Assembly (NCBI GenBank): GCA_937625935.1
Contig: OW569365.1
Location: 310,001 to 374,000 of the forward strand
Source: Tetramitus jugosus
Lineage: Eukaryota > Protista > Heterolobosea
Direction: 5' to 3'
DNA: 64,000 bases
Within the stretch, counting starts at the first letter, position 1, and each line of letters begins with the position of its first letter. A program made the translations under genes and the position numbers. The notes below the pieces were generated by a model. That model searched no databases and was not told the DNA's origin. It saw only the letters and a list, made by a program, of their open reading frames with translations. Below are positions 1-64,000 of the stretch, one piece after another.

Positions 1-1
1 T

Positions 2-625
2 GATTTCCTGTTGGGCAGAGCAAGTTTGAATTTGGCTCGCTTGGGTCACATTGAAGCTGTGGAAGCCATTTCTACAGTGATTGAACATTTGGCTCACGGT
101 GAGATTTTGCAAATGGCCGGCAAGGGCAAGTACGATTTTGACTACTACATGAAGACCATTTTCTTCAAGACATCGTCTCTGATTGCATACAGTTGTCTGT
201 CCTCTGCACTCATGAGTGGTGCAAGTGTAAAGACTATTGAGGCAGCATTCAAATTTGGTAAGCATATTGGAATTGCCTATCAATTGACTGATGATTCATT
301 GGACTTTACTCAGACTCAAAACTTTTTGGGTAAGCCATCAGGAGGTGCTGATATTAAGCTCGGTTTAACTACTGGTCCAGTCTTGTTCGCACTCAAGACA
401 TACCCTGATGCTATGAAGCAACTCATCGAGCGTAAGTTCTCCCACGAAGGAGACATTGAAAAGACAATAGAATATGTTCAAAAGAGCAATGCTGTCAGCA
501 TGACAAAAGACTTTGCAGCATCTCACTTCAGAAAGGCAGTAGACGCACTCATGGAGTTCGAGCCTTCTCCATTTAGAACCGCAATGATTCAAATGGTCGA
601 AAAGATCATGGTCAGAAACAACTAA
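2..625 (+). CDS. COQ1: Trans-polyprenyl diphosphate synthase (COQ1/PDSS1-like), 5'-truncated by the window edge
   Basis: The frame is open from base 2 (DFLLGRAS). It contains GEILQM, KTSSL, the second Asp-rich motif AYQLTDDSLD, and GKPSGGADIKLGLTTGPVL. Confidence 0.88.
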   Translation, partial: DFLLGRASLNLARLGHIEAVEAISTVIEHLAHGEILQMAGKGKYDFDYYMKTIFFKTSSLIAYSCLSSALMSGASVKTIEAAFKFGKHIGIAYQLTDDSLDFTQTQNFLGKPSGGADIKLGLTTGPVLFALKTYPDAMKQLIERKFSHEGDIEKTIEYVQKSNAVSMTKDFAASHFRKAVDALMEFEPSPFRTAMIQMVEKIMVRNN

Positions 626-744
626 TGGATTTATTTTTGCGAACGCCTTACAATTATACATCATCTCTGGTGGGACAACTCGAGCAAAATTGCCATTGGG
701 CGCGGGTATTTCGTTCCAATCTATAAACACCTTCCATTCACTAT

Positions 745-2340
745 TTATTCTTCTTTGGTTTCTTCTGCAACCTTTGTTAATCTGTAAAAGTTTGCTGTTG
801 CCCGGTTTGCTGCAAAAGGAACCTTTCCAACGCATTCAACCTTCCATGGACACTGAATGAGAAGTGATTCGATACCTTCCATAGGCAGAACTGATACAAT
901 CAACCATTGACCGGTGGTTGGCTTTAGCACTCTCCAGACTTCCATTTCCATGTCAGGCAAATCGATTTCACCAGTCTCCGATGTTAAAATATTGTCCAAA
1001 CATGCCTTATCAACAACAACATCAAAGGTATTGTCCTCAAAATCGTCACCCATTTCTCTGACATCAACATGCTTAAAATCAAGCAAGTTCAAACTTTGTT
1101 TCTTATCTTCGGTGAGTGAATTGATCAAATCTTTTTGCTGTCTCAAAATCGTCTTGTACACTTGCTGCATATGAATGATGGCGAATCGTGAGATATCAAT
1201 CTGAGTCATTCGTTGTGAAAAATTGTTCGTGAGCAGCTCGACACCAAGAGACGACATGCCGCATCCCATAATCAGTGCATTGTTAAACGGAACATCATTA
1301 TTATCCGTCTTCACCTGATCAAACAAATGCTTCAATGCATTGTAGTCACAGTACCATTCATCAATGGATCCCTCCTGCGTATAATACTTGTTCCAATATT
1401 TTTCGACTGGGGAATCAGGCTCTCCCATCTCTTCCAATTGCTTGTACTTTTCGATATCGGATTTCGTTCTCGGTGGCAATGAATGATTGCCCAATTGCAT
1501 GGCATTGAATCTGTGAATGGCATGTTCCGCTCTCTGGAAAAAGGACACAATCTGTGCTTGATCCTCAACATTTGCACTCTCCAAGAATTGTCTCTTGGCC
1601 TCTCTTCGCATTGCCAATTGTTCCGATGCAGACAAGAGTGGTGCGTCTTCATTCTTGCCCTCTACGATACGGCCTCTGTCCAACCTCTTTCCAGAAATGA
1701 GTTTCAAGATGATACGGTACAATGTAAACGTATAAATCGAGTTCCTCTCGTCAATGGTCATCTCTGCAATCTCCTTCTTGAATACTGGGCTATAGGATTG
1801 ATCAGCACTGTTGAACATTTCATCTTGTTGCTTCTTTCTCAGCTTTTCCTTCTCTTCCTTGCTGTAATAGCTCTTGGGAACGGCTTGAATTGCACCCTTT
1901 GTCAACTCGCGTGCAAAATTCAAAATATCGGAATCAGTGGTACGACCAACAGAGGATGGATCATCTCTGTGTAGCTTGTCCTTGAACGAACGGAGGAAAT
2001 TGGACTCTAATTGATGTTTGACCATTTGTCTCTCACGTGGTGTCATGAGATTGATGGGCTTTGCGGCGAGTGAAGGAGGAATGGCACCACTAATGATTGC
2101 TTCTTTGATAAAGTTGGTAGGTCCATTGTTGGTTGGTTGTTGTGGTGATGCTGAGGCAGTTGTTGGTCTCACAAAAGCAGTTCCCTTCTTGGTTCCACTG
2201 CTGGATGGTGTCTTCTTCTTTGTCAGACAGACATGGTTGTGAAAACTGTGAACAGTCGTCCAGTGACGTGATGTTGCAGTTGTGTTGGATCGAATCAGTG
2301 GTGCAGGATTCCTTCTGAGAAGAAGAGAGAGGGAAGACAT
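745..2340 (-). CDS. SAM-dependent methyltransferase (EEF1AKMT4/METTL13-like C-terminal domain) with a long N-terminal extension and a probable mitochondrial presequence
   Basis: Motifs YWNKYY..DEWY, IMGCGMSSLG, QIDIS, FDVVVDKACLD and VWRVLKP. The N-terminus is Arg/Ser/Leu-rich with no acidic residues. Confidence 0.75.
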   Translation of the reverse strand: MSSLSLLLRRNPAPLIRSNTTATSRHWTTVHSFHNHVCLTKKKTPSSSGTKKGTAFVRPTTASASPQQPTNNGPTNFIKEAIISGAIPPSLAAKPINLMTPRERQMVKHQLESNFLRSFKDKLHRDDPSSVGRTTDSDILNFARELTKGAIQAVPKSYYSKEEKEKLRKKQQDEMFNSADQSYSPVFKKEIAEMTIDERNSIYTFTLYRIILKLISGKRLDRGRIVEGKNEDAPLLSASEQLAMRREAKRQFLESANVEDQAQIVSFFQRAEHAIHRFNAMQLGNHSLPPRTKSDIEKYKQLEEMGEPDSPVEKYWNKYYTQEGSIDEWYCDYNALKHLFDQVKTDNNDVPFNNALIMGCGMSSLGVELLTNNFSQRMTQIDISRFAIIHMQQVYKTILRQQKDLINSLTEDKKQSLNLLDFKHVDVREMGDDFEDNTFDVVVDKACLDNILTSETGEIDLPDMEMEVWRVLKPTTGQWLIVSVLPMEGIESLLIQCPWKVECVGKVPFAANRATANFYRLTKVAEETKEE

Positions 2341-2429
2341 CGTTTCTTTGGCGCTTTGATTTTGTTTGTTTGTGATGAAAGAAAATGCTTCTAGAAAAAG
2401 AACAAGATTAAAATTGATAATTCATTCAT

Positions 2430-3140
2430 TTAGAACTTCAATGCGTGTGGGTAGACACCGTTGGACAAGGAGAAGTGTTGGGACAGATATTCCTTCAAGA
2501 ATTGAACCTTTTCGACAGCAGCGATGATTTGAGCATCAACACCTTGTTGCAATTGAACAAACTCTTGTGGCAATTCCTTCTTTTGTCCGTCCTTGAAGAA
2601 GTTGGTCTCAGTCTTATCGTTGCTAGACTTGGACTTCTTCCACAAAGCGTCGTTGACCTTGGAAACATCAACTGCGGAAACGTCAACCTTGGTGGAGGTG
2701 GCAATAACGTAAGCTTGGTTAACTCTCTTCAATGGAACACCATTGACCTTGTATGGGCCAGTGACCAACAACAAGCCAGAGTCCAATTGCTTCAAGAAGA
2801 CAACTCTCTTTCCAGCAAATCTACCAGCCAACAAGATCAAGACGGTACCAGGTGTGATGGTTGCTCTGAGTCTAGTTTGAGCGTGCTTCTTACCTCCAGT
2901 CTTTTGTGCAACAGAGTTTCTGGTGGAGAACTTCTTTTGGATAGTTCTGGTTTGGTTCTTCTTACCGAAGGACTTGGTCTTTGGTTGTTCAGCAACAGCT
3001 GCAGCCTTTGCAACAGGCTTAGCGTTAGCCTTGATCAAAGCCCAGACACCTCTTCTGTGGTATTGTTGAGCAGAGGAGAAACGTGGGACAGAAGGAGAAA
3101 GAGCTGAAGCAGCTTGTGGGTTCTTGTAAGTCTTGACCAT
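2430..3140 (-). CDS. RPL6: 60S ribosomal protein L6 (eL6)
   Basis: LRATITPGTVLILLAGRFAGKRVVFLKQLDSGLLLVTGPYKVNGVPLKRVNQAYVIATSTK and C-terminal FSLSNGVYPHALKF. Start set at ATG 3140 (MVKTYKN). Confidence 0.97.
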   Translation of the reverse strand: MVKTYKNPQAASALSPSVPRFSSAQQYHRRGVWALIKANAKPVAKAAAVAEQPKTKSFGKKNQTRTIQKKFSTRNSVAQKTGGKKHAQTRLRATITPGTVLILLAGRFAGKRVVFLKQLDSGLLLVTGPYKVNGVPLKRVNQAYVIATSTKVDVSAVDVSKVNDALWKKSKSSNDKTETNFFKDGQKKELPQEFVQLQQGVDAQIIAAVEKVQFLKEYLSQHFSLSNGVYPHALKF

Positions 3141-3342
3141 TTTGTCTGTGAATGTATATGTTTTGGCAGAAACGACGTGTGTTTGTTTTTTCAGATTTTT
3201 TGGTGTTGAAGTTATTTTTCTCAAGTTGACTCATTGTTCAACAAGAGCTTCAATTTCATCGATGAAGTTTCAAAAACACCGAAATGCTTAAAAAATGAAA
3301 AATGATTATTGCGAAAATCGAGTGGAAAAGCAAATTATTGCT

Positions 3343-5028
3343 TTATGTTCTGACTGAGTCTTCATCGACATCCACATCATCGTCATCTTCGTCGCCGCTG
3401 TTGTTTGGTTGGTCAACATCTTGGACCATTTCATTCCAAATCTCATCTTCTACTTCGTCATCCTCTCCAACGTACTCTTCCATTTGCATTCGTATGACTT
3501 GCACCAGTATGATTGTGCCAATAGTCAATGAGATTAAGCACACAATACCTGCTATGATAATACTGTTCAGTGATAATTTTCCAATCTTCCACCAGGGTTT
3601 TCTTGTTGGTGGTTGATCATCACTGTCGCTTCTTGATGGACTGGGATCAGGAATGATGATAATCTCTTGGTCCGTTGTTCCCAATAATTCTAGCGTGATA
3701 CTCAATGGTGCATCTTCAATGTCGAGAGTTGAGGCTCTTTTTGGAGATATTCTCCAATCTCCCTTTGCTTGCTCACCCCAAAATTGAAGCGTTCTTGCTT
3801 GATTGTTGGTCGTGGTGATTTCAAACTCTTTGTTGCTTGGAGCATGAACGCTGAGAGTCACGAAAGCATCACTAGAGTTGAGTGAGATGCGAATCTGTTC
3901 GATATAGATTGATTGGTGCATTTGAAATGATACTGTGTTGTCATGATTGGTGCGAATACTCTTCACTTTTGTTTGCTTGTTGCTGATGAGTGGATTGTGA
4001 CTCGACCGCCATGATTGAGCTAATTTCAATGCTTGCTTCATATTGATCTTGCCAAAGCCATGGCATTCATTCCACAGAATGTTTCCTGTTTCTGTTGATG
4101 ATGAATCCCCCAACGATGTTGAATGAATCAATATATATCTGATATCTCGTGCTGTCAACTCAGGATTCACCTGTAGTAGTGTAGCGACAAGAGTTGATCC
4201 GACAATTGCTGCTTCAGCATCATCCGTAGCATCGACTACAGCCAGAATGTCTGTTCGATGGGAACATGACTCAGACGATCCAATGTTTAACACGTGTGCA
4301 CTGTTGATATGAGAGAATGAAGCAGGACAAATATGAATCGAACCTAGAGAATTGCGACCTTGATGATGCTCCTTCTCAATGAGTGATTCCAGTTGTTCTC
4401 TGTCATCGTCATTCATATTTCTTTCTCTCAACAAGTGAACATAAATGTCCGCTTTTGTCTCATACGGTCTTGATAAAGCTACAGTGTCAATATCATCGTG
4501 TTGCGCAAGTCTAATGATGGATTGTGTTGTAGTTACTGTTGCTGTTGCTGTTGCAAGTGTTGCTGACAAATTATGCAATGATTTTCTTACAATCTCTCGT
4601 GTTAACTGCGGCTTCGTTTGTTCGCTACCATCTGTGACGCTAGCGATCGTAATGGCTGGTTTCGATTGATCGAATTGACATTGGTCTTCATTCTTTACCA
4701 TATGATCTCGATTGTCATCGTCATTGTTCTTTGTCTTTGGTCCAATCATTGAATGTTCACATATCATTTTGGCGCGATTATCAAACAGTGTGATGATTGT
4801 TGGTATTGTTGTTGTTGTTAACGTATTGTCATCACCATGGTTAACGTTGACCATCAAATTGGACACAATATTTGTGTTTACAGAGTTCATGTGAGCTGAT
4901 GATGGATGATCGGTTGCAGCAGCTGCTGAACACATGGCACCACTAGAGAACATTAAGCATGAAATAGTCATGAATAGAATGATTAATAATTGCAGTCGAT
5001 TGTGTTTGAGAAGACCAGAACTTAACAT
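3343..5028 (-). CDS. Kexin/furin-like (S8B) type I membrane protein with a degenerate catalytic domain, P-domain, TM helix and acidic tail
   Basis: Signal-like LLIILFMTISCLMFSSG, then QGRNSLGSIHI, NPELTARDIRYIL, HGFGKIN..ALKLAQSW, FWGEQAKGDWRI and TM IIIAGIVCLISLTIGTIILVQVI. The start codon is uncertain (ATG 5028 chosen). Confidence 0.75.
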   Translation of the reverse strand: MLSSGLLKHNRLQLLIILFMTISCLMFSSGAMCSAAAATDHPSSAHMNSVNTNIVSNLMVNVNHGDDNTLTTTTIPTIITLFDNRAKMICEHSMIGPKTKNNDDDNRDHMVKNEDQCQFDQSKPAITIASVTDGSEQTKPQLTREIVRKSLHNLSATLATATATVTTTQSIIRLAQHDDIDTVALSRPYETKADIYVHLLRERNMNDDDREQLESLIEKEHHQGRNSLGSIHICPASFSHINSAHVLNIGSSESCSHRTDILAVVDATDDAEAAIVGSTLVATLLQVNPELTARDIRYILIHSTSLGDSSSTETGNILWNECHGFGKINMKQALKLAQSWRSSHNPLISNKQTKVKSIRTNHDNTVSFQMHQSIYIEQIRISLNSSDAFVTLSVHAPSNKEFEITTTNNQARTLQFWGEQAKGDWRISPKRASTLDIEDAPLSITLELLGTTDQEIIIIPDPSPSRSDSDDQPPTRKPWWKIGKLSLNSIIIAGIVCLISLTIGTIILVQVIRMQMEEYVGEDDEVEDEIWNEMVQDVDQPNNSGDEDDDDVDVDEDSVRT

Positions 5029-5273
5029 TGTGCGCCACAAGTGAGCAATGTACTGTGCGTGTTGTTGAATGTCACATGAGATTGAAACCATGATGGAGAT
5101 TGTGATGGGTGAGCAGAGATGAATATGCTCGATCGTGGTGAATAGATCAGCATCTACACCAATATGTTGGTGTTGTAGCATATAAGATTGACAGAGGAGA
5201 GAAAAATTGTGTTGATATGGAATCAATTTATCGCTTAGGATTCTCCTTGCGAAGCGGCTAACAAGAGTGGGCT

Positions 5274-8200
5274 ATGGGCAACAGCTACTTTTTTGCCCAT
5301 GAAGCAGGAGAAATAGATGAATTCCAGGAGGGAAATCAGGACAACGAACATGCCAAGTTATCGACAGCTCCGAAAAACACAAATTTGATTCTGAACAAGC
5401 AGTTGGTGATGAGCGAGCAAAAACCAAATTTTAATGTCAATGACGACTCAAAAGCTTTGCTTGACAATGTCATTGATTGGCTCGGAATCACTAGGAATCG
5501 ATTTCCTTCCCAAGAGATCTTGTACGATGAAGTAGAACATCTGTTTATCACGAGCAATAACAAGAAGAAGACTACTTCATTGACTCTCTATTCCCCTCAG
5601 TTTATCAAGAAACATATCTGTGAGAGATCATTAATTGTGTTTGCCCATGTTTTTGAAGCCAATAAGCTCTATGTGAATTCACAACCGGATGATCCATGGC
5701 CCACAGCAGCTTGCATGTTCATGCATCACATGGATCGATACTTGAGTCAAGTAAATGTCAATAACGTGATGAAGAATGAAGAGGTTGATGACTTGTATAG
5801 TGATGAGGATGATGAAGTTCTTGACGAGCAACACAGTGGAGATACTACTCCATTGGTGCTGGATCATCACTATATCTTATCACATTTCAATCATTTTGAT
5901 CGAACAGATAACGAGAGTGATGAGAATAGCGATGAATATCCATGTGTCCACTTACAGAATCTGTGGAAGTTATTGGCTGAGGAGGTGTGGTGGAGATTAT
6001 TCATATTTAATGATTGGAATGCGTTCTCTCATGTACCATCTCAAGAAGAGATGAAGAAAAAAGTAGAGAGCAATAACCAAGCAAAAGTTCAGTTTAAACC
6101 AGATGCTACAGAAAAGACGAAGAGACGGATGAAACATAATGACGATCCCTATTTATTTATTAATTATTATGATCTTGAGCTTCGATCACGAGAGGCACCA
6201 TTTAAGATGTCCAAGCAGGCACACGAGTTTATTCGCTACCTAATCTGGGGATACCATTATGGTATGACCAGTGACTTGTGGGATGAGCCATTGAGTAACC
6301 TGGAAACAGTGAAGCATGTTGTACTCATTGATATGGACAATGTCGGGAAAGCAATTACGGAGCTCGCAACTAAGAACTTTTCATATCCAGATACTGTGTT
6401 CTTTATCGTTGCAGGGCCTTCCTTCAATCCAACGAGATCAATATCAAAGTTACTCGACACAATACCTGAAAGATTGAGATATATTCAAATCTTGTTTGAT
6501 AAATCTGAGTTGAGTGATGCGAGAAGTATGAATGGCTTTGAGCAATATTTGTTCAAGTTTTACGAGAGTGGTTATTTTACTCCATACAGAGACGCGGCGG
6601 ACTATTGCCTTTGTGGCATCGCAGGTATTCTTCATCGAAGACTTCCATTACATGTTAATCTATGGATTCTGAGTAGGGATGACGGACTGAAACACCCTGT
6701 GAGACACATACACATGAGAGGTCGACCGTCATTCATAATTAATCAAAAAGATTTGTTATCAGTGTTTGACGAGTATCTACTTGATCATGATGAGTTGGAG
6801 AGAAAATTGCATGAGAGAATCGATACGATGGTGTCAGATTGGAGTTCGTTAGATGTAGTAGAAAGAGAATCGTTAGAGGTCAATATAGACAATTCAATCG
6901 AACTCAGCGAGTACAGCCAACAGGAGATAGACAAGGTTTTTTTGAGCTCTGGTGGTATTGACTTTGATAGACGCCGATATGAGGAGGAAATGGGCTCATG
7001 TGTTGCTGATTATATTCAAAAGCACAGGAATAAGTTCGCGATTTTGCAACAATTAAGAGTTAAAGGTCGTAGAATTGGTTATAAGGGCTGGATGGAGATA
7101 TGTAAGGAGATTCCTTTCTTCATAGACAAAAATATGCTGTTCGAAATAGACCTGAGGGGGGGAAGAATCGGCGATGAAGGGATAGAAGAATTATGTCGTG
7201 TATTGCAGGGTAACCGTAGCGTATATTTTCTGGATTTGGGTGCTTGTTTTTGCGCCGATAGAGGAGCGATTGCCCTTGCTAGTTTTGTAAAGCAAAGTGA
7301 TTCTCTACAAATTCTAGACTTAAGGTGGAACAAGATTGGACGAGTTGGAGCAACGGCACTAGCAGAAGCATTGGTGGAGAATAACTCGTTAGTTATTTTG
7401 AATATGAGAGTAAATCAACCAACACTGAGTGGAGCTAGTGCAATATTACACACGATACTGCAGAAGAAGGATTGTTGTGTGTCTGGAGTAGATCTGCGAG
7501 AATGCAAGGCAGACTTTGGTTCTACCTTCAGTGAGATATTAAAGGAGAGAAAGGAAGAAGGAAGCTCTGATCAAGTGAACCGAGCATTATCCGTTGATCT
7601 ATGTGGAAATGGGTTGAATTCCAATAGTGCCGCTTCCATTTCAGGAATCCTATCATCGTTCAATTATTTGAACTCCTGGTATATTACTCGTTTTATGTTG
7701 GATTACAACAACATTGGTTCACTTGGACTTCAGTATCTAAGTAAGGCATTATGCACAAACGAAACTCTTGTCGTTCTTACACTAGCTCGTAACGGAATAG
7801 ATAGTGCAGGTGCAGTGGCATTAGCTGAAGCTCTCCGTCATAATACTACGTTGACTCATATAGATATACACAAGAATCCAATTGGTAATATCGGTGTGTA
7901 TGCACTGGCTGATGTGTTAGCTGGCCAAAATCAAACCCTCGCCTATCTGAACCTAAAGTTCACAGATTGCACAGATTTTGGAGCAGTTGCCTTGTCAAGA
8001 GCAATTCGAAAGAACGATTCTCTCACATTTCTTGATTTATCAAAGAATAACATTGGTACAGTAGGTGGTGTGTCATTGGGTCGTGCTCTAGAGAACAACA
8101 TGACTCTCAATAGACTGATCCTCGACGAGAATAATGTTGGGGACTCCGCTTTCAGAGTGCTCTCGAGAAATTTCGGAAATCAAAGCTCATATCATGTTCG

Positions 8201-8987
8201 AGTCGAGTTAGAGAGATGTAACATTAGAGGACAAGGCTTGAAGCAAATGAGTTTGGAACCAGATATGCTCGAGTATATATCTCATCTGAACTTGGGGTCA
8301 AATTTTTTAGGATCTGATAATATCGCTCCGGTATATTTTGAGTTGAAAGATTGGTTGCCCACGTTACATATCAATGCAAGTCCTATGATGCCTTTATTGA
8401 GTTCAATATTCTCGTCTACAAGTCTGCGATTTGTTGAGCTCCAGAACAATAATATTGGAGACAGAGGAGTGGAACTGTTACTCGCATCAGGCTCTTTGCC
8501 AAATGTTATGTTTCTAAACTTAGGTACAAATAATATTTCAGAGAAGGGAGCACTTTGTTTATCAAATGTTTTGAAGGATTGTGACACTAATCAGTTGATT
8601 GGCCTAAATTTGAACCACAACAATCTTGGCGATGAAGGAGCTGGGTTTATTGCCGATGTTTTGAAGAGCAGCATCACGCTCACGAATTTGAAACTCCAGA
8701 ACAACAGTATTACATGTATTGGAGCAGCACACCTATCACGTGCTCTCTGTTCTTCCCCATCCAGATCTGTTTTAGACTATTTAGATTTAGAGAAGAACTT
8801 AATTGCTGATGAAGGCGCAATTCACATAGCAGAGTCCGTAGCTCAAAATCACTCTCTGAGCTTTGTTTCATTGGAGAGAAACTCACTCATAACTCAAGCA
8901 GGTGCTTCTCTTTTCTACCAGAATGGAGCAAAGATCCTTTCTGATCCCGAGTCTGAAGTAATTGCCATGTTACAAATAACTGTATAG
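5274..8987 (+). CDS. PIN/NYN-like nuclease domain followed by a long ribonuclease-inhibitor-type LRR array
   Basis: VVLIDMDNVG...DAADYCLCGIAG...WILSRDDGL at about 6320-6690, followed by many LxxLxLxxNxIGxxGAxxLAxAL repeats from about 7130 to 8900. Confidence 0.8.
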   Translation: MGNSYFFAHEAGEIDEFQEGNQDNEHAKLSTAPKNTNLILNKQLVMSEQKPNFNVNDDSKALLDNVIDWLGITRNRFPSQEILYDEVEHLFITSNNKKKTTSLTLYSPQFIKKHICERSLIVFAHVFEANKLYVNSQPDDPWPTAACMFMHHMDRYLSQVNVNNVMKNEEVDDLYSDEDDEVLDEQHSGDTTPLVLDHHYILSHFNHFDRTDNESDENSDEYPCVHLQNLWKLLAEEVWWRLFIFNDWNAFSHVPSQEEMKKKVESNNQAKVQFKPDATEKTKRRMKHNDDPYLFINYYDLELRSREAPFKMSKQAHEFIRYLIWGYHYGMTSDLWDEPLSNLETVKHVVLIDMDNVGKAITELATKNFSYPDTVFFIVAGPSFNPTRSISKLLDTIPERLRYIQILFDKSELSDARSMNGFEQYLFKFYESGYFTPYRDAADYCLCGIAGILHRRLPLHVNLWILSRDDGLKHPVRHIHMRGRPSFIINQKDLLSVFDEYLLDHDELERKLHERIDTMVSDWSSLDVVERESLEVNIDNSIELSEYSQQEIDKVFLSSGGIDFDRRRYEEEMGSCVADYIQKHRNKFAILQQLRVKGRRIGYKGWMEICKEIPFFIDKNMLFEIDLRGGRIGDEGIEELCRVLQGNRSVYFLDLGACFCADRGAIALASFVKQSDSLQILDLRWNKIGRVGATALAEALVENNSLVILNMRVNQPTLSGASAILHTILQKKDCCVSGVDLRECKADFGSTFSEILKERKEEGSSDQVNRALSVDLCGNGLNSNSAASISGILSSFNYLNSWYITRFMLDYNNIGSLGLQYLSKALCTNETLVVLTLARNGIDSAGAVALAEALRHNTTLTHIDIHKNPIGNIGVYALADVLAGQNQTLAYLNLKFTDCTDFGAVALSRAIRKNDSLTFLDLSKNNIGTVGGVSLGRALENNMTLNRLILDENNVGDSAFRVLSRNFGNQSSYHVRVELERCNIRGQGLKQMSLEPDMLEYISHLNLGSNFLGSDNIAPVYFELKDWLPTLHINASPMMPLLSSIFSSTSLRFVELQNNNIGDRGVELLLASGSLPNVMFLNLGTNNISEKGALCLSNVLKDCDTNQLIGLNLNHNNLGDEGAGFIADVLKSSITLTNLKLQNNSITCIGAAHLSRALCSSPSRSVLDYLDLEKNLIADEGAIHIAESVAQNHSLSFVSLERNSLITQAGASLFYQNGAKILSDPESEVIAMLQITV

Positions 8988-8993
8988 TTGCTA

Positions 8994-10808
8994 TTACTCA
9001 TGAACATGTACTGTATCATCTTCAGCGTCAGATAAAAATGTTAGATTATCCTCATTCTGTCCAAATGATTGGATATGTTGTTGCAAGCTCTCCTCATTTA
9101 ATAGGCTATCTTTCCACAACTTGTCAATGTCAAGGATTGCACCTGGATCCAACTCAACTTTACTCCTTTTTTCCACTTCCTTCAAATCCAAGAGATTCCT
9201 GCTGGAGGAAGCTTCTCTCAGCCGTTGCCGTTTCACTTTAGATAAGGTTCGTTCGCGAACTGATAAACCTGCCTCGCGCTCAGAGTCCCTCCTGCTCAAG
9301 CGTGAATGAGTGGGTGTCGTTACTGGAGAAGATGCCGAAGTAGTACTAGAGGAGCGCACTGAACTATTTTGGCTCACGATAACTTCAACTTCTGATGATT
9401 CTGAATCTTGATCATCATCCAATAGCGACTTATTTGTTTGTTCCACTTGAATTCGGTAGAGCTTTGATTTTGACGTAGGAGATGCTATCATAGATCTCAT
9501 TGTATCATCTGGAGGATTGGTTTTGATAATTTCAGAGTCGTTTTCGAAATCATAGTCATCCTTCTTCCTTCTCTTTAACTTGACTTCTCCAGATTCTATA
9601 AGAAATAATTTCAGGGCTTTTGATATCTCTTGAACTTTAAATTTTGCTTTTACTAACTGAGATTCCAGTAAATGTTTTCTCTCCCTGTATCGAAGCGCAA
9701 CGAGAGTATCGTCATCTTGATCAGTGAAATCAGTGAAACTAAAAATTCGAGTTAAGTAATTAACGGAGCGAGAAGAAAAAGAACAGACAAACTACTTACT
9801 CAAAAGGAGGAATCTCAAGAGGATCTGAAGCGACGTTCTCTGATGGTGTGACATCCCTCGGGTTTTCTTCTACCTTGATCTCAGTTTCTGTCGTATTCTC
9901 TTCTTCAGATACCAGTTTCTTATTTCTTTTCAGTGCAAGTTTCAAACTCTTATTTTCTCGTTGAAGAGCTGCCACTGTCTTATGTAACTCCTCTATTTGT
10001 TGAATATAGTTTTGAGCTTGTGCATTCACCTGAGAGAACTGAATTATTGTGCTATCATATGATCGTTTCATACTAAAGAGTACTTCGTTAGTTCATTGTT
10101 CCTCATCTATTCTCTACATTTAGGACTAACTTACTCGATGGAATTGGTTAGAACATTCGGATCTCTTTCATAAGCATTCTTGATTTTGGCTAATATGGAC
10201 GAGAATGGAGACTGAGATATAATTTGATCAAACATATCGCTATAAACTTTTAAAGCTCGCCTTCTTGTTTCAGATTCAGAGTAATCTGGATCTTCTTGCA
10301 ACTCCTTAAGTTTTACAGCAAGTTCTGCTTCGAGTTGCACTGCACTCGACCGAAACTTATTATTCTTATTCAATAACTTATCATTGTTCTCCTCTGTCAC
10401 ATTTCTTTTGTTCATTGACCGATAAATTAATCCAACTTCAGATCTTTGCTTTTCTTTCAGTTGTGGGATCGCTCCTTTGCGATTTGGGTGTGAGATAAAG
10501 CGATATGAGGAATGGTACTTAACTAATGAAATAGACATACGATTGCTTGGTACACGGTTCAAAGCTGACTTTGGCCTGGCAAGTGATTGTAAAAGGTCAT
10601 GATTCTTTGGTGAATGGGATAAAGAATGAGGAAGGGATTGTCGTAAGGATGCACCCTTGGTTGATGAAGCTCCCCTTGCGTTTCGATGTGGAAGATTCAG
10701 TTGTTGAGTAACTACTAATCGATTCTTTTGATTCAGGAGACGAGATGTCTGATTGGAATCAAGGGAACGAATGCGCAAATCAAAGTTTGGATCAATTGAT
10801 GGTTGCAT
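8994..10808 (-). CDS. Coiled-coil protein with a TSNAXIP1 N-terminal-like segment; exons 10808-10135, 10072-9800, 9738-8994
   Basis: Introns 10134-10073 (GTAAGT..ACTAAC..TAG) and 9799-9739 (GTAAGT..TAG) join three ORFs in frame. A further in-frame intron at 10540-10475 is possible. LKVYSDMFDQII..ILAKIKNAYE resembles TSNAXIP1_N. Confidence 0.6.
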
Positions 10809-10887
10809 CTGAAGACGAAGCGTTTATTTTTTCGAGCCGTAGACCAAAGAACTGACAACTTGAGAGCTCCGACACCAGAGGAACTCT

Positions 10888-13800
10888 CTAGCTATCAGAA
10901 TCCTCTTCGTCACTCTCGAAATCATAATCCATCAACTTTCTCTCTGAGGGAACAAATGGACGGGATGTGGTATCCACCATTCGTGTCTCATAGGCAGACT
11001 TAAAGTCAGACTGTTGAATACTGGACTCCATATCAGAAAATTGCATCATATCCAGACGATTTTGGTCATCATAGAAGCTATCTACCTGTTGAACTGAGGG
11101 TCGATCTTTAGAAAAGAAGTCGTTGTTGATCTTAAAAGAGACCTGAGAATGTTTAACTTCAACCTCATCTTCATCACTTCCTTCGGATTCAAATTGAATG
11201 CTATCGCTCATGTGCTTCGACTCTTCTCCATGTGACAAGCTTTCATGTGGCTCATAGTGTTGTATATTTTGAATGCTTTCAGATTGTCCAAATTCTTCAA
11301 ATTCTGGATTCAAGGAGCTCACTCTCTCTTCGTCATCGATATACGCTTCGACAGCATGTGCTCCAATCAAAGAGCTCTTCATTTTCGAATCCCCAAAGTA
11401 ATCTTGCACAGCGCTGAATGAGCCCAATAATTTACCATTAGCACTGGTAGCCTTTTCGGGGGTATGCACCCTATTGCCTGTCTCCAGTTTCAACAGAGGT
11501 GATGGTGTCTTCACCTTTTCGGATCTATTCACTGGACGAACCAAGGTTAGATTGGCTGTTATTTCATTGGGAGACTTTGGACTCGACTTTTTGATTATGT
11601 TGTTAATGTCTTGAGAAGTTTTGCCTCGTATCGTCGGTTCTGAGTGCAGGAAGTAGTCATCTGTTTCGCTTTGGGGAGTGTCAACAGAAAGACGAACACT
11701 CTTCCTCATCTTGTTTCCATTATCAAAATTTTTCAAGCAAGACTTTCTCATCGACTCAACTTCGGTGGTAATACAAGTACTATCATCCGCATGAAGTAGC
11801 TCCCAATTTGATTGTTCAGTTGGAGATGGAGTTCTGTTAGTTACGACCATTGGAGTAGCCATTGCTTTGAGGATGCTATCATCTTGCAGATTACTATTTT
11901 GCTCCTCAGTTCTTATCTGTGGCTTGGTTCCCTGATTACTCCTAATCAGAGGAATAGGCTCAGAGACTTTAATGTAAACACTTTTGCTCATTTGACTGAC
12001 TAGTGAGTAATTGTCCTCAGATATGTCTCCTAAATCAGGATACACGGTAGATTCCTCCGATGGTGCCTCAAATGTTTTAAATTTGAAATTACCAGACACC
12101 CAGAGTGGGATCATGGGAGGTTGATAAGTATCAATTTCAACATTGGATATCCATTGAGATTTTAAATCTTCGGCAACATCTTGGTCTGATTGATCCTGCT
12201 CTACAGAGCTAGAACCACTCCATTCAATGGGAACAGTAACAATATCGTGAGCGCGTGATCGACATAAATTCCATTTTCCACAATTCTCTACATTGATTTG
12301 CAAAATGGTTTCAGAATCCGTTGGACTATTCTCTCGATTGTCCGAGTAGATACCGCTCAAGAATGATATGCCAGAGTCTTGAGATGATGAAGTCTGCTCT
12401 TTCAAGCTTGCACGCAGAGTGTTATAGCTTAAAATGCCTGTGTTGCTACAAATGTAAATACTCTCATTCTCATTGTCTCCATAAGAGAAGAAAGTTGTTG
12501 ATGTCTTGGAAGCATAGAATTCACTGACAGGATTGGAGTCTGCCTTCGAAAATAGTGATGACGCACTATGAATACGATCAACCACATTAATGGCGATGGG
12601 ATTCTTTTCTTCTTTCTTTTGTCTTCGCTTTGACTTCAGGATGTTTGCAAAATTACTTGGCAAATGTGTTGTTGGATCGACGCTTCCTCCATTTGGATTA
12701 ATAGCAAATAAATGGGTGGTGCCATGGGTCGAAGATACAGCAACCCATTTACTATTAATACTAAACTGAACATCCTTTAACCGTGCGGTCGTTAGTCCTC
12801 TAAACAGACGATAAAGGTGCAAAATGTTCTTACTTGAGACCTTTCCTGCTGTCGAAGGCATGATCTGATAAATGTTCAAATGTGTGCCCTGAATCGATGT
12901 TGTAATCAGCAGTGTACCACTTGGGTCAAAGGACATGCAGGCAATAGGTTCTGTGTGAGCCTTGAACTGCACCAATAATTTCTTGGTTTTCAAGTCTCGA
13001 ATCTCAATAGTTCCAGCATTTGGTCCATAAGTAGGCGCCTTGGAGGTAGAAACTGTTGACGCAGTGTCTGCATACTTGTCAGGATTCATATAATTCGAGA
13101 CAGTCTTGGCTCCCAACTCTCCAAGATAATAGATTCCAGATGCAGCCTTCTTTGCCACATCGAGTGACATTTCAGCATAAGTTTGATTCGATAGGGCAGT
13201 AAAATCGAGACTCTTGTTCGTTACAGCTCCCTCACTAGGAAATGCAATCCACCTTGGTCCCACTGCTATGACTCCAGAGTAATCCTGGACGCGCTGAGAT
13301 TTCGCATCTTGAGACACAAAGTCAATGCCCTTGCTATTGTAGCATGGAAAAGTGGCTGTTTTGTTGAGCGTCACTGGATCTAACCAGTACACATTTCTCT
13401 CGTCCATTACAGCAATCACATTATGAGTGCTTTTCACTTCGAAAATCTCGTACTTGAATTTCATTTCGTGAACATAGGAGTGCGTCTTTAGAGAGAAGAA
13501 TTTGAGAGTGGATGGATCGTTTGCGTGTCTATATATATATTCATCGTGTATACATCATGTGTGTTAGTATGAAATTGCGTCCCACCTTGAAAAAAAAACA
13601 TCAAATAAAAAAAATGGGTGACATACACGACCGCCAACAATGGATTCTCCATTAAATGAACAAATGATGAGTTGTCTTCACTTGTCTCATTGTTGTTATC
13701 ACTTTGATGATATTGAACATTATTGGTACTATTAGGATCTATGATACAGGATTCTTGTTTTTGTGTTTCATTGTTGTTTATATTGTTTTGAATGTCATTA

Positions 13801-14186
13801 TTATTATTGTTCGTATTTTTGTTGTTGTTATTATTATTTGTATTATTAGTAGTGTTGTTATTGGTGGTGGTAGTATGATTACTATGATGATGATTACAGG
13901 AGGTTGATGGTGGTGATAAAATGGTGGCAAATCTCACTGGTGCTCCACGCACAGATGCAATTTCCAAAATGCGCTTTGGTTCATTGACATCAAATACTTG
14001 AAATCCATTGGAATAAGCCAATATTAAATACAATTTTTTTTGTACATGAATTGGATGACCACCACAATCATCATGATGAAATTCAACGTGACCAAAATGT
14101 GTCCATATCACAGTGTCTCTCTCAGGTTGATAATGTTGTTGATGTTGTTGTTGACCCATTGTTGTTGCCTGAGTGGACGAGGCCAT
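10888..14186 (-). CDS. BCAS3: BCAS3/ATG18-like WD40 autophagy protein; exons 14186-13627 and 13528-10888
   Basis: LILAYSNGFQVFDV, AVGPRWIAF, QFKAHTEPIACMSFDPSGTLLITTS, HLYRLFRGLT, STHGTTHLFAINP and WISNVEIDTY. The intron 13626-13529 (GTATGT..TAG) restores LKFFSLKTHSYVHEMKF. Confidence 0.88.
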
Positions 14187-14958
14187 GCTAAAAAAATTCT
14201 CAATGAATTGTCTGTACAATTTGACAAATGTGGGTGTTGCTTGTTGTTCGTCAGTGGCGTGTGCTTTTTTTTGGGCGGGTTGTTGTTTGAATTTTTTTTC
14301 TCGTTCTTGTTCAAACTCAGAACAAAAAGTTTTGCTTCACGATGTCGGTTGTTGGGATTTTTTGCGAGTAGGTAGCTCTGCGAGTAACACGGTTCACAAA
14401 ATAGATTTGTACACAAAGACTTTATCCTTTGGACTTTGGATTTCCTTCTCTGCTTGTTCGTTGGGTTACGTTAAGAGCTGTATGAGGCCAGTTGTTTGAT
14501 TTTTACGCCAATTTTGACTGAACGTATCCGGCAAGTTATTTTTGGGGGTATTTTCCCGGAACATCTCAGCTCGGTGTCTCATTTGAGGCCAATCCAAGTT
14601 GGTTACTCTTTGCCAAGATGACGAGATCGTAAAAGCATTGGATGATCTTTGTGTAACCTCGTGAGACGAGATTCTTTTCATGCATCTCTGAAACACGACT
14701 TCTTTTTCATGCAACCCCCGAAATCGATTGAAAGTCAATTCAAATTTTGATCCCTCCAAAAGCTGGCCTATTCCATACATTTCACACAGTCGGATTTCGC
14801 TTCTCCCGAGACAGAAAACACAAGAACACAACACCAATAGAGATCTCTTGCGCGTGCTGCCCACTCCACTATATCCACAAACCTTCTTACCTCAAACACA
14901 AAACTCACCTATCCTACGTGCAGTGTGTGCCCCAAAAACAAGACAGCAGACAACCTCA

Positions 14959-15117
14959 ATGATAAAGGTCTCTTCCAACAACAACAACAACAATAACCTT
15001 CTTTCGACGACCACTCTTTTTTCACCTCTGAATCCACAACAACATTATCAACAACAGAATGTCCTCTCATCACCAATTACCAATTCCAATCTTTCACATG
15101 AATTCAATTCTCAGTAA
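14959..15117 (+). other. 52-codon upstream ORF overlapping the GNAT ORF out of frame
   Basis: ATG at 14959, MIKVSSNNNNNNN...EFNSQ, TAA at 15115-15117. The GNAT frame is +1 relative to it. Confidence 0.5.
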
Positions 15118-15769
15118 CAATGAGAATCAATATGATTTGGAATCACCTCATTCATCTTCACAGTCTTCACAGTCATCCTCTTCATCATCTTCTTCATCCT
15201 CTTCATCATCAAGAGCGTCATCTTCATCGTCAAGTAGCATTCATACGAATTTGATTCCAATGACTCTTGATAACGTTCATCATGCTCTTGAAATTCAAAA
15301 CCAGTCCTATCCATCGGATTACACTGAAAGTGAGGAAGCTTTTGAGAGTATGGCCGAACATTATGGTTCCTACAGTTTTTTGATGCAAGTCGATACATTG
15401 GATAATTTGCCAATGATTGGTGGATATATTGTGAGTCATCCTGGTGTCAGAGGCAAGGCACAACCATTGGATCAACCAGCTTCTCCATTTACTGGAGCGG
15501 AAGATTGTTGGTATTTGCATGATTGTTGCCTCGCTCCACAGTTTCAAGGTAAGGGACTTGCAAAGCGAATGGTTCAACAAGTGGAACAATTGGCTCTGAA
15601 TAGTGGTTATCATGTCATTTGTTTGGTCAGTGTTCAGAACACGTATCCTGTGTGGCAGAAGGCCGGATATCGCATTCTCAAAAAGTTTGACTATGGCGGT
15701 CTGGAAGCTTTCTATATGGAAAAGACGCTCGTTGACAATGTGGACTCACAGAATCCAGGAAGTTGTTAA
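15059..15769 (+). CDS. GNAT-family N-acetyltransferase
   Basis: Acetyl-CoA motif YLHDCCLAPQFQGKGLA and LVSVQNTYPVWQKAGY. Start is ATG 15059 or 15098. Confidence 0.85.
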   Translation: MSSHHQLPIPIFHMNSILSNNENQYDLESPHSSSQSSQSSSSSSSSSSSSSRASSSSSSSIHTNLIPMTLDNVHHALEIQNQSYPSDYTESEEAFESMAEHYGSYSFLMQVDTLDNLPMIGGYIVSHPGVRGKAQPLDQPASPFTGAEDCWYLHDCCLAPQFQGKGLAKRMVQQVEQLALNSGYHVICLVSVQNTYPVWQKAGYRILKKFDYGGLEAFYMEKTLVDNVDSQNPGSC

Positions 15770-16025
15770 ATCAAGAACTGCAGTTGGAACAGTCATCCGC
15801 ACAATTAAGTTCTTAAGGTAATTTATTAAACAAAACTTGACATCTATTTCTTTGTGTTGTCTTTTCGAGCTTGAGAGCTTGGGTCACTCAACCCAAAGAA
15901 ACAATGGTCGAGAAAATGAATCGAGAGCCAGAAGAATTATGGTTGCAAGAAAATGGATCAGAAACTTGGAATAGAACTCTGATCCACCACTATGAGGTCT
16001 TCAAACTGGTATGTTATTCTCTGAA

Positions 16026-17128
16026 TTACAGTCTCACCACATTCTTGTGATCGAGTGTTGATGAATGCTTCATTCGAATGGACACTCGCTGATGACCAAT
16101 GACAGATATGGCCGGATAGTACAAGATTCCTTTTGTTGGAATGTCTTCTATCGTATGAAAGTACTCATTGTTCTTGAAGAGATGCATACAAGCACGCTCT
16201 GAGCTCGTCAAATTCTTCAAGTTGAGCACCATAGCTATTGTGTCACCCGTGATAAAGCTTTTGTTATCAGGCATAACAACTTTAACATAATGAGTACGTG
16301 AACTGTCTCTGTGAACCATCTGCTGACCCATATTAAAACCGATACCATCGGTACCAGACCCGATAATATTGGAGTCCCTTTTTTCAGTAAACTCAAAATC
16401 ACTTCTCTCAATTCATGCGAATATTCTAAAGGCATTGTAACTTCCATTATCATGATCATCCAGTGTGTATTCCTAACAATGCACAATTCCCATTTCAAGC
16501 TTCCTATTGGCTCGAATAGTGTACCAATCTTGAGTTTTCTCACATGAGATTGTCCTGTTACAATTGTGCATTCAGCAATTGTGCATCTTGTATTCGGATC
16601 CCAATAGATCATGTTCGAACGAACAAGTTCTCTCCACGTATTTGTCTCTGCGACCTTCTCCGAATTTTTCAATTCTTCCATATGAGCTTGGTTTCTTTGT
16701 GACAGTGGCGGAGAGCGAGATGATACCACAAATACCCATCAGTATCTGGACTCAGAACCAAGTGCAAGCCATACTTACAACTCAATGCGATATGATACAG
16801 GTCTTTCAGTGTCAGGAATGTCAACATGTACATTTGAAGGTCACATAACAATACCTCGAAAATGTTGGGAGTCAGCAATTCTTCTTCATCTTCTTCTTCT
16901 TGTTGTTGTAATTGCTGATTATTTACCAATGTACATTGTCGCTTCTAACAAATATTATTATCATAAGTGAGACAATCACATCATGCTGAACAAGTTCTTC
17001 AACATGTGACAAAAAAAGGGAATGGATCTCCTTACCTGGGAGCGAGTGGTAGATAAGCTATTATTGCTGCGCTTTTTTGCTGGTGGAGTGGATTTTGGTA
17101 CTCCTTTCATCCTATGAAGCTGCACCAT
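16026..17128 (-). pseudogene. F-box plus SPRY/B30.2-like gene disrupted by two frameshifts and an in-frame TGA
   Basis: Exon 17128-17036 splices across intron 17035-16945 in frame to the F-box FEVLLCDLQMYMLTFLTLKDL. Frameshifts lie near 16690 and 16470, and there is a TGA at 16415-16413. SPRY-like FITGDTIAMVLN..LFKNN..YYPAISV at the 3' end. Confidence 0.72.
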
Positions 17129-17709
17129 CTTACTTTGGTTTCTTGGAGAGTTTGGAGTCTTATCGGTCTTGTGGAAGACCAATCAAACAACAAGCGAAAA
17201 AGAATGTGCTGTTTTTTTGTGTGCTTTTTTGAGAGGACTCCCATCTCCTCGAAGTGCTCCCTCCTTGGACCCATTAAGGTTGTTCAATTTTTTTTACTCT
17301 GGGAAAACAACTCGATCAAGAGAATGAAAATTCAATCGTAAGAAAAAGTGCAGTTACTGGCTGTAGTGTTGACACTCGCTGTATAATTAGTGTAGTAAGT
17401 GCGCAAATACCCGCTGCGCAAGAATCGCGAACACGGGTGAAATTCGACAAGAGACCTCAGAAAACGCGGATGTCACTAGCAGAACATCAAACAAACAGAG
17501 CTCAATAACCGCAACAGAACAACATCTATCTGTATCAATTAGTAGCATACGTCGAGTACAATCTCAAGCTATACTTTCACTCAAATTGAGCACCTTTCCT
17601 ACATCCGACGCCCACACTATTATTACACTTACGTCCACTAATCTTAACTCTTAAAACTCCAACGCACACTTTTATACCCGCATACTCCCGATAAGCGATA
17701 TTTCACAAA

Positions 17710-18714
17710 ATGGCCACTGTTCGAACTGACACTCTTCCATCATCAGTCTCTGCTGCTCTTGGCAAGCATGAAAACCAAGTAAACCACAGTAACAACAACA
17801 ATAACAATCACACAAGTATCATCATGAACAAAAATTTGATTTATTCTCATGATCCATCGGAGACGACCAATGGCAGTGGTAGCAATAGTCAACAATCATC
17901 ACTACCACAGTTCAAGAACAGAACAACTCAAGTGTGGTCTTCTGCATCTGCTTCTTCTGTGGACAACAAGAGAGTTTGGATCAGACCTGTGCCATCGATT
18001 GTGGCACCACCTTCCACTTCTACTCGTGTGGTGGATCGCGCACCAGTGTATCACTTTTTGAAAACGGTGTCCTATCATGCCGAAAGGTACCAACGTATTC
18101 ATGACTCATCAGATCTCATTCAACGAAATGTTGAGTTGTACTTGAGTGATGCTTTGACTGTTCACGACAATCTCCATTTGTATATTATCAATGAACTGAA
18201 GAGTGCAGTTCAGGAGACGATTGATCAATTGTCGTCTAATCAACTACACGAGAAGCAACCAGTTTCAATCGATTTATTGCTGGTGCGATTTCCTGTTGCC
18301 ATTTATCAAAACTTGAATTTATTGAGAGCTGTTTGGCACGAACTAGAAGAATCGGTCAAGTCACTCAACTTGTTGCACAATGTGCATCAACCTCAGGAGA
18401 AGCCCATGGTGAAACGCATTGGCCTGTACAATATCCATCCATCTCAGTTGCAGTCTGTGCTAAAGGTTGCTACGACTGTGAGACCAAGTGCTGTTGGTTT
18501 GAGCTGGGAGTTTGTCACTTCTCAAAAGAGTAGTGTTATCAGTGCAATGCAAGAGTTGTGCACCCAAAATGAAGTTCAATTGCTGACTTCGAGCAATTTA
18601 AAGGAGAGTTTGAGTTTTGCTGGAGAGAACATGCGGTGGCTCAGCCATTACTCAGTCATCCAGCCTGATACAACGCTGCTTTTGAGAAGTGGTCTTTTGT
18701 TCACACAAAAATAA
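17710..18714 (+). CDS. GCLM: Glutamate-cysteine ligase modifier subunit (aldo-keto reductase fold)
   Basis: IDLLLVRFP, VWHELEESV, VKRIGLYNIHPSQLQSV...VRPS, NEVQLLT and RWLSHYSVI follow the GCLM pattern. Confidence 0.75.
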   Translation: MATVRTDTLPSSVSAALGKHENQVNHSNNNNNNHTSIIMNKNLIYSHDPSETTNGSGSNSQQSSLPQFKNRTTQVWSSASASSVDNKRVWIRPVPSIVAPPSTSTRVVDRAPVYHFLKTVSYHAERYQRIHDSSDLIQRNVELYLSDALTVHDNLHLYIINELKSAVQETIDQLSSNQLHEKQPVSIDLLLVRFPVAIYQNLNLLRAVWHELEESVKSLNLLHNVHQPQEKPMVKRIGLYNIHPSQLQSVLKVATTVRPSAVGLSWEFVTSQKSSVISAMQELCTQNEVQLLTSSNLKESLSFAGENMRWLSHYSVIQPDTTLLLRSGLLFTQK

Positions 18715-18827
18715 ATTATTCCGCTTCCGGAAGATTGTTGGCGCGCTTTTTTTTCAATAGAAAAATCGAATTTCCCATTCAACCAACAAACAACATCGAT
18801 ACAAGTCCGTGTGCACAATCAAGAAGG

Positions 18828-21468
18828 ATGAGTGACCAAGCAACAAACAATGTAAGATTCAATCTATAGCTTCACTGTTGAACGCTATCAAATTTGATGT
18901 ATTGATTCTTTATACTCACTCTTTTTCCTCCACTTTTTTGTATTTTTTTTGTTCGGATTGACCTTTTTTTTTGTATGATCATACACCAATGGACGAATGA
19001 AATGATTCTAGATGGGCATTTTCCAAGAGGAACCAACAAGTGTTGTACCACTTGATGGCAATATTGTCAACATGGTGGTTGATGACTCATCCTATGAGCA
19101 CAGCGACAACAACAACAACAACAAAACGATTGCAACAACTTTGGAACTTGTCAACAACAACAATCATATCGAAACAATTAGTGATGAGGATAACAATACC
19201 AACAGCAACAATAATAACGGATTAGATGATGATTGCAGTACCATCAATGTCGTGTTTGGAGAAGATCAAGAGATTTTGATTCAAGAGGAACATGACGCAG
19301 AAGAGCTGTTGAAGCATCAGGATGACCTTGTCGATGGTGATGCACTGGTGAATGAGGATGAATTGACTCAGATCACAGATGATAATAGTCAAGCATCACC
19401 TGTTGGTATGAAATCCACTTCATCACCACTATCACAGCAACAACCAACCAAGAAATTGCCCATCAAAGATCAATTGATGCGATTGAATGAGTTGTTGGAG
19501 AAGGCTGCTACATACACTGCTTTTCTGATTGAAGATGGACTGATGACTGAACAAGAGGCCATTCAAAAATCAAAACACAATGTCCAAAATGACAGTGTAG
19601 ACGAGGACGAAGATGACGAAGATGAAGATGACCAAAACAATGGAAAACAAAGAACAACAAGAGGAGGAAGAGTGGCAAACAGCAATGGAAAACGAACAAG
19701 AAGCAGTGCTGCATCGTCATCGTCATCGTCATCCGCATCGTCATCATCCAATGCAAAGAAACCAAAGACCCTAAAGTTTGTTCAACCAAGAATGATGAGT
19801 GCAGGTGGTGAAATGAGACACTATCAACTCGTTGGTATGAACTGGCTCGTCTCTCTGTACGAGAATGGAGTGAGTGGTATTTTGGCTGATGAGATGGGTC
19901 TCGGTAAAACCATTCAAACCATCTCATTGATCTGTCACTTGTTTGAGAAGGGAATCAAGGGACCATTTATCATTGTTGCTCCATTGTCGACTCTATCCAA
20001 TTGGAGGAACGAGTTGAGCAAGTGGGCACCTGGTTTGAACATTCTGCAGTATCATGGTAACAAGAATGATCGAGCTCGACTCAGAAATGTTGAACTGCCA
20101 AAGATGCTACAGAAACCGCACCCTTCTCTCCACGTGTTGATCACTAGTTATGAAATGAGCATCAGGGATGCTCGTTTCCTGCGTAGAATACCGTTCAAGT
20201 ACTTGGTGGTGGACGAAGCGCATCGTCTGAAGAATTTCCACTGCAAGTTGACAAAAGAACTGAAACAGTATCAAACAGAGAACCGTTTGTTGTTGACTGG
20301 TACTCCCTTGCAGAATAATTTGACCGAGTTGTGGAGCTTGTTGAACTTTTTAATGCCCGATCTGTTTGATGATTTGGAAAATTTTAGGAAATGGTTCGAC
20401 GTGACTGACAATTCAGATACATCATTGACAGAAGAACGCACAAAGCTCATTAATAAGCTACACACCATTTTGAGACCATTTATACTGAGAAGATTGAAAA
20501 CAGATGTCGAGTTGGATCTTCCAACCAAGAAAGAATATCTCTTGTTTTCGCCAATGGAACCCATCCAGAAAGAGTTTTATGAAGCTGTGTTGAAGCGTGA
20601 TTTAACACCCATTCTCGAGAAGCAAAATGGTACTGTGAATGATAATCAAGGTTCAACACGTCTCCTGAACATTATTATGCAACTAAGAAAGGTTTGCAAC
20701 CATCCATATCTGCTGTCAGAATTTTCTGCGAAAGACAATGAGTCAATAGAGAAGCAGAATAAGAGGTTTTTGAAAGAGGTAGTGCAACAGAGTGGAAAGT
20801 TCAGACTTATGCACAGAATGCTCACGAAACTCAAAGAGAGAGGTCACAAGGTACTCATCTTTTCTCTAATGACGAGAATGCTCGATGTTATGGAGGACTA
20901 TTTAGAGGCTGATGGTGTTCAATATTGTCGATTGGATGGTAGTGTGTCACAAATAGACAGAGAAAACCGAATCAAACAGTTTAATGAGGATCCAGATATC
21001 ACATGTTTCTTGCTCTCTACAAGAGCTGGTGGATTGGGTATCAATTTAACTTCTGCAGATACAGTTATTATTTATGACTCTGATTGGAATCCACAGATTG
21101 ATTTACAAGCTCAGGACAGATGTCATAGAATCGGACAAACGAAGCCTGTTCGTGTATTCCGTCTCTTGACTACAGACAGTGTCGAGAAGCGAATATGGCA
21201 AACTGCTCAGAGAAAACTGCAGTTGGAAAAGTTGATCATCCATAAAGGAAATTTCAAGGGTGCTGCCTCAACGGGAGACAAAATCACTTTAACAGCCGCC
21301 AATCTTCTCGAGATTCTCAACGGAGGAACAAATGACGAAAAAGAACACAAATCAGGAGTGTCAAATGAAGACTTGGAGTTATTGCTCGATCGTCAAAGAG
21401 AAGATCTGACCACAGGATCTGGATATGAAGTAGTGGACTACCAAAAAGACAATTTTATGACCACTTAA
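18828..21468 (+). CDS. HELLS: SNF2-family chromatin remodeller of the HELLS/LSH/DDM1 subfamily; exons 18828-18851 and 19012-21468
   Basis: RLNELLEKAATYTAFL, GILADEMGLGKT, VVDEAHRLKN, LLTGTPLQNNL, MQLRKVCNHPYL, QAQDRCHRIGQ and KLQLEKLIIHKGNF. No HAND/SANT/SLIDE or chromo domains. Phase-0 intron 18852-19011. Confidence 0.85.
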
Positions 21469-21701
21469 TATGTTTGAACAACCAAATACACGTTTATTTA
21501 GCATTGACTTATTCCAATGATTCATGTATTTTTGAAGCACCAAGTTCTTGCAACTTTTGGTAATCTTCCCTAAATTTTTGATTCTCTTTTAAGACCTTTA
21601 CTCTCTTCTCTAACTTGACGGAAGCTGCTCGACAAGCGGGTGAGAAGGGGATTCTTTTAGATAGCATAAAGTTGTTGGCAAGTTTACAATACATTTTACA
21701 A

Positions 21702-22805
21702 TCATTTCTGTTTCTTCTTCTGAGAAAAACGATAGATTCCAAATCCTGCAACACCGACACTCACCAAACCAAATAAGATGGCTCCAAAATTGCTCCACCA
21801 AATCGAATTGTTCAACTTGTCCCGCAGATTCCACTCTGATGGAGCCACATCCCATATATGAGTCATCACAAAGGCTTGATTGACTGGATCAAAGCGTAGA
21901 GCTCCCCAAACAAACAACTGCGAACCAAATGGCAGAATATCCTTGTACAATGTGTAGTAAATTTTCTTTGTTCCTCCACTTGTCTCTTCAATGTCATACT
22001 GTGATGTTGTACGCTCCCGTTGCGTAGAAACCTTCAAGTCTTCCTGGTTGGAGGAGGTCTCTACGAGTTGCGCTGCACGAATTCTGTTCATGCGAGGATC
22101 ACTCTTCGTAGTCTCTTCAGACACTCGAGTCCACCCTGTTGCAAAACGTAGAAGTTCGTCCTGATTCTCCACAATGATTGCATCCGTCTTCTTCTTGTGG
22201 TCAGGCATGAGTTGATTCACGAGGCGTTTCGCAAGATTGGATGACGACAAAGGTGGTGTCTCCATTAACAAGAGATTTGGCCTGTACACTAGGTATTCAC
22301 ACAGTGGCTTGATCTGTTTGGTCAACGCAACATCTTTTGACTTTGTTGTTGTGCTATCCACAACGACTCGTTGAGCTGCTTGTGGTGGTTGATTCCACTG
22401 GTCATGTGGCGCATAATGGTACTGTTGTTGTTGTTGTTGTACACCTGCATTCTGTTGTTGCGAAATCTCCTTGCGCTTTTGCTCCAGTGTCACTTTGGAG
22501 AAGATGACTTGATCGCAAGAGATTCGTACCAGGGCAGCATCATGCTTCATGCCGTCACTGTCCCGAACGACAAGAGGCTTTTCATTATCGGGTGTCAGAT
22601 AGGCCAATATCTTTACATTACTCTCATCAGAGGGATGTTGTCGCTGATGATGTGTCTTCCTGAGAGTGGAGAAGTCTGGTGTTCGATCGAAACGTTTGAC
22701 TTGATCTCTCTTGTTATCAGCACGGTTGTAGCAGAGAAGGGCAATGAGTCCAGATCCAACTGCTATAAAAGCCAAGGGTATCACTGAATGATCTGAATGA
22801 TCCAT
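21702..22805 (-). CDS. Two-TM membrane protein, possibly GIDE (MUL1/SP1)-like, with no RING
   Basis: TM helices at both ends. ILPFGSQLFVWG precedes the C-terminal TM WWSNFGAILFGLVSVGVAGFGIY. Confidence 0.5.
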   Translation of the reverse strand: MDHSDHSVIPLAFIAVGSGLIALLCYNRADNKRDQVKRFDRTPDFSTLRKTHHQRQHPSDESNVKILAYLTPDNEKPLVVRDSDGMKHDAALVRISCDQVIFSKVTLEQKRKEISQQQNAGVQQQQQQYHYAPHDQWNQPPQAAQRVVVDSTTTKSKDVALTKQIKPLCEYLVYRPNLLLMETPPLSSSNLAKRLVNQLMPDHKKKTDAIIVENQDELLRFATGWTRVSEETTKSDPRMNRIRAAQLVETSSNQEDLKVSTQRERTTSQYDIEETSGGTKKIYYTLYKDILPFGSQLFVWGALRFDPVNQAFVMTHIWDVAPSEWNLRDKLNNSIWWSNFGAILFGLVSVGVAGFGIYRFSQKKKQK

Positions 22806-22986
22806 TTTTGTTGTTGTTGTTGTTGCTGTTTCTAATGTTCGTTGTGTTGTTTTTATTTGGAATGACTTTGAGAACTTGGAAGATCAATCTTTACCCGAGT
22901 AGAGTTCCAGCCATCGGTTGCTGCAGAAAAACAAATAGAATATAAACCTTGTTTTTATTAAGGTGAGAGTTGACACAGAGTTGTAT

Positions 22987-23925
22987 TTACATTGATTGGT
23001 GGTGCTGTTGTGGATGAGATGGATAAGGATACATGGTTTGGGGTACTGATGGCATGGGCATGGGAGGATAGGATTGCTGATGTTGGTGTTGGTGTTGTGG
23101 GTGATGTTGGTGTTGAGGAGACAAGAATGAGGGAGCATTCTGATAATAGTGGTTCTCTGGGACATGGGGATGCATTTGGTGATGCATAAATGATACTTCA
23201 GTACTTATGGTATGTATTGGATTCATTTCTTGGATTTCAATGCTACAGCTACCTAGAGTGCTGGTGCTACCATCACTCAATTCATCATCCAGTAAGTCGT
23301 CATCATCGTCATCGTCATCATAATACTCCTCAAATGCCATATTGAGTGAATCACAAGAGTCTGGCGAGGAGCCGAGGTAATGTTGGGAGTTGGCTGGGTC
23401 TGTAAGGTCTTCAGAGTTAAGTCTATATCTCTTTCTTCCTCCACCGGATTCCTCTCCCTCAGTGTCAGGTTGTGCTCCTGAGATTCTCTTGTTACTCCAG
23501 GATGATTTCAGTTTGAATAGTCTTCTTTTCTCTCTCTTTATTGCCCTCTTCTTCTGCATGAGCTGGAATCTCATCTCCTTCTGCCAATTCAATTGTTTTT
23601 GTTGTTGTTCTTCATCTTCTGAATACATTGGGTAACTTCGAAGAGATTGATACTGTAACATAACCGACATCCAGTATTCCCAAGTGTTGTTAGTTGGAAC
23701 ATGAAGAAGTGGGTCTCTAGCAGCCTCGGGAAGAGTTCCTAACTGAGCAACATCAACCTTTGCGAATTGGTCCTGAATTACTCTTACAAACTCTTCTCTC
23801 TCCTCCTCTTTGATAATCTTTTCGGCGTCTTCATCCAAGAGAACCTTTCTTTTTCTCTTTGCCTTTTGTTGTTGGGACAATTGAGGATTATCTATCTCTG
23901 AGTTGGTTAGACAAGCGGTTGACAT
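22987..23925 (-). CDS. Hypothetical low-complexity protein, probably nuclear
   Basis: Open frame from ATG 23925 with basic NLS-like runs (KAKRKRK, KKRAIKREKRR), an acidic tract and an H/Q/P-rich tail. Confidence 0.6.
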   Translation of the reverse strand: MSTACLTNSEIDNPQLSQQQKAKRKRKVLLDEDAEKIIKEEEREEFVRVIQDQFAKVDVAQLGTLPEAARDPLLHVPTNNTWEYWMSVMLQYQSLRSYPMYSEDEEQQQKQLNWQKEMRFQLMQKKRAIKREKRRLFKLKSSWSNKRISGAQPDTEGEESGGGRKRYRLNSEDLTDPANSQHYLGSSPDSCDSLNMAFEEYYDDDDDDDDLLDDELSDGSTSTLGSCSIEIQEMNPIHTISTEVSFMHHQMHPHVPENHYYQNAPSFLSPQHQHHPQHQHQHQQSYPPMPMPSVPQTMYPYPSHPQQHHQSM

Positions 23926-24326
23926 TGGATGTAGGAGGAGGATTATGAAAGCTTTTTGTTGTGTTATCGTTATTGGGAATAACAAGTGTTTGGGTGTTTT
24001 TGCCAGAGTATTGTAGTACATTAGAATTGGCATTAATAGCGTGCAGAGTTTAAAATCGAGTATCAAGCTACATCGTATCTTTAGGTAATCCTTTGTGTCC
24101 AGGTAACACTTGAGCTCATGTGCCATAAACATCATGTGACAGTCCAAAGTTAGGTCTCCAAGCAATCGGAGCTTCCATTCAAAAAAGAAAACAATGGTTC
24201 CGAGTAATTCCAACACCTATTTAGGAGACTTCTTTCGTTTGTCCCATTTGTAGTCGCGGCCAATTTTTACTCTTTGATTTCCGCTTTCCGCTCCCCTGAA
24301 CACCGGCAAGGCAAAATAGTAAAAAC

Positions 24327-24411
24327 AGGACATAGTGTGAATCGAACACACGACCATAGGATGATGTTGCATTATTTGCAATCCCATGCTCTACCGCTGA
24401 GCTATATGTCC
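24327..24411 (-). tRNA. tRNA-Cys(GCA) with a 13-nt intron at the canonical 37/38 position
   Basis: Acceptor stem GGACATA/TATGTCC, D arm TAGCTCAGCGGTAGAGC, anticodon arm TGGGA-TTGCAA[ATAATGCAACATC]A-TCCTA, T arm GTGTG-TTCGATT-CACAC. Confidence 0.93.
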
Positions 24412-24635
24412 TTGATATTCATTGTCAAAAATATTGCGCTTTTAGCCTCATCTATCCGCGTCCACGTCATTTGTCCAAAAATAAAAATGTTCTAAATATC
24501 CGATCTCCTAAAAGCGCGAGTTGTCTTTTCACTTACAACTTTCCCATCAAAACACACACAGAACAAAGCTATCATTTCAAATTGGTCATCATCACACTGT
24601 GTGTAATGTCCATATCATTTTAATAATCAATCATC

Positions 24636-26138
24636 ATGAGCAATAACCCATCTGACTTGAAATTAAAGCTTCGATTCGCACCTGCTCCCCTCCCCAAGAA
24701 CACTGCTGTCAGTGGTGTCTCTCTCGGTGATGCACTCACAGCTGAAAACATTTTTGGTTCCTCAGAGGACCGAACCGCTCAGATCCAGAGAGGTGTCGAA
24801 CAAACCATTCTCAATGACATGAGAACAAGGAGTCATGTCGACGTCTGGGGTGATCCATTGTCTTGTTGTAGAGACGCTGTCGAAAGTATTGTCAAGGATT
24901 CGTTTACAGAGTGTTTTAGACCGAGACCACCTGACAATTGGAGTTTTGGACCCATTTTGTTTGTCATGTGGTTGATGGGTGCCTTTTTCCGATTTTTCAT
25001 CTTGTTCCCGATTCGTGTCGTGTTGTTGCTGTTGGGATCAGTCGTGTTTGCACTGGGATGCGTTGTTCTATCGTTCATTTTGCCCATTGTGGTGTCTGGT
25101 CCTGCATCGAGTGCTGCACTGAGAAGAAGAAGATTGTCTGCCTCGACAATTGCTACGACTGGTACTACTACTGCTACTACTGCTACGGCAACAGCAACAG
25201 CATCACACCAACAAAATGAATTGACAGAGGAGGAGATTGAAGTAGAGAAGAAGAAGCTTCAATCCTACTACTATAAAAAGTGGCTCGGTTTTTATTCCAT
25301 GTGGTGGACGTTTGTGTTGGCCATTGTGATCAAGACACATGGAACACCACCTGTGAAACGACCAAATCAAATCTATGTGGCCAATCATACGAGTTTGATT
25401 GATTTTATTGCATTGAAGAGTATTGTTGATTTGGCTACGGTTGGACAGAAGCACGTGGGACTTGTTGGATTCATGCAGGATCGTATGGTGAGTGGTATTT
25501 GGTTTGAACGATTTGAGACAAAGCAGAGAACGAGTGCTGCTGATTTGATTACGAATTGGATCGAGAATCCAAAGAATGATCGATTGTTGATCTTCCCAGA
25601 AGGTGTTTGCGTCAACAATGAATACTGTGTCATGTTCAAAAAGCGAGTGTTCGAGATTGAAAATGTTGAAATTTGCCCAATTGCTGTAAAGTACAACAAG
25701 AGTTGGAGTGATCCTTATTGGAGCTCAAAAGACGAAAGTTTCATTGGACACATCTTCAGACTGATGAGAAGTTGGTGTACCGTGTGTGATGTGTGGTTCC
25801 AAGAGCCAGAGAAGATGCGCGATGGTGAAACGGGAGTTGAATTTTCGAGTCGTGTCAAGGCCAGCATTGCTCGACGTGCTGGACTGAAGAACTTGGCCTT
25901 TGATGGCTACTTGAAGTACTATGTTGCTTCTGAAAAGTTGGGTGAGAAACGGAAGAAACTGTGGGCTGAGAAGCTTTTGGAACAGTTCCCAGAGATTTCA
26001 AATGCTGCCACTGCCATTGAGCAACCGCAACCAGAACAGCAAGAAGAACAAGAGGAATCATCGAACAAGGAAGAAGTGGATGCCACTTCGCCCAGTGGAT
26101 ACACTGAAGAAACAAACGAGTCCAAGAAGGACCAATAA
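24636..26138 (+). CDS. Glycerol-3-phosphate acyltransferase (GPAT3/4, GPAT9 type)
   Basis: ESIVKDSFTECF, YVANHTSLID, LLIFPEGVCVNNEYCVMFKK, PIAVKYNK and FSSRVKASIARRAGL. Confidence 0.92.
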   Translation: MSNNPSDLKLKLRFAPAPLPKNTAVSGVSLGDALTAENIFGSSEDRTAQIQRGVEQTILNDMRTRSHVDVWGDPLSCCRDAVESIVKDSFTECFRPRPPDNWSFGPILFVMWLMGAFFRFFILFPIRVVLLLLGSVVFALGCVVLSFILPIVVSGPASSAALRRRRLSASTIATTGTTTATTATATATASHQQNELTEEEIEVEKKKLQSYYYKKWLGFYSMWWTFVLAIVIKTHGTPPVKRPNQIYVANHTSLIDFIALKSIVDLATVGQKHVGLVGFMQDRMVSGIWFERFETKQRTSAADLITNWIENPKNDRLLIFPEGVCVNNEYCVMFKKRVFEIENVEICPIAVKYNKSWSDPYWSSKDESFIGHIFRLMRSWCTVCDVWFQEPEKMRDGETGVEFSSRVKASIARRAGLKNLAFDGYLKYYVASEKLGEKRKKLWAEKLLEQFPEISNAATAIEQPQPEQQEEQEESSNKEEVDATSPSGYTEETNESKKDQ

Positions 26139-26236
26139 AACCTGAACGACATTTTATTTATGCAAAAAGTTTTTGAAGTACTGATTGTTGATGTAATCTT
26201 ACAATAGGGTCAACTTTATATATGATAACCACCTTC

Positions 26237-27517
26237 TTACAACATGTACATGATGCTCATGACAATAGCAAAGAGAAGCATAGAGTATTGACCAACAGTC
26301 CTCATGGCAGAGCTAGTAACAGGGGATTCTTGTGCACCAGCAGAAGGATCCCAGTACAAGTTGTCTACTTGCTCCTCAGAAAGGAACCACAGTCTGAAGA
26401 CCTTGAAATCATCGTCTTCAAAATTGTCCAAGCTTTTAAAATCTTTCCAACTGTCCAGACTGATAGTAGCCTTGGATGTTGTCAATGTCTTTGACACATA
26501 GACACCACTGGCTGTCCTGACAGAAATGTACTTGTCCCAGGAGAGGAAACCTCCACCAATAGTAGAGTTTCCATCATCAATCTTGAACACGGATTGGAAC
26601 TTGGAGACGGATTCTGGAGTGTCTGCCTGGCTTGCCTCCTCACTCTCCTTTCTCTCTCCAGTTCCCTTGGAAATGAAGAAGGATCCAATGGCCAAACGAG
26701 TATTATTGTTCGTGTACTGAACACCTTCAACGCTCAATGAGAGCTTGATGGTGTTTGGAGTCAAGATTCTTCTCGCCTTGGAGATGACGTTTGGTAGGGA
26801 GACTTCGACTTGCTTTGGGGTCACAATGGCCTGAAGTGTCACCTTGGACACAAATGAGGTGTTCAATGAGAGAGAGGTGCTACAAACGATTGGAGTGGCA
26901 TCGTTATAGGTGTTCAACAAATCACTCAATGAAGTACTGTTGTTACAAGTGATCTCGGACCATGAATTCATATCCCCACGAACATTATCGTTCAACAACA
27001 ATGTACTAACAACATTGTTCTTTGAAATGTCAAACGAACCATCAGCACTCACGGTTGGAGGAACAACTTCGACAATACGATCGAAACCGAGTCTGGCAGC
27101 AAAGTTGGAAGCAGAGCTTGATTCCAACTTGAGTGCACGAATAGCAAACTGTGGCAATTTGTCCGAGCTGAGCACAAATCGAAGAATATTGGCACGTTCT
27201 TCTTCCTTGTTGTTGTTGTCACTGCTGCCATTGTCAGTGCTATTGCTCTTTCTATATCCAGTTGAGGGAGTGGATGAGGAGCACTTGGAAACACTGGTAA
27301 TGGACAATGTGTTACCACTGTTGCTCAAATTGGCCTTGAACTTTCTTCCACAGTACTTTGCAATGTGGGGATCAGTGTCCACAGTGAAATCTGGCTCAAT
27401 CTCATGGTCATGACCTTCGTGGGCATGGACGATGCTGTTGCTGGACATGAGTGACAGTGCCAACAGAGTAAAGACAATGAAGGCAAGGAAAATCTTGGTC
27501 TTACAGTTGTAAATCAT
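26237..27517 (-). CDS. Secreted, probably GPI-anchored surface protein of unknown function
   Basis: Signal peptide, then HAHEGHDH, many NxS/T sites, LYWDPS, and SSA followed by a hydrophobic C-terminus. Confidence 0.7.
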   Translation of the reverse strand: MIYNCKTKIFLAFIVFTLLALSLMSSNSIVHAHEGHDHEIEPDFTVDTDPHIAKYCGRKFKANLSNSGNTLSITSVSKCSSSTPSTGYRKSNSTDNGSSDNNNKEEERANILRFVLSSDKLPQFAIRALKLESSSASNFAARLGFDRIVEVVPPTVSADGSFDISKNNVVSTLLLNDNVRGDMNSWSEITCNNSTSLSDLLNTYNDATPIVCSTSLSLNTSFVSKVTLQAIVTPKQVEVSLPNVISKARRILTPNTIKLSLSVEGVQYTNNNTRLAIGSFFISKGTGERKESEEASQADTPESVSKFQSVFKIDDGNSTIGGGFLSWDKYISVRTASGVYVSKTLTTSKATISLDSWKDFKSLDNFEDDDFKVFRLWFLSEEQVDNLYWDPSAGAQESPVTSSAMRTVGQYSMLLFAIVMSIMYML

Positions 27518-27933
27518 GATTGAAGTTATGATTTGCTAGGGAGTTGAAATTTTAATTCTGATTGTTTTGTTTTGTCACAATTGAAATCAAACACTTTGCT
27601 TTTATAGGTCCCATCCGTGGATCCACCTAGTCGTAATGGAGTGAGCAAGTTCAATTGCGCGTAATCGTTTGATGAACGTTCTGGGGTCAGGAATTCTACA
27701 ACACTTCATCTGTCAAGATTTGACGGTTCGCTTTGCCTGTGATGGTGAAGGAATCCTTCCAACGACGATAATGGAAGCGAAATTTCTACCCCATCAACAC
27801 CTTCTAACAAGACTGTGATGATACAACAGTTTAGGTTGGTACTTGGGTGATGAAAGGAAATTAAGTTTTATTTTGCATGTCGGGAGGTGGTAACAGGATG
27901 TCCTGTCCTCTAGGTGGCTTGCACTCTAAATAT

Positions 27934-28923
27934 TTAGTCCACAATCTCCAAACCATCCCACAGCATGTCCATGACAGCCTTCTTGTATTGAGGATCGACA
28001 AACTCGTACTCCTCCATCTGTTGTCTTGTGACCCATGCATGATCATCAAATGTGGCACCCAGCTTCTCAAAAGGTGGTCTTCCACCCATGTAGAACACAT
28101 GGTAGAAAAAGGTCTTGTCATCAGCAGACTTTTCATACACGTTCAATGGAGCGTGACTGTTAAAGTGGCCTAGAACCTTCTTGCCCATATCTCTCTGGAA
28201 CTTGAATTGTGCAGAGGCTCTCAAGCTCTCTGGGTCCTTTCGTCTTGCTTCTGGGAACTTCCACTTGCCAGTTGCCTTGTCTCTAAAGATCAAAAAGAGA
28301 CGCTTGGAGAGGCATCTGTTGATTGAGTATCTATTGTCATCAAAGTCATCTTGAGTGTACACTGGTTGAGGCTTCCAATTCTTCATCCAATAGTCTCTCA
28401 CTGGTGAAAAATAATTTCTGCCCTGATTTCTCTCAAACTCCAAGTGTTCCTTTCCTGATCTCTTTGGTGGATTAGGGACAACAATGTGACCGTCCTTCTT
28501 GTCCTTTACGGCCTTACGTTTCAACTTTTTCCACTCCTCAAAATAATCAAAGAAATCCTCCCATTGATGACGTGAATAGTACTGACGGTTCGCAAAAGAC
28601 AATTGATTAAAGTCGTACTCGGCTGGATGATGAACTGGGTGAAGCTTTGGCGTACGTTCCAACACATAGGCTGCTCTGAGCTTCTCTGGTCCCTCATAGA
28701 ACACTTTTTTTGGTATGTCTGCTTCTGGGATTGGCAGTGGTGGCAGTTTTTTTCGTTCATCAGGTGAAATGAAGAAAATGGTACGCTTTTGTGGTTGTTG
28801 TTGGTGAGCGAGTGGTAATATATTGGATGATGATGGGGTGTTATGTGTTATGGCGACAACACGGTTGTTTTTGATGGCGCATGCGACAAGGTTGCGACTA
28901 TTCTGCTTGTTTATATTCATCAT
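27934..28923 (-). CDS. MRPL46: Mitochondrial ribosomal protein mL46 (Nudix-like)
   Basis: LRAAYVLERTP, DNRYSINRCLSKRLFLI, WKFPE..ESLRASA, KTFFY and DHAWVTRQQM. Confidence 0.85.
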   Translation of the reverse strand: MMNINKQNSRNLVACAIKNNRVVAITHNTPSSSNILPLAHQQQPQKRTIFFISPDERKKLPPLPIPEADIPKKVFYEGPEKLRAAYVLERTPKLHPVHHPAEYDFNQLSFANRQYYSRHQWEDFFDYFEEWKKLKRKAVKDKKDGHIVVPNPPKRSGKEHLEFERNQGRNYFSPVRDYWMKNWKPQPVYTQDDFDDNRYSINRCLSKRLFLIFRDKATGKWKFPEARRKDPESLRASAQFKFQRDMGKKVLGHFNSHAPLNVYEKSADDKTFFYHVFYMGGRPPFEKLGATFDDHAWVTRQQMEEYEFVDPQYKKAVMDMLWDGLEIVD

Positions 28924-29174
28924 CTTTGTTTCACGCGATTGCACAAAATCACAACTTATTCTTCAGAGGATGATGAGCAAATGAATTTTTTTGTGTGGTG
29001 TCGAAAAAAGTTTGCATTTTCGCGATAATTTTGCCTACATTTCTCCCGCCATCGAGTTGACCTTCGTCGGAGGTGGAGAAAATTTACAAGATAATCAAAT
29101 GGCTGGAATTCGCAGAAACGGAGCTTTTCTCGTCCAAAAACAAAAACTCGGAAAGCAACAACTGTGATGTGCAC

Positions 29175-32100
29175 ATGAATATGGTTCAAACACAACAAGC
29201 ACGAAGCCGTAGAGAATCCTCTCTTGGTTTTCTCAGAGATCTCAATCAATCCTCTCCCAGTTCCACATCGACTCCTGGCCACTACCTGCGCAATACCAAT
29301 AGGCACAATAAGAGTATCAGAGCTGATACAGGGAGCAATGATCATTACCATATGGCGAAGAATCAAGATGTCACAACAAAGACATCAACCGACACGAACG
29401 AAAACAACATTGACGGTAATATACAAGCTTTGAGATCACTGTTTCGCGACTATGAGTACATGCTTTCTCAGAATGAAGATACCAAGCGTCTGTATGACTT
29501 GTATGTTCAATTGCGATTGGAATTGAGAATGTCTACCAACAAGAGTAATGATGACTCTGATCGTGAGGGATGGTATCGTCGCACGTGTCACCAAAAATTG
29601 GAAGTGTTCTTGACTTTGTTGATCATTGTCGAAATATTTTCTGGTAGTCTGAGTATGGATCGCGTTGCACACATGTTTTATTCTGATATAGGAAGACATC
29701 AGCTTTTGAATGGTCCAAGTAGCTTGGGCGGCAGTGTTGGAAATGATTTTGTAGCGACACTGTTGAAACGGCCGATGCTTCAAACAGGAAAGTTGTTCAG
29801 TCATTGGAAAAAGAATCAATCCAACTATTTATTTGATCGCCTGTATAAAATAATACCGAATGTGTTACTGTCAGAACGAGCAGATGAATCTCAAAAATTA
29901 ACCTATTCGATCATATGTGATTCACTAATGCCAGAACGGTACTCTGAGATGGACAGTATCAAACAAAGTTTGACCAATAGCAGTCAAGAGGTTTATAGAC
30001 AGGGAGAAACGATGCTTTTCCTTCAAATTTTGTACATAAAGTATCTGGATGCTTCAGATACGTTGGCTTATCGTGATGTGAAGCGAGTATTTTATTGTGT
30101 GAAAAAGATGAGAGGAGAAGAGGTATTGTTTGGTAAGAGAATGAGTAAATGGATCGATTTATTTGTCAAGAGGAAGATCAGATTCATGGAACAGTCTCTC
30201 GTGGAAGTTCATTTGAATCAACTGTTTGAATCCCATCGCTTAAAGATTGTTCATCACGATTTTTCGAATAACAATTTAGACAAGAGGGAGATGGACGCGC
30301 AGTTGTTGTTGAGCATGAGTATTATATGTCGACGATTTACCCAATCAGATGGTAAACTGGATATTGATGAAAAGCAGTTACAGTTTTTATGTGCCAATAA
30401 GACAACTTTTCGGTCATTGATCATACCAACAATCAACAATATAGAAAATGTACAAAATGGAAAAGAGAAGCGATTGCTGTTAAACGAGTTTTCGTCGATA
30501 ATAGTTCGAATATACCACCATCTAGTGTTTGATAAGAACATACTGGATAATACATCTCTCCTATCGAATACTATACTTTGTCAGAGATTGTTATTATCCC
30601 TACTACATCATTGGAGGTCACTCAGCAATGTTGAGTGTGAAAGTAAGAACTATACCAGGTTTGCCAACCATACTCTTGCCCTTAACTTTACCGAGTGGAT
30701 ACCGTCAATATTCGAGACCTGCAAGCGAATACTTTTTAAGTATGGTAGTCAATTTGTCCTCGTGTCGAAGAGTTTAAAGATCTTGGGTAAAACATATGAG
30801 TTGACAATTAAACTTCAACACATATTGAACAATCGAATCAACCTCTCACCAAGTATAAGCTTTGCCCAAATCGAGAGGGAAACATTATTAATATTTCAGA
30901 ACTATCTTAGCAATCAACTTCCTCGGGTATTATTATTTTATGCTTCCAGAAATTTATTTCCATACAAGCAGTACAAAGAAGTTCTGAATGGGATTATAAC
31001 GCTCGTTACTACAACTAAGCACTTTGGATACAATTCAGACACTCCATTGGAAATATATATAGAATCGCAAGTATTTGATGATTTAGTGACTAAAGTGTTA
31101 ACTGTTCCCCAATTTATAGATGAGTCAGCCGTGAGGATAAGAAGTGGTCGGAGTAGTGCTGGTTTGCAAGGATTACAGCAATCCGTTAGTTTGCATGTTG
31201 CGGATTTTTCCACTGATTGGAAGGTGAAGCATGCCAAGTTAATGTTTTTATTCTCTGCAAGAATTGCAAAATTCAACCAATCTTGTTGGCTTCCACAGAT
31301 TATCACAATTGTGTCAAGGGAGGCTCAAAAAACTCAGAAGCGACCACAGCACATGTATGTCCTACTTTCAGCAATCGCTAGCTTAGTATCAGAGAAACTG
31401 TTGTCATACAACAGCGATAACAGAGATGAGAGAGATATTTTTAAAGTATTAGAGGTTATCACGAAAAATCCACACTACAACAGTCCAGAAATATTGACTC
31501 TCCTCATACAGATATCTCCCCACCTTTCTGATGATGAGGAAAGGTTTGTGATTCAGGACAAGGTTCTATTTCTTCAAAAGTTGTGGAGTACATGCCTTGT
31601 TCCTCTCTTTAAACAACCTCTGCTCAACATTAGTGGGAATATTCAAAATATTCAACTCATGAAAAAGTCTGAGTTCTATTCAATGAGATTTTTATTTATT
31701 AATGGTATGGGTAGAATGGCACGAAGAGATCGTAATCTCATAGCACAAGTTTTGAATGAGTATGTTGTTCATATTGTTTATGTTTATGTTATGTGTTGTT
31801 GTCACTAACGCGTCAATAGTGTGGAGAAGTTTGTCAAAGAAATAGCAAAGGAGCATAGCAGTTTTAGCCACGCCAAAGATGATGAGAAGAACCAAACTGT
31901 TCTCGATTTTATTAGTGATATCAGTTCTTCTGTTACGGTTCTTATTTGGAGATTAGTTGAACCGATGGAACCAGATGGCTCACAAGTGACAGATGCTCAG
32001 TGTGTCCAATGTCTTAAAGTAATGAGCTTCATAGAGATGTTCCGAGCGGATAGTATGGCATATCGTGAAGCACTAAAATGCATCATCAACCACTGTTCGA

Positions 32101-33041
32101 ATACTGAAATTTTGATTCCTACGAGCAAAATGTCCCAACAACTATTGTCCGTTTCTGGAAATTTGACAGTTAAGCACTTTAGATTGTTGTTCTATGTACG
32201 ACTAGCGACCACTTTACTTAAACGGCAGCATGATGAATCACCTAAGGAATCAAAAACATTTATCAGCAAAAAGGTGATAGTTCAGCGCATCATACCACTA
32301 ATGTTCTCTTGTATGGAGTTGTATCCAGACATTATTATCAGAGAGCATAGCAGTACGAAGATTTCTACCGCTAGCAGCACTTGGAGTATGATTATTCAAC
32401 AATGCTATCAATTGTTTTTGCAGTTCTTTGTCGCATCTCCTAACGAAGAAGGCATGAGTTTAAAGGTTGATACTCAAGGACATGTTGAGTCAGTGCGGAA
32501 TGCCTTAATTCCCCACTATCTAAAAATTATTGAGGATAAGTTATTCAATGTGCCACCAACTAGTCTTCCGTCCATGTACAAGAAGAAGGTCGAGGTTCTT
32601 AGGAGAAAATTTTGTGAGCAATCGTTAGTTATGATCCCTAAAATTGCTCCGAGACTCAACCATGCCATGGTCGAATATTTGTCAATGCGATTAGAGGATT
32701 TCATGGTGCGAAAGATTGACTCTTTAGCATCTGAGGTCACCACAACCAACACTGACTCACTCACAAGAATCAACGAAGAATTGAACATGATATTCTATGT
32801 GTGCTCTCAATCAACAATGGTTGTATCATTGGATGACATGAATCAAGTCATGCTGCCCACAATCGCTAGAATTTTCGCCAAGTTCCATCTCAGCCGTGAC
32901 AGCGGCAGTCATCATAGCTCTCTGCTCCAAGCAAAGCAATCCTGCTTGAACATGTTCTATCAAATCATATCAAAGTGCATGGATTACACTCGTAAGCAAG
33001 CATGCATTCACTTTTATCTTTCACTTGTTGAGAGTCTCTGA
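29175..33041 (+). CDS. Large alpha-helical (ARM/HEAT-like) hypothetical protein; exons 29175-31759 and 31820-33041
   Basis: The intron 31760-31819 (GTATGT..ACTAAC..TAG) joins the 911-aa and 406-aa ORFs in frame. The sequence is Leu/Ile-rich and helical throughout. Confidence 0.7.
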
Positions 33042-33124
33042 GACTCTTCTGTAAAGCGTTTGAAGTTTGGAAATTCAAAAAAATATGCATTCACAAACAA
33101 CAAAACAAGAGAGTCTCACTCAAC

Positions 33125-34060
33125 ATGTTCCGTCAATGTTTCAAGCCAAGCCATTGCCTGTACAATCGGTCACAAAAAACAGCCTTCAGGGATAAACCGA
33201 TCGGTCATGATCGCAAGGATTTCCTTCTAATTGCTCGGGGCGTTCCAGGAACTCGAAAGCAAAAGCTAAAGTATGATGCGTGGTATAGGCAGAAATCTCC
33301 AGAGCTTCACTATGATGAAACGTTTTTGTACTTGCCATCGAGCTTAAAGGTTGTGTACGACACGATCAATCGTGGTCAAAACGAATGGCTCATTCAGGGC
33401 AAACAAAACTTTTCATTTTATCGTTTTTTGGGGTTGGATGATAGTGGTCAAACTGGAATGGAAAACGAGAAGAACAAGTGTGAAATTAACTTGGAGATTT
33501 GTTCCGGGTTTGGTCAATGGTTCCGGGAGAGAGTATCAGAGACTCCCTTGAACCAGAACGTGAGATGGATTGCATGTGAATTGAAGTTTCGTCGCTGTGT
33601 TTCAATCCTAGGTCGGTTGCATCATTATTTAGAACCGAATATGATTCGGGAGATACCAAGAGTCATATGTGCTGAAGCGTCATTCGGATTGGACAATTTA
33701 TTTCCTGATGCGAGTTGCGATAATGTGTATATTCGATTCCCGGAGCCATGGACTAAGGCTCAAGATGCTCATAAACGAATTATAAGTCACTCGTTTGGCT
33801 TGTTGCTCGCTTGGAAGATTAAACGCCATGGTACATTGACAGTTACCACGGATGATCCAATTTTCAGAGATTGGACAATCCAAGTCATGTGGCAAATGAG
33901 AGAATTATGGAATTTTGAAGGAGTAGCAGAAGAACAAAGAAGTGCTGAAGACATGATTGACTTCGATGAAACACTGGAAGAGAGAGACGAAGGAGGATTT
34001 GAAAACTTATTGAGAGAAAGAGGTTGCACGATCTATCACCTCAAATATGTGAGAGCATAA
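33125..34060 (+). CDS. tRNA (guanine-N7)-methyltransferase, bacterial TrmB-like, with a possible mitochondrial presequence
   Basis: LEICSGFGQW, WIACE, IRFPEPWTK..HKRII and VTTDD. The N-terminus is basic. Confidence 0.78.
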   Translation: MFRQCFKPSHCLYNRSQKTAFRDKPIGHDRKDFLLIARGVPGTRKQKLKYDAWYRQKSPELHYDETFLYLPSSLKVVYDTINRGQNEWLIQGKQNFSFYRFLGLDDSGQTGMENEKNKCEINLEICSGFGQWFRERVSETPLNQNVRWIACELKFRRCVSILGRLHHYLEPNMIREIPRVICAEASFGLDNLFPDASCDNVYIRFPEPWTKAQDAHKRIISHSFGLLLAWKIKRHGTLTVTTDDPIFRDWTIQVMWQMRELWNFEGVAEEQRSAEDMIDFDETLEERDEGGFENLLRERGCTIYHLKYVRA

Positions 34061-34107
34061 ACTGAAATCCGAGCCTTTCAATCAGGTATTATTTGTTATT
34101 TATTCGT

Positions 34108-34419
34108 TCATCCCAAACTGAAGTCCACCACACATTGCTTCAACTTGTAACCACCACATACCGCCAATTTCTTTAATACTGAGCTGAATCTCTCATGCTC
34201 CATTCCCAACTGTAGTTCCTCTCTGCTCTCGACGGGATATTGTCCTATCATCAAACCTTGCTCCCTCGAGACTCTAGAGTTTGTCATTATCATTTTCAAC
34301 AACTCATGAGACCCTGGTCCGAACTTGATTCCTGTCTTTCTTAGAGTATTGAGGATATCATCCCTTGTCTCTCCTCCTTCTGCGCGTAATGTGACTTCGG
34401 CGACATAGTCCACACGCAT
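34108..34419 (-). CDS. Small hypothetical ORF (103 aa) divergent from tRNA-Met
   Basis: ATG-initiated ORF that fills the gap between TrmB and the tRNA. No recognisable motif. Confidence 0.35.
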   Translation of the reverse strand: MRVDYVAEVTLRAEGGETRDDILNTLRKTGIKFGPGSHELLKMIMTNSRVSREQGLMIGQYPVESREELQLGMEHERFSSVLKKLAVCGGYKLKQCVVDFSLG

Positions 34420-34466
34420 CCTGCCCTAAGCGTCTGGGTCCACATAGGTTATTTTTAAGTATCCGA

Positions 34467-34540
34467 GCGGGTTTGGCGCAGCTGGTAGTCGCGTAGGTCT
34501 CATAATCCTAAGGTCGTGAGTTCGATCCTCACAACCCGCA
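34467..34540 (+). tRNA. Elongator tRNA-Met(CAT)
   Basis: Acceptor GCGGGTT/AACCCGC, anticodon arm TAGGT-CTCATAA-TCCTA, T arm GTGAG-TTCGATC-CTCAC. G1-C72 and TTC in the T loop indicate the elongator rather than the initiator. Confidence 0.92.
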
Positions 34541-34595
34541 ACTGTTTTATTTTCCTGTAAATACGGCCACCGGCCACCGTAAATTGAAGAGCAAA

Positions 34596-35074
34596 ATGCG
34601 ATCTGCGTCAGAAGAAGTATGTTGTTGGTGGTATCACTCTTTGTGCTTGATTGTTCAGCTATTAAATTGTTAAATCAACAGTATCTAGGAGGAAAGCGAG
34701 AGTCAACTGCCTACATTCACGAGCATGCCGTGAATGAACTCATGGAGTATTTGTTCAACGATGTTATCTTACATAGGCCAGATGATCCTGTTTCCCACAT
34801 GATTGACAGCTTGGAGAATTTAAAGTTAAAGAACCAGAGTGTGATATTCTCTGAATCGAATCTCGAAACGATGTTTAATCTGATAGATATCAACTCAAGA
34901 GGAACAATTACAAGTGGTCAATTGATCAAATGTTTGGAAAACTTGGATGTTCCTCTATTTCATATCAACAATACCAAATCCAAGTTAACTTCCAAAGATT
35001 CAATCGACAAGTCAGAATTCTGTCACGTAATGAAGGAAGCATTGGATGTACTCAAGTTGACCCCTTACAATTAA
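34596..35074 (+). CDS. EFCAB10: EFCAB10-like protein (RIIa/Dpy-30-type dimerisation helix plus EF-hand); exons 34596-34616 and 34682-35074
   Basis: YIHEHAVNELMEYL..LHRPDDPV and FSESNLETMFNLIDINSRGTIT. Phase-0 intron 34617-34681 (GTATGT..CAG). Confidence 0.72.
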
Positions 35075-35083
35075 ACAAACAAG

Positions 35084-35837
35084 TTACTTTGTATTCATCG
35101 TTTCAATCGACAGTAGTATTTGAAGAAATTTGTACACAGATATTGTTTCTTTGGGGGATATTCGTTCCAGTTCTTTAAACGTATAGAAGATGTCCGGTTC
35201 AGTCAAACGTCTGTTCTTCATCATTAGTTGCTCTCGTTGAATATTACATATGGTTTGTCTTTGTTCTTCAATGATTAAGTTCTGTTTCTCGATTGTCTTC
35301 TGTTGTTGTATTAACTGATACTGTACTTGACGGAGATAATCTCGATCACTGTTGTCCTTTCGATGAAATACATGTTTCTCGATTCTCGGAGACCTAGGTT
35401 TAGAGTGAATCACCGGACCAGTTCTATTTTGCTTGTGATAATGATGTATTATATCTGCAATTTCTTTCGTTTTTGCAATCTCTGAAGCAAGTTTATTCTG
35501 GTTGTTCCGAGTGTACTTGTTGGCACCATGTTCAAGCAATAGCATTACGACTTTTTGATGACCTCCTCTCGATGCCTTGTGCAAAGGAGTACTTCCTGTT
35601 CCCTATATTGAATATCATAAAGTGTTTATTTTTGAATGGTACGAAACTAGCAAAGTGGTTGGTTGAGTGACATACATCTTCCTTCACATTCACATTACAC
35701 CCCAAAGTTAAACACTGCAGTACTTTGTGTTCTTTTCCTTGTAGACAAGCAGTCAACAATGTTTGTTCGTCCCTCGATGTCATTTCTCTTTTCAAGTGAT
35801 CTTGTAGCACTCTCTCAGATTCCTCCAGATCATCCAT
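35084..35837 (-). CDS. Ankyrin-repeat and coiled-coil protein; exons 35837-35676 and 35602-35084
   Basis: The intron 35675-35603 (GTATGT..TAG) gives NVNVKEDGTGSTPLHKASRGGHQKVVMLLLEHGAN. Confidence 0.82.
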
Positions 35838-35937
35838 TTAGTAAATCACGTAACGGTCATCCATTTCTTCCTTCCTCCTTTCGCTTGAACAACAACTAAT
35901 TTGCCGCCAAATCAAAGAAGAAAAACAATTCTCCCAC

Positions 35938-36369
35938 ATGCAGCTGAGCAAACAGAACCAAAAGCTTTGCTTCCATTTTTTAAGATCTCAACCACAGCGA
36001 CAATCCAAATACTTCCATTTCTTTTCGACACATCATCGTCACATGTCCACCTCAACTACAACACCACTTTTTGGTCAGAGATATCAACTCATTCAAACCA
36101 TTCTCACTGAACAATTTGCGCCAACGTCTCTGGTCATTCAAGATGAATCTCACAAGCACCGTGGACATGCTGCCATGAAGGGTCTCCAAGCTGAAGAAAC
36201 TCATTTTCATGTCGAAATTGTCTCACAAGCTTTTGAAGGCAAAAAGGTACTTGAGCGACACAGAATGGTGAATCAGGCACTGCAAGAAGAGTTCTCACGG
36301 GGTCTCCACGCTCTCTCACTCAAAACCAAAACACCTACTGAGATGAACAAAGTAAACAATCAGGCATAA
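35938..36369 (+). CDS. BolA-family protein (BOLA1-like), probably mitochondrial
   Basis: QDESHKHRGH..ETHFHVEIVSQAFEGK..ERHRMVNQAL..GLHALSLKTKTP. Confidence 0.92.
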   Translation: MQLSKQNQKLCFHFLRSQPQRQSKYFHFFSTHHRHMSTSTTTPLFGQRYQLIQTILTEQFAPTSLVIQDESHKHRGHAAMKGLQAEETHFHVEIVSQAFEGKKVLERHRMVNQALQEEFSRGLHALSLKTKTPTEMNKVNNQA

Positions 36370-36599
36370 CGTTCGTTTGCTTATCACGACATGTCCCTTT
36401 TTGGTAATACCAATGATCTGATATCTTCTGAGAAAGCTGGCTTGTCAGTCAATTGATTGACTGTCACAAGTTGTGATAACATTTAACTCTCAACTATTGA
36501 ACTAGAATTTTGAGTTTTATTTACAGCCCTTAGATGTTATTCTACAATATATATTACAAAAACGAATGGTTGGTCTCACGCACCACAAAACTGTTCGTC

Positions 36600-37460
36600 T
36601 TATACCGAGTGAGCCTCCCCTGTACCCTCTGCCGCAGAACTGCTACTGCGTCTTCGAATAAGCTTCTCCTTCACTGTTTCTATGAGTGTTGGTCTCGCTT
36701 TTAGTGGTCCCATGACACCCAATGGGAGCAATTGTATTCCATACGTTGTATTGATCACAGTCGCACTGCTGGCGTACCAAGCTGCTGCTGCACACAAGAT
36801 GCCAAACCATCCTCCTGCTGCTGTCACATGCTTATTGCCAGAGAAAGCACCTGCCGTCAGGAAAATGAACGCAAACTCCAACAGAACGAACACGAGTGCC
36901 AAAGAGATGGACATTCTGAAACTGCCAATCATCATGTAGAATGTAAAGATGGTCCAAGCGAGCAAAAACATGCCCACAGCCATGTTTACATCATGAGTGC
37001 TCACAGCTCCCTTTGGTGACCAGAATTGCTCCATGGTTGCAAAACTGAGCCAAAAACCGCCATAGGAAGAGAAGGCGACAGCACCAAACGTGTTGTTTGA
37101 GGCAAATTCCCACATGCCAGCCAATAGTTGAGCAATGCCACCGTACCACAATGCAACAGGCAACACAATGTTGGCGGTGTTGGCAGAGAGGAGTCCAGTG
37201 TTCCACGTACTGAGCAAAAAGGTGGTCATTGCAAAGCCAGCTAGACCCAATGGACCAGGATTTCCGAGAGAGGACTGAGGAGGTCCTCGACTCATCAACT
37301 TGTCAACAATCACCTCCAGATATCGATTCTCTCGATTCATAATCTGTTGTTGTCGAATTAGGTCATTCTTTGTCGTCTGTTCTTGGGTTTCTTCCAGATC
37401 AATCGCAATACTGTCTTCAGAGTTTGAGGAGGCCGCAGTCGCCTTTTCTGAAAGGTTCAT
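36600..37460 (-). CDS. GPR1/FUN34/YaaH (Ady2/SatP) acetate transporter
   Basis: Signature NPGPLGLAGFAMTT, YGGIAQLLAGMWE and NTFGAVAFSSYGGFW, with 6 TM helices. Confidence 0.95.
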   Translation of the reverse strand: MNLSEKATAASSNSEDSIAIDLEETQEQTTKNDLIRQQQIMNRENRYLEVIVDKLMSRGPPQSSLGNPGPLGLAGFAMTTFLLSTWNTGLLSANTANIVLPVALWYGGIAQLLAGMWEFASNNTFGAVAFSSYGGFWLSFATMEQFWSPKGAVSTHDVNMAVGMFLLAWTIFTFYMMIGSFRMSISLALVFVLLEFAFIFLTAGAFSGNKHVTAAGGWFGILCAAAAWYASSATVINTTYGIQLLPLGVMGPLKARPTLIETVKEKLIRRRSSSSAAEGTGEAHSV

Positions 37461-37781
37461 GGTGGGTTAGGAGGTAGCTTGTTTGGTTTTGTTTTTCAGG
37501 TTATAGTTTTTCAGTTGGCTGTGTGGAAGATAAAGGAAAGAAGGTATGCAGAGAGCATATTATTTCTCCATACCAAGGATAGTGTCTGGTCCTTTCTTGA
37601 AGAGATCGAATGTCCGAAGGAAACTCCTCCGCATCCGTATCTGAATCACGCGCAGCCGAGCGCTGCGGGCACGAGCTCAACTGATTGAACGAGTTTACGA
37701 AGCGTGAAGTCTGATTCAATTGGAGAATTTTACGCATGTTCCTAGCGATCTCTGTGGTTTATTGTTACAATTGTAGGTCAC

Positions 37782-40700
37782 CTAAACATCGATGGTGCAA
37801 ACAGGGATACTGGATTGGTTGGTTTGCAATCGAATGGTTACAATTTCACTCTTTTCCTCCGGTCTCATGTAGTTGGTGAAGAATGAACACAGAACGGTTG
37901 TTCCTCCAGTCAATGATTGCTGATGATTGGCATAGTAGTTTGTGGTCACCTTGAACTGACCGTGAGGAGCTTTTCGGAGCATGTATTCCTCTGGGCCATA
38001 TCCTCGAGTGAAATCTCTGCTTACGTAGCCTCCAATCTTTGTTCGAGGATAGGCATAGTAGCAATGTTCACCTCCGACGCAATCCTCATGAACATGAAGA
38101 TCAATGTCAATATCATTGACATCCCAGGCCATACTGATCCTCAAGTCGAGATCCATCTTGTATCGGAAGCCTTCATGACATGGCTTCAAGTCAGGGTTCT
38201 TTAGTAAGCAGTGATTCAATTCGATAGCAGCAGTTTGCTCAATCTCGTCAAATCTCAAGTCCCATTTACCTGTGATCACCTTGTTGAACAATTCGACAGC
38301 TTCCTCGAACTTACCCAACTTTTCCTTGACCAATGCAAGGTCACGATAACTCTGTGGCTCCTCAGGATTCATCTTCTTCACCTTCTCGAACACCATTTCA
38401 GCCAATTCGTACTGCTTTGCCTGATCAAGACGATAGCCCACAATTCTGAACAATTGGGCATTCTCCAGTTCCAGTTCAAGAATGTTGGTCAAAATGGCAA
38501 CACCATCACTTAAATTCTTGAGCTTCATGAGCCAGAAGTCGGCAACATCCAAGAAGAAGGCTGGAGAGCTGCCTAAATTCTTTCTCTCCTGCAGGTAGGC
38601 CTGATAAGGATTGCTTGCCTTGCTAATAGTAGCCATGTACGCTGCATCGGATTTCCATTCTTGAATCTTGATAGATGCAGTAACTGCGTTGGAAGGCTCC
38701 TCTTGATTCATTATCTCATCTTCGGAGTCGCTCATGAGCAAACTTTCCTGTCTGAGGGCTGATGAGCTCGGCACTCTCTCGCATTCTCTGGACGAGCTAG
38801 ATGAAAGAGATCTAGACATCTGTGGTGCAGCCATACATCTGGATCTGACAGATAACGATGGGCTAGCCATGGATAAGAGCGATCGTCTTGAATCAGAAAC
38901 AGGAGCCTCAGACATCATCTTGGAGCACTCCTTGTCCACCTCTTCCTTTGGAGCCTTGAATTCAGTTTGATGCCATCTCTTTCTATCCTCCCATAGTGCC
39001 AGGACTTTTTGAATCTTGTCTGCCACTCTCTTCTTCTCATCGTCTTCTTTCTTTTGAACAAAGTTCTGATAGGATTCTCTGACCGATTTCAAGCTTGCGG
39101 GAGGCATGATTTGATGTTTGATGTATTGATCCAAAGTTTCCAACACAATCAAAGAGGTCGTTGGAGTGACAATGGACCACTCTCTACCCAAGTCTTTCAA
39201 CTCCTTCTCAAACAAGTGTGGGAACACAGAAAGGGAGTTCATCTTTTGTTTGGCCCAGAGCATTGGAATAATTCTATCAGATTTTTCTTGGGCTGTTGAT
39301 GCTGTCGTTGCAGAAGGCTCAATGTCATAAACTCTAGTGTCGATAATATCACCGCCGTATCGGAAGGCAATTGAAATTTGACCTCCTTGCTTTACCTTTC
39401 CATACAAGTGGAAGTGACCACTAGGCTCCAAGATGGTTGGCTCATTTGGATAGACTTCTTCAAACTCTTCTGTCTCATAATCGGCAACCAAAAAGTACAA
39501 TACTGGCTTTCCAACTTGCTCCACAATTTGTTCTACACGGAGCTTGTTCGCATTCAACAACATTCCGCCACTCTTTGTTGCCACATGGGAAAGCAATTGA
39601 TGGTTGGCTGACATACTCGTTGATATAATGTACAATGGAATAGAGTAAGTCGTGTAAGGTGTTGTTTCTTGACCAATGGTATGAATACCGTCAGTAAAAA
39701 CAAGACAGAATGACGCAGATTCATCCAACTCAGACTCGAGCAAGGACAGATTGGTAGCGCCATCGTAATCAACCTTCTTGACATGGTCCAACAATGACTG
39801 AACATTGTCGAAGGTAGCACGGCTTCGCTCCTGTACTGAATTACAGAATGGAGTAAAAACAACTTGTTTTGGCTTCAATTCTTTCATGATAGCACTCAAA
39901 AGTTCATAATCTTTCTCAACTATCTTAGTGTTGCGACTACGGCTGTAGGAGCAATCCCAAAGAACTTGAATCTTATCGGTTTTCATTCTGCTATCGCTAG
40001 TTGGTTTCTCAACTTTGATACGAGCACAAAAGTAGTTGTCTTCTGTAATGACACAATTGTCTTCTAGTGTTTGACTACAACGAATAGTGAGATTGTCCAC
40101 GGATTCATCCAATTGAGAACTTTCAATCATTGCAGTCATGTACTTGTCAGTAGATTGACGAGGCTGACTATTCTCAGTTAATTTACGATCAGAATTCAAC
40201 AGAAGCTCCAATGATTGCTCACTATGTGAATCACTGTACCACTCGACATTGGCCTGCACAGTACTGTTCTTTCCTGGCAATCCAAATGGGATCATAACCT
40301 CCGAACAAGGCACATCTGCAACGGCAGACGTAGAGACAGGCATCGTGTACACCACTCGAATCACCTTTGGCTTTTGTGGCACCAAAGGATACACGCGGGT
40401 TCTAAAACTATTGCTCTGATGAGTAGCCATCTCTACAATGGCAGCGCCCTTGCCTCTCTCTCTCACCTCCTGCTCGAAAATCATCTTGGCCTTCTCTTTT
40501 TCAACAGGAACAGCATCAATGAGCTCTGTGGTGCTTCCATCCACATTCATGGCATAAGCAATGAGAGTAGCATCGTCAGGCAATGGAAAAACTAGTTCAC
40601 CCTCCAATGTTCTATCGTGAGGATTGACAAAGGTGAAGACGGAAGTGATTTTAGCAATGGGTAAGTTGACTTGAACTTGAACATCAAGGGATTGGACTTC

Positions 40701-40973
40701 CAGTGGAGAACTTGCTTGATCAGAGAAGGTAATCTGAGGAAGGTTGTTTCTCTGACTCTTGACATCTTCTGTTTTTGATGTTTCTTGTTCAACAACACTT
40801 GTTGTTGTCGTAGTTGTTGGTTGAGTTTCTGTAGGAGAAACTTCCTTTTCTCCTACTTGAGCTGGTTGTTCCGCTGGCTGGTCGTTGACATCGGTGGTAC
40901 TATTGGTGGCTTGAAAGTCAGAAAGATCCTTGGAGGCGTCAGAAGCTCTTAATCGACTAAATGCTGAGAACAT
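37782..40973 (-). CDS. VIT + vWA-like + TPR + DUF2135 (YfaP-like) multidomain protein
   Basis: VIT FVNPHDRTLEGELVFPLP; vWA-like LWDCSYS..YDGAT..VFTDG; IVTPTTSLIVLE; TPR PEEPQSYRDLA; DUF2135 WDVNDIDIDLHV..DFTRGYGPEEY. Confidence 0.85.
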   Translation of the reverse strand: MFSAFSRLRASDASKDLSDFQATNSTTDVNDQPAEQPAQVGEKEVSPTETQPTTTTTTSVVEQETSKTEDVKSQRNNLPQITFSDQASSPLEVQSLDVQVQVNLPIAKITSVFTFVNPHDRTLEGELVFPLPDDATLIAYAMNVDGSTTELIDAVPVEKEKAKMIFEQEVRERGKGAAIVEMATHQSNSFRTRVYPLVPQKPKVIRVVYTMPVSTSAVADVPCSEVMIPFGLPGKNSTVQANVEWYSDSHSEQSLELLLNSDRKLTENSQPRQSTDKYMTAMIESSQLDESVDNLTIRCSQTLEDNCVITEDNYFCARIKVEKPTSDSRMKTDKIQVLWDCSYSRSRNTKIVEKDYELLSAIMKELKPKQVVFTPFCNSVQERSRATFDNVQSLLDHVKKVDYDGATNLSLLESELDESASFCLVFTDGIHTIGQETTPYTTYSIPLYIISTSMSANHQLLSHVATKSGGMLLNANKLRVEQIVEQVGKPVLYFLVADYETEEFEEVYPNEPTILEPSGHFHLYGKVKQGGQISIAFRYGGDIIDTRVYDIEPSATTASTAQEKSDRIIPMLWAKQKMNSLSVFPHLFEKELKDLGREWSIVTPTTSLIVLETLDQYIKHQIMPPASLKSVRESYQNFVQKKEDDEKKRVADKIQKVLALWEDRKRWHQTEFKAPKEEVDKECSKMMSEAPVSDSRRSLLSMASPSLSVRSRCMAAPQMSRSLSSSSSRECERVPSSSALRQESLLMSDSEDEIMNQEEPSNAVTASIKIQEWKSDAAYMATISKASNPYQAYLQERKNLGSSPAFFLDVADFWLMKLKNLSDGVAILTNILELELENAQLFRIVGYRLDQAKQYELAEMVFEKVKKMNPEEPQSYRDLALVKEKLGKFEEAVELFNKVITGKWDLRFDEIEQTAAIELNHCLLKNPDLKPCHEGFRYKMDLDLRISMAWDVNDIDIDLHVHEDCVGGEHCYYAYPRTKIGGYVSRDFTRGYGPEEYMLRKAPHGQFKVTTNYYANHQQSLTGGTTVLCSFFTNYMRPEEKSEIVTIRLQTNQSSIPVCTIDV

Positions 40974-41108
40974 GATTTGTTATGGTAATGGTTTTGTTTT
41001 GTTGTGACACAAAGTGAAAGCAGACGAAATCAAATCTGGCTCGATTGAAAAATCAAAACAAATCCTTGGAACATTGGCGGAGAGATGGAGTTCTTCCCCT
41101 CAGTGTTC

Positions 41109-41386
41109 TTTTTTTCAATCTTTCCGTTCTTGAGTGAAGAGGCGTCGCATCACCTCCCCACATCTCCTCTTTGTCGACAAATTGTTGGGCCTTCTCACTC
41201 TTCTTCTCTATCCCACTCAGTCCTTTGACTTGTTTCAATACCCAACATACCAAGCATGTACTCCTTGCTTGGTTTCCTCCGCTTATTGACTAGTAATGCG
41301 CCGTTGATTGTTTAACCGCATGGCTACTCTTTGGTCTTTGTGAAGACCCATTTTACTCAGCTGGAGGGCAGCCCAGAAAATTTCAG
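41109..41386 (-). mobile_element. Degenerate relic of the ORF2 C-terminus of an older, related non-LTR retroelement
   Basis: Frameshifted pieces LSKMGLHKDQ, KEYMLGMLGIET, KAQQFVD and KRRCGEVMRRLFT match the ORF2 C-terminus at 42860-43170 (LSSMGLHKSQ, KDYLIGMLGVET, KAKWFVD, KRRCVEVMHRLFT). Boundaries are approximate. Confidence 0.85.
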
Positions 41387-41401
41387 TAAATTATTAATTG
41401 C
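41387..41401. repeat. Target-site duplication of the ORF1-only element (left copy; right copy at 44341-44355)
   Basis: Exact 15-bp direct repeat TAAATTATTAATTGC (16 bp with the next T) abutting the poly(T) run. Confidence 0.9.
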
Positions 41402-42714
41402 TTTTTTTTTTTTGTTCCATACAACCAAGTGTGCGTAAGCACACGATTGCTCATTTATTGACTTGTTTTGTGAGTGACGACCCGTAGGGCGTCGCTCACT
41501 CTTCTTCTCTTGTTGTCCCCGACGGTGCACCTACAGGTTGGAAGAATCACTCTGGTGAGTGTTTTGGTTGATGCCCTTCATCAAAGAGCGTAACCTTGTA
41601 GTAGGACCGTCGATGGACACAGAGCCATCTGTTGTTTTTTTCTTGCCTTGGGCCTTGTTGCTCCTCAGATCACCCAGTGTGATCCTAGCACTCCTTTTCT
41701 TGTTGTCATTGAGCTGTGGACTTTGAATCTCCTTTTCGGAGTCGTCGTCCACATCCACAATGACTGGTTCGTCCTCAGTCAAACCATACCTTTTGCGTGC
41801 AGCAGCCAAAGCCAATGCAGCAATTTCCTTTCTCGCTCTAGCTAAAACTGGAGAAGTGGCATTCACTTGCTCCAGGATTTGCCGGTTTTCCACACTGAGC
41901 TGTACAACAGGCACTGATGGCAGTGGTGTTGCACTCCTTTGTACTTCTGCTCCCACTGACTCTGGAGTAGTCTCCATGCTTGCAGTAGCTTGGGCATCTT
42001 GTTCCGGTATTGGAACCGGTTTGTTGCCCACTTGACTCTTTTTCTTTCCCAGTTCCTTGGTGAGTTCTGTGACCTGTCGACGCAGTGCGTCAACCACCGT
42101 CAGCAGCTCCTCGTACATCTTCGTCAACCTCTTGTTGACTGCCTTGAGAGGATCATGTGGTCTCTCGACGTATCGAGTGACCGTGGCCTTGACCTTTTGC
42201 TCTCCGCTGAGCACTGCTTGTGCATAGGTTTCATCACCCATGACCACGAAAGCAGTGTCACGCTTCTTGAGCACACTGGCAACCTTCTCAGGTCCCAGTA
42301 GCTTCTTGATGTCGTCCACTGACATGTTCTTCATGCCATGGACGACCACCTTTCTTGTGCAATCAACACTGCGCTTGGGTGCAGCAGTGCTGTTGCCAAT
42401 CCTCCTCTCTTTGTTGAACAAATCAACAAAGTCATAGATGCGGTCACCCTTGACCGTCACCCATGCAACAAAGCGTTGCTGGCCTTTCCTCTTGATGACT
42501 TGGACTCGGTTGAGCCAGTCACCAAACTCCTCTCCAATCTTCCTTGCCAATGATGACTGAGAGACACCATTACCGTTGCCGGTAATGACGACCTCTCTGT
42601 CACTTGGCCTAGAGCCTTTCCGTGCAGTGGTCCACACTGCATAACGGCTGTTGCCGTATTCCTTCACCAAATTTGTTGAATCACCAGACATGTGATTTCG
42701 TTTTTTCTGGCCTT
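41402..42714 (-). mobile_element. ORF1-only, non-autonomous poly(A) retroelement
   Basis: On the minus strand: a short leader, a 386-aa ORF, a 3' UTR with two hairpins and AATAAA, an A12 tail (41402-41413), and a flanking TSD. Confidence 0.85.
41531..42691 (-). CDS. Retrotransposon ORF1-like basic protein (RRM-like repeats, coiled coil, disordered tail)
   Basis: Intact and intronless. RRM-like VVVHGM..SVDDIKKLL..TAFVVM and coiled coil LTKMYEELLTVVDALRRQVTELTKEL. It lies inside the poly(A)/TSD unit. Confidence 0.7.
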   Translation of the reverse strand: MSGDSTNLVKEYGNSRYAVWTTARKGSRPSDREVVITGNGNGVSQSSLARKIGEEFGDWLNRVQVIKRKGQQRFVAWVTVKGDRIYDFVDLFNKERRIGNSTAAPKRSVDCTRKVVVHGMKNMSVDDIKKLLGPEKVASVLKKRDTAFVVMGDETYAQAVLSGEQKVKATVTRYVERPHDPLKAVNKRLTKMYEELLTVVDALRRQVTELTKELGKKKSQVGNKPVPIPEQDAQATASMETTPESVGAEVQRSATPLPSVPVVQLSVENRQILEQVNATSPVLARARKEIAALALAAARKRYGLTEDEPVIVDVDDDSEKEIQSPQLNDNKKRSARITLGDLRSNKAQGKKKTTDGSVSIDGPTTRLRSLMKGINQNTHQSDSSNL

Positions 42715-42717
42715 TAA
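42702..42717. repeat. Target-site duplication of the RT-bearing element (left copy; right copy at 44328-44343)
   Basis: Exact 16-bp direct repeat TTTTTCTGGCCTTTAA abutting the T18 run. Confidence 0.88.
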
Positions 42718-44327
42718 TTTTTTTTTTTTTTTTTTAATACAACCAGTGGTTGCGCTATTTATTCTGTGTTTCTTCTCTTTACACGAGGTAACTAGTATGA
42801 TTGTGACGGCAGAATGCCGTCACTATTAAAGAATTTTTGTTGCAGATGCTCGCAGAGCATCAGCAACCAGCCATGTTCTTAGAGCTAGTGAAGAGGCGAT
42901 GCATCACCTCCACGCATCTCCTCTTGGTGTTGTCCACAAACCATTTAGCTTTCTGCTTGGCTACCTCCTTCTTGATTCCACTCTTCTTGAGTCCTTTGGC
43001 CACTTGCTTCACAGCTTGGGTTTCCACCCCTAACATTCCTATCAAGTAGTCTTTACCTGACTTTCTCTGCTCGTTCATTGTTCGTCTTCCATTGCACCAT
43101 TGCTGGTTATCAAACCAAATATCAACACATTGCGACTTATGCAGACCCATGGAGCTTAACCTTTTTGCAACCTCCTTTGAGAGCAAAATTCTAGCCATTC
43201 TGGCAACTGGGCAATTCACAAGGCAATGCAGGACCGTCTCTTGCTCAAAATTGCACTTGGGACAAGCCGTGTCCATATCTTCCACTCCATAGAGATGCTT
43301 CACCACGACTCTTGTGTGAAGTGTTTGGCTTTTGACTTGGGCAATGAACCACTCAAGCTTCCGATCGACCCTAAAGGGCATTTCATAAAGGAGAAGTCTG
43401 TTGCACCACCCAAACATGCCTTCTGAATCCACCATAATTTCTCACGACCGATCATCTCTCGATAATGCCGAGTGAAAGCATGCCAGATCTGCTGTTTGTC
43501 AACCACTTCAAAATCGTCCTTGTACATCAAAATTGGCATGGATGCAGCACAACGGCCATGTGTGACATTGCATTTTAGGAGTTCGAGGTCCGCGAGAATG
43601 TATCCGTATCTCTTCGCACTGATGCCAAAGTTACCGTGCGCCCTCACCAGCTCGCTATGCTTGACCCATTTTCCATTTCTTGTCAGCTGCTCCTTTAAGC
43701 TGATACCAATCTTAAAAAACTTCTTTGTCACATCGTTTGGCTGCGACATGGCAAGGTTACAGCCTAAATAATTGACCTCATCTCCATATGCGATAGTCAA
43801 ATTGTTGTTGTGCATGCGTTCCGCACACCACTTGAGGTATGAGTGTTTGACGAGCTCCAGCCTGTTGTTGGACTGAAAGACATTCTCCCTTTGGAATGTT
43901 TGCAGAAGCTTGATCTCCTCAAGCGAGTCCAACATCAGCTTGTGAGCTTCGTTGTCATTCTTTCCTCTCAGCATGTCCTTAACGAACCATGCAGTTCTTA
44001 CAAGAATGGACTCCTCAATCTTTCGTAGTCCAAACCCACCGTTGTCACTGGAAACCTGTAGCAAATCGGATGGGTACCTCTTCATTGCCACTGATCCTTG
44101 TTTTATGAGCGCCTTGCCCATTTGATTGACTCTATTGATCCACGCTTTAGTCCAGTGAGTGAATTCACAGGCGTAAAGGAACACCGGGTGGATGCAGGTG
44201 TTAACAATTCTAGCCACTTGTCTCCCTGTGAGCCTCATGATGCCTAGGCGGTTCGTCACTCTCTTCACCTTTTCGAGTGCCTGCTCCTTTTGTCTTGTCG
44301 TACAACCGTTCAGGCTCGTGAAGAGCC
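42718..44327 (-). mobile_element. 5'-truncated non-LTR retrotransposon (L1/Tx1-like ORF2 3' part), with one frameshift near 43440
   Basis: Starts at about the end of the RT core (LFTSLNG). It has IVNTCIHPVFLY, NGGFGL, the zinc knuckle CPKC..ETVLHCLVNCP, a stop at 42860, 3' hairpins, AATAAA, an A18 tail (42718-42735) and a TSD. Confidence 0.9.
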
Positions 44328-44355
44328 TTTTTCTGGCCTTTAAATTATTAATTGC
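44328..44355. repeat. Overlapping right-hand copies of both TSDs
   Basis: TTTTTCTGGCCTTTAA (44328-44343) and TAAATTATTAATTGC (44341-44355) overlap by TAA. Confidence 0.88.
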
Positions 44356-44384
44356 TCTAAAAACTCTGTCTTTTTATAGTATGA

Positions 44385-44456
44385 GGGACAATGGTCTAGT
44401 GGTATGATTCTCGCTTTGGGTGCGAGAGGCCCGGAGTTCGATTCTCCGTTGTCCCC
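44385..44456 (+). tRNA. tRNA-Pro(TGG)
   Basis: Acceptor GGGACAA/TTGTCCC, TGGTCTAGTGGTATGATT, anticodon arm CTCGC-TTTGGGT-GCGAG, T arm CGGAG-TTCGATT-CTCCG, then a T4 run. Confidence 0.96.
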
Positions 44457-44569
44457 TGTTTTGCTCTTTCCTTTCTTCTTGATGTTCATAGCGAACAGGC
44501 AGGGAAAATCACATGAAATTTCTCGGTTGTTCTGAATTTTCTTTCTTTGTTACCCACCAAACTTTCTTC

Positions 44570-46129
44570 ATGACTCATCTCGTCACGTTCCTCCTCGTCA
44601 TTATTATCTCTCTGTTGAGTTACACTTGCCTTGCTGCTGTGTCTGTCTTGCCATGCAGTAGTGAATTTGCCAGTCCCTGTTCCTACGCCAATGCCCAATA
44701 CCTGCACGACAATACCATCCAACTGCTGTCGAATGTTGTCACAGAAGAAGAACAAGAATTGGCATTTGCTCGAATTTGCAACGACAGGTGGTCCAAGTAT
44801 CGTCTAGACGGAAATTTTTATTCGTTTGTGGTGAATGCGTCTGATGCATGGAGTCTGGCACATCCCGAAGAGAGCAAGGTCAACGTGTACATGTACCCTG
44901 ATATTTTTGATGCCGTGAAGGATGCACCATTGGCTCCACAGTACCAATGGGTGACATATAACATTGGTGGTCCAAAAGTGGCTCGTGTCTCTTCTGTGAT
45001 CAGTCCAGTCGACGGTACTCGATTGGTGATTGGCAGTGGATACAACACTGCAAATATGAGTGTGCTGCATGGATGTTTGGAAGCAGAGTCCAGCACAGTT
45101 TGTAGTTACTACAACTCTGCATCGTTACTCGGACGTACACTGCACGGGTTGACCATTTGCAAGAGTGTGAGTGAACTGCAATCAGAAGTGAACCGCATCA
45201 ATGAAGAACAGTTCCAATCCAGTACCAGCTACTATTCTTTTGTGACAGAATATGTCACAGGAAGAAGAGTTGTTCACAAGAGCCCTGGATATGTCAACAC
45301 AACAACTGATGCATCCATCATGAGCAAGCTGAGACTTGCAGTAGACACAGACAATGGATTGAACTGGGCTGTGTACTCCCAGAACGGTAAACCAAAGATT
45401 TCTCAAGTCATCAAAGTGAGATTGTTCGGTGTAGATTACGTTGTTGGATCAGGTTTCTCCCTAGGCAATATTGTTCCAACGGATTTGCCATGCAACAGTC
45501 AATACTACTCTGATTGTGCAATGCAAAATGCCCGCTTGTTGGTAGGCAATGTATTTGGCCAGATTGCTGGAATTACGGCTGATGGAAACAGTAATGACCT
45601 CACAAACTTCTTCGCTTCCATCAACAACAACCAAAATGGCGAATTCGAGCTCGACGGTGGTCTCTTAGTCAGTGTGGCTGAAGTTCAAACTGGACGCATT
45701 GTTGCACACCCTGACCCAACCAAGCTCAACACGGTGTATGAACCAAATATCAGACTAGAGAAGACTATTGCTTCGAGCACCCCATACAGTCTCGGACTCA
45801 TCAGCTCGAACCAAAAACAGTTTACTGAAATGTCTATCCTGGCTCGAGTCTCCGCCTTCAATACATCCTACTGGATTGAGACGACTTTTGGAACTGAACC
45901 AACACCACACAATGACACATCCAGCAATAACTCGACAAACTCAGACCCAGAAGACATTAGTAATTTGGTCTCAAGAAGCACGACGGCAAAGGTTGGTATT
46001 GGTGCATTTGTTGCTGGATTGATTATTGGACTGGCAGGTGGTCTTTCTACTGCTCTCCTGTTTGGATGGTTGTATTGGGGAAAGAAACCACTGTCTCAAG
46101 CACCAAAAGGACCACAATCCGACCTCTAA
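44570..46129 (+). CDS. Type I surface protein with three tandem Cache-like repeats and a very short cytoplasmic tail
   Basis: Signal peptide, then three repeats each opening with C-x7/8-C and containing YSFV..AHP, YSFV..VHK or VSVAE..AHP. Repeats 1 and 2 end in VIGSGY and VVGSGF. TM at about 45990-46078. Confidence 0.7.
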   Translation: MTHLVTFLLVIIISLLSYTCLAAVSVLPCSSEFASPCSYANAQYLHDNTIQLLSNVVTEEEQELAFARICNDRWSKYRLDGNFYSFVVNASDAWSLAHPEESKVNVYMYPDIFDAVKDAPLAPQYQWVTYNIGGPKVARVSSVISPVDGTRLVIGSGYNTANMSVLHGCLEAESSTVCSYYNSASLLGRTLHGLTICKSVSELQSEVNRINEEQFQSSTSYYSFVTEYVTGRRVVHKSPGYVNTTTDASIMSKLRLAVDTDNGLNWAVYSQNGKPKISQVIKVRLFGVDYVVGSGFSLGNIVPTDLPCNSQYYSDCAMQNARLLVGNVFGQIAGITADGNSNDLTNFFASINNNQNGEFELDGGLLVSVAEVQTGRIVAHPDPTKLNTVYEPNIRLEKTIASSTPYSLGLISSNQKQFTEMSILARVSAFNTSYWIETTFGTEPTPHNDTSSNNSTNSDPEDISNLVSRSTTAKVGIGAFVAGLIIGLAGGLSTALLFGWLYWGKKPLSQAPKGPQSDL

Positions 46130-46346
46130 TCGTCCTTGTATGGACACCACTCAATTGAACAAGATAAACAACATTACTAGTTTATATGAAACAATCATAA
46201 GCTTCGAAAGAGGTGCAATGATACAATGGTTGAGTTTTCAACCGGGTTTTATTCTTTTTTTGTTTTGGGGGTTGTGTTTTTCTGCGCAAAAGATGGATCG
46301 AAAAATAATTATTATTTCAAATGGTTGTTCCATACATTTTGCGACT

Positions 46347-46913
46347 CTACTTTCTCCATGCATTTCCAGCAGTAGCACTCACATGATGTGCTCTCACAGT
46401 CTTTCCACTGGATGACGAATGATTACTAGTGGTGGATTGTGTGTTACTTGATGATGATGATGTTGTTGTTGTTGTCGATGAGGATGATGAAGAGACGGCA
46501 GCGGACATGACATGATTAGGATTGTAAATTTCATATTGCTTTGAAGCAGTGATTGCATTGTATGATTGATTCAAGAAGGATAGGGCAGAGGATGAGTCAA
46601 AGTGCAAGGATGATGATTTAGGAGTGGATGCCTTTTGTAACAAAAATTCCTTTTCCAAGTCGTTTGCGTTGAACATGTCCAATGAGTTGAGATTGACGGA
46701 ATGAGGTGACTGCTCTAGCTTAAAGTTGCCAGCGGTTACATATTGTTGGGAAGAGGAGGAGGAAGGTGTGCTAGTAGATTTGGATTTTGTTGTGGATGTT
46801 GCTGTTGAGTATTGGTGTGATGATCCCTTCATGCCTTTCTTCTCTCTTCTTTCCCTCAAAAGCTTTTCTTTTTTGATTGCGTTGATTTTTTGGCGCGGTT
46901 TTGCAAATGACAT
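46347..46913 (-). CDS. Hypothetical basic, Ser/Thr-rich protein
   Basis: ATG-initiated 188-aa ORF with a K/R-rich N-terminus and low-complexity Ser runs. Confidence 0.5.
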   Translation of the reverse strand: MSFAKPRQKINAIKKEKLLRERREKKGMKGSSHQYSTATSTTKSKSTSTPSSSSSQQYVTAGNFKLEQSPHSVNLNSLDMFNANDLEKEFLLQKASTPKSSSLHFDSSSALSFLNQSYNAITASKQYEIYNPNHVMSAAVSSSSSSTTTTTSSSSSNTQSTTSNHSSSSGKTVRAHHVSATAGNAWRK

Positions 46914-47033
46914 TTTTGTAATGCATGACGTCCCAAATTAGACTCCTTGTATTCATCCACGAAGCAAGAAACATGGATTCAGTTCAATTACAACTACATT
47001 CGATGGTGTTTGATAAATATATAATGAAGAATA

Positions 47034-47723
47034 ATGCAACAACGATCAAATAACAATAACAATCACAACCATCAAAATGAGTATCAAAACTATGAACAGA
47101 TTCCCATGGACTTAAGAGCAGAGATGATTCATCTCCCCACTGTTACCACCGAAGCTCCTGCTCTTGGTCCCAATCATGACACTCCAAGTAATAACAGTCA
47201 TGGAACAAACAATGTTGATCTTCAAGAAGTGAAGAACCAACGGGAGTTTATAGAGAATGTAGTAAGTGAGCGGTTGAGTTTCATATCGGAGAAGGAAGGA
47301 AGGAGAAATGTGAAGGAAGATCGGACCATCACTTTCTATTCACACGCCAAGTACTTTATCCCTCGGTGGAGAAAAGTTCCAGTGACAGGAGACATGGTTC
47401 GTGATCTTCAAGCCATAGAGAGCACGTTTCTCTCGTGGGTGCGTACAGGAGTGGCTCTCATTGCACTAGGTGTTGCTGTTGTGCGTATCGTTAGGAGTGA
47501 AAACGCTTCAACAAACAGGACATTTGCAAAGGCAGTGGGAACTGCCTTCATCATTGGTGGTTTACTCATATTCTTTTACAGTTGGATACGTCACTTGAAT
47601 TCGATGGGCAGAATGGTGGAGGGAGAAGGAAAATACTTTGTTATGGATGGTGTGACGCCTCTATTGTTTGTCATCTTTGGAATCATCGTGAGCGTATTGT
47701 CCTTGCTTCTCATCTTCCTCTAG
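47034..47723 (+). CDS. DUF202 (YidH/Vtc1-like) three-TM membrane protein
   Basis: AIESTFLSWVRTGVALIALG signature and three TM helices. Confidence 0.85.
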   Translation: MQQRSNNNNNHNHQNEYQNYEQIPMDLRAEMIHLPTVTTEAPALGPNHDTPSNNSHGTNNVDLQEVKNQREFIENVVSERLSFISEKEGRRNVKEDRTITFYSHAKYFIPRWRKVPVTGDMVRDLQAIESTFLSWVRTGVALIALGVAVVRIVRSENASTNRTFAKAVGTAFIIGGLLIFFYSWIRHLNSMGRMVEGEGKYFVMDGVTPLLFVIFGIIVSVLSLLLIFL

Positions 47724-47833
47724 AGTAAGTGGCCCTGACCGTTTTGTTTCATAAACCCAAATTTTTGTTCAAGCCAAAACTTGACCTTTGATTTGGCCAC
47801 GCAACAACCAAACACACAATCTCAAAAAAACAA

Positions 47834-48862
47834 ATGCTGTTGATGGACGAATCAAAAGAGTACCCCTTTTCTCGGAATCACCACTCAGCTCACCAACAAC
47901 ACCAATATCCCTCTCGTACCCAATGCAACATCATGAATCATCATGATTCTCATCCTCAACCATCGCACCACAAGCAACAGTTGCTCTCAATCAATCAATG
48001 CTCATCATCATCTTCACCGTCACCCTCTCTATTAAGTCAAGCAACGAGTCAAATCATATCAAACAATCAATCAAGAGCACTACAGCGCATACGACATTTG
48101 GTCAATCATTTACAACCATCACCAAATAATCATCATTCTCATAGGAACAATATCGACAATAATAATCACTTTAGTGTCGCGAGTATATCACAATCGAGTA
48201 GTGGCAATGCTGCAGCAGAGGACGAATTGGATATTTTAGTTCGAAGAGCAGAGGATTTGCGAATACAAGAGGAATTATCTGCAGCGGGTCAAGTCAAGAG
48301 ACAAAGCGGTCAAGTGTATGAACGTGTAAAATATATGCCTTATTTAATTGTACCGACGTTCGTTGAAGAGTCTACGAGAGCGGGAGAACAGAGCAGAGCG
48401 CGGCGGAGGAAGCGCGTAAAAATTTTGTACGATGTGCACAGTGCACGTGCGCAGACACCGGCTTTTCTGGATGTATCCCAAGATGATCCTAAAACCCCAT
48501 TAGCCTTTCGTTATATTCGTATCATTCTGTTGACTGCTGAAGCTAGACGTGCCCAGGATATTCATCTGGATCAACACTCGGCTAGTTCGATGAGTGTGGT
48601 GTTTACGACGCAGTTGGGTGTCACTGGGCGTATCATGGTACGAGGTGCAGTAGTACAATCTATTATTTATTATATCGCCTTCTATGATCTGTTAACAGCA
48701 GGTAAGAGTATGCCTGGACCAGTGCGAGACTATGCGCTGCAGATCAAGGTCAAAACACATGCTTTCCTCCAGGGAACGCACAACGTTTACCGTGTGAATT
48801 GTATCAGAACGAACCATGAACTAGGGTATTATCATATTGTCATGCGTGTACTCCAGAACTAA
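47834..48862 (+). CDS. Stand-alone GspE/PilB N2-domain protein (candidate eukaryotic GspEN2 of the mitochondrial T2SS-derived system)
   Basis: The C-terminal region, about 125 aa (PLAFRYIRIILLTAEARRAQDIHLD...YRVNCIRTNHELGYYHIVMRVLQN-stop), parallels the GspE N2 pattern P-I/V-I-x-L-I/V-N..EA...ASDIH..RVS..P...GE.VVMRLL. There is no Walker A motif. Confidence 0.62.
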   Translation: MLLMDESKEYPFSRNHHSAHQQHQYPSRTQCNIMNHHDSHPQPSHHKQQLLSINQCSSSSSPSPSLLSQATSQIISNNQSRALQRIRHLVNHLQPSPNNHHSHRNNIDNNNHFSVASISQSSSGNAAAEDELDILVRRAEDLRIQEELSAAGQVKRQSGQVYERVKYMPYLIVPTFVEESTRAGEQSRARRRKRVKILYDVHSARAQTPAFLDVSQDDPKTPLAFRYIRIILLTAEARRAQDIHLDQHSASSMSVVFTTQLGVTGRIMVRGAVVQSIIYYIAFYDLLTAGKSMPGPVRDYALQIKVKTHAFLQGTHNVYRVNCIRTNHELGYYHIVMRVLQN

Positions 48863-49054
48863 GCCAATGGAATTCATTCAAACTTGCAGATTTTCATAGT
48901 TGACTTCTGTTGTATTCATCTTAGGTGCATTTGGCAATTCTTTTGCCCAAAAATAAAACTGCGGGGTAATCGCTTTTTGTAAGTTACATTTTCACTTTTT
49001 CCGCCACACGCAAAACGACAAGAAATCAGTCAAACAAACATCTAGAATAATACC

Positions 49055-49420
49055 ATGTCCATGCTAGTTAATGCATTCAAGAGAAGCGCTGTCGCTACCA
49101 AGTCCCTATTGAAGAAGAGCGGTGATCATCATCACGAATTGACCATCTTCACCGAAGGTCCACCAAAGAAGGGACAAATCCTCAGATGGATGGGTTTCTT
49201 GACTCTCGGACCAACCATGATGGCTGCTACCCTATACGGTGTTTATGTTGGACCAAGAATTAAGTATGTGTTAATCTTCACTCTGAGCAGAGCTTTTACC
49301 TTTGTTCATCATCAAAACTTTTGCTGTTGGAGACCTTTTTTGTCTTGAAAAGAGAACCATTTTTTATTAACATTTTTTGTGTAATTGTTTTACAGGGCAA
49401 AGTGGGCTGAATCCGCCTAA
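49055..49420 (+). CDS. Small single-TM mitochondrial protein (77 aa), possibly a COX7c-like respiratory subunit; exons 49055-49263 and 49396-49420
   Basis: Presequence-like N-terminus, GDHHH..EGP and one TM helix. Intron 49264-49395 (GTATGT..CAG). Confidence 0.55.
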
Positions 49421-49663
49421 ATGTAAAGTTTTTCAAGTAAATAACAATGGGAAGGAGTTGTGTCGTTCACTAAGAGATAAAAACCAATTCATATTCATTG
49501 TGATCTTTGAGCAAAATTTGAATGTCTTCTTTTTTGTGCCTCATTTGTGCTAGTTTCTCTGTGAAAGCATAAGTTGTGCTGTTCTGTTTCTATTTCCCGC
49601 CCTTCTTTCGAAACGAACTTTCACAACCACACAACAAAAGTAATCACAACTGTTTGGGGCCAC

Positions 49664-52452
49664 ATGCACACACTAAGTCGTTATATTGGTCTGCAAAATC
49701 AACAAAAAACAGCCAATGTCGATCCATTGATCCTAGTGACTGGACGTAGCATTGCCGCAGACAATGAAATTGCAGAGCAATTGAATCGATTTTTGAGTCA
49801 ATTGAACGAAACGCACATTGAAAGCACGCAACAACAATCATTGATTCAATCGTCCTTTGAACAAATTTTTCATCATCAACAGTCCCAGGAGCAGAAGAAG
49901 CATGCCGATTTTGTAACTCGCGTCTTTTATCCAAAGCTAAAGCAGCAGTTTTTGACGAGGCGAGTGACGCTTTTTTGGACCGAATTGGATCAAATTCAAA
50001 GAATCGTGATGATGGCGAATAATAACGATAATGTAGTCGATGAGAAAATGGAGAGTGAAGTTGACAGCTTTGATTCATTGACTGCATTCTTTAATGGATT
50101 GAATGCATGCTTGAATCGCATTCATTCTTCCATGTCCATTTATCTGTGTATTGTCGATTGTATTCAAAAGAATTTTGTGGTGCATTCGAATGCATTGAAG
50201 TTTGATGCCAAGAATGATTTCATGTCATTTGCGTTCAGCATGTTATTTTCACCCTATAGATTCCAGTTCAACACTTGTACGAGTAGCAGTGACGGATGTG
50301 TGGAAACATTGGAGAGAAATTCGTTGACAAGGTGCATGGGTTATCTGTTGAATGTCGCATTTGATTCCTTTTGTTATCAATTGAGAAAAACTGAACTAGA
50401 AGAACATGGAGAAGAGATTGACGATGAGGAAGAGCCTCCTCCCAGACACTACAAACAAGTTTTGGAATATTTTAGGTTAAATTGTATAAAATTAAGGGAT
50501 ATGGGCATGTCTAGTTCCATATCGGTAGGTGTTGATTCATGCCTCTCTGCATGTCTTCGATTCATTCAGGACACAGTGCAGAAGAAGATTGAAGAGAGTT
50601 TTGCCGAGCAATTCGAAGAGGAATCTCTGTCGGTGATCCTCAGTTGGTTAGAAGTTGTCATTCTACCCTTCCTTCAAATATTTTTGAATGAACCATCGGT
50701 GGATTCACCTCTACTGGAGAAGATGAAGCTTCAAGTTGAGTTATTTATTTACACTTCGCTTACACGCATAAGGATTCATGAGTTGTTTGATATCATCAAG
50801 CATTATCCTGATAGCAAGCCTGCTCTCATTGATCTGAAACATTGCTTGATACGAACGGGTTTGCATAGTGAGATGGTTACCTGTCTGAAGAGATCGTATG
50901 TTACTATTTCTTTCGTTCCTTCTTCTTAATGGAGTGACGTGACTTACACCCATTTACAGCATATCCAAGCGACTTATTATACCTGGAGCAAAAACAATTC
51001 AAATCATATCTCAATTTATTAACATTATTAAGGCTGTGAGTATCATTGATCCAACGGGTGTCACACTAAAGTATGTGTCTGAGGAAGTGAAGAACTACCT
51101 CACGGAGAAGCGGCCAGATACTGTGAAATGTCTGATATCCGAGCTCATTGATCAAGAGTCGAACAGCGATCTCTATCAAGAACTTTTGGATTCTGATCCA
51201 CAAGATAATTTGAATTATGATTCTGATGATGCAGATGAGTGGAATCCCTCTCCTATTTATGCTGATCCATCTTGTATGTACCTATTGTACTTGTACTAAT
51301 CTCCCAATCGTTTCACTTTGCTAACACGCGTACTTGAGTAGCCACACAACAAGGAAGAAAACCCTATCCAGACATTATTAAGTTGTTTGTTGAGATGTTC
51401 AAAGGAAACAAGGAATTGTTTTTAACAGAGTACAGAGCAATTTTATCTGATCGCTTGCTTGCAAAGGGCTCATATGAGACAAATGATGAAGCACGTACTC
51501 TTGAAATGCTGAAAATCCGGTTTGGAGAGAAAGCATTACAACTGTGCGAAGTCATGGTGAAAGATGTTTCTGATTCCAAATTTATTAACAATAATATTCA
51601 TAAGAAGTATGACGCAGCATTCGAAAAGACTGCGATACTAGGTATGTTGTTATTTTGTAATACTTCATTTCCGTGATGCATGTTTGTTGACACCTTGTTT
51701 TAGATGATCACCCAAGTGTTGCCGTTGATGTTTCCCGAGACTGTATCGATACCTTTATTATTTCTCGTCCCTTCTGGCCAACTGATTTGAGTGATGGTGC
51801 CAATACATCGACAGAAGAGGACGGTGAGCCTAAACTGCATCCTATTATTGTGCATTTGCTTGAGCAGTATGAAAAGCAGTTTAAGATGTTGAAAGCTCCT
51901 CGGCGGCTGATATGGCTCAGCGAGCTTGGAAAAGTCTCCTTCACGATCGAAATTGGAGAACAGGAAGTCGATATTGAAGCGAATCCTATTGCTTCCTCTG
52001 TACTATTGTATTTTTGTGATCAAGATGCTTGGTCCATTGCTGATCTAGCTAAAGTGATGGACTTGGATTCCGAGCACATTGAGAAGAAGATTATTTATTG
52101 GGTCATGAGAGGATTCCTGCAACGAGATACAACCAATCGCTCTCTGTTTAGAATTGTGGAGGAGTTGAACGGTGAGTTGTTGAACAACGAACCAGCTATG
52201 GATCAACTGGAGGAGGTTGTCGAGGAAACCAGTCGACCAAATGGTTACGATTCCTTTGCTCCAATTATCATGAACATGCTCCGGAATATGGAGGTCATGC
52301 CCATCGACAAGATTCACAACATGCTCCGCTTGTTTGCCCAGAATCCAAAGTACGACAAGACGATGCAGGAGCTAGGATTCATACTCAACGAGCTCGTACA
52401 AGAAGGATTAGTCGATTTTGACTCTGGTCTCTATCGAATCATCAAAAAGTAA
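49664..52452 (+). CDS. ANAPC2: Anaphase-promoting complex subunit 2 (cullin homology); exons 49664-50895, 50960-51273, 51342-51641, 51704-52452
   Basis: RIHELFDIIKHYPDSKPALIDLK, KRLIIPGA, WNPSPIYADP, EYRAILSDRLL, LKIRFGE..CEVMVKD and ISRPFWP. Three GTATGT introns restore the frame. Confidence 0.93.
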
Positions 52453-52608
52453 AGTTTCCTTGTCGTTCCGACGAACACCCACTACAGTTTCCGATCCACT
52501 CTTGACGTGTGACGACGATGCTCTTGGGAACTCCAATTTTTCTGGCGCTTCATATTTTTCGCGACAAAACAAAATAACCAAAACAACAAACAAACAAACA
52601 AACAAACA

Positions 52609-53298
52609 ATGACAACAAGCAAACAACAACAACAACAAAAATCAACACCCATCCAAAGAGAAGAACGAAGAGTTGCCATTGTAGGTGGTGGAGCCGTAGG
52701 AAAATCCTCCATCACAGTAGCCTTTGTCAAGCATGAATTTGTTGAAGAGTACGATCCAACGATTGAAGACTCGTACACCAACCAAATCAGAGTTGATGAT
52801 CGAGTGTGTCTCACTCATATTATTGATACGGCAGGTCAAGATGAGTACAAGAGCTTACGATCACAGTACATGAAGGATGCAGAGGGATTTATTCTGGTGT
52901 TTGATGTGACGAGCAGAGATTCCTTGAACAATTTGGTCGAGTTCATTGGTGACATTGGTCGATATCGAGAGTCGGACAAATTCCCTTGTGTTTTGGTAGG
53001 AAATAAGAGTGATTTGAAGGCAGAGTATTGTTTTAGTCAGAATTTGAGAGAGGAGGTGAATGAGTTTAAGCAAAGGTATTTGCATGATTGTCCCTATGTG
53101 GAAACATCGGCACTGCAACGGTTGAACATTGATTTGCTATTTCAGACAATTGTTCGTTTGATTCGCAAGGAAGTGGAGGGATCATCGAAAAATAACTTTG
53201 GAGCAACGAAACCTGCAAGAAAGTCAAGCTTGTTTGGAAGTTTGAGTCACGCTCAGGATGAGAAGGCTGATTTGGACAAGATTCAAGACTTCTTGTAA
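52609..53298 (+). CDS. Ras-subfamily small GTPase lacking a CAAX box
   Basis: GGGAVGKS, YDPTIEDSY, DTAGQDEY, NKSD and ETSAL. The protein ends KIQDFL. Confidence 0.92.
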   Translation: MTTSKQQQQQKSTPIQREERRVAIVGGGAVGKSSITVAFVKHEFVEEYDPTIEDSYTNQIRVDDRVCLTHIIDTAGQDEYKSLRSQYMKDAEGFILVFDVTSRDSLNNLVEFIGDIGRYRESDKFPCVLVGNKSDLKAEYCFSQNLREEVNEFKQRYLHDCPYVETSALQRLNIDLLFQTIVRLIRKEVEGSSKNNFGATKPARKSSLFGSLSHAQDEKADLDKIQDFL

Positions 53299-53377
53299 TC
53301 AATGACCGCAAGTGTTGTTGAGTGTAAAGTAAAAGAAACATATTTATATTTGATTGAAGTGGATAATTGTTCCCTCT

Positions 53378-54592
53378 CTATGACAATGATACAAGAATGA
53401 CAGAAATGTTGTCTTGGCTTTTCTTCTCAACGCATGCACATTCACATAGCTCTTGTGCGATAGTTTCAAGCGGTATGTTGCTTGCAAGTCTCTCCCGAAC
53501 AAAGCTGGCTGCTTCAGAGTTTGAGAACTCATCCCACAGACCATCACATGCCATCAAAATGATGGTTGGTTCGCTCGTCACATGACATGGAGCAGCTGTT
53601 CGCAAAATTTCTGGTAGTGCAGTGACCATCTGAGATCTTTGATCCTTGCCCTCAACAGATTTGAAGAAGTAGTCACCAAAGGCGCGAGACACTGCTAACT
53701 CTCCCATGACTCTGCCATAAGATACTTTGCCACCGGCATCTTGAATTCTGGTTCTTTCTGTGTCATTCTCTGGTTTGTGATCATTGGATAGTGCTTCAAG
53801 CCTTGAGTCATTAAACAGAATGCTTCTGCAGTCACCGGTGTTGGAGCAAGTAATTTCCCATTTACCTTCGATATTAGAAATGGTGACAGTGTTTGCAGTA
53901 GATCCCACAGTATTCGCAATTGTGTACGTTGAGATTGTTCTTCTCTGATCCAAATCAAATGACGCATCCAATTCCATAAACATGTTTTCAATGACCTCAT
54001 CTTTCGTCTGATCGTGAATTCGAACTGCATCGGACCAATGTTTGGCCATAAACTCTGCACATTGTGATCCACCATGTCCATCGAACACTGCAAAGTGACA
54101 GGAACTTTTTGCTTCGTCGATCGCCACGGACACTGCATCTTCCATACTCTTTCTCAGTCCCCTAATTCCATACGTGGCATAACTCAACATGGCACCACTA
54201 TCTGTGTCTGCTGCAGAGCTCAATTGTACTTGTCCCTTATCCGTAAAGCAAGGTTCAACTGCATCCTGGAACTTACTAGTCTCACTGAGCTCCTCTCTTA
54301 TGATCTCCACAGTTTGAATATCATCTTCAAACTCTGAATACAGCCATCCCTTGACATCAACACCAACATTTTCATGTCTCTTTGATGGCAACACTGGTAT
54401 CGTCACAGAGGCAACAATCTTACGTAACCCATAGGCAATGGGCTCCGTTTTCATATCACTCCAAATCCATCTCCACTCTGCTGTCTGGGAAACAAGCTTC
54501 TCCTGCAGTTCATTAAGATCGGTGTCTGAGTCCCATGGACGAATTTCAACGGTCACTTTTCTGGATTGAAACTTTCCTGCTTGTGCTTGCAT
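53378..54592 (-). CDS. Fusion of an eEF1B guanine-nucleotide-exchange domain and a PP2C (PPM) phosphatase
   Basis: N-terminal VEIRPWDSDTDL..W..EPIAYGLRKI..EDDIQTVEI, then RKSMEDA, FAVFDGHGG, NTGDCR, DHKP, LAVSRAFGD, ACDGLWD and DNISV, all in one open frame. Confidence 0.88.
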   Translation of the reverse strand: MQAQAGKFQSRKVTVEIRPWDSDTDLNELQEKLVSQTAEWRWIWSDMKTEPIAYGLRKIVASVTIPVLPSKRHENVGVDVKGWLYSEFEDDIQTVEIIREELSETSKFQDAVEPCFTDKGQVQLSSAADTDSGAMLSYATYGIRGLRKSMEDAVSVAIDEAKSSCHFAVFDGHGGSQCAEFMAKHWSDAVRIHDQTKDEVIENMFMELDASFDLDQRRTISTYTIANTVGSTANTVTISNIEGKWEITCSNTGDCRSILFNDSRLEALSNDHKPENDTERTRIQDAGGKVSYGRVMGELAVSRAFGDYFFKSVEGKDQRSQMVTALPEILRTAAPCHVTSEPTIILMACDGLWDEFSNSEAASFVRERLASNIPLETIAQELCECACVEKKSQDNISVILVSLS

Positions 54593-54753
54593 CTCTCTCT
54601 CTTGTAAGCTATGGTACTCTCTGTTTTTGTTGTGTTGTTGGCTTTGCGGAGAAAACAGCCCAATAATATTCCATTGGATGATGATTGAGATGTCATCACG
54701 ATTCGTGAGATGTTGCTTGGATGGATGTCACTGCCCTGAAGCAGAATTCTTAT

Positions 54754-56154
54754 TTATTTTTCCAACTTTTGATACAGTTCTGTTATTTGTCTCAACCTGT
54801 TCTGGGTGGTAAAGTGCGAGTAAACATCAGGTGCGTTGGTCTTCAGATCTTGTTCAATCTTTTCCTGTTGCTTCTTTGCATGGAAGAGCAACCAAGACAC
54901 CACATCATTCTTTGGTTCCTCTTCTGAAGTACTCTCATGTGCACCATTGCTCCACTCGGATAGCAAATCAGACAAGATTTGTGCTTGATTATCCCTTGTT
55001 TCCTTCTTTAGTTGACACAGTGCTTTGAAGTCTATGGCGCTTAACAACAGTGCTTTCACTCTCAATAAATCATCATCTTGGAATAACCGAGCAGCTCTAA
55101 AGTACTGTAGGAAACTCATCTCATACTCCTTCATCTTTACACTATTGAACTTTGCATATTCAAACATGACGAGCGCATCCTGTCGATCACAACTGTTCAT
55201 TGCAAGATCGAAATTTTGCTTGACGTATTGCATGAATTGACCAGCTTGTTGACCCTTGTACAGATCCTTTAGGAAAATGGCTCTCATGGACAATGCACGT
55301 GCATATTGATCATCAATTGAAAATGAATATTGAATGGAGTGTATGCACGGTTGGTGATCTCCCACTTGAATAGTTACACGTTCCCTATCATGGCTCTCAC
55401 TCTGTAGAGTCACTGAAATGGACTGAATGGTTTCCGAGATGGAGTTGAGTCGCAAAGGACAATCATCCACGACTAACAACTCTGCTTGTTGTTCTTGCTG
55501 CATTTCCTGTTGTTCCAATGATCGTATCAATGAACTCAATAATTTACAAGCTTCGTTAATATAGTCCATTTTGGCTTTAATCAACGTACTGTTGCTGCTC
55601 TGTGATGAAGTTGGCTGTTGCTGTGGTGAGTTGATTGACATTTGCTTACTTTGCTCCAATTGGAAACAGCATTGAGAATAGAGTACAATTTGATAGTTTG
55701 CCTTGAACAAGATCATGTCGACATCGTCTTGTGTCATGGAAGCTGCAGTCTCTTGTTGTTGTTGTTGTTGTTGTTGTTGTGAAGTGGTGGTAGATGTAGT
55801 GGGAGGAGTGATCCAACGAGTATGAAATTCCTTGTAATGTGTCATTAGCTTGTGCTGAATGGGCATAATGTGGTCCAAAACAAACCTAGTTCCATCATTC
55901 ATGACAAACGTTTGATTTTCAATATTGTTCAAGTGGATGCCACTCAACAAGGTAAAATGACTCAAGCACTGTACCATTTTCATGACCAAGAACTTTTTTT
56001 GCTCATTGTTGAGTGCTTGTTCTTGTTGTTGAGTACTGCCATGAGAGAAGAGTTGTTGACCGAATTGATCATTGAGTTGAGAGACGAATTGGAGTAGGGA
56101 TTGAGTGTAGGATATGATCTCTTGGAAGGAGAGTGGTGATGCTTCGATCTTCAT
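54754..56154 (-). CDS. Hypothetical helical (TPR-like), Gln-rich protein
   Basis: 466-aa ATG-initiated ORF with helical repeats (YARALSMRA, LVMFEYAKF, QYFRAARL) and a polyQ tract. Confidence 0.6.
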   Translation of the reverse strand: MKIEASPLSFQEIISYTQSLLQFVSQLNDQFGQQLFSHGSTQQQEQALNNEQKKFLVMKMVQCLSHFTLLSGIHLNNIENQTFVMNDGTRFVLDHIMPIQHKLMTHYKEFHTRWITPPTTSTTTSQQQQQQQQQETAASMTQDDVDMILFKANYQIVLYSQCCFQLEQSKQMSINSPQQQPTSSQSSNSTLIKAKMDYINEACKLLSSLIRSLEQQEMQQEQQAELLVVDDCPLRLNSISETIQSISVTLQSESHDRERVTIQVGDHQPCIHSIQYSFSIDDQYARALSMRAIFLKDLYKGQQAGQFMQYVKQNFDLAMNSCDRQDALVMFEYAKFNSVKMKEYEMSFLQYFRAARLFQDDDLLRVKALLLSAIDFKALCQLKKETRDNQAQILSDLLSEWSNGAHESTSEEEPKNDVVSWLLFHAKKQQEKIEQDLKTNAPDVYSHFTTQNRLRQITELYQKLEK

Positions 56155-56365
56155 GTCTTTGTTAGTATGTGTTGTACACTCGAGTGTGTGTTGTGGTGTT
56201 TTTTCTGATCTTCTTTGTTCTGACAGTGTGAGATCAGATGAAATGCAAAGTTCGTTCTTTTGAGCTTACTATTTTTAGATCTTGTTCCTACCAGTAGGAA
56301 TTTTATCTCAAGTTCAATGAAACTGGTGAAACGAATTCACACAAACAAAAAACAAGAATCATAAA

Positions 56366-59335
56366 ATGCAACGAATGAGACGACTGCGTATGGTAGCAAC
56401 GACCGGTCATGGTCGCCCAGTGTTACCACACCTAACTTCACTATCATCATCACTCATCCATTCCTCATCTCATCATTGCTCATCACTGTCTTTTGCCACA
56501 GTTAAAACAACTGCCAAGAAAAAGCTTCATGGGTCATCCTCTTCCGAAATCAAAGAGAAGACTCAACCGAAAATGGTTTCTTCATTTGCCAAATTAACAC
56601 AAAAACAACCGCAACAATCATCATCATCATCATCGTCATTGTCAAACAAAAAGGACGACAATGTTAAAAAATCAGCGACAACCAAAACCGCTCCATCATC
56701 ATCATTTCGTAAGGTTGAACAACAAAAAGTGGTAGCAGACAGCGACGAGAACAAAAAATCGACATTTAGACCCATTGACTCCAAGAATGCCTCTGTTTCA
56801 GCTGCATTCAACAAGAACTTTCAACCAAATTCAGACCTGTTTGAAAGAACAAGTAAGATGATGGAGACTTTGAAGGATCATGCCATTGTACCTAGTGAGA
56901 ATGAATCCATGGAAGAATGGCTTTCCAAGTTGACTGCCAATGATCCATCATTTGAAGACTTGTTGAGTGAACAACAATTGTCCGAGTGGAAATCGGTGAA
57001 TTATGAGGACATGAAAAAGAATTGGAGAGAGTATTTGATGAGAGCGGATAGGCAACAGGCACTGGTTCAGATTAGTATGACAATGGATGAGCTGTATTCG
57101 AGGTATCATGTCGATGATATTGAAATTCTGCATTTCAATGAAGATTCGTCCTATCATGCAATGTTGAACGACTTGAGAAACATTAGAAAGAAGTATAGAG
57201 ACATTGGAAAGAGAGTCAAGGGTATATTGAATGAGAGAAAATTGGCTCTTGTCCCTATTACAGAGGAAGAGAGGATTAAAGATGAAAAGTATGACGCAGC
57301 GTTTTTGAAGGATGGTCCTAATTTCATGTCAAAGGCATATTGGGATCGATATTATGAGCAACCTGATGAACAAAACTCACCAGAGTATGCTCAGTGGAAG
57401 GAACATATGAAAAAGGAGCATCATATCGATATAGACGAGGAAGAAAACATTGATCTGGAGGATGCAGTACGAGATTACGACGAAGTTCCAAAGAGTGAAG
57501 AAGAGTCCTTTATAAAGAAGAGAGCGAGAGCAAAGCTGCACTTGGAGGAGAGCACCGAAAAAACTTCTGACAAGGATTTGAAGTCCAGTGCTATTTTCAA
57601 GAAACTGTTGGCTGAGCTTCCGTATGAAGCAGAGCTCAACGAAGAAGATTTGGAGAAAATTTTGACACCAGAGGAACGCGAAACCTTGAAGAAGGAATAT
57701 GAGTTGGAGAGCGCGGGTTCGTTCGAGGATGTCATCAAAGAATTCGATAATAATTCGACTCTATACAGAGAGGATGATATCGATGTGGATACATATGAGG
57801 CAGTGGATCTCAACTCGTACAAGACGATACGATTACAAGAACTTGAAGAAAGAGAACGTGCAACAATGAATATAAGAAAGGAACATCGTCTGCAATATCC
57901 ACAATTCACAAGAGGTGATGTATTAGAGATACCTTCAGTTCTCAACTATAGAATCAATGAGCTGGTCAATGTAATGCCAAGAGCTTCACTAAGAAAAACA
58001 ATGGAGATGCTTTCAACTCGATATCGCTTGGCTATGCTTTCTCCAGGTGATGAGATTGTAACTGAAAACAAATCTCTTAAATCGAATCAATGGGACTACT
58101 TGAAGGAACTTAGGCAATCTGTTGAGAAAAACAAGCTAACAGAGCAACACTCTCAGTTCGGCAAGGGTAAAAAGTATCCGCAACGAGATCGACTACCGGG
58201 AACTGATGTGATGCTATCTCAAAAGGACTGTGTTGCATATCTTCCAGCCTTTCTACCTGGTCACTTTGCTGCGATCAGTCACATCTTAATGGAACTAAAG
58301 TATAGACTGCCTGACTTTTGGCCAACTAGATGGTTGGACTTTGGTGCTGGACCTGGTGTGGCTGTGTGGGCTATGATGAATGTGTTTAGAAGTATGGATT
58401 TTGATTTCAAGGATAAGGATGGTTCCAAAATGTCATTCAAGGACTTCAGGGAAAGTCTCTCTGAACTCTATGAAGACTCGGAGTCAATTGAAAAATCTGA
58501 GTTACTGCGTGATTCATTTGGTGTTGTTGTTGAACCTAACTCTGACATGTCATCCATCCTTGAAACTCTCTTGAAGAAAGTCAGTACGAAGGATCAATAT
58601 GACAACTTCCCAACAAGCGGAATTCAATACCTGAGATTTTTAACTACACCAATTGGAAAGACCTCTGAGGAGAAAATCAATTTGGCAGTTGCTGGCTGGA
58701 GTATGGGCGAGGTGGAAAAGAAGGGAGACAAACCGTTCTTCAATGCCATATCTAATATTATGGATTCACTAGCACCAGGAGGAATAGCTGTATTTGTTGA
58801 AGCTGGTAGTCCTACAGGTTTCCGGACGATATCTCGTATTCGATCGCTCATTGTTGAAAGTATGCGAGATTCCTCCGTGTTGATGCCCTGCTCTCACTCA
58901 ATGAAGTGTCCACTGTATGATCCTACAATCTTGAACAAGTATATCAAAACATTAGATCCGGCAGTGTTCAAAGCAAAGGTGAATCCAGAGATTAATGACA
59001 GTCCTCAATCATGGTGTCACTTCACTCAGCGGTTTAAGAGAATGCAGGTGATGAGATTTGGAGAAAGAAAGCATGCAGTCGGAACAGAGAAGTATTCCTA
59101 TCTCGTTGTACAAAAGTCCAGAACTGAAGATGTTGATCCAAAATGGTCTGCTCCAAGACTTATCAACGATACAATTAAGCGTGGCCAACATGTCATAGCA
59201 GATATGTGCACAAAGGAAGGTCGTATTCAGAGAACTACAATCCCCAAATCCATTGGTCGAGATGCCTATAGATTTGCGAGAAAGATGCAGTGGGGAGACT
59301 CTTGGTGGTGGTCCACCAAGAAGAACTCGGAGTAA
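56366..59335 (+). CDS. METTL17: Mitoribosome small-subunit assembly factor Rsm22/METTL17 with a long N-terminal extension
   Basis: Mitochondrial presequence, LDFGAGPG, VEAGSPTGF, PCSHSMKCP, WCHF, EKYSYLV, KRGQHVIADMCT and YRFARKMQWGD. Confidence 0.9.
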   Translation: MQRMRRLRMVATTGHGRPVLPHLTSLSSSLIHSSSHHCSSLSFATVKTTAKKKLHGSSSSEIKEKTQPKMVSSFAKLTQKQPQQSSSSSSSLSNKKDDNVKKSATTKTAPSSSFRKVEQQKVVADSDENKKSTFRPIDSKNASVSAAFNKNFQPNSDLFERTSKMMETLKDHAIVPSENESMEEWLSKLTANDPSFEDLLSEQQLSEWKSVNYEDMKKNWREYLMRADRQQALVQISMTMDELYSRYHVDDIEILHFNEDSSYHAMLNDLRNIRKKYRDIGKRVKGILNERKLALVPITEEERIKDEKYDAAFLKDGPNFMSKAYWDRYYEQPDEQNSPEYAQWKEHMKKEHHIDIDEEENIDLEDAVRDYDEVPKSEEESFIKKRARAKLHLEESTEKTSDKDLKSSAIFKKLLAELPYEAELNEEDLEKILTPEERETLKKEYELESAGSFEDVIKEFDNNSTLYREDDIDVDTYEAVDLNSYKTIRLQELEERERATMNIRKEHRLQYPQFTRGDVLEIPSVLNYRINELVNVMPRASLRKTMEMLSTRYRLAMLSPGDEIVTENKSLKSNQWDYLKELRQSVEKNKLTEQHSQFGKGKKYPQRDRLPGTDVMLSQKDCVAYLPAFLPGHFAAISHILMELKYRLPDFWPTRWLDFGAGPGVAVWAMMNVFRSMDFDFKDKDGSKMSFKDFRESLSELYEDSESIEKSELLRDSFGVVVEPNSDMSSILETLLKKVSTKDQYDNFPTSGIQYLRFLTTPIGKTSEEKINLAVAGWSMGEVEKKGDKPFFNAISNIMDSLAPGGIAVFVEAGSPTGFRTISRIRSLIVESMRDSSVLMPCSHSMKCPLYDPTILNKYIKTLDPAVFKAKVNPEINDSPQSWCHFTQRFKRMQVMRFGERKHAVGTEKYSYLVVQKSRTEDVDPKWSAPRLINDTIKRGQHVIADMCTKEGRIQRTTIPKSIGRDAYRFARKMQWGDSWWWSTKKNSE

Positions 59336-59430
59336 TAAAAACCGTTACGCGATGATTTCTCTACGAACAAATGAAATCTTGAGCTAAAGATCAAACAGCT
59401 GTTGGAAACAAAGTGATCAGAGTGAACAAC

Positions 59431-61385
59431 ATGATGAGCGACGACGAATATGGTATGTAGCTTAAGCTCTAACTTTTCGATAGTAACATCTTCTCAAACA
59501 TTTTTTCATCTCTGCAGTTGCTACAGTGAATAGCTTGCTGGAGGAGTGTGAAATCCAGAGGACAGTAAGATTTCTTTCAGACTGTTCTCCATCAATGTTT
59601 ATTGTGTTATATGAAGCTATTATTGGAGAGAGGGTATCCGGAATCAATAGAGATCCCACTAGATCATCTCATCACATTGAGAATATGAAGAAATTAATAC
59701 AACATATCTCAAAGAATCTGTTAAGTGAACGATCGAACCTCGAATTATCAGTCAATGCTGAGAAATTGTATAGAAGGAAGGACAAGCATAGTATACGAGT
59801 CATGATATCTTTGTTAAAGCAAATATGGGACGTAATCAAAGAAGACGAGGAATCGAGCAGCGATGACGAAGAAATAGAAGAAGATTGTAAAATTTCCAGT
59901 ACAATTAGCCAATCTTCTCGGGAAAGAAAGATTTCCGAGAGCAGTAAAGGAAGTGGATCGAGAGAGCCATCATCTGACTCGATAACAACAGTACTGCAGT
60001 ATCCCTCCTCGTCTATTCTCTCTTCCTCAGCGAGAAATCAAACCCCAGTCAACAATAGCTCGATGAATGAAACGGATGAAAAGTCAGATGATCCCACCAA
60101 AGATATATTGAAGAGAGCTCTGGAAAGTGCAGCTCAAAAGTTGTTAAACATCCCTACAAACAATGAAATGGAATCAAAAGACCAATCAAGCATTTTGAAC
60201 TTTGAATCTATGAGAAATATTCAACCCAAGGAAGAAAAAAGAGAAAGTGCCGCAACTGTAGAATCTGCAATGTCTACCTTTGTGGATGACGATGGATTAC
60301 AATTGAGTAGTATTGAGGGTTCTTTGAGAGACAAATCTTTTAAAGAGAGTCAAAATCCTGCCATGTCCTATCAACCTGTTGTAATAGACGATCTAAACGA
60401 AATTATGGATACTAAGCCCATAGCTCAATCCAAGTATTCAGAACATGAATTTAGTGCTGATGATCAAATTGTGTATCACAATGAAGAAGATCTCCTGTCT
60501 CAATCAGGCAGAGAGGATAATATTCTACCGAAAGAAGAACACTCAATACACAACGAACCATCAATCGAGAACCATTGGTATACAAAGGAAACATCCGACG
60601 ATGATCCGGAGTACCGCTCAGAACCAATCCCAAAAAGAAAGAAGCGACGTACAGCACCCAAGGTCTCAACACCCAAGAAAAGAATGACAGTGGAATACAC
60701 GAAACCTGTTACTCGTTTGTTTGATCCACCTAATCAAAAAGATCCAATTCCCAGCTCTGGAGTGAGAGTTGTGAAATCCGAGCTTGATCCGAATATTGCA
60801 CATTACGAGAAAGTGTACTATAACTATTTGAAAAGCTTTGTTGATAAGGTACTGTCTGATGATGTTCACTTCAATGAGGAACAACGACTTGTCCTCGGTA
60901 ACTCTGAGAAGAATCGTAAGATTGAAAACATTAAGTTTGCTCGATTCAAGCAAGAACAAGAAAGACTAATACTCTCCCAAATGATCGAACGGAGATCTAA
61001 AGAGGAAAAGTTTTTAAGAGAAGTGTTTTCGAAGGTCATGGGAGTAGAGAAGGAAGAGCTGATATACGAAAAAATGAGAAGGAAAGAAGATGAAATGAAC
61101 CTAGAGAGAAAGAATAAGATTAGATTGACAGACATTGAAAACTTCTATCGGGATCAAGTACAGATTCTGAAAGAACGAGTAGCTCAGGAGCAATTTGATC
61201 GGAAACTCTCCCAGAAAGCTCAAAAGGAAGCGACCCGAAGGATGTGGCGAGAAGTCCAAGAGAACAGAAAGAAAGAGTTGAACCTGCTTCGTTTAAAGTG
61301 GCAAAGTTTGGAGGAAAGGAAATATCACACCCAATTCAATAAGGAATTCATCGCCAAACAAGTCATGAAAAAGGTGGTCGCTTGA
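59431..61385 (+). CDS. CEP95: CEP95-like centrosomal coiled-coil protein; exons 59431-59452 and 59518-61385
   Basis: N-terminal NSLLEEC..LSDCSPSMFIVLYEAIIGE, and C-terminal IENFYRDQVQILKE. Intron 59453-59517. Confidence 0.7.
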
Positions 61386-61764
61386 AGAGCACTGTAAAGA
61401 CAGCCGAATAGCATCGTAAATGCGGACATTTTCTTCCTTCTGTTTCAAAATTACCCGTCGCAACTTCCAAGCTTGTTCCGGAGAACCCGTCTGTGTCGGT
61501 CGCGTGTTTCTATCTCGAAAACGAAGCACCAAAACAAAACAAATAAAAAAAACCGAACAACAACAAACCCGCAGTGTACATATCTTCATATATTTATATA
61601 TATATTCCATCTATATATCATAAATACTGTCTTGTACATACTACCCACCTTTCCCAACTCACCACCTCCACCCACTTGCAACAACAACCAAAAAAAGTAC
61701 CTTTTTTTTGGTGATTTTGTTGCTTGCCGCACCACTCTCTTTTAATTTATATCAAAAAACCGTC

Positions 61765-62727
61765 ATGTCCAAGCACTCAATCACCACAACCATCACCACC
61801 ACCACAACTGCCATTACTCTGCATGATGATAATAAGGATCAACAACAAATGGCGAAGACGAACATGATTGATTGTTCCGAAAACAGACAAACTACACATT
61901 TACTGAACCGCAAAAAACAAACACTTCACATGTGCAAGGGCATTTCATGCTCCTCTCTTCGCTTTCGGAGAAACTTTTCCAGCATGCTGTCGGAGTTAAT
62001 TTTGCCAGACTGGGATAGTGTTCAGTGCGAGATTATGCAGATACAGCGTGAGAGAACATGGAATCATCCAAGCAAGAATCACAAGCAATGGCAAGAAATT
62101 TTTGTAACCAACAATGTGAAGCGGATAGTTTTGGACTTTTCTCCGAGTGCGGATCGGAGTAATGAAAGCACTCCCAATAGCTCCCGCGTTGAACTACAGT
62201 ATGCCCCTGAGCAGATACCAATCCAATTTCTGACGATTCATGATGAGAGCAGCTACAACAACAAGGAACAACAACAAACAACAGCTAACGATGATAGTGC
62301 TCGTGTAAGTGGTGGTAACAACTGTAGTAGTGGTAGTGGAGATGATGCTAGGATATCTCCTTTGCGATTGCGAGATTGTCGTGAAAATAGTGATGACGAT
62401 GAGGATGACTCTCATGGTTCTATGCTCATGGAAGCATCCAGAACGAGGAGCAGCAGTAAGACGCATCTTATTTCAGCATCGATTCAAGGTGACGACGACA
62501 TGAGTTTCAAATCGTTTTATCATCATGTGGCACCGCAGCGATCACAGTCTTCAACATCATCACAACCACCAGTATCTAGTGGCACGAGTAGCTCTTCGAA
62601 ATCGGCTCTCACAGGTCTGAGTAAGCCAATGACCGATGAGAAGAAGAAGGTGTTTCAGTCAATGAGATGCCTCGCTCTGAAACAAATGCATAACAAGCAG
62701 AGGGAGCAAAGAGAACGGCAACAATAA
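61765..62727 (+). CDS. Hypothetical low-complexity protein
   Basis: Open frame from ATG 61765, Ser/Asp/Gln-rich. Confidence 0.5.
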   Translation: MSKHSITTTITTTTTAITLHDDNKDQQQMAKTNMIDCSENRQTTHLLNRKKQTLHMCKGISCSSLRFRRNFSSMLSELILPDWDSVQCEIMQIQRERTWNHPSKNHKQWQEIFVTNNVKRIVLDFSPSADRSNESTPNSSRVELQYAPEQIPIQFLTIHDESSYNNKEQQQTTANDDSARVSGGNNCSSGSGDDARISPLRLRDCRENSDDDEDDSHGSMLMEASRTRSSSKTHLISASIQGDDDMSFKSFYHHVAPQRSQSSTSSQPPVSSGTSSSSKSALTGLSKPMTDEKKKVFQSMRCLALKQMHNKQREQRERQQ

Positions 62728-62826
62728 AATGTCCTTGTGTCACGGCAAGACAACTTCTTTTTTCAATTGTATTGATCAGGAGGCAACTTGCGCTAAATCT
62801 CACACAGGAGAGTTCTATTTTCTATT

Positions 62827-64000
62827 TTATATTGGTTTGTAATCATAAGTGTGTTGATGCTGTGGCTGACTGCCACGATTAGTTGGACCAGCGTTTGCAC
62901 TGGCGGGAGGTAGTGGACCTCGGAGTCCTTGTCCAAAGGAAGGCAAGCGTGGAGATGGCGTACCATCAGAGCTTGTGGTGTCTGCCGGGCTGATGGTAAC
63001 CCGTGATTGGTATGACTCGACAACAGGAGGTAGCCTTTGATCAAACTGAGAATGGTGGGATGATGGCTGTGAAACAACGTGGTGATGTGGTGGTTGATGA
63101 GAATGATGGTGAGAGTGTTGATTGTCTCTAAGGTGATCCCGGTACGTAATCTCCATCACTGCGTAACCCCTACCAACAAAACCACTTGAAACACTGAGAC
63201 ACTCTGCAATGGCTCCTGTTTCTATATTCTCAAATGCTAAATGAGCAAGAATCTCAATTGTTTGTGCCTCTGGAGAACACCTGACATCGAACACTCGTTT
63301 CTCCAACTGGGAATCAGTCAGTGGAATGTACATTGGATGCATCAGATCCATCCATCGTTTCACCTTCACTCTAAAATCTGCTTTATGATAACCAAACATG
63401 TCTCTGAGAGCCTTATTCCAGAACAAGACACGAGCATCGAGTATAGAATAGACAATGAGACCAATGTCAGTTGAATCCAATATACTCTGAACGTATTGCT
63501 CATCTGTTGCAGCCTGATTTGTCGGCGGTATTCTAGAAGTAGAAGTCGTTGTAGTGCTCACTGTTGGATCACCACGACTTGTCATTGCCTGAGAATGAGG
63601 ATAATAAGAAGATGATGATGTGAGTGAAGCTGAGCTGGACAATAGAGAAGATGCAGGAGGCAACACGAATCGAGACTGTTGTCCCCCTGAATCATAACCA
63701 CTACCACTACCACTGCTATTCGTACGATCATGCATGCCACTACTACCACCACCGCTATGACCATGAGGAGCATGATTATCATTCATTGTCCTAGTTGGAA
63801 TACCACCACACGCACACGGACTACTATGCTTAAAATCAATCAACTTTTCTCTGACAAATGCTTGACATCGCAGTGCCAATCCACGCTTCACCCACACTGG
63901 ATCATATTGCATCGAATTCTGTGTGTCATACTGTTGAAGCACTGGCTCATATCTTTTGGGACACAAACGATCAAACAATGTCCAAAACACGCGACCGTCC
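62827..64000 (-). CDS. PAS-domain protein, 5' end beyond the window
   Basis: ILDSTDIGLIVYSILDARVLFWNKALRDMFGY..WMDLMHP. The frame is open to the window edge. Confidence 0.75.
   Translation of the reverse strand, partial: DGRVFWTLFDRLCPKRYEPVLQQYDTQNSMQYDPVWVKRGLALRCQAFVREKLIDFKHSSPCACGGIPTRTMNDNHAPHGHSGGGSSGMHDRTNSSGSGSGYDSGGQQSRFVLPPASSLLSSSASLTSSSSYYPHSQAMTSRGDPTVSTTTTSTSRIPPTNQAATDEQYVQSILDSTDIGLIVYSILDARVLFWNKALRDMFGYHKADFRVKVKRWMDLMHPMYIPLTDSQLEKRVFDVRCSPEAQTIEILAHLAFENIETGAIAECLSVSSGFVGRGYAVMEITYRDHLRDNQHSHHHSHQPPHHHVVSQPSSHHSQFDQRLPPVVESYQSRVTISPADTTSSDGTPSPRLPSFGQGLRGPLPPASANAGPTNRGSQPQHQHTYDYKPI

What the first reader, a model, noticed from the sequence alone, without database searches (positions are those of the whole stretch)
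41109..44456. tRNA-targeted non-LTR retrotransposon landing pad: three stacked insertions upstream of tRNA-Pro
Seen: three retroelement pieces lie on the minus strand with their 5' ends facing the tRNA-Pro start at 44385. Two exact, nested TSDs give the order of events. The oldest is the relic at 41109-41386. Next came the ORF1 element (TSD TAAATTATTAATTGC, 5' junction 45 bp upstream of the tRNA). Last came the RT element (TSD TTTTTCTGGCCTTTAA, junction about 58 bp upstream), which duplicated the ORF1 element's own 5' end. Known: Dictyostelium TRE5 elements insert about 50 bp upstream of tRNA genes in this same orientation through an ORF1-TFIIIB interaction. Inference: the same safe-haven strategy operates here in what appears to be an unrelated, discobid-like compact genome, reusing one site repeatedly over time. 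That would be either convergent evolution or a much wider distribution of this targeting than described.
Basis: partly seen in the sequence, partly recalled or inferred. Interest (0 to 1): 0.9.

Follow-up and report, generated by a model that had tools for sequence, protein, structure and literature searches.

The report
Stacked tRNA-targeted LINE insertions in amoeba
Three jumping-gene (LINE-type) insertions are piled up head-to-head in front of one tRNA-Pro gene of a heterolobosean amoeba. They belong to families that land with near base-pair precision about 44 or 57 bases upstream of tRNA and 5S RNA genes, the 'safe harbour' habit so far described only for Dictyostelium slime moulds.

Summary
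Two exact, nested target-site duplications (15-16 bp and 16 bp) flank two poly(A) retroelements on the minus strand upstream of tRNA-Pro(UGG). A decayed third fragment lies beyond them.

Order of events: relic (family C, 77-83% identical to its kin), then a 1.3-kb ORF1-only element (family A, 5' junction at -44), then a 5'-truncated RT element (family B, 99% identical to a full-length 5.1-kb copy, 5' junction at -57). The relic's place is inferred from position and decay, not from a duplication.

Genome-wide, all 29 other family A copies examined sit at Pol III genes or behind another stacked element, always head-to-head:
- 20 have TSD-defined junctions 40-46 bp upstream of tRNA genes of at least 14 kinds.
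- 2 lie 38 and 40 bp upstream of 5S rRNA genes.
- RT-bearing families use a second register (5' junction 52-57, near nick about -40).

Family A is non-autonomous but coding: 28 of 30 ORFs are intact and dN/dS is about 0.26. Its protein is predicted as tandem RRMs plus a coiled coil.

The host groups with Naegleria, Willaertia and Acrasis. The geometry matches Dictyostelium TRE5. Kinship with TRE5 could not be tested, and tethering to the Pol III machinery is inferred.

The scan had already reported this family on other pieces of the same genome. No publication on it was found.

The parts
41134..41386 (-). Relic: a 5'- and 3'-truncated fragment of the C-terminal ORF2 region of a third LINE family (C). 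It has several internal deletions and no 3' UTR or poly(A).
   Evidence: It is 77-83% identical to family C copies elsewhere in the genome. The alignment shows deletions of 5-17 bp and loss of homology beyond 41134.
41387..41402 (.). TSD1, distal copy (TAAATTATTAATTGC, plus an ambiguous T).
   Evidence: Exact repeat of 44341-44356; followed directly by the T-run of the ORF1 element's poly(A).
41403..42714 (-). Family A element, 1.3 kb, ORF1-only and non-autonomous. Layout: poly(A) 41403-41414, 3' UTR with hairpins up to 41530, ORF1 41531-42691 (386 aa), 5' UTR of about 23 nt whose last 13 nt lie inside TSD2.
   Evidence: At least 38 full-length copies at 91-97% identity. Each copy examined has its own TSD. 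The ORF is intact in 28 of 30 copies and dN/dS is 0.26. The predicted fold is tandem RRM plus coiled coil.
42702..42717 (.). TSD2, distal copy (TTTTTCTGGCCTTTAA): the 5' end of the family A element plus the first 3 nt of TSD1.
   Evidence: Exact repeat of 44328-44343.
42718..44327 (-). Family B element, 5'-truncated. It corresponds to nt 3496-5111 of the 5.1-kb full-length element: the end of the RT domain, the zinc-finger region, the 3' UTR and the poly(A) at 42718-42736. A frameshift lies near 43375.
   Evidence: 99.1% identical to the full-length copy L061:3032-8143(-). The ORF pieces are 43300-44268 and 42860-43435, with a zf-RVT hit. Homology ends at 44327.
44328..44343 (.). TSD2, proximal copy. 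The 5' junction of family B is 57 bp, and the near nick 41 bp, upstream of tRNA nt 1.
44341..44356 (.). TSD1, proximal copy. The 5' junction of family A is 44 bp, and the near nick 28-29 bp, upstream of tRNA nt 1.
   Evidence: the same register as 20 other family A copies
44385..44456 (+). tRNA-Pro(UGG), the targeted Pol III gene.
   Evidence: ARAGORN; Rfam tRNA, 58.5 bits

Best explanation
The locus is a stack of three successive target-primed reverse-transcription insertions. All come from one superfamily of APE-type LINE retrotransposons that home on RNA polymerase III genes in a heterolobosean amoeba.

Shown:
- Each insertion is head-to-head with the tRNA.
- Each new element lands between the tRNA and its predecessor, so older elements are pushed outwards.
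- The order is relic (family C), then the ORF1-only family A element, then the 5'-truncated family B element.
- Position is set relative to the Pol III gene, not by local sequence.
- Family A nicks the tRNA-sense strand about 29 bp upstream and the other strand about 44 bp upstream. RT-bearing families B and C nick at about 40 and about 56.
- Family A encodes only a tandem-RRM, coiled-coil ORF1 protein that is under purifying selection.

Inferred:
- Family A borrows the endonuclease and reverse transcriptase of autonomous relatives, which share its 3'-terminal stem-loop and GGTTGTAT motif.
- The ribonucleoprotein is positioned by contact with the Pol III pre-initiation complex (TFIIIB or TFIIIC) bound at tRNA and 5S genes, as is known for Dictyostelium TRE5-A.
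For: - Nested exact TSDs and poly(A) tails at the window locus.
- Age order: family B piece 99.1% identical to a full-length copy, family A copy at most 97.1% to its nearest copy, relic 77-83% with deletions.
- Full-length family B element: 5.1 kb, ORF1 of 372 aa, ORF2 of 1317 aa in the -1 frame with APE, RT and zinc-finger domains, its own TSD, 56-57 bp upstream of an intron-bearing tRNA-Glu.
- Family A: 29 of 29 further copies lie at Pol III genes or in stacks. 20 TSD-defined 5' junctions fall at 40-46 bp (median 43.5). The near TSD end lies at 25-30 bp (median 29). TSDs are 12-19 bp and unrelated in sequence. At least 14 different tRNA kinds are involved.
- Two family A copies lie 38 and 40 bp upstream of 5S rRNA genes.
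- RT-bearing copies, 5'-truncated ones included: junctions at 52-57 bp, near TSD end at 36-44 bp, n=7.
- An independent metagenome contig shows a family A element about 45 bp upstream of tRNA-Asn.
- ORF1 is intact in 28 of 30 copies, copies at different loci are identical, and dN/dS is 0.26.
- Tandem-RRM fold.
- 3' hairpins are shared between families.
Against: - No direct evidence for any protein contact; the host TFIIIB genes could not be fetched.
- Positions -28 to -26 are almost always A or T in family A targets, so some local sequence preference of the endonuclease cannot be excluded.
- One family A copy (L007) lies only about 7 bp from its tRNA.
- The relic has no TSD, so its place in the order is inferred.
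- Two of the three tRNA genes in this window carry no insertion, so occupancy is far from complete.
- No autonomous partner with the family A 3' UTR was found among the loci held.
Confidence: 0.8

Rival explanations
1. The endonuclease recognises a short DNA motif that happens to lie at a fixed distance upstream of Pol III genes, for example an A/T-rich TATA-like box at about -28 to -25. On this view it does not recognise the bound transcription factors.
For: 19-20 of 20 family A targets have A or T at -28 and -26, and 18 of 20 at -27, immediately beside the nick at -29.
Against: - The rest of the target and the TSDs show no consensus.
- Families B and C nick about 11 bp further out, yet equally precisely.
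- 5S genes are hit at their own offset.
- In the window, family B nicked inside a previous element's end and TSD, so it measured from the tRNA and not from native upstream DNA.
- An A/T trinucleotide is far too common to explain exclusive Pol III association.
Confidence: 0.1
2. The family shares ancestry with, or was horizontally exchanged with, the dictyostelid TRE5 or NLTR-B elements. The targeting would then be inherited rather than convergent.
For: - Same architecture (ORF1, ORF2 in the -1 frame, APE-RT-ZF), same orientation, same offsets for tRNA (40-54) and 5S (37-41) as listed in PMC5911963.
- One dictyostelid LINE (Polysphondylium violaceum, RNase H-bearing) appears among the top 30 hits of the exhaustive search.
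Against: - That hit is only 26% identical, no closer than arthropod, nematode, fish and algal LINEs.
- It has an RNase H domain, which this family lacks.
- The RT scores higher against R2 than against human L1 ORF2p in the PDB (79.7 against 48.5 bits), whereas TRE5 is listed under L1 (PMC5911963).
- ORF1 has no homologue outside this organism's own elements.
Confidence: 0.12
3. Insertion is random. Only copies in harmless positions near tRNA genes survive selection, or the copies spread by duplication of tRNA-plus-element units.
For: The genome is gene-dense, so selection against insertions inside genes must be strong.
Against: - A 7-bp window and a fixed orientation cannot result from survival alone. 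Taking 1602 tRNA candidates as an upper bound in 26.35 Mb, the chance per copy is about 2e-4, yet 20 of 29 copies fit.
- Copies that are 100% identical already sit at different tRNA kinds with different TSDs and flanks.
Confidence: 0.02

Closest known systems
Dictyostelium discoideum TRE5-A (and TRE5-B/C), tRNA-gene-targeted non-LTR retrotransposons
   Same: - Head-to-head insertion in a narrow window about 40-54 bp upstream of tRNA genes, and about 37-41 bp upstream of 5S genes.
- TSDs of about 12-19 bp and a poly(A) tail.
- ORF1 plus an ORF2 (APE-RT-ZF) in the -1 frame.
- Abundant ORF2-less derivatives.
- Repeated use of one site.
Sources: PMC5911963 and PMC5006619.
   Different: - The host is a heterolobosean (Discoba), not an amoebozoan.
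- The 5' UTR is only about 23-27 nt, and no modular A/B/C UTRs were seen.
- ORF1 is a predicted tandem-RRM protein, whereas TRE ORF1 proteins are described as lacking similarity to other proteins.
- The RT shows no special similarity to L1-type RTs.
- Two discrete registers are used by different families.
Polysphondylium pallidum NLTR-B
   Same: A non-LTR element unrelated to the TREs that independently shows TRE5-like insertion 39-64 bp upstream of tRNA genes (PMC5006619).
   Different: NLTR-B carries an RNase H domain in place of the zinc finger and has three ORFs. It is known from only 3 copies and from a dictyostelid host.
HAL1 ('half-L1') elements of mammals (from my own knowledge, not checked in a paper here)
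   Same: A non-autonomous LINE derivative that keeps only a selected ORF1 and is presumably mobilised in trans.
   Different: HAL1 elements derive from L1 and are not site-specific. Family A here is targeted to Pol III genes, and its ORF1 is only 38% identical to that of the one complete autonomous element recovered here (family B).
Yeast Ty3 and dictyostelid DGLT-A
   Same: They use Pol III genes as safe harbours through the Pol III initiation machinery.
   Different: They are LTR elements that use an integrase, insert about 2-30 bp upstream, and work by a different mechanism.

Membership tests
TRE5 (dictyostelid tRNA-gene-targeted LINEs) | Insertion about 40-54 bp upstream of the tRNA coding region, in the opposite transcriptional orientation | tested here: met
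   Family A junctions at 40-46 bp (n=20). Families B and C at 52-57 bp (n=7). All are head-to-head.
TRE5 (dictyostelid tRNA-gene-targeted LINEs) | Also targets 5S rRNA genes, about 37-41 bp upstream | tested here: met
   L022 and L023: 5' junctions 40 and 38 bp upstream of 5S genes.
TRE5 (dictyostelid tRNA-gene-targeted LINEs) | ORF1 plus an ORF2 with APE, RT and zinc-finger domains, ORF2 in the -1 frame | tested here: met
   L061: ORF1 at 7001-8119(-), ORF2 at 3180-7133(-), offset 986 nt = -1 frame. Pfam Exo_endo_phos and RVT_1. zf-RVT on the window piece.
TRE5 (dictyostelid tRNA-gene-targeted LINEs) | RT groups with dictyostelid TRE elements (listed under L1) | tested here: inconclusive
   No TRE sequence could be obtained. 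The nearest database RTs are 24-34% identical and mostly from metazoans. In the PDB, R2 scores above L1.
TRE5 (dictyostelid tRNA-gene-targeted LINEs) | [quoted passage not shown] | tested here: not met
   The host SNF2 gene sits in the heterolobosean clade at SH-aLRT 99.
TRE5 (dictyostelid tRNA-gene-targeted LINEs) | ORF1 protein binds TFIIIB subunits | not testable with these tools
No complex prediction was run.
APE-type non-LTR (LINE) retrotransposon | Poly(A) 3' end, variable 5' truncation, TSDs, APE and RT domains | tested here: met
ORF1-only non-autonomous LINE derivative (HAL1-like) | Complete TSD-flanked units that encode ORF1 but no ORF2, with ORF1 under purifying selection | tested here: met
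   At least 38 units span the full 1.3 kb. The units examined have their own TSDs. 28 of 30 ORFs are intact and dN/dS is 0.26.

The most novel reading that the evidence does not exclude
Pol III-gene homing arose independently in Discoba, in a LINE lineage unrelated to TRE5.

The two registers (near nick at -29 or at -40) differ by about one helical turn. This would reflect different contacts of family-specific ORF1 or ORF2 proteins with the same face of the TFIIIB-DNA complex.

The 5' UTR is only about 23-27 nt long, and every new copy lands at a fixed distance from the tRNA's A/T-rich box. The target site may therefore also supply the element's promoter ('promoter capture'). If so, only the tRNA-proximal member of a stack stays transcribed, and each new insertion silences its predecessor.
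Probability: 0.3. Interest if true: 0.8.

Novelty: new variant of a known kind. Interest (0 to 1): 0.68.

Why it matters
tRNA-gene homing by non-LTR elements has been described only in dictyostelid amoebae, and the field's own survey calls TRE targeting unique to them (PMC5006619). A base-pair-precise copy of that behaviour, 5S offset included, in a heterolobosean would matter in three ways:
- It would be a strong case of convergent evolution under the pressure of a compact genome.
- It would give a second, independent system in which to ask which feature of the Pol III pre-initiation complex a LINE ribonucleoprotein reads.
- It would offer natural material (two registers, and an ORF1-only parasite of the system) for separating the roles of ORF1 and ORF2 in target choice.

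For annotation, the stacks mark Pol III genes and explain much of the repeat content of this genome.

Tried and rejected
- **Reads on the locus.** The aim was to look for empty-site alleles or transcripts in other samples.
- **Metagenome scan for related ORF2 loci.** It gave one 1.1-kb contig without context.
- **ORF1 profile search.** It found only this organism's own families in metagenomes. One such contig did show the tRNA junction; another did not.
- **Census of all tRNA genes in the genome.** It scored only 63 of about 1600 candidates, so the occupancy of all tRNA genes could not be computed.
- **Further loci from the genome.** Host TFIIIB genes and more full-length elements were therefore out of reach, and no complex prediction was attempted.
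- **RT clade assignment.** No labelled reference sequences (TRE5, Tx1, L1 and others) could be obtained by reference, so no clade tree was built.
- **Protein Atlas look-up of ORF1.** It gave only a weak RRM lead (score 0.76).
- **Pfam on ORF1.** No significant domain; the only match was a far sub-threshold ATG16 hit (E = 0.087).
- **Partner for family A.** No ORF2-bearing element with the family A 3' UTR was found in the loci held.
Full report
**1. What is at the locus**

ARAGORN and Rfam place a tRNA-Pro(UGG) gene at 44385-44456 (+). Upstream of it, reading the plus strand, the order is as follows:
- a decayed fragment, about 41134-41386;
- TSD1, 41387-41402;
- a T-run and 1.3 kb of antisense element sequence holding a 386-aa ORF at 41531-42691(-);
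- TSD2, 42702-42717;
- a T-run and 1.6 kb of antisense RT-element sequence, up to 44327;
- TSD2 again, 44328-44343;
- the remainder of TSD1, up to 44356;
- 28 bp of spacer before the tRNA.

TSD2 is made of the last 13 nt of the 1.3-kb element's 5' end plus the first 3 nt of TSD1. The RT element therefore inserted after the 1.3-kb element, into the junction that element had created.

**2. The pieces are members of real, mobile families**

*Family A (the 1.3-kb unit).* It has at least 38 full-length copies at 91-97% identity in the 26.35-Mb genome. Every copy I examined ends in poly(A) and has its own, unrelated 12-19 bp TSD. It is therefore a complete element that encodes ORF1 only.
- 28 of 30 copies keep an intact ORF of 382-388 aa.
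- Several copies at different loci are 100% identical.
- Pairwise dN/dS has a median of 0.26.
The protein has therefore been under selection while the family spread.

*The ORF1 protein.* AlphaFold on a 10-row alignment of ORF1 lineages gives two beta-alpha-beta domains (pLDDT about 80-88), then a 40-residue helix and disordered tails. Foldseek matches tandem-RRM proteins and the RRM-RRM-coiled-coil DBHS proteins, with E values down to 2e-6. Pfam finds no domain by sequence.

*Family B (the RT piece).* It is 99.1% identical to nt 3496-5111 of a full-length element held as L061:3032-8143(-). That element is 5.1 kb long and has:
- ORF1 of 372 aa, 38% identical to the family A ORF1;
- an overlapping ORF2 of 1317 aa in the -1 frame, with APE and RT domains;
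- its own 17-21 bp TSD;
- a position 56-57 bp upstream of an intron-bearing tRNA-Glu.
Homology of the window piece to this copy stops at 44327. The window piece also carries a frameshift near 43375.

*Family C (the relic).* It matches the ORF2 3' region of a third family at 77-83% identity. It has five internal deletions and lacks the 3' UTR and poly(A). Its rank as the oldest insertion follows from its position and decay, not from a TSD.

The ORF2 fragments in the loci I hold range from 35% to 100% identity to family B. This is a diverse superfamily.

**3. Targeting**

Of 29 further family A copies:
- 21 have a tRNA gene head-to-head next to the 5' end, and 20 of these gave a TSD-defined junction;
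- 1 has a partial tRNA;
- 2 have a 5S rRNA gene;
- 5 are separated from the Pol III gene by the poly(A) end of another stacked element.

For the 20 TSD-defined copies, the 5' junction lies 40-46 bp (median 43.5) upstream of tRNA nt 1. The tRNA-proximal end of the TSD lies 25-30 bp (median 29) upstream. This is where the tRNA-sense strand must have been nicked to prime reverse transcription. At least 14 tRNA kinds are involved. The window's family A copy (44 and 28-29) fits exactly.

At the two 5S genes the junctions are 38 and 40 bp upstream.

RT-bearing elements, 5'-truncated ones included, use a second register: junction at 52-57 bp and near TSD end at 36-44 bp (n=7). The window's family B piece (57 and 41) and the full-length copy fit this. 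The two registers differ by about one helical turn.

In the window, family B nicked inside TSD1 and inside the family A 5' end. Position is therefore measured from the tRNA gene, not read from native upstream DNA.

I took 1602 tRNA candidates as an upper bound. A random insertion would then hit a 7-bp window in the right orientation with probability of about 2e-4, against 20 of 29 observed.

An independent metagenome contig shows a family A element about 45 bp upstream of a tRNA-Asn, in a flank different from the genome's own tRNA-Asn copy.

In this window the other two tRNA genes (24326-24412 and 34467-34540) carry no element sequence.

**4. Mechanism**

Shown: poly(A) tails, TSDs, 5' truncation and APE plus RT domains. 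Together these indicate target-primed reverse transcription, with fixed orientation and registers.

Inferred:
- The ribonucleoprotein is positioned by the Pol III pre-initiation complex, because the only thing common to the targets is a tRNA or 5S gene at a fixed distance.
- Family A is mobilised in trans. All families end in a terminal stem-loop followed by GGTTGTAT and the A-tail, although their 3' UTRs otherwise differ. This would let a foreign RT recognise family A RNA.
- No ORF2-bearing partner with the family A 3' UTR was among my loci.

A caveat: positions -28 to -26 are nearly always A or T in family A targets. This may be the tRNA genes' own TATA-like element, or it may be a local preference of the endonuclease. 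The data cannot separate the two.

One family A copy (L007) lies only about 7 bp from its tRNA and is unexplained.

**5. Host**

A SNF2 (HELLS/DDM1-like) gene in the window (19012-21468) has Willaertia, Naegleria and Acrasis as its best named hits, at 51-56% identity. In a quick maximum-likelihood tree it sits inside that heterolobosean clade at SH-aLRT 99. This is a single gene and a quick search, and no amoebozoan sequence was in the set. The organism also turns up in groundwater, soil and hot-spring metagenomes.

**6. Comparison with what is known**

The review PMC5911963 lists TRE5 at 40-54 bp upstream of tRNA genes and 37-41 bp upstream of 5S genes. It is in opposite orientation, has an APE-RT-ZF ORF2 reached by a -1 frameshift, and its ORF1 binds TFIIIB. 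All the geometric and architectural features are met here.

PMC5006619 states that TRE targeting is unique to dictyostelids. It also shows that NLTR-B acquired the same habit independently.

Three full-text searches found no paper describing such elements in Heterolobosea or Naegleria.

Sequence kinship with TRE5 could not be tested directly. What the searches show:
- The nearest RTs in a word-indexed search and in an exhaustive HMMER search are 24-34% identical. The named ones are mostly from arthropods, a nematode, a fish and an alga.
- One RNase H-bearing Polysphondylium violaceum element, at 26% identity, is among them.
- Against solved structures, the RT scores 79.7 bits with R2 and 48.5 bits with human L1 ORF2p.
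- ORF1 has no homologue outside this organism's own elements.

I therefore file this as working like TRE5 but not as a member of TRE5.

**7. Earlier notes of this scan**

The same family was already reported on other pieces of this genome, including the 5S targeting and the ORF1-only forms. I re-derived those points independently. New for this locus are the nested order of events, the two family-specific registers and the selection test on ORF1.

**8. Limits**

Noticed in passing
L007 (G000:C24:418945-423257), family A copy at 1501-2813(-), tRNA-Thr at 2834: One family A copy has its 5' end only about 7 bp from the tRNA start, not about 44 bp. No clear TSD was found. It could be a later deletion or an aberrant insertion.
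   Followed up: partly
L061:8200-8296; window 24326-24412: Several nuclear tRNA genes are long (87-97 nt) and appear to carry introns. Examples are the tRNA-Glu(UUC) targeted by the full-length element and the 87-nt tRNA-Ala in the window.
   Followed up: no
G000 contigs C54 and C56: The two contigs show tRNA genes at identical coordinates (941, 12773, 14364, 14438, 44585). They look like duplicate records of one tRNA-dense molecule, perhaps the mitochondrial genome.
   Followed up: no
window 40973-41134: The start codon of the 1063-aa VIT/DUF2135-domain gene (37782-40973, minus strand) lies only about 160 bp from where the relic's homology breaks off. The relic's 3' UTR and poly(A) seem to have been replaced by this gene's upstream region.
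   Followed up: no
window 41416-41530(-) and 42737-42862(-); 3' ends in L002-L061: All element families end in a terminal stem-loop plus GGTTGTAT before the A-tail, and they carry a strong mid-UTR hairpin. Folding z-scores are -2.1 and -3.5. This is a candidate RT recognition signal.
   Followed up: partly
L065 (ENA ERZ9422687, NODE_32173), 125-245: An environmental metagenome contig holds a family A element about 45 bp upstream of tRNA-Asn(GUU). Its flank differs from that of the genome's own tRNA-Asn copy (L009).
   Followed up: partly
L067 (Polysphondylium violaceum AJWJ01000821.1), 16-6719: A dictyostelid LINE with a 503-aa ORF1 and a 1656-aa ORF2 (RT plus RNase H), probably NLTR-like. It is among the 30 nearest RTs at 26% identity. 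The contig ends 15 nt before ORF1, so its target site is unknown.
   Followed up: partly
L018/L036 (G000:C52:230890-236017): A stack in the opposite order to the window's. A family B fragment lies distal and a family A copy lies proximal to tRNA-Arg(UCU), with a second tRNA (Val) about 2.4 kb away.
   Followed up: partly
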